Notes: a model not told the origin generated them from the sequence alone. 24,000 nucleotides of DNA from an uncultured Sneathia sp. (GCA_902494065.1 CABURZ010000010.1:1-24000), one strand, 5' to 3'. Numbered from the stretch's first letter, positions 1 through 24,000 are shown. Translations and numbers: made by a program.

Positions 1-1152
1 AGGTTTAAAATTTTTTTGATTTAAAATTACTATAGCAAATCCTAATATTGAAATAATAAATGCTGAAAATAATATTGCACTAACTCCTATAGAATCTAAT
101 AGAAATCCAGCTCCTGTCGAACCTATCATAATGGAAAAATTAAATCCAGAAGATTGTAATGCATTTGCAACTGCCGTTCCTTCAGTTACTTGGTGTGCTG
201 TTGCTGTTTGGAATATGCTACTTAAAGATCCAAATTCTAGTCCCCATATAAAGAAAACTATATGAAGTAGTATTAAATTTTTACTTATGAAAAACAATAT
301 AAATGTTAATGCTGTTAAAAAGAAAAGTGATAAAATTAAAACATTTAAATGCTTATCTATATATTTCATTGTAAAAATTATTGAAATTATAGATCCTATA
401 CCTATAAATAATTGAGCTAATGCAACGCTAGGATATTTAACATCATTTATTAAATTAGTAATAAAAGTGTAAACACCATAATTTGCACCTACTCCTAAAA
501 AAGTTAGTATTATAACTAAAAGTACACCTCTATTTTTTATCATAGTTAATGGCGAATTACTTTTACTCTTTTTTTCACCACTAACATGAGGTAATAATCT
601 GTTACATAATATTGCTATTATGGCTAATAAAATTCCAAGAATTAGAAAAATAGCCCTGTATCCTAAATATGTTCCTATCCATGTCATTATTGGAAGTCCT
701 ACTGACATACCTATAGTTATCCCTGCCATTACTATAGTAACAGCTTTTCCTTCATCTTTTTCATCAACTAACTTCATTCCATAAGCAGTTATCATAGGCC
801 ACAATGTCCCAGCACACATACCTCCAAGCATTCTACCTAAAATCATCAATTCAAATGACGGTGATACACCAACTATTATATTTGCAATAGCAAATCCGCA
901 TAATAGAATAGTTAACAATTTTTTCCTATCCCATGAAACTGTGTATGATATTAAAGGTATTCCAAAGATTGCAGATGCTAATGCGTAAATTCCTACTAGT
1001 ATTCCTGATTTAGAAATACTTATTTCAAAATTATTAGCTATTTGTGGCAAGAAACCTGTTGGGACTAATTCACATAATATTGCCATTAAAGTTATGCTAG
1101 ACATCAGTATTAATAATGGCAAATTTTTTTTACTATTTCTTATATTTTCCAT
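1..1152 (-). CDS. MFS-family transporter, N-terminal 384 codons only (ORF runs off the left edge, so it is missing from the supplied ORF track)
   Basis: Own minus-strand translation from ATG at 1152: MENIRNSKKNLPLLILMSSITLMAILCELVPTGFLPQIANNF...VSWDRKKLL...GRMLGGMCAGTLWPM... The frame is open through all 384 codons to position 1. It has repeated ~20-aa hydrophobic segments and a D-R-x-x-K loop typical of MFS. AGGAGA lies 6 nt upstream of the ATG. Confidence 0.75.
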   Translation of the reverse strand, partial: MENIRNSKKNLPLLILMSSITLMAILCELVPTGFLPQIANNFEISISKSGILVGIYALASAIFGIPLISYTVSWDRKKLLTILLCGFAIANIIVGVSPSFELMILGRMLGGMCAGTLWPMITAYGMKLVDEKDEGKAVTIVMAGITIGMSVGLPIMTWIGTYLGYRAIFLILGILLAIIAILCNRLLPHVSGEKKSKSNSPLTMIKNRGVLLVIILTFLGVGANYGVYTFITNLINDVKYPSVALAQLFIGIGSIISIIFTMKYIDKHLNVLILSLFFLTALTFILFFISKNLILLHIVFFIWGLEFGSLSSIFQTATAHQVTEGTAVANALQSSGFNFSIMIGSTGAGFLLDSIGVSAILFSAFIISILGFAIVILNQKNFKP

Positions 1153-1184
1153 TTTACATCTCCTAAGCTATAATTGTAATCTTT

Positions 1185-1213
1185 ATTGTACAATGTTTAT
1201 TAAATTTAATCAA
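1185..1213 (-). promoter_or_regulatory. Putative sigma70-type promoter for the MFS gene
   Basis: Minus strand reads TTGATT (1213-1208), 17 nt, TACAAT (1190-1185), about 30 nt upstream of the AGGAGA/ATG. Confidence 0.4.
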
Positions 1214-1214
1214 A

Positions 1215-1246
1215 CGAAAAAAGACCCCAACGGAAGTCTTTTTTAA
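1215..1246 (-). terminator. Rho-independent terminator downstream of gpmA (hairpin flanked by A and T runs, potentially bidirectional)
   Basis: AAAAGAC (1217-1223) pairs with GTCTTTT (1238-1244) around a 14-nt loop. On the minus strand the stem is followed by TTTTTTCGTTT. Confidence 0.6.
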
Positions 1247-1283
1247 CGTATACCTATTTAAGTAAATTTATATTGCGTTTTCA

Positions 1284-1973
1284 TTAAAAACTTTCTGGTT
1301 TAGATAAAATATTTAAATTTTCATCTATATCAAATATTAAAGGTTTACCAGTTGTTAAATTTAGGTTCAATATATCTTCATCAGATATCTTCAATAAATA
1401 TTTTATCAATGCTCTCAAACTGTTACCATGAGCTGCAATTATTACATTCTTACCTTGTTTTATTTCCTTAGAAATAACATCATTCCAGTAAGGAAGAACT
1501 CTTTGTATAGTATCTTTTAAACTTTCTCCTCTTGGACATTCTTCATCTGTCAAGTCTTTGTATCTTCTGTCAAATTTAGGATATCTTTCTTTATCTGTTA
1601 CTTCTACATGTGGAGGAGCAACATCAAAACTTCTTCTCCAAATATGTACTTGTTCATCACCATATTTTTTAGCAGTTTCAGCTTTATTTAATCCTTGTAA
1701 TGCACCATAGTGTCTTTCATTTAATCTCCAAGATTTGTATACTGGTAGGTATAATTGATCTATACCTTCTAAAACATAATTAAGAGTTTTTATAGCTCTT
1801 TTTTGGTATGAAGTATAAGCAACATCAAATTGTATGCCTAAGTCTTTTAAAACTTTACCACCATTTTTAGCTTCTTCTACTCCTTTTTCAGTCAAATCAA
1901 CATCTGTCCACCCAGTAAATTTATTTTCTAAATTCCAAGCACTTTGTCCATGACGTATTAAAACTAATTTCAT
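1284..1973 (-). CDS. gpmA: 2,3-bisphosphoglycerate-dependent phosphoglycerate mutase
   Basis: [29 protein letters not shown] is the classic dPGM histidine-phosphatase N-terminus, with RHYGALQG and [10 protein letters not shown] motifs. The start was moved to the ATG at 1973 (MKLVLIRHG) because AGGAGA sits 9 nt upstream. The track's upstream ATG at 1994 overlaps that SD. Confidence 0.92.
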
Positions 1974-2005
1974 AATGCGTATTTCTCCTTTCAAGTTATA
2001 AAATT

Positions 2006-2034
2006 ATTATACAATAATTTAGTTAAATTATCAA
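2006..2034 (-). promoter_or_regulatory. Putative gpmA promoter
   Basis: Minus strand reads TTGATA (2034-2029), 17 nt, TATAAT (2011-2006). Confidence 0.5.
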
Positions 2035-2182
2035 TAAAATAGAAAATGAAAAACAAATATATTAAGCAAAGGGATGTGTAAAATTTATTTATCACTTAAA
2101 AAAGAATAAAATATTCTACATTTATTATATAAAAGAAAAGAAATATTTTTATAAAGTACAAATTATGTTAAAAAACATTGAT

Positions 2183-2212
2183 TTGACAATATTTTTTAAG
2201 TGTTGGTATAAT
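2183..2212 (+). promoter_or_regulatory. Near-consensus sigma70 promoter with extended -10 and no protein gene downstream
   Basis: TTGACA (2183-2188), 18 nt, TGgTATAAT (2204-2212). Confidence 0.55.
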
Positions 2213-2218
2213 GAATTA

Positions 2219-2363
2219 CTTTTTCTTTAAAAAGTATTGCAAATTTCAAAAAATCTCTCTTGCATACGTTTTGGGGTAATTAGTATGCGGGATTATTTTA
2301 GGAAAGTGTGTGATTAAGCTTATCTAAAGTAACAAAAAAAAGTCGCGTTATGCGGCTTTTTTT
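2219..2363 (+). ncRNA. Candidate small non-coding RNA (~145 nt) bounded by its own promoter and terminator
   Basis: Lies between the promoter at 2183-2212 and the terminator at 2334-2363. Predicted hairpins: ACTTTTT/AAAAAGT (2217-2234), CTTGCATAC/GTATGCGGG (2259-2291), and TTATTTTAG/CTAAAGTAA (about 2293-2332). There is no SD-led ORF. A single-stranded C/U-rich stretch AAUCUCUCUU sits at about 2251-2260. Confidence 0.4.
2334..2363. terminator. Bidirectional rho-independent terminator (ends the candidate sRNA on + and the PTS/deglycase operon on -)
   Basis: A8 run, stem AGTCGC (2341-2346) / GCGGCT (2352-2357) with one G-U pair, loop GTTAT, then a T7 run. This gives a U-tail on either strand. 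Confidence 0.65.
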
Positions 2364-2444
2364 GCATGGTGTATTATAAACAAAAATTAAAAAATAACAC
2401 TAAAACCATATTTTGTTACATTAAACTTCAATTTAAGTTATAGA

Positions 2445-3449
2445 CTAATATTTTAAACTTCTATAATATCTTCTAATTTCCATTGGATGTCGTGTTTGCA
2501 ATTCCATATATGCATCTATTCTGTTTGTAATTGCATGTAACACTAAATGAGATATATGTTTTCTAAATTTTTCTTTTATTCCTTTTAATTCGTATTCCTT
2601 GGTATCTATTATAGTATAATTTTCGCATATTCTTGGTAAGAAATTAGCTACTCTTTCTGATAAACACCTTTGATTATCTTCACCCACAAAAACAGTAACT
2701 GGAGTTTCTTTAGTTACAATTTCAAACATTCCATGAAAAAATTCACCTGATCTTATTGATTTTGTTTTCATCCAAAGTTGCTCTTCCCAATAGCACATAG
2801 CATAAGAATATGTTGCTCCCCATTGATTTCCGCTTCCAACAAAATAGTGAATTTTATCCTCACAATGCTTTAATGCAAATTTTTGGGCAAACTCATCTGA
2901 AATTTTTTCAACATCAACCAAAACTTTCGGAAGATACTCTTGTAAATTTTCATATAACTCATTATACTCATCAAACTCTTTATTATTATGCATAAATCTA
3001 TCAGCTATCATAAAAAATTTTAACTGCTCATTCGCTTTATAAGAAATCGATTCATCACATAATTCATGTAATTTTGCATTTTCATTATCAATAAATCCAA
3101 CTACCGTTGATCCTATTTTTTTTATTTTCTCAATAGATTTTACAAGTTCTTCTGTAGTTCCTGTTACAGATGAAAAAATAACAACAGTTTCGTCTGTAAT
3201 TCTTTTGTTTGGTGTTGCTAAATATTCACTAGCATTTTCAATTATAACTTCTATTTTCGAATATTCTTTAATATGTTCAAAAACTTGCATGCTAGACGCC
3301 CACGTCCCACCTATTCCTATAAAACATATATTTTTATACCCTTTTTCGCATATATCATCAACTATTTTATTTATTCTACTCCTTAAACCTAAAGCTCCTC
3401 TAACGCTTTCGATTTGTTTTTTTTCATCAAACTTTAGCAATTCAATCAC
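2445..3449 (-). CDS. FrlB/GfrF-like fructoselysine-6-phosphate deglycase (double SIS-domain protein)
   Basis: The SIS motif ICFIGIGGTWASS, FSSVTGTTEE, SGEFFHGMFE and the C-terminal EIRRYYRSLKY parallel E. coli FrlB (..ERRYYGGLVEY). The track start is a GTG directly abutting the upstream stop. A TTG at 3440 preceded by AGGTGA is an alternative start. Confidence 0.8.
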   Translation of the reverse strand: MIELLKFDEKKQIESVRGALGLRSRINKIVDDICEKGYKNICFIGIGGTWASSMQVFEHIKEYSKIEVIIENASEYLATPNKRITDETVVIFSSVTGTTEELVKSIEKIKKIGSTVVGFIDNENAKLHELCDESISYKANEQLKFFMIADRFMHNNKEFDEYNELYENLQEYLPKVLVDVEKISDEFAQKFALKHCEDKIHYFVGSGNQWGATYSYAMCYWEEQLWMKTKSIRSGEFFHGMFEIVTKETPVTVFVGEDNQRCLSERVANFLPRICENYTIIDTKEYELKGIKEKFRKHISHLVLHAITNRIDAYMELQTRHPMEIRRYYRSLKY

Positions 3450-4424
3450 CTACACTTTACTTTTTAATACTTTATCAAAATCATCAAATATTCTTTTTTC
3501 AAGATCAATTAATTTTAATTCTGAAATTCTATAACTTAAAACTTGAACAATACTCGCCATATATAGACTTATAAATTGCGTTGAATGCTTAAAATCAAAT
3601 GTTTTTTTAACATAATTTGACATATAACATTGCAACATTTTACTTCTTTTTATATTTTTGTCATCTATATTCAAAAACATTAACACATAATTTTTACTTG
3701 CTTCTAAATATGGCCCATGCATATATTGTTCCAACTCATACCCACTAGATGGAACTCTGACAGTCTCTGTAAATTTTGTTTCAAATTCTTTAGCTATACC
3801 ATATAAATCTCCATACGCAATACAAATAAATCTATCGCATAATTTAAAAATTTCACTATTTTCACAACAAACTTTATTTGCTAACTCAATTGCACTAGGT
3901 ATTTCGTTTATTATACTACGCAATTCTTTTCTGTATTTAGTTTTATTAATTTTTGAATTTTCTATTGCTAGTAAATATAGATTTAAAATTGTAGCACTAA
4001 AACCTTTTGTAACAAATCCTACCTTTTCCTCTCCTATATTTAAATCCAAAAAATAGTCGCTCTCATTTGCTAATTTACAATTTTTATTAGATGTAATAGT
4101 TAAAATCTCTACATTAGAAACTTTTCTAACATATTCATATGCATCTAAAATAGATGCACTTTTGCCACTTTGTGTAATTAAAATCACCAAATCTATATTA
4201 TTATTCATTTTTGAATAATTTATATAATTAAATGGCTCAACAATACTCACACTACAATCTAAAACATTTTGAATAAAATATTTTGTAGATAATGCTGCAT
4301 TTTTTGATGATCCTGTTGCAATTATTAATATGTTTTTTTTGCTATGTATATCAATATTTTTAAAATTATCTAAAATATTTAATAATACTTTTTTTTCTTC
4401 TAAAATGTAATCATACATAGTCAT
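3450..4424 (-). CDS. SIS-domain sugar-phosphate isomerase/deglycase (GfrE-like, second deglycase of the operon)
   Basis: ILIIATGSSKNAA and ITQSGKSAS SIS motifs, plus a second SIS half with HGPYLE. AGGAG lies 9 nt before the ATG. The stop abuts the next gene. Confidence 0.75.
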   Translation of the reverse strand: MTMYDYILEEKKVLLNILDNFKNIDIHSKKNILIIATGSSKNAALSTKYFIQNVLDCSVSIVEPFNYINYSKMNNNIDLVILITQSGKSASILDAYEYVRKVSNVEILTITSNKNCKLANESDYFLDLNIGEEKVGFVTKGFSATILNLYLLAIENSKINKTKYRKELRSIINEIPSAIELANKVCCENSEIFKLCDRFICIAYGDLYGIAKEFETKFTETVRVPSSGYELEQYMHGPYLEASKNYVLMFLNIDDKNIKRSKMLQCYMSNYVKKTFDFKHSTQFISLYMASIVQVLSYRISELKLIDLEKRIFDDFDKVLKSKV

Positions 4425-4425
4425 A

Positions 4426-5247
4426 CTACAACACTCCTAAGAAAGCCATTAATATTCCAAATATTGCAATACCTAATATAATAGAAACTGGTTTAAATTT
4501 TTTACCTAATAAATAATAAATTACTCCAAACGCTAATAATTGAGGTATTCCTGGCATAATATCATTTAATATATCTTGCAGAACAAATGGATTTGTTTTA
4601 CCTATCGTTAAAGGAATATTAATGTCAATTAAACTTGCAACCATACTTCCTACAACAAAAACTCCTAATATTGAAGCTCCATAAGTTAACTTAGATAAAC
4701 TTCCTGATTTTTCAATATTTTTTAAACTACCTATTCCAAACTTATATCCAATAAATGTCAAAATATATCTAATAGCTATATGGGGTATGTTGAATATTAA
4801 CAAAAACATTATAGGCCCTAAAATGCTCCCTTTAAGTGCTAACGATGTTCCTACACCTGTAGCAACCAATCTTAAAGTTCCCCAAAAGAATGAATCCCCT
4901 ATACCTGATAAAGGCCCCATAAGTGCTGTTTTAATATTATTTACTGAATTTTCATCTAAATTATTCTCATTTTTATTTTCTTCTTCCATTGCTGCACTTA
5001 TACCCAACATTAATGTAGAAATATGAGGAGTTATATTAAAAAATTCTAAATGTCTTTTTAATGCTTTACTTAATTCTTCTTTTTTTGTATATATTTTTTC
5101 TAAAACTGGAATTAATGCATATACATACGCCAAACTCATTTGTCTTTCATAATTCCAAGAAAACTCCATTTGAAACGATCTCCAAAACACTCTTTTTAAA
5201 TCTTTTTTATTAATTATTCTGTTATTATCTTCATTAAAAGTCTTCAT
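4426..5247 (-). CDS. PTS mannose/fructose/sorbose-family EIID component
   Basis: FWRSFQMEFSWNYERQMSLAYVYALIP is the typical EIID N-terminus, followed by a multi-TM C-terminus. GGAGGTG is the SD. The gene overlaps EIIC by 14 nt. Confidence 0.85.
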   Translation of the reverse strand: MKTFNEDNNRIINKKDLKRVFWRSFQMEFSWNYERQMSLAYVYALIPVLEKIYTKKEELSKALKRHLEFFNITPHISTLMLGISAAMEEENKNENNLDENSVNNIKTALMGPLSGIGDSFFWGTLRLVATGVGTSLALKGSILGPIMFLLIFNIPHIAIRYILTFIGYKFGIGSLKNIEKSGSLSKLTYGASILGVFVVGSMVASLIDINIPLTIGKTNPFVLQDILNDIMPGIPQLLAFGVIYYLLGKKFKPVSIILGIAIFGILMAFLGVL

Positions 5248-5998
5248 CTTCTACACCTCCTGCAACATTCAAAATACTATTTTTATTAATATTTACCATA
5301 ATAACAGCTATTATTGCTCCTAATATTGCCATACCTGTTAATGGTACTTTTAAATATACTGTTACTGCAAATCCTAAGAATAAAAATGGTGTTATATCTT
5401 TATTAAGTAATAATCTTGCAAGCATTGCAAATCCTAATGCTGGCATTATACCAGTAGCAACAGCTAAACCATGTTTTATAAATTCTGGTATTGAATTTAC
5501 TAAACTTGATACAGCTTCACTTCCAACTAAATACGATATAGTCACTATTAGACCTAACATCAATGATAGTCCAAAACCAGATATAAATTGCATTCTTTCT
5601 ATTCCTTTCACATCAGCTTTCTCCGCATACTCATTTGCTCTATGATTTAATATAGGTATAAACAATCCTAAATAAACATTTTTTAAAATTAAAGTAAATG
5701 TTGCTATAGGTAACGCAAGAAGTAATGCTGTTTCTACACCTGCTCCTGATGAAATTGCAAAAGCTACACCTAATATTCCTCCTGTAACTGGATCTGGTGG
5801 AATAGAGGCTCCTACTGAAAAAGATCCTATAAAAGCTAACTCTAACGTTGCTCCCATAATTATACCCATTTTTATATCACCAAGTATCAGCCCAGTAACC
5901 ATACCAGTTACTAATGGACGTGATATAAGAGATGTCCCAAGAGCATATTCACATTGTGCTACAAATGCAACTAATCCTAATAAAACTGCTGTAATCAT
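5234..5998 (-). CDS. PTS mannose-family EIIC component
   Basis: Polytopic membrane protein of about 254 aa, positioned between EIIB and EIID. ATGA start/stop overlap with EIIB. Confidence 0.85.
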   Translation of the reverse strand: MITAVLLGLVAFVAQCEYALGTSLISRPLVTGMVTGLILGDIKMGIIMGATLELAFIGSFSVGASIPPDPVTGGILGVAFAISSGAGVETALLLALPIATFTLILKNVYLGLFIPILNHRANEYAEKADVKGIERMQFISGFGLSLMLGLIVTISYLVGSEAVSSLVNSIPEFIKHGLAVATGIMPALGFAMLARLLLNKDITPFLFLGFAVTVYLKVPLTGMAILGAIIAVIMVNINKNSILNVAGGVEDEDF

Positions 5999-6468
5999 AT
6001 TTTCTCTTCCTTTCTATACAATTGTTTTTTATCCAACGGCAATTGTCTTATTTCAATTTCAATATTTTTATCTAATAAATCATCCAATAATTTTTCTTCT
6101 GTCTTTGTTATATTTACTGCTTTAGATATATTTTTCGTATTATCAGTTGCTTTAGTACCACCTAAATTTATACTTTTAATATTACAGTTTGTTGCAATTT
6201 TATACGCATCTTCTATATTTTCTACTATTATAATTAAATCATATTTTGAAGTTACTCCAGAATTTATAGCTTCAATAGAATTTTTTATATTTTTTATTAC
6301 TAATTTACATCCTTCTGGCTTTGCTAATTTCAACGTTGTTTTATATACTTCATCATCAACTACTTTATCATTTGATATTAAAATGCAATTACAATTTAAA
6401 TTTTTAACCCATGAAAACGCAACTTGACCATGAAGCAATCTATGATCTACCCTCAGTAATTGTATCAT
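5995..6468 (-). CDS. PTS mannose-family EIIB component
   Basis: MIQLLRVDHRLLHGQV matches the EIIB-Man phospho-histidine signature (R-[IV]-D-x-R-L-[IL]-H-G-Q). Confidence 0.9.
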   Translation of the reverse strand: MIQLLRVDHRLLHGQVAFSWVKNLNCNCILISNDKVVDDEVYKTTLKLAKPEGCKLVIKNIKNSIEAINSGVTSKYDLIIIVENIEDAYKIATNCNIKSINLGGTKATDNTKNISKAVNITKTEEKLLDDLLDKNIEIEIRQLPLDKKQLYRKEEKI

Positions 6469-6878
6469 TAAAAATCATCCTCACTTTCTGTTAATATTAT
6501 TTTATTACACCATTTAATTTGATTTTTACTTTCATTTATAACTTTATTAATATATTTATCATCTATATAATCTTGATTTGATATAATATCTATTAATAAT
6601 GGAAGGTTTATTCCAGTTATTAAAAATATTTTTTTATCATCTACTAAACCTAATATATAATTATTTACACTCCCTCCAAAAATGTCTGATAAAAAAATCA
6701 GTTTTTTATCTTTATATTTTTCTAAAATATTTTCGATAGTTGCCTCAAGATTAAAATTTTGATCAGTATAACAAGGAATTGCAATTACATTAAAGTACTC
6801 TCCTATAAGCATTTCAAGACTACTTTTTATACCTACCGCAAAATTCCCATGTGTTATTATTACAAATTGTTTATCCAT
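6468..6878 (-). CDS. PTS mannose-family EIIA component
   Basis: FVIITHGNFAVG is the EIIA-Man active-site His context. The start was moved to the ATG at 6878 (MDKQF), preceded by GGGAGGG. The track start at 6896 is a GTG upstream of that SD. TAATG overlap with EIIB. Confidence 0.85.
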   Translation of the reverse strand: MDKQFVIITHGNFAVGIKSSLEMLIGEYFNVIAIPCYTDQNFNLEATIENILEKYKDKKLIFLSDIFGGSVNNYILGLVDDKKIFLITGINLPLLIDIISNQDYIDDKYINKVINESKNQIKWCNKIILTESEDDF

Positions 6879-7061
6879 AAATCCCTCCCACACCACTATA
6901 ATACTTTGTAAAAAAACAATGTCAAATATTCAACTTTTTTCGTTAATGTAAAATTTATACACTTTATTTTAATCAATATTTAAGGTATAATCAGAAATAT
7001 AAACGAATGTAATTATATGCTTTTTTCGTTTTGAAATTGCTTATTTAGAGGGGTTTTGTCA

Positions 7062-8297
7062 ATGAATTTAAAAAATTATAAAATATTTTTACCTTTTTAT
7101 CATATAAAAATTTATCATAATAGAAAATTTTCTAAAAATGATATAATTTTTAAAAACTATATTATTAAAAATATATTAACTAACCAAGAACAAATCATAA
7201 CTATTTCACAAAAAGAATTAACACAAATTCTAAAATTAAATACTTATGAAACAACAGATGAATTCATGGAAAAATTTAAGATTAAACATTTTATATTTCA
7301 TATAGAAACTGAAAATACTTATGATGGCTTTTTCAATATATTAGATGGATTCATAAAATGCAATGGTAATTATAAATTATTAATATCATCTACATTTTTT
7401 GATATTTTCACAAAACAAGAAACCGAACTAAAAGAATATAAATTAGATGATTTACTAAAATTTTCTAGCACTAGCATTTCTAGTCTTTATAGTTTTTTAC
7501 AAAATTTTTTAAAAGATGAAAAAGTCAAAATAACATTACAACAATTAAAATATATTATGGATATAAATGAAAACAAATATGAAAGATTTTTTGATTTTGA
7601 AAAATTAATTTTGAAGCCTAGTATAAAAGAAATTGAAAAATATACTACTCTTAAAGTAACCTATTCAAAATTAAAACAAAATAACCAAAAAAATGAAAAA
7701 GTTATTGGAATATTATTTAGTATAAAAGATATATCAAATGAAATTTTAGATAAAAAATTAAAAAAGATTAGCAAATTAATACAAGCTTATTGCAAAAATT
7801 ATGATATAATCATTAAGTTTATACAAAAAGAATTAGACAAAAAAACATTTAGTTATATTTTAGAAAACACACAATATGCACTTATGCATCCTAAAAATAA
7901 TTTTGAATTATCTCTAATTTCAGCAATAAAATACAATTCATACAAAAATGAATTTTATAAAAAAGTGCAAAGTTATCTAGATAAATATAAAATCATTACA
8001 TATGAAAGCATTTTATTAAAAAACAAAACTGATTTTTCTAATTTATTTATAAAAGAATTAAATAAACACGATATAGAACAATTATCTAAAGTTATTCCAT
8101 TTTTAAAAAATTTATTTGATTTATTTGATAACTCAGTAACACTCCCTTCAAGTATAAAAGAAAATAGATTTTATAATGATATTTTCCTAAGCTTAGATAA
8201 AAAGAATGAATTTATTTTTAAAGAATCAAATATTATTATTTTAGGTGAATATAACGGTTCTTTAAATAGTAATTTTTGTATATTGGTAAAAAAGTAG
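7062..8297 (+). CDS. Rep_3/RepB-type (iteron-plasmid) replication-initiator-like protein with an unassigned ~180-aa C-terminal extension
   Basis: SSLYSFLQNFLKDEKVKITLQQLKYIMDINENKYERFFDFEKLILKPSIKEIEKYTTLKVTYSKLKQNNQKNEKVIGILFSIKD follows the winged-helix-2 pattern of theta-plasmid Rep_3 initiators (..Y-x-x-L..; Y-x-R-F-x-D-F-x-x-x-[VI]-L-x-P-x-[IV]-x-E-I; T-x-L-x-V-x-Y; K-[VI]-x-x-[IL]-x-F-x-I). The upstream ITISQKELTQILKL...FIFHIETEN...LLISSTFFDIF resembles WH1. GAGGGG lies 8 nt before the ATG at 7062. Pattern recognition only, with no HMM run. Confidence 0.6.
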   Translation: MNLKNYKIFLPFYHIKIYHNRKFSKNDIIFKNYIIKNILTNQEQIITISQKELTQILKLNTYETTDEFMEKFKIKHFIFHIETENTYDGFFNILDGFIKCNGNYKLLISSTFFDIFTKQETELKEYKLDDLLKFSSTSISSLYSFLQNFLKDEKVKITLQQLKYIMDINENKYERFFDFEKLILKPSIKEIEKYTTLKVTYSKLKQNNQKNEKVIGILFSIKDISNEILDKKLKKISKLIQAYCKNYDIIIKFIQKELDKKTFSYILENTQYALMHPKNNFELSLISAIKYNSYKNEFYKKVQSYLDKYKIITYESILLKNKTDFSNLFIKELNKHDIEQLSKVIPFLKNLFDLFDNSVTLPSSIKENRFYNDIFLSLDKKNEFIFKESNIIILGEYNGSLNSNFCILVKK

Positions 8298-8384
8298 CAA
8301 ATTGGGCAATGGTAATAAATCAATTAGCAATGGATACAAATATACATTCTAAAATATTAAAATATGAGAAATATTAAAAATAGC

Positions 8385-8422
8385 GAGACTATAATTTTTT
8401 TTATACATTACTTTATAGTCTC
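8385..8422. other. 10-bp inverted repeat (possible weak terminator between the rep-like gene and the adhesin gene)
   Basis: GAGACTATAA (8385-8394) pairs with TTATAGTCTC (8413-8422) around an 18-nt loop. On the minus strand it is followed by GCTATTTTT. The large loop makes terminator function uncertain. Confidence 0.3.
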
Positions 8423-8451
8423 ACTAAAATAAAATTTATATAAAATTAAAA

Positions 8452-8507
8452 AAATTTACACAATTTACTTGACAAACCCAAATTTACACAATTTACTTGA
8501 CAAACCC
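8452..8507. repeat. Perfect tandem direct repeat, 2 x 28 bp (AAATTTACACAATTTACTTGACAAACCC), iteron-like
   Basis: 8452-8479 and 8480-8507 are identical. Each unit contains two AATTTAC sub-repeats and a TTGACA. A ~30-bp pure A/T stretch (8425-8458) precedes it. Confidence 0.95.
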
Positions 8508-8511
8508 TAAT

Positions 8512-10482
8512 TCAGTTAATTTTATTTGAAATTAATAACTTTTCTAGTCTATCAACCTTATCTTTATATTCCTTTAATTCTCTTTCTAAATTTTCAACCT
8601 TTTTATCATTTACTAAATATCTATTTTTGCCTAAAACTACTCCAATTCCAGCTCCTACTGCAATATTTCCTTTATTATTAATTGATCCACTTAGTTTATA
8701 TACAAAGTTACCACTATTATTTTGTCCACTAATTCCTATTGCTAGTGAATGTGATGCTCCATAATATCCATACGCTGCACTTAGATTAAATTTATCATCC
8801 CCACTTACTTGTGGTAGATTTGCTATTGCAATAGCGTTTGATACTCCACTTAAAGCTAAATCTGATTTCTCATTTGCATCATCTATTCTTTTATTCATTT
8901 GTTTTTTTTCTTTTGATGATAAACTTGCCCCTTTTGTTATATCTTTAAAAAATTCATCTTCTGTTGCATTAGGTTTTTTATTTTTATCTTTCCATACTTC
9001 AAAGGCACTCTTTCCATCTTTTCCATTATTTCCCTTTTCTCCTTTAAGTGATGCTATAAAGTCTGATTCACTCTTACCTTCATTACCTTTTTGTTTTAAC
9101 CAACTTTGATATGCTGATTCTCCATCACCTTTAGCTCCTTTTTCTCCTTTAAGAGAAGCTAAGAAATCTTGCACTGATTTATCTTTATTTTTAACATCTG
9201 ATTCTTTCCATATTTCATACGCACTCTTACCTACTTTTGTACTTACTTCTCTATCTACATAGCTTTTCATTTGTTTTAGTTGTGCAACATTAACAGCATC
9301 TGTGTCATTAGTTCCTGCTGCAAGATTTGTTAATTGTCTTGCATAACCAGTTTGCCCAATTGATAGTGCTCCTGCAGTTGATTTCCAAATACTTATTATA
9401 TCTCTATTTGCTTTAACAGCTGGTATAAAATCCTTGTTATTATCAAGCCATTCTTTTTTCTCTTTTTCAATTTTTGCTTTTTCTTCTTTTGTACTTGCAT
9501 TTTCATATTTAGTTATCATTGCATTATATTCATCTTTTTTATTTGCAATTATTTTTTTATTTTTTTCATATTCTTCTTTTTTATCAGTCATTTTCAAAAT
9601 TTCATCAATACTAGTAATTTCTTTTGTAACGCCATATCCAAGCTGACCTTTGTCTTTATCGGCAACAGAATTTTCTCCTAATGCTATACCGCCTTCTACA
9701 TTTGATTTTGAAAAGGATCCTATTGAAACTCCAAAATCTTTATCTGATTTAGAACTAAGACCAAATGCAATTGTTCCCTTATTCAATGCTTTAGCACCAT
9801 TCCCCATAGCCTGAGAACCAATACCACTAGATATAGTATGATCTCCTATTGCAATCGAACTTCTTTTTGTTTATTCCGCTTTATGACCTATTGATATTGC
9901 ATATGTTTCTGTTGCTTTTGATTCATCACCTATAGTAACTCCTCTACTAGCTTTTGAATACGCTTTATTTCCTATTGCTACCGTGCTTAGCGACAACGCT
10001 TCTGCATTATGACCTATTGCTACTGTATTTTCATAGGTACTAGTTTGGGCATCAGTACCAATTGCTATAGAATTAGGCCCATTTGATTTAGTATTTATAC
10101 CAATTGCTATGCTGTTTTGCCCTTGGGCAAAAGAATCATCACCTATTGATATATTTTTATCATGATATGCTTGAGCATTTTCCCCAATTTCAATTTTATT
10201 TTTATTTGATTTCAAAAGTGAAAAAATAAAATCTATTTTATTTAATTTACTTTTATATTTTTCAACATTATTAACCTTAACTTTTTCAAATTTTAATTTT
10301 TCACCACTAGTTAATTTATTATATTCATCATATGATACATAAATGTATTCTGAATTTTCAGATGTTTCTTCTTTAACAGAAGCACTTTCTTCCCCATATA
10401 CAAAATTTCCACAAATAAAAAGATCTATTATCAATAAAATACCTCTTTTACTTCTTTTAAAATTCCCTTTAGTATCTTCCAT
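8512..10482 (-). pseudogene. YadA-like trimeric autotransporter adhesin interrupted by one in-frame TAA (two track ORFs, 9871-10482 and 8512-9807, share a frame)
   Basis: The N-terminal part has a signal-like segment and YadA head repeats (NSIAIG, SIAIGTDA, TVAIGHNAEA, TVAIGNKAYS, AISIGHKAE). After the TAA at 9871-9873 the same frame continues TKRSSIAIGDHTISSGIGSQAMGNGAKAL with more head repeats. It then carries the neck motif RQLTNLAAGTNDTDAVNVAQLKQ and the YadA anchor (NAIAIANLPQV...FNLSAAYGYYGASHSLAIGISG...IAVGAGIGVVLG). The distance 10482 to 9807 is 675 nt, which is divisible by 3. Confidence 0.85.
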
Positions 10483-10502
10483 CTAAATCATCTCCTCAAT
10501 AA

Positions 10503-10529
10503 ATTGTACCCCCCCACCACGTTTTTCAA
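10503..10529 (-). promoter_or_regulatory. Putative adhesin promoter with a homopolymeric G tract in a 15-nt spacer
   Basis: Minus strand reads TTGAAA (10529-10524), aacgtggtGGGGGGG (15 nt), TACAAT (10508-10503), then GAGGAGA 8 nt before the ATG at 10482. Confidence 0.45.
10509..10515. repeat. C7/G7 homopolymer tract
   Basis: Seven consecutive C on the plus strand, which is conspicuous in this A+T-rich DNA. It lies entirely within the promoter spacer above. Confidence 0.95.
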
Positions 10530-10624
10530 GGCATTTTATTTTTTCTTTATTAACCTTTATTTATTATTTAGTTATACTTGTGTATCTATTGATTTTTAAA
10601 CTTCAAACTTTTATTTACCAAATT

Positions 10625-10650
10625 AAAAATGCCACAAATGTGGCATTTTT
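10625..10650 (-). terminator. Rho-independent terminator after trxA (symmetrical A5/T5 flanks)
   Basis: AAAAATGCCACaaatGTGGCATTTTT: 7-bp GC-containing stem, 4-nt loop, 6 nt after the trxA stop. Confidence 0.65.
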
Positions 10651-10655
10651 AATTC

Positions 10656-10988
10656 CTATTTTGTTGCTTTTTCAACTTCACTAGCTAATTGTTCTTTTGA
10701 TCTTCCACCAATTAATGTTTCAACTGGTTTACCATCTTTAAATATTACTATAGTTGGTATACTTCTAACTCCGTAAAATGCTGCCAAATCTTGATATTGA
10801 TCAACGTCTACTTTAACTATGCTATAATCCACTTCTTCACTTAATTCATCTAAAACAGGTCCTAGTGCACGACAAGGTCCACACCAAGTAGCAAAGAAAT
10901 CAACTACTGTAACACCATTTTTTGTTACAACTGTTTCTAGCATATTGTCAACGTTATTTTCTCCTCCATAATGTATTACTTTACTCAT
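10656..10988 (-). CDS. trxA: Thioredoxin
   Basis: FFATWCGPCRALGPVL has the WCGPC active site in a ~110-aa protein. GGAGGG SD. The gene starts 9 nt after the nox stop, so it is probably co-transcribed. Confidence 0.92.
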   Translation of the reverse strand: MSKVIHYGGENNVDNMLETVVTKNGVTVVDFFATWCGPCRALGPVLDELSEEVDYSIVKVDVDQYQDLAAFYGVRSIPTIVIFKDGKPVETLIGGRSKEQLASEVEKATK

Positions 10989-10997
10989 TTTACCCTC

Positions 10998-12326
10998 CTA
11001 TTTAGCAGATAATGCTGCCATTGTTATATAATTATATGGTTGATTAAAGTGTGGCAAGAAGAATATATCTAACAATTTAAATTTATCAATTGTAATTCCT
11101 TCTTGTATTGCAAGTGAGAACACGTGAATTCCCATTGAAATATCATACTTAGATGCTATTTGTGCTCCAACTATTCTTCTGCTTCCTTTTTCATATACTA
11201 TTTTTATCATAACTTTTTCATTTTTACTTTCCATAAATCCTGGTTTTTGTAAGTCTGAAAAACTTGTTGATAAAACATCCATACCTAAAGCTTTTGCTTT
11301 TTCTTCTGATAATCCAGTAGAAACCATGTTAAATCCATAAATAGATATACCGTTTGAGCCTTGAACACCTATTGATTCTAATTTTGTTCCACACGCATTA
11401 TGAGCCGCTATTATTCCTGATCTAACTGCATTAGTTGCAAGTGCTATATAGTTTATACCTCTTACTGCATTATCATATATAGTCGCACAATCTCCTATAG
11501 CATACACATCTTTTACACTTGTTTGTTGTGTTCTATCAACCTTGTATGCATTCTTGAATAATTCTAATTTATCTTTCAATAAATCTGTATTAGGTCTAAA
11601 TCCAACACACATTATTACCATATCAGTAGCTATTTCACCCTTATCAGTTAAAACTGATTCTACTTTATTAGTTCCCTTTATTTCTAATAATTTTTCACCA
11701 TAGTGTGTTTTAATTCCATTTTCAACTAATACCTTATTCATTTCACATCTAAATTCTTTATCATAATATGTAGATAGACACATATCACATGCATCAAGTA
11801 ATGCTACTTCTTTACCTAGTCTCTTAAATGCTTCTGCTAATTCTACTCCTATGTATCCTGCACCAACAACAGTTACGTGATTAATACTTTCATGATTTAA
11901 TTTATCAATAACTTCTTTTGCATTTTGGAATAATTTAACAAATTGAACATTTTCTAATTCTCTACCTTTAATTGGTAAATCAATAGGTAATGATCCTGTT
12001 GATAATATTAATTTGTCATAGCTTTGTTCATAAGTTTTGCCATCTTTCCCTTTAGCATATACCATTTTTTTATCAAAGTCAATATTAGTAACTTCTGTTT
12101 CCATATATACTTTTGCACCTTTTGATTCAAAAACATCTTTTGAACAATAAAACAATCCGTCTGATCCTTTAATTTGTTTACCAATCCATAATGCCATACC
12201 ACAACCAAGAAAACTTAAATTATTATTTTTTTCAAAAATTACAACTTCATTCCCCTTGTAATTATCTAAAATTGTATTTATTGCAGCTGTTCCTGCATGG
12301 TTTGCACCTATTACTACAATTTTCAT
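10998..12326 (-). CDS. nox: NADH oxidase (pyridine nucleotide-disulfide oxidoreductase, single redox-active Cys type)
   Basis: [14 protein letters not shown] is the FAD-binding fold. [14 protein letters not shown] matches the Nox/Npx active-site Cys motif, and [15 protein letters not shown] is the NAD fold. The start was moved to the ATG at 12326 (MKIVVIG), preceded by GGAGG. The track start at 12338 includes that SD. Confidence 0.85.
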
Positions 12327-12365
12327 TTCTACCTCCATTATTGTTAAAGTTTACTTTACATGTTT

Positions 12366-12393
12366 ATTATATCACATTAAATTTTTTTTGCAA
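12366..12393 (-). promoter_or_regulatory. Putative nox-trxA promoter
   Basis: Minus strand reads TTGCAA (12393-12388), 16 nt, TGaTATAAT (extended -10, TATAAT at 12371-12366). Confidence 0.5.
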
Positions 12394-12411
12394 GAAATTT
12401 GCTAACATTGT

Positions 12412-12437
12412 AAAAAAAAAGGCTAGTTTCCTAGCCT
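12412..12437 (-). terminator. Rho-independent terminator of the ABC importer operon
   Basis: Minus strand reads AGGCTAG-gaaa-CTAGCCT followed by T9. The stem touches the ATPase stop codon. Confidence 0.75.
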
Positions 12438-13147
12438 TATTTTATTACATCAAATATCTCTTTTTTTATCTTACTCATAGCTTCTTCATTTTTTTCTATA
12501 TTAAACTTTTTTACAAATCTTCCAGGCTTTCCTAAAAGAACATATACTGTATCTGCTAATTTAATAGCTTCATCAATATCATGCGTAATCAAAAGACAAG
12601 TTAAATTTAAATCTTTTTTTAAATTTAAAAACCAATCATACATTCTATTTTTTGTAATATAGTCTAATGCTGAAAAAGGTTCATCTAGCAACACAACTTT
12701 ATCACTAAACATATATGTACGAAATAATGCTACTCTTTGTCTTTGACCACCTGATAATTCACGTGGATATCTTTTAAGTAAACCCTCTAGTCCAAACTTT
12801 TCTACATTTTTCTCTATTTTATTTCTTATTTTCTCTTTGTCTACACCTTGAATTATTAGGGGTAATGCAATGTTATCATAGACAGTATAAAAATCAAGTA
12901 ATAAATCTTTTTGTAGCATATAGCTTAATTTAGCAGTTTTTCCTGTGATATTTTCATTATCAAAATATACATTTCCACTTGTGGGTACTAAAATTCCTGC
13001 CAAAATATTAAACAATGTTGATTTACCTACTCCACTAGGTCCTATTACCCCTACTGTTTCATTTTCACTAACCTCAAAAGATATATTGTCTAATATTTTT
13101 TCATTTCCAAAACTATGACTAATATCTTTAATGTTTAAGATATTCAT
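12437..13147 (-). CDS. ABC transporter ATP-binding protein (ThiZ-like; nitrate/sulfonate/taurine-type family)
   Basis: Walker A GPSGVGKST, signature LSGGQRQRV, Walker B VVLLDEPFSALD. The ATG at 13147 (MNILNIKD) is preferred over the track GTG at 13165 because AGGA lies 7 nt upstream. Confidence 0.85.
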   Translation of the reverse strand: MNILNIKDISHSFGNEKILDNISFEVSENETVGVIGPSGVGKSTLFNILAGILVPTSGNVYFDNENITGKTAKLSYMLQKDLLLDFYTVYDNIALPLIIQGVDKEKIRNKIEKNVEKFGLEGLLKRYPRELSGGQRQRVALFRTYMFSDKVVLLDEPFSALDYITKNRMYDWFLNLKKDLNLTCLLITHDIDEAIKLADTVYVLLGKPGRFVKKFNIEKNEEAMSKIKKEIFDVIK

Positions 13148-14102
13148 TTGTAAATCCTGCTCCACTTTCTAATTTTTTATCTATTAATTTTTTGTCATAT
13201 AACCAATTATAGAATCTATCCCATCTATTTTTATCAATTACTCCCCATTTTCCATCTTTTGTTAAATAGAAATTAGCTATACTCTTTTGGCTTTCACGAA
13301 TAAGTTCTGGATTACCTTCAGGTGCATTTTTAATTAAAATATCAGCTGCTTTATCAGGATTTTCTACAGCATATCTATAACCTTTTTCTAAAGCAATTAA
13401 TACTTTTTTAGCTATTTCTGGTTTTTGTTTTAAAAATTCATTATTAGCTATTAATACTGGTGTATAATAATCAAATTTAGGTTCGTAATCTGCTAGATAG
13501 AAGAAATTAACATCTACTCCTTTTAATCTTGCATTAATCAAATCCCAATTACTGTATACTATAATATAGTCATATTGATTTGCTTTTAGTCCTGCTGTCG
13601 CATCTGTACTTTCTCCTGGAACCATTTTTAAGTCATTACCAACTATTTCTCTTACTGTTGCATCATCAATAGGATCTTCCCATGTAGAATATCTTTTTCC
13701 ACTTAAATCCTTAGGACTATTAGCTCCAAGTGATTTCAAACTCATAAGTCCTGCTGTATTTTTTTGTAATATAGCTGCTATTGCAGTAATAGGTGTATTT
13801 TTCAACAATCTTTTTACCATATTTGGTTGAAAATATATTCCAAGTTCTGCTCTACCTGCTCCAACTATACTAGCTGAACTATCTTCTGCTGGTTGCACTA
13901 TATCTAAATCTATACCTTGTTCCTTAAAATATCCTAAATCTTTTGCAACAAATATACCAGTATGATTTGTATTTGGTACCCAATCTAAAACAAGAGTTAC
14001 CTTTTCTAATTTTGCACTTTCTGCTTGCTTTTTAGGTCCGCAACTAATTAAAGTAAATAGTAAAACTACAACTTCAAATAAAACCATTAATTTCTTTTTC
14101 AT
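13128..14102 (-). CDS. NMT1/THI5-like ABC substrate-binding lipoprotein (ThiY-like, probable hydroxymethylpyrimidine/thiamine-precursor binding)
   Basis: Lipoprotein signal with lipobox LISC. LDWVPNTNHTGIFVAKDLGYFKEQGIDLDI is typical of the NMT1/THI5 fold. The operon lies downstream of a TPP riboswitch. Confidence 0.8.
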   Translation of the reverse strand: MKKKLMVLFEVVVLLFTLISCGPKKQAESAKLEKVTLVLDWVPNTNHTGIFVAKDLGYFKEQGIDLDIVQPAEDSSASIVGAGRAELGIYFQPNMVKRLLKNTPITAIAAILQKNTAGLMSLKSLGANSPKDLSGKRYSTWEDPIDDATVREIVGNDLKMVPGESTDATAGLKANQYDYIIVYSNWDLINARLKGVDVNFFYLADYEPKFDYYTPVLIANNEFLKQKPEIAKKVLIALEKGYRYAVENPDKAADILIKNAPEGNPELIRESQKSIANFYLTKDGKWGVIDKNRWDRFYNWLYDKKLIDKKLESGAGFTNEYLKH

Positions 14103-14113
14103 TTTTCCTCCTA

Positions 14114-14842
14114 CTAATTTTTTACAATTTTCTTTTCTAATACATCAATTAATGACATAAGTACTAGACTTAGAAAAGTTATGAAAAATATTACTGCAAA
14201 CATCTTATCTAAGGCAAAAGCTTTTTTAACTCTTGTCATATATACTCCAAGTCCATAATATCCACCTAGCCATTCCGCAACAACTGCTGATATCAATGAA
14301 TATGACATTGATACCTTAAGTCCTGAGAAAAAATAGCTAAAGCTTGTTGGTATTTTTAAATAACGGTACATTTGATATGTATTAGCTCCCATTGATTTCA
14401 ATAAATTTATCTTATCAATATCTACTGACTTATATCCATTTAATAACGATATAGTTATGGGAAAGAAAGTAGATAAAACAACTAATACAATTTTAGGTTT
14501 CATGTAATAACCTAACCATATTATTAAAAGTGGTGCAATTGCTATCGTCGGTATAGTTTGAGTTAAAATTATCACTGGATAAACCATATCATATATGGGT
14601 GTATATAGATCCATAAGTAGTGATAATACAAAACTAAGCAATATCCCTATAGCAACACCTATAAATGCAACTGTTAAAGTAAAATACGTATGTTGCATTA
14701 GTAAATTAAAATCTAGATAAAAAGCTTTTATAACTTGATATGGTGATGGTAGCAAAAATTCAGATATTAAATGAAATCTACACATAATTTCCCATATAAT
14801 TATTAAAATTATTACTAGACTATAATTTTTAATCTTCTTCAT
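14114..14842 (-). CDS. ABC transporter permease (ThiX-like)
   Basis: Six-TM BPD-type permease. The start was moved to the ATG at 14842 (MKKIKNY), with GGGGAG 8 nt upstream. The track's N-terminal 15 aa (to 14887) are translated riboswitch expression platform. Confidence 0.8.
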   Translation of the reverse strand: MKKIKNYSLVIILIIIWEIMCRFHLISEFLLPSPYQVIKAFYLDFNLLMQHTYFTLTVAFIGVAIGILLSFVLSLLMDLYTPIYDMVYPVIILTQTIPTIAIAPLLIIWLGYYMKPKIVLVVLSTFFPITISLLNGYKSVDIDKINLLKSMGANTYQMYRYLKIPTSFSYFFSGLKVSMSYSLISAVVAEWLGGYYGLGVYMTRVKKAFALDKMFAVIFFITFLSLVLMSLIDVLEKKIVKN

Positions 14843-14875
14843 AAAAAAAACTCCCCTACGAGAGTCAAATGCACT

Positions 14876-14962
14876 AAAAAATAACATAACTCCCTACGTC
14901 AGAATTACCTGTATCAGGTTAAGGGTATAATCTCAGCCTAAGCACCCCTGTTTGTTAATAAT
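14876..14962 (-). promoter_or_regulatory. TPP (THI-box) riboswitch
   Basis: Minus strand reads ACAGGGGTGCttaGGCTGAGAttatACCCTTAACCTGATaCAGGTAATtCTGACGTAGGGAG, which carries all the conserved THI-box blocks (GGGGTGC, CTGAGA, ACCC, AACCTGAT, GGTAAT, CGTAGGGA). It is followed by a weak hairpin plus T8 that embeds the SD. Confidence 0.92.
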
Positions 14963-14990
14963 ATTATACATCATTTAAAAAAAATATCAA
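14963..14990 (-). promoter_or_regulatory. Putative promoter driving the TPP riboswitch/ABC operon
   Basis: Minus strand reads TTGATA (14990-14985), 16 nt, TATAAT (14968-14963), immediately upstream of the aptamer. Confidence 0.5.
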
Positions 14991-15011
14991 TAATTTTTAT
15001 AGTTTATATTT

Positions 15012-15046
15012 TCACAAAATAAATAACCTCTAGAATCCTAGAGGTT
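15012..15046 (-). terminator. Rho-independent terminator after the porin gene
   Basis: Minus strand reads AACCTCTAG-gatt-CTAGAGGTT (15046-15025) followed by ATTTATTTTGTG. It starts 12 nt after the stop. Confidence 0.65.
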
Positions 15047-15058
15047 AAAATATTGATA

Positions 15059-16351
15059 TTACCATTTATATTCAACATTTAAACTAGTCTTAATTGTTGT
15101 TGATTTATAATCAAATTTTGAATTAACATTACCAAATTCTATAGGTAATTCCACTCCACCTTTAAGTGTTAAGTTTTCAATTGGTTTGTATTCAGCATTA
15201 ACTTTTGGAGTTAATGTTAAATTAGGAGTTACAATTCTTTTTTTGCCTTGCATATATGTGACTAAACTTACATATGCATTAGCTTCAGGTGATACCTTAA
15301 ATTTATTAGTTACATCATAGTTGTATTTAACATTTACATCAAATACAAATATTCCTTGTGTTAATTTAATTCTATCTTTAACATCATCAATCTTTGAAAC
15401 AAATTTAACATCACTTGTTCTTCCTGCTAATAAAGTTTTACCAGTTAATGTTAATTTATCATTTAGCATTTTATATTCAGCACCAAATTCTGAACCATAC
15501 ACTATAACATTTTTCTTTTCATCTTCAGATATTTTGTATCCATTAAAATGTGCTACAAAAGGTTTAGCCATTATTGTTAAATGTTTTATTCCTGTATATT
15601 CAGCATTTAATTCATATGAATGCATATATCTAATTGGTGCTTCAGCATATAATTTGTAGTTTAACATTTTGTATTCATCTTTCAAGTCGCTGTTTATATT
15701 TCTCTTAAAATTAACTTTACCAGTTAACTTAAGATCTTTTACTTTATCATATGTTGCTTCTGCTTCTCCACTTACGTTTTTAATAGCTTTTGCATTCTTT
15801 TCAATTGTATTGTATGTATGAACTAATTTAATGTTTGCTTTTACATCTTTTAATACTGATGCTTCTTTCGCTTCTACATATAGCTTATGTTCTGATACTG
15901 TTTCTTCTCCTAACTTTTTATTTTCTTCTAATTTCAATGAGAGTGTAGTATTAGAATTTAATCCAACTTTCACACCATTTATTGTGTAATTTACATCATC
16001 CTCTAAGTTTAATTTAGTTGTTTCTTTGTATGTTGCTTTTATACTTGAATTTATACCTTTTATTTCTGGTAATTCATATTTTGCCCATACATTTGAGTCT
16101 TTAGTAGCTAATGCATATGATGGAGCAGCTATAAATCCTTTAACATCTTTTAATTTAAATTCTCCTCCAAAGCTAAATCCTGTATCTTTTACTTTAACTT
16201 CTGTACCTATTTTTGATTCAGAAATTTTGTGTTCTTGTATTGTTTTTTCAAATTTTGATTCAGTTCCTGTACCTAAATATACTTTACCTGTAGTTCCACT
16301 AGCTACAGCAGTCATTGCAATTAAGCTTGCTAACATAAATGTTTTTTTCAT
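15059..16351 (-). CDS. Outer-membrane beta-barrel protein (putative porin), family not recognised
   Basis: Signal peptide MKKTFMLASLIAMTAVASG. Long runs of alternating polar/hydrophobic residues suggest beta-strands. C-terminal ...LNVEYKW is an aromatic terminus typical of BAM substrates. AAGGAGA SD. Confidence 0.65.
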   Translation of the reverse strand: MKKTFMLASLIAMTAVASGTTGKVYLGTGTESKFEKTIQEHKISESKIGTEVKVKDTGFSFGGEFKLKDVKGFIAAPSYALATKDSNVWAKYELPEIKGINSSIKATYKETTKLNLEDDVNYTINGVKVGLNSNTTLSLKLEENKKLGEETVSEHKLYVEAKEASVLKDVKANIKLVHTYNTIEKNAKAIKNVSGEAEATYDKVKDLKLTGKVNFKRNINSDLKDEYKMLNYKLYAEAPIRYMHSYELNAEYTGIKHLTIMAKPFVAHFNGYKISEDEKKNVIVYGSEFGAEYKMLNDKLTLTGKTLLAGRTSDVKFVSKIDDVKDRIKLTQGIFVFDVNVKYNYDVTNKFKVSPEANAYVSLVTYMQGKKRIVTPNLTLTPKVNAEYKPIENLTLKGGVELPIEFGNVNSKFDYKSTTIKTSLNVEYKW

Positions 16352-16415
16352 TGTTTTTTTCTCCTTTTTCTTTAAAAACTTAATTATTTTATAGTAGTCA
16401 TGTATATTTTAATGT

Positions 16416-16432
16416 AAAAAAAAAAAAAAAAA
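16416..16432. repeat. A17/T17 homopolymer tract
   Basis: 17 consecutive A on the plus strand (T17 on the coding strand), 65-81 nt upstream of the porin ATG and about 100 nt downstream of the cellobiose-operon EIIA stop. Confidence 0.95.
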
Positions 16433-16535
16433 GAGGCAAATAAAAAAATATTAGTTTCTTTTTTAGCTCTCTTTTTATTTTTGTTTATATATTACCATAC
16501 ATTATTTAACCATTTTTGATTTTTTTAAGCATTTT

Positions 16536-16853
16536 CTAATTCTTTTTAATCTTATCACAAAGTTTAATTAATTTAGTTGCAAGATTCTTAATTTCTATAG
16601 CACTCATCAAATGGTCTTGTGCGTGTATAAATAGTACAGATAATTCTGTTTTTTCACCACTAACTTCTTTTTGTATTAAATTAGTTTGTACTTCATGAGC
16701 TTTTAGTAAAAATTCTTCAGATTCTTTTATCTTTTCATTTGCCTTATCTATTTTACCATCTATCGCAAGATCTATAGCTTCATAACAAAGTCCTTTAACA
16801 TTACCTGCATTACTAATTATTTCAAATATTATTGTTTCCATTTCTTCACTCAT
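16536..16853 (-). CDS. PTS lactose/cellobiose-family EIIA component
   Basis: ~105-aa helical protein with the ...FIHAQDHLMSA phospho-His signature of the ChbA/CelC/LacF family. Confidence 0.9.
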   Translation of the reverse strand: MSEEMETIIFEIISNAGNVKGLCYEAIDLAIDGKIDKANEKIKESEEFLLKAHEVQTNLIQKEVSGEKTELSVLFIHAQDHLMSAIEIKNLATKLIKLCDKIKKN

Positions 16854-16862
16854 TTTTCCCCC

Positions 16863-18239
16863 CTAAAATCCATTATTGTGGCTCAATTCTTTAAACCAAT
16901 ATCCTGATTTTTTTATAGTTCTTTTTTGTGTTTCATAATCCAATTCTATAAATCCATATCGATTTTTATATGCATTTAACCATGACCAACAGTCTATAAA
17001 TGTCCAGTGCATATATCCCTTACAATTTGACCCTTCTACAATAGCCTTATGCAAATATCTTAAGTGTTGTTTTATAAACTCAATTCTGTAATCATCTTGT
17101 ATTATACCATTTTTTTTAAACCTTAATTCATCTTCAACTCCCATACCATTTTCTGATACGAACCATTCAATATTCCCGTAGTTATTTTGTATATCTTTAG
17201 CTATATCATATATCGCTTTTTCATATATTTCCCAACCACGATATTTATTAATTTTTTTACCAGGCATATCATATATATCATAATAGTATGTAGGCATAAA
17301 TATACCATCTGGATTAGGCATGTTAGCTTTTGCACACACTCTTAATGGTTGATAGTAGTTCACTCCTAAAAGATCCACAGTATTGTCCTTTATTACCTTA
17401 AGTTCATCTTCTGTATATTCTGGCAATATCCCCCATTTTATAGCTATCTCTTTTAATTCACTTGGATATTTACCTTTAACAGCAGGATCTAAAAACGATT
17501 TTACAGCAAACAAGTCAGCATATCTCTTTGCTTCTAAATCTTTTGGATTATTGCTTCTTGCATAAGCTGGTGTAATATTTAATATTATTCCTATCTTTCC
17601 ACCCTGATTTAATTTCTTGTATTCCCTTATAGCTTTAGCACTAGCTAGTGCTATATTAAATGCTACTTGAAAAGCTTTTTTAGGATTTACTTCTAGTGGA
17701 TAATGGTATTGTAATAAATATCCACATTCAACACTTACTATAGGCTCATTAAATGTAAACCATTTTTTAACTATATCTCCAAATAATTCAAAACATTTTT
17801 TTGCATATTCTGCGTAAAGTTCTACTGTTTTTTTACTAGCAAATCCATCATATTTTTCTTGAATATATAGTGGGGTATCAAAATGATACAAATTTACAAA
17901 TGGTTCTATACCATTTTCCTTTAACATAGAAAAATATGATCTATAAAAATCTACTGCCTTTTGATTAACCTTTCCATCTTCAGATAAAAGTCTAGCCCAT
18001 GAGATAGAAGTTCTAAAAGAGTTGTGACCCGTTTTTTTCAGTAATTCAACATCTTCTTTAAAATGAGTGTATATCGTACTAGTAGTGCTAGGTCCTATAC
18101 TTTCATGAAATTTAAAACTTTCTTCTTCAAAAAATTTATCCCATGTTGTTTTTAATTTTCCATCTTTTTCTACTCTTCCTTCACTTTGTTCAGCACTAGT
18201 TGCTGAGCCCCAAAAGAAATTTTCTGGAAATTTTATCAT
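16863..18239 (-). CDS. 6-phospho-beta-glucosidase (glycoside hydrolase family 1)
   Basis: FPENFFWGSATSAEQSEG N-terminal GH1 signature, with TFNEP (acid/base Glu) and SENGMG (nucleophile Glu). Located in a cellobiose-PTS operon. Confidence 0.9.
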   Translation of the reverse strand: MIKFPENFFWGSATSAEQSEGRVEKDGKLKTTWDKFFEEESFKFHESIGPSTTSTIYTHFKEDVELLKKTGHNSFRTSISWARLLSEDGKVNQKAVDFYRSYFSMLKENGIEPFVNLYHFDTPLYIQEKYDGFASKKTVELYAEYAKKCFELFGDIVKKWFTFNEPIVSVECGYLLQYHYPLEVNPKKAFQVAFNIALASAKAIREYKKLNQGGKIGIILNITPAYARSNNPKDLEAKRYADLFAVKSFLDPAVKGKYPSELKEIAIKWGILPEYTEDELKVIKDNTVDLLGVNYYQPLRVCAKANMPNPDGIFMPTYYYDIYDMPGKKINKYRGWEIYEKAIYDIAKDIQNNYGNIEWFVSENGMGVEDELRFKKNGIIQDDYRIEFIKQHLRYLHKAIVEGSNCKGYMHWTFIDCWSWLNAYKNRYGFIELDYETQKRTIKKSGYWFKELSHNNGF

Positions 18240-18251
18240 ACTTCCTCCTTT

Positions 18252-18893
18252 TTAAAATATTTTCACATCTTTTGTAGTTGGACTAAAATATGATTTTATT
18301 ACCACAACCATATTTCTATTTTCATCATAAATCATATTTTTAATTATCACAATAGGTGTATTTAAACTAACATTTAAAAGCTTTGCAAATTTTACTGGTA
18401 TAATTTCAGCATAAATTTTTTGAATAATTTGCATTTTTTTTAGTTTTTCTATTCCTTCTTTATTTAAATTTACAAATATTCCTTGTATCTGTTCATCTTC
18501 ACTATTTACAAAAACTTCTTCTATGCTAACTAATTCATCATCTTTTTTTGTTAAATATATCAATCTTTCAACATTTGAATCTTCAAATATTTCTTTATTG
18601 TCAATATAGTAATTTAGATTAAGATACACAAGCTTAAAATCAGTATAGTCATCAAAAAACGGAAATAATAATATATTTAGATTAGGTTTCTTTTTAACAA
18701 ATGTACCTACATTATTTTTTTTGTACAAATAACCTTCTTCAACTAATATATTTATTATCTTCCTTGCTGTAATTTTAGAAATACCTTTATACTCTGCAAG
18801 ACTTCGCTCAGAATAAAATTGTTCTTCTAATTCAAACCCTTTCAATTCTTCTATCAATTCTAAAACTATTTTTTCATAAACTTTTTCAGCCAT
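18252..18893 (-). CDS. GntR-family (HutC/UTRA-like) transcriptional regulator
   Basis: The N-terminal winged HTH SERSLAEYKGISKITARKIINILVEEGYLYKKNNVGTFV fits the GntR pattern. 8-nt ATGGCTGA overlap with the upstream ORF. Confidence 0.8.
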   Translation of the reverse strand: MAEKVYEKIVLELIEELKGFELEEQFYSERSLAEYKGISKITARKIINILVEEGYLYKKNNVGTFVKKKPNLNILLFPFFDDYTDFKLVYLNLNYYIDNKEIFEDSNVERLIYLTKKDDELVSIEEVFVNSEDEQIQGIFVNLNKEGIEKLKKMQIIQKIYAEIIPVKFAKLLNVSLNTPIVIIKNMIYDENRNMVVVIKSYFSPTTKDVKIF

Positions 18894-19311
18894 TTTTTTC
18901 TTTCTCTACCAAATATTCATCTATTTGTTTTAATTTTTTTCTTTTATTCTTTATTAAAAAATATCCAAACAAAAATTCTAATAACATATTATTATACTTT
19001 TTCATTTTTGAATCTGTAATATATTTTTCAATATATTTTAATGTAAAACACTTTCCATTACTATCTAACATTTCATATTCTAAAGTGTTTTTACCATACA
19101 AAGAATTTATTTCAATTTTGTAGCCAATATTTTCCCTAAGGTTAACTAACTTTAATTCACACGATATTTTTTTACCCATTTTAGACAACATATCTTTTTT
19201 TATTGTAATACCTGCATGAATCTCTTTTACTTTAAATTCTTCTTTTAAACTATTACAAAGAAAGCTATAAAAAGCTTCCTTTGTACAGTTCATATTCATT
19301 TTAAATTCCAT
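18886..19311 (-). CDS. Small hypothetical protein; position and size resemble the DUF3284 proteins found in cellobiose-PTS operons (not verified)
   Basis: 141 aa with no TM segment. Lies between EIIC and the regulator and is translationally coupled. The family assignment is from memory of operon context and weak sequence feel only. Confidence 0.4.
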   Translation of the reverse strand: MEFKMNMNCTKEAFYSFLCNSLKEEFKVKEIHAGITIKKDMLSKMGKKISCELKLVNLRENIGYKIEINSLYGKNTLEYEMLDSNGKCFTLKYIEKYITDSKMKKYNNMLLEFLFGYFLIKNKRKKLKQIDEYLVEKEKNG

Positions 19312-19320
19312 ATATCCTCT

Positions 19321-20634
19321 TTAATCATCTAATTTATTTGCTAAGATTACAAATGGTGTCCATATAAAGAATGCTACAACAACATTCAATATTGAAACTA
19401 ATGCTGCCAGTATAGATCCTCCTGTTGCAAAAAATGCATATAGTCCTGTAGGCATAATCCACGGAACTATTACATATACTGGTGGTATAATTCCAAGACT
19501 TGTAAATGTATATGCTATTATAGCGGCAACAACTGAACTTAATACAAACGGAATGAAGTATAGTGGATTTAATACTATAGGCATTCCGAAAATCATAGGC
19601 TCATTAATATTAAATATCCCCATAGGTAAAGCTAATTTTGCAACTGCCTTATTTGCTTTTTTCTTTGAGAAAATAAAGATAGCTATAATCAATGCTATAG
19701 TAATACCAGATCCTCCCATTTGTAAGTATGCATCAAAAGATCCTCTTGTCCATAAATAAGGTAATGTTTTTACTGTTCCACCTTTAGCAATATGTTCAAC
19801 ATTAGCTAGTAATGCTGGTTGATATATTCCATCCATTATAGGAGCTAAAACATTATGTCCATGTAATCCAAAGAACCATAAGAATTGTACAAGGAATGAA
19901 ATAATTACTACTGAAACTATTCCTTGAGATAATCCTAAAAGTGGTGTTTGTATGTATATTGAAATTAAATCTATCAATGATTTTCCTGTTAATGTAAATA
20001 CAACATTTGCTAAAATCGAACAAACATATATAGCAACAACTCCTGGTATTATTGATGCAAATGCTTTATTAACTGCTGGAGGAACACTGTCAGGAAGTTT
20101 TATAATAACTTTTTTATTCATAAGTTTACAATATACTAATGAAGATATAAATCCTATTATCATAGCTGGGAAAATTCCTTGAGCACCTAAATAATTTACA
20201 TTAATAAATCCCCATGATGAAACTGGTGTTAAAACACCATTTATATCTGCATTAAAGCTTGCTTCTTGTGGCAAAAATGCAATATATGATGCAAATGCTA
20301 CTAACGCTCCTGCTAATGGATTAACCTTATAACTTTGAGCCAAGTTATATCCTAGAGCTAATACAAATGCTAATGATAATATTGCAAATGAAGCAAACCA
20401 AACTATACCATTTGTTGATATAATAGGTTGCATAGCTTTAACAAATCCTGTATATCCTCTTGTTGTTGGTATATCTCTAAAGAATACATTCAACAATACA
20501 GCAATAGATCCAACCATAGTTATAGGCATTATTGCTATAAACGAATCTCTTATTGCAACTAAATGTTTTTGTTGTGCTAACTTAGTTGCCACTGGTACAA
20601 ATGAATTTTCTACCAAATTCATAAACTTTTTCAT
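19321..20634 (-). CDS. PTS lactose/cellobiose-family EIIC permease
   Basis: 437-aa polytopic protein. The N-terminal LVENSFVPVATKLAQQKHLVAIRDSFIAIMPITMVGS is the characteristic EIIC-cellobiose start. AAAGGAGAA SD. Confidence 0.9.
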   Translation of the reverse strand: MKKFMNLVENSFVPVATKLAQQKHLVAIRDSFIAIMPITMVGSIAVLLNVFFRDIPTTRGYTGFVKAMQPIISTNGIVWFASFAILSLAFVLALGYNLAQSYKVNPLAGALVAFASYIAFLPQEASFNADINGVLTPVSSWGFINVNYLGAQGIFPAMIIGFISSLVYCKLMNKKVIIKLPDSVPPAVNKAFASIIPGVVAIYVCSILANVVFTLTGKSLIDLISIYIQTPLLGLSQGIVSVVIISFLVQFLWFFGLHGHNVLAPIMDGIYQPALLANVEHIAKGGTVKTLPYLWTRGSFDAYLQMGGSGITIALIIAIFIFSKKKANKAVAKLALPMGIFNINEPMIFGMPIVLNPLYFIPFVLSSVVAAIIAYTFTSLGIIPPVYVIVPWIMPTGLYAFFATGGSILAALVSILNVVVAFFIWTPFVILANKLDD

Positions 20635-20637
20635 ACT

Positions 20638-20943
20638 CTATTCTCCTTTTATTATTTTTAGTGCATCTTCTAATACTTTCTCACCATTCATTGTTCCATA
20701 ACTTACCATATCAATTACAGATACAGGAGTTGCACCAAACAATTCCTTCATATTTTTTTCTAAATATCTAACTTGTGGCCCTAATAAAACTAAATCCACT
20801 TTATTAACATATTCAACTGCTTTTGCATCTGGTATAGCTGAAATTTCAACTTCTATCCCTTTATTTTGTGCAGATTTTTTCATCTTTTCAACCATAAAAC
20901 TTGTTGACATTCCTGCACTACAAATTAACAATATTTTAAGCAT
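20638..20943 (-). CDS. PTS lactose/cellobiose-family EIIB component
   Basis: MLKILLICSAGMSTS carries the phospho-Cys motif (C-x-x-G-M-S-T-S). The start was moved to the ATG at 20943, with AAGGTGG 8 nt upstream. The track GTG at 20955 lies in that SD. Confidence 0.9.
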   Translation of the reverse strand: MLKILLICSAGMSTSFMVEKMKKSAQNKGIEVEISAIPDAKAVEYVNKVDLVLLGPQVRYLEKNMKELFGATPVSVIDMVSYGTMNGEKVLEDALKIIKGE

Positions 20944-20946
20944 GAT

Positions 20947-21055
20947 GTATACCACCTTTCAACTTTTTCATAATTTAAGTATACCACTATTTTTGATAAA
21001 TGCAAGTAATTAAAGGAAAATTTCATAAACTTTATATATACCACGAACGTATAAC
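20947..21055 (-). promoter_or_regulatory. Cluster of GTGGTATA(C/T) motifs, candidate GntR/HutC operator half-sites
   Basis: Plus-strand GTATACCAC at 20947-20955 and 20979-20987, and TATACCAC at 21037-21044. A related CGTATAAC is at 21048-21055. Confidence 0.4.
20978..21005 (-). promoter_or_regulatory. Putative promoter of the cellobiose-PTS operon
   Basis: Minus strand reads TTGCAT (21005-21000), 16 nt, TGgTATACT (extended -10, TATACT at 20983-20978). The -10 is embedded in one GTGGTATA motif. Confidence 0.5.
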
Positions 21056-21089
21056 AAAAAAATATCCTAAATGCATAATGCACTTAGGA
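21054..21089 (-). terminator. Rho-independent terminator after the GNAT gene
   Basis: Minus strand reads TCCTAAGTGCA-tta-TGCATTTAGGA (11-bp stem with one G-U pair) followed by TATTTTTTTG. Confidence 0.7.
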
Positions 21090-21122
21090 CTATTTAATTT
21101 TTCTTTATTAATATACTATTAA

Positions 21123-21623
21123 CTACAATATTTTAAAATAATATACATTCCCATCACCATCATAATCATCTAAAGATCTATCATGTTTAAATCCTAATGA
21201 CATTGCTGTACGAATAGATGGAATATTTGCATTTAACGTTAAAACAACAATAACACTTAATTTACCTACGTTATCAATAATAGCTTGACAAGCTTCCTTA
21301 ACATATCCACGACGCATTTTATTTGGAGTAATCCTATAATAAAGATTCAAATAAGGCTTATTTTTAATATTTACATGTTTAAGTCCGCAAACTCCAACAT
21401 AACTATCATCGCTTTTATCAATTATTACATAATAACCAAACCCATATTTCTCATGATGCTCTATCCATTTATTTAATTCTTGTTGAAAAATTTCACGATT
21501 TTTCACAGGCCCAGCTGGATTATATAAATTAGTAGCTGGATTCGCATGAATTTGAAATAAAGGTTCTAAATCAGTAATTTCAGGTTTCCTAAGTAGTAAA
21601 CGTGATGTTTCTATAATCTGCAT
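21123..21623 (-). CDS. GNAT-family N-acetyltransferase (RimJ/RimL-like)
   Basis: IETSRLLLRKPEITDLEPLFQI is the typical RimJ/L-type N-terminus. The YYVII...VGVCGL and RRGYVKEA acetyl-CoA-binding region is present. Confidence 0.8.
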   Translation of the reverse strand: MQIIETSRLLLRKPEITDLEPLFQIHANPATNLYNPAGPVKNREIFQQELNKWIEHHEKYGFGYYVIIDKSDDSYVGVCGLKHVNIKNKPYLNLYYRITPNKMRRGYVKEACQAIIDNVGKLSVIVVLTLNANIPSIRTAMSLGFKHDRSLDDYDGDGNVYYFKIL

Positions 21624-21823
21624 ATAAATTCACCTTTTAAATATATTTTGACATCAACACAACAGTTTCGACGTGTATTAAGACTACTCTGATGATAACC
21701 CTACATCAAGAAATAGGTCTGCACGCTCGTTGCACGATGGAAGTTGGCAAAGGGAAGGACGCTTGAAAATAAACATCCAGTATGCTTTTAGAAAAGCATA
21801 AAAAACTACAAACACTTATCGGT

Positions 21824-22693
21824 TCATTCGTCATAAATACCTATATAGTTATAAAATTGCTCATGTAACCGCTTCATTTCATCCGGAGCCTTTATTGAAT
21901 GTCGGTACATAAACTTTTCACCAAAACGGCTTCGAAAAATAACCCCAAGAATAAACCCCATAATGGAGCATGGAAGAATTTGTAAAAACTTCATTTTTAT
22001 CGGAACAAGTTTAATTCCTTTTGTTTTAACATTAAAAAGATTTCTTCTGATTTGCTTAGCTGTTTTATTCATTAATACACGATCGTTTCCGGCATGCTCA
22101 GGATCATCTGAATGATAATAAGCATCTGCAATCGGCACGACCATTGCAAGATGACAGATCTGCCATGAATGCATGTCTTTTACAACTTGGCATGGAATCA
22201 TTGCCGATCGGAACAAATCGAACAGTTCTTTCTCACGACCACCTGACATGCCGATTGTAGTTGGCTGAATAAAACGAGGCGTAAGGGCTGCATCCAAAAT
22301 ATCTCCGTCAAAGCCGCCGCCGGCACCTGGGAAAGCAGGGAGGATACGTCCTTTTCCGCAAATCTTTTCCCATGTATCATACGTTTCTAAAGAATTTACC
22401 ATAGTTACAATGACAGGACTTATATTAGCTTTCAGTTCCGCCAAAGCAATATGCAACTGGTTTTCTCTTACCGCAAGCAATATAAAATCATAACTGTCTA
22501 ACGGCAGCAGTCGAGATAAAACGGATACTTTGGCAGTCCGAATCTCATTATATTTTTTATACCTTAGCCCATACATCTGTAATTCTTTCAAACGATTTCC
22601 ACGAGCATATACGGATACGTCTGCTCCCGCTTCGGAAATCAAAGCCGCATAAAGACTTCCTATCACTCCTGCACCATAAATCAATACTCTCAT
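21824..22693 (-). CDS. Ketopantoate reductase (ApbA/PanE)-family NAD(P)-dependent oxidoreductase
   Basis: MRVLIYGAGVIGSLYAALISEAGADVSVYARG is a Rossmann GxGxxG start typical of the ApbA family. The ATG at 22693 is preferred, with AAGGA 8 nt upstream. G+C is markedly higher than in the rest of the window. Confidence 0.7.
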   Translation of the reverse strand: MRVLIYGAGVIGSLYAALISEAGADVSVYARGNRLKELQMYGLRYKKYNEIRTAKVSVLSRLLPLDSYDFILLAVRENQLHIALAELKANISPVIVTMVNSLETYDTWEKICGKGRILPAFPGAGGGFDGDILDAALTPRFIQPTTIGMSGGREKELFDLFRSAMIPCQVVKDMHSWQICHLAMVVPIADAYYHSDDPEHAGNDRVLMNKTAKQIRRNLFNVKTKGIKLVPIKMKFLQILPCSIMGFILGVIFRSRFGEKFMYRHSIKAPDEMKRLHEQFYNYIGIYDE

Positions 22694-22793
22694 CTTCACA
22701 ATCCTTTTATGTTTCTTCCTAAATTTCGATGTATTTTACACATCCAAACAAAAGCTCACTATCCATTTAGATAAATGACCCGAAAATTCATCT

Positions 22794-23294
22794 TTATAAT
22801 ATTCCAACAATCAAAGCCTGAACCGCCGCTACAAATGGTATAATTAAAAACGGAGTAACTACAAAATGTTCCATGATTGCCAAATGTCTCATCCAGTTAC
22901 TGAATTCATAATCCGGATGTCCCTCTGTCCCCTGAATGACGATTTTATCCTTATATTTCCCTTGGAACAATAGACAATCCAACAAAAAGAAATCTCCTAA
23001 GTTTAATATGCTCCACTGAATATAGCCCATCCAAAAAAGATTCCAAAAACCTGAAATTCCAGTATGTAAAAGACTTGCTGCTGAATATATGAAACAAATC
23101 CCGCAAATTATAATTGTTAGAATGAGATTTATGTTTTTCTCTTTTTTTGTCATCTGTTCCGGTGCAACTTTTTGAATTGCCTTTGGATAAGAATCAAAAA
23201 AGAATCTTGGATTAATAAGTACCAAAGAAGCCACTGCACCGTTAAAAATAGCTGCTATAGCAATTCCGATAAGAATTGCCTGTATTAAATCCAT
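22794..23294 (-). CDS. Hypothetical integral membrane protein (about 4 TM segments)
   Basis: Four hydrophobic segments (IQAILIGIAIAAIF, LILTIIICGICFIYSAASLL, FWNLFWMGYIQWSIL, VVTPFLIIPFVAAVQALIVGIL). AGGGAGA SD 7 nt before the ATG. No family recognised. Confidence 0.5.
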   Translation of the reverse strand: MDLIQAILIGIAIAAIFNGAVASLVLINPRFFFDSYPKAIQKVAPEQMTKKEKNINLILTIIICGICFIYSAASLLHTGISGFWNLFWMGYIQWSILNLGDFFLLDCLLFQGKYKDKIVIQGTEGHPDYEFSNWMRHLAIMEHFVVTPFLIIPFVAAVQALIVGIL

Positions 23295-23351
23295 AAAATC
23301 ATCTCCCTTTTGCTTTTAAATTCATATTACTTCGTAAATAATAATTTAATA

Positions 23352-23969
23352 TTACTTTTTATATGCAATCATCACACCAATCGGTGCAAGACCTCCATAT
23401 GCCAATTTCATTTCAACTACCGAAAATCTAAATTCTTTAATAAAATCTTCAAATTCCTTTTTATCCCATTCTTGATACATTTTAAATCCTAAAATAGACA
23501 TCAAACTCTTTATAATTTTTCTTTGTTTTCCCTCTTTCCATAGAAAAGTAGGGGCAAACAAAATCCCATTAGGTTTTAACACCCTATATATTTCTTTCAT
23601 TGCCTCATCCGGTTTGGGCATAATATGAAGTGCATTAGCAATTAACACACCATCAAATTTTTCATGCGAATAGGATAATGCTGTTGCATCAGCTGTTTCA
23701 AATGTAAGATTTTCGTATTCCCCACGCTTTTTAGCTTCCTGAATCATTTGCTCGGAGAAGTCTGTACCGATCCAACTTTTAGTATGCTTTGAAAGACTAA
23801 ACGACAATTGTCCTGAGCCACAAGCAAGTTCAAGCATCTCCATGTCTTTATTCAAATGAGGACGAATGTATTCGCAAACTTTATCATATACTCCTTTGTC
23901 TTTTTTCATGAAAGGAGCATATAGCTTAGCAAATTTATCCCAAAATTTTTTATTGCTTTTATCAATCAT
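23352..23969 (-). CDS. Class I SAM-dependent methyltransferase
   Basis: Motif I MLELACGSGQLS and a post-I acidic residue (IGTDFS), plus FDGVLIANALHIMP and LKPNGILF motifs. The ATG at 23969 is preferred, with AAGGAG 8 nt upstream. The track start at 23975 is a TTG. Confidence 0.8.
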   Translation of the reverse strand: MIDKSNKKFWDKFAKLYAPFMKKDKGVYDKVCEYIRPHLNKDMEMLELACGSGQLSFSLSKHTKSWIGTDFSEQMIQEAKKRGEYENLTFETADATALSYSHEKFDGVLIANALHIMPKPDEAMKEIYRVLKPNGILFAPTFLWKEGKQRKIIKSLMSILGFKMYQEWDKKEFEDFIKEFRFSVVEMKLAYGGLAPIGVMIAYKK

Positions 23970-24000
23970 TTTCAACGCTCCTTTTAATATAAAAATGATC

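Follow-up and report, generated by a model that had tools for sequence, protein, structure and literature searches.

The gene at nt 7062–8297, its product and its neighbours

In the window (the whole stretch of 24,000 nt that was analysed), a gene coding for a 411-aa protein occupies nt 7062–8297 on the plus strand. The ORF begins with an ATG preceded by a good ribosome-binding site (AGAGGGG, 7–13 nt 5' of the start codon), and its product is identical to the database protein P0001, the same protein being encoded on several metagenomic contigs. Other plus-strand ORFs of at least 80 aa were detected at nt 3205–3534, 12191–12535, 15321–15659 and 16026–16394; since all four overlap either longer minus-strand genes with Pfam matches or a longer ORF, the gene at nt 7062–8297 is the sole free-standing plus-strand gene in the window, as the preliminary description of this DNA had stated. 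The same description had called the gene richer in A+T than its neighbours, and its GC content is indeed 17.7%, against 28.3% elsewhere in the window. A GC content below that of the surroundings was found for relatives of the gene in 10 of 10 loci tested, thus indicating a family trait rather than a recent import.

Divergently from this gene, an operon on the minus strand (nt 2445–6878), recognised from Pfam and NCBIfam matches, codes for the EIIA, EIIB, EIIC and EIID components of a mannose-family PTS followed by two SIS-domain enzymes, the latter resembling fructoselysine-6-P deglycase, the GlmS isomerase and NagB-II. In the window, Pfam and NCBIfam showed no further regulator gene either in or adjoining this operon, in line with the earlier suggestion of a gfr-like PTS operon devoid of its usual regulator. 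On the 3' side, the convergent neighbours are fragments of a YadA-like adhesin, then housekeeping and transport genes. Integrase, relaxase, partition and transposase genes, also reported before as missing from the vicinity, were absent among the window genes scanned (nt 1284–20634, the range lying between the cut gene at nt 1–1152 and the genes past nt 20634).

The Pfam Rep3_C family (PF21205), corresponding to the second winged helix (WH2) of Rep_3 initiators, matched residues 159–221 (E = 3.8e-11; 43.5 bits against a gathering cut-off of 21.1), and the NCBIfam RepE model aligned residues 40–226 with RepE residues 54–247 (E = 1.6e-9), a weak match lying far under the equivalog cut-off. On the contrary, Rep3_N (PF01051), the family of the first winged helix (WH1), gave no HMM match at E ≤ 10 in the 411-aa protein, the canonical control L038 scoring 84.5 bits. 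An AlphaFold2 (AF2) model of the whole protein (pLDDT 76.8) retrieved by Foldseek the RepE dimer-operator complex (2z9o, E = 3e-8), RepE54 (1rep), a Rep-DUE complex (8ac8) and domains 2–3 of RctB (5tbf and 5ubf, E = 1.5e-6 to 1.8e-5). These matches (E = 3e-8 to 2e-5) extend over approximately 216–238 aligned columns and thus include both winged helices, with approximate domain limits at residues 14–117 for WH1, 128–223 for WH2 and 225–411 for a C-terminal domain. The assignment of residues ~130–225 to the second winged helix is therefore confirmed by both profile and fold, whereas for the first (proposed at residues ~40–125) the fold is present according to the RepE alignment, the AF2 model and Foldseek even though the Rep3_N HMM is silent. 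Within WH2, residues K163, Y173, R175, F176, D178, E180, Y201 and K203 are invariant or almost so across the family, and the Rep3_C signature KYxRFxDFE of RepE-type initiators is retained.

The C-terminal domain (≈190 aa, encoded by nt 7725–8294), delimited from the AF2 model and from family conservation, was modelled with a pLDDT of 93.6 and a pTM of 0.87, and its predicted architecture comprises a five-helix bundle and an alpha/beta subdomain. Two motifs, GYxYVxxNIxYxxxHxxxNF and EYNxxxxSxIxI, are conserved in the family. No relative of the domain was retrieved by Foldseek from the PDB, where the top match was weak (roadblock/LC7-like, E = 0.27), or from BFVD (top match E = 0.076), nor did a profile search of PDB sequences or Pfam scans of 23 members return anything, so that the region resembles nothing recognised, as had been remarked. 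AAA+, PRD, EIIA/B, UTRA and sugar-binding domains were likewise not detected in the protein by Pfam scans.

Distribution of the family and conservation of the divergent operon

Only ten close homologues of the 411-aa protein were found among 5.8 billion clustered proteins, and a profile search of 1.84 billion representatives gave 160 proteins at E < 1e-10. Considering the best 151 of these 160 representatives (50%-identity clusters), 94 carry the C-terminal domain (median protein length 382 aa), the remainder being shorter, plasmid-type Rep_3 proteins. Full-length relatives with a conserved C-terminal domain, at 25–88% identity, occur in at least seven genera. In the sources they are nearly always named "replication initiation protein" or "initiator RepB protein".

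Relatives reside in chromosomes of 1.3–2.9 Mb in Sneathia, Leptotrichia, Pseudoleptotrichia, Fusobacterium and Cetobacterium. In particular, the Sneathia vaginalis copy (79% identity cluster) lies on a 1.33-Mb chromosome and that of Leptotrichia trevisanii at 1.73 Mb of a 2.83-Mb chromosome (AP019831), whereas copies of Pseudoleptotrichia goodfellowii, Fusobacterium vincentii and F. mortiferum are carried by contigs of 2.29, 1.8 and 2.78 Mb, respectively, and those of Cetobacterium and Psychrilyobacter by various contigs. Judged by the 79% cluster, the window itself most likely stems from a Sneathia-like member of the Leptotrichiaceae. A search of 72,556 plasmids (PLSDB) for Rep homologues, one of the checks proposed at the outset, yielded a single full-length relative, on the 664-kb replicon p1 of C. 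somerae, where it sits mid-replicon and adjoins the same type of PTS operon; no homologue of the full-length protein was found on a small plasmid in this collection.

The operon coding for EIIA/B/C/D and the two SIS enzymes is kept beside orthologues having 79%, 49%, 48% and 45% identity and also beside relatives of approximately 32–33% identity in F. vincentii and C. somerae, two contigs in this set ending within the operon. Wherever the DNA flanking a close homologue is long enough, the gene is transcribed divergently from the PTS/SIS operon, while the opposite flank varies. The suggested comparison of synteny in relatives thus shows that this operon is retained in different genera, even as protein identity drops from 79% to 32%, beside a changing other flank. 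More distant subfamilies are divergent from other operons, namely PTS IIB-EIIC-GH4 in Cetobacterium, DUF7916-IIB-EIIC in Leptotrichia, PTS EIIBCA with GH1 in a further subfamily and amidohydrolase-SFCGS-DUF4312/4311/4310 in F. mortiferum. Altogether, divergent linkage to a carbohydrate operon holds in 10–12 contexts across species, a number to be read with the sampling in mind, as loci were gathered by one or two peptide patterns rather than at random, and counts are inflated and not independent because several loci of Leptotrichia and of Cetobacterium are closely related. One clear exception was met, locus L031, in which a DDE transposase is inserted upstream.

A shared box motif in the divergent promoter region

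The 183-bp region between the two transcription units contains predicted promoters for both. The best sigma-70 match in nt 6700–8700 (11 of 12 positions) is found on the minus strand at nt 6898–6925 (TTGACA, a 16-nt spacer, TATTAT) and is the predicted promoter of the PTS operon; its −35 block, read as TGTCAA or AGTCAA on the plus strand, is present in nearly all related loci. For the Rep_3-type gene, a putative −10 element (TATAAT, nt 6986–6991, plus strand) was placed on the basis of a GGTATAnT block conserved among orthologues.

In an alignment of five Sneathia-group loci, three invariant blocks, here termed boxes 1 to 3, stand out in otherwise diverged intergenic DNA. Box 1 (TTTTTTCGTT, nt 6935–6944, plus strand) is located 10 bp upstream of the PTS −35 element, roughly at −44 to −53 relative to the inferred transcription start. 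Box 2 (nt 7001–7008, minus strand; AAACGAAT on the plus strand) has the inverted core TTCGTT, seen as an invariant AACGA within AACGAA at about nt 7002–7007. Box 3 is again TTTTTTCGTT (nt 7021–7030, plus strand), with its CG core 35 nt 5' of the start codon. Successive boxes, of about 10 bp each and one of them inverted, are thus spaced by 63 and 23 bp. Boxes 2 and 3 form an inverted pair (CG-to-CG 23 bp) in the gene's own leader, just downstream of the putative −10 element, covering approximately +4 to +33 of the inferred transcript, and in each of the five Sneathia-group loci 86 bp separate the CG cores of boxes 1 and 3.

The upstream regions of the family share the consensus TTTTTTCGT(T/C). 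With 39 copies in the 3,940 bp upstream of these genes, the heptamer TTTTCGT reaches a density of 9.9 per kb there, approximately 40 times that of the remaining non-coding DNA (0.24 per kb), coding DNA having 0.07 per kb; most of the upstream regions contain no CG dinucleotide outside the box cores. The spacing is fixed inside each subfamily while the spacer sequences diverge. Indeed, an inverted pair with a CG-to-CG distance of 22–23 bp is found in 9 loci from five genus-level groups, the Cetobacterium loci have two direct copies exactly 53 bp apart, and the Leptotrichia loci have two inverted pairs 72–73 bp apart. Comparable box sets are present in F. vincentii, F. mortiferum and C. somerae, with boxes 1 and 2 being degenerate in C. 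somerae and F. vincentii, a point that counts against a regulatory role as proposed below. The boxes also vary in position with respect to the target promoter, the extremes being about −45 and, in Leptotrichia, a distance upstream that exceeds 100 bp. The motif is absent near the second PTS operon of the window (16.5–20.6 kb), which is accompanied by a GntR-like gene. It is also missing from the canonical control L038, which combines Rep3_N and Rep3_C matches with 3.5 tandem 32-bp iterons, and from the locus of a Rubrivirga plasmid Rep.

Two further sequences in the window were considered and set aside. An exact third TTTTTTCGTT at nt 1213–1222 (minus strand) corresponds to the T-run of an intrinsic-terminator-like hairpin past the phosphoglycerate mutase gene and, being part of that hairpin, is probably coincidental. 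A perfect 28-bp tandem repeat at nt 8452–8507, downstream of the Rep_3-type gene, had been put forward as a target of the protein; it is unique in the window, does not contain the box motif and is absent from all 26 related loci compared, and was hence discarded as a set of iterons or a binding site. The repeat is probably strain-specific and unrelated to the protein, whose candidate binding sites would lie within nt 6935–7030 instead.

Interpretation as a probable local regulator and alternative readings

Taken with its context, the product of nt 7062–8297 is probably a Rep_3-derived and autoregulated local transcription regulator rather than a replication initiator. This was the last of three readings offered in the preliminary description, that of a domesticated protein regulating the divergent PTS operon, and it is favoured by the conserved synteny and by the shared candidate operator motif; the comparative data support its extension to a chromosomal, Fusobacteriota-wide family with a common putative operator.

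We infer that the boxes are bound by this protein and that the gene is autoregulated. In the mechanism that we propose, the protein would recognise T-rich boxes with a CG core, TTTTTTCGT(T/C), and a dimer would occupy the inverted pair of boxes 2 and 3 with its CG-to-CG distance of 23 bp; as this pair sits just past the putative −10 element, such a dimer would repress the regulator's own gene. Another copy may bind box 1, at the −35 element of the divergent PTS/SIS operon, and control the operon, probably jointly with the leader-bound dimer and possibly by cooperation across the fixed 86-bp distance. The C-terminal domain would either sense the sugar signal, as an effector sensor, or mediate oligomerisation; that it has no recognisable ligand-binding or PTS-regulation fold counts against the regulator reading. 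The near-consensus target promoters make the sign of regulation lean towards repression, yet only tentatively, since the box-to-promoter distance differs between subfamilies. Moreover, all subfamilies have nearly the same core box, which would pose a problem of cross-talk if several paralogues share one genome.

A serious rival, although we hold it unlikely, is that the protein is indeed a DNA-binding regulator while the boxes serve another factor or act in RNA, i.e., as sites of a global carbon regulator, as an UP-element-like feature or as leader hairpins, the protein binding elsewhere or acting otherwise (in nucleoid organisation or by interaction with PTS components). The same core box does precede very different operons and genes for proteins only 25% identical, box 1 is at the position of an UP element, and the inverted pairs lie in transcribed leaders, where they could act as RNA hairpins. 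Single non-palindromic boxes upstream of promoters cannot form hairpins, however, and the half-sites are conserved with no compensatory change; Rfam, moreover, gave no match to a known RNA element in the leader (nt 6500–9000 searched). The motif follows the gene family and not PTS operons in general, as seen from its absence at the PTS operon of 16.5–20.6 kb, and the near-invariant WH2 residues are compatible with a shared half-site.

A functional replication initiator, for which the TTTTCGT boxes would be iterons of an unusual kind, belonging to a chromid or to a secondary or back-up origin, appears highly improbable. The Rep_3 fold, the family name in databases, the C. somerae copy on a 664-kb secondary replicon and the arrangement of the boxes, which adjoin the gene as direct and inverted copies in the manner of iterons plus an operator, would all suit such a protein. 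Iterons of Rep_3 plasmids typically measure 17–22 bp and come in three or more tandem copies, but only 2–4 boxes, 53–86 bp apart and with no tandem array, are found here, inside the 183-bp divergent promoter region, and TRF detected no iteron array upstream of the gene. DnaA boxes are not in excess (8 matches against 9.9 expected), and the cumulative GC skew changes monotonically across the locus, with no switch. Members of the family are carried by the main chromosome in species that have a single genome of 1.3 Mb, and none by a small plasmid among the 72,556 surveyed; WH1 escapes the Rep3_N model, and a role in replication offers no rationale for the linkage to catabolic operons. The earlier alternative that the window is part of a plasmid or chromid and that this gene is its rep module is not borne out, given the chromosomal location of relatives and the lack of iterons, of DnaA-box enrichment and of a skew switch.

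The relic of an integrated iteron plasmid, i.e., a decaying or silent rep gene without current function, which had also been suggested, is the least credible reading: Rep_3 homology (Rep3_C, Foldseek), a GC content about 10 points under that of the neighbours, the isolated plus-strand position and the downstream 28-bp repeat might be expected of it, but the ORF is full length and has its C-terminal domain conserved at 25–88% identity in at least seven genera, orthologues from 79% to 32% identity keep the same operon beside them with a different other flank, the low GC recurs in all the family loci tested and does not mark a recent import, no further plasmid genes were seen among those scanned, and the repeat is missing from all relatives.

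For the local regulator, the closest known counterparts are the initiators RepE of mini-F, pi of R6K and RepA of pPS10, which have the same two winged helices and include the top structural matches (2z9o, 1rep and 8ac8). RepE dimers autorepress at the repE operator, an inverted repeat overlapping the promoter or leader of the gene, and the pair formed by boxes 2 and 3 is an inverted site in a similar position. Unlike these initiators, the protein described here is chromosomal, lacks tandem iterons, origin features and a Rep3_N HMM match, has an additional 190-aa C-terminal domain and is stably linked to catabolic operons and not to a replicon. RctB of Vibrio chromosome 2 is a plasmid-type WH1-WH2 initiator which, once domesticated, gained further domains, new binding sites and regulatory functions. 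It still initiates replication of its replicon, whereas the relatives considered here sit inside main chromosomes, and the searches made revealed no relationship between its extra domain and the C-terminal domain of the 411-aa protein.

More broadly, we are inclined, with some reserve, towards the view that a Rep initiator was captured early in the Fusobacteriota and gave rise to a family of sugar-operon transcription factors comprising at least 94 clusters at 50% identity, with an undescribed sensor domain and a common CG-cored box bound by a dimer (at the inverted pair) or singly, both modes being inherited from the operator/iteron duality of the initiator. This would be a new transcription-factor family, misannotated phylum-wide. 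An initiator fold that autorepresses is already known, and what would be new is its turn into dedicated operon regulators; no description of Rep_3-derived operon regulators was found in a limited set of open-access full-text literature, which is no proof of novelty.

If confirmed, the family would be a clear case of a replication-initiator fold reused for catabolic transcription factors, and would add a class of regulators to the clinically relevant phylum of Fusobacterium, Leptotrichia and Sneathia, in which regulation is poorly charted. It would also correct a systematic error of annotation, as in PGAP and UniRef the members go by the name "replication initiation protein" (GO:0006270), a label that can mislead the detection of plasmids and chromids and rep-based replicon typing. 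It offers a defined candidate operator as well as a confidently modelled orphan domain on which ligands could be screened, and the family is a natural system for studying how the dimer and monomer binding modes of Rep proteins turn to promoter control.

Operons of the mannose-family PTS or gfr type are regulated by the sigma-54 activators LevR/GfrR and by GntR- and DeoR-type repressors. The layout is the same in the locus described here, with a single divergent regulator gene and candidate operators in the shared intergenic region, but the DNA-binding fold is unrelated and none of the AAA+, PRD, EIIA/B, UTRA or sugar-binding domains accompanies it. In contrast to the sigma-54-dependent LevR/GfrR systems, moreover, the predicted target promoter is sigma-70-like and not of the −24/−12 type.

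The region 3′ of the Rep-like gene

Downstream of the Rep-like gene, a hairpin formed by GAGACTATAA and TTATAGTCTC, with A- and T-runs on its flanks, was located at nt 8386–8428 and is probably a bidirectional terminator. It was not called by the consensus terminator scan, because its stem contains few G-C pairs. A perfect 28-bp tandem duplication, AAATTTACACAATTTACTTGACAAACCC, present in two copies (2.2 by TRF), lies at nt 8452–8507, in the interval that separates the Rep-like gene from a convergently oriented YadA-like gene. One TTGACA and an internal AATTTAC repeat were found within it; the 28-bp repeat occurs nowhere else in the window and in none of the related loci.

All four contigs carrying the identical gene (L001–L004, independent assemblies of the same locus), a 36-kb contig included, stop 16–126 bp past its stop codon. 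This shared end suggests that the DNA 3′ of the gene, with the 28-bp repeat as well as the YadA-like genes, is repetitive or varies within these populations, breaking the assemblies. The trimeric autotransporter adhesin encoded here (nt 8512–10482, minus strand) is apparently divided between two ORFs, one for a YadA head repeat (nt 9871–10482, minus strand; 203 aa) and the other for the stalk and anchor (nt 8512–9807, minus strand; 431 aa). This apparent split may reflect pseudogenization, phase variation or an adhesin made of two parts.

Related and contrast loci

The metagenome contig Ga0233449_1060109 (L038) was used as a contrast to the loci of the Rep-like family. In this contig, approximately 3.5 tandem 32-bp iterons (GGTTTTAAAGGGACATCAGGGGGTGATTTGAA) are found at about nt 140–260, ahead of a canonical Rep_3 gene, and the locus looks like a small-plasmid replicon. 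In several Leptotrichia loci (L014, L030, L035 and L036), two small plus-strand ORFs of 81 and 88 aa immediately follow the Rep-like gene, as exemplified by L014 (nt 9277–9778, plus strand); their spacing is that of a toxin-antitoxin-like pair.

Additional features of the window

A 430-aa ORF (nt 15059–16351, minus strand), lying between the ABC transporter cluster and the cellobiose-type PTS/GH1 operon, gave no Pfam match. The GC content rises to 0.38–0.39 between nt 21500 and 23000, versus about 0.28 in the rest of the window.

A third exact copy of the candidate operator box, TTTTTTCGTT, was detected at nt 1213–1222 (minus strand), where it falls within the T-run of a hairpin resembling a terminator. 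It is flanked by the phosphoglycerate mutase gene and by the beginning of the gene that follows downstream, an MFS transporter according to the Pfam record of the identical locus L001. This copy is probably coincidental; it is, nonetheless, placed upstream of a transporter gene.
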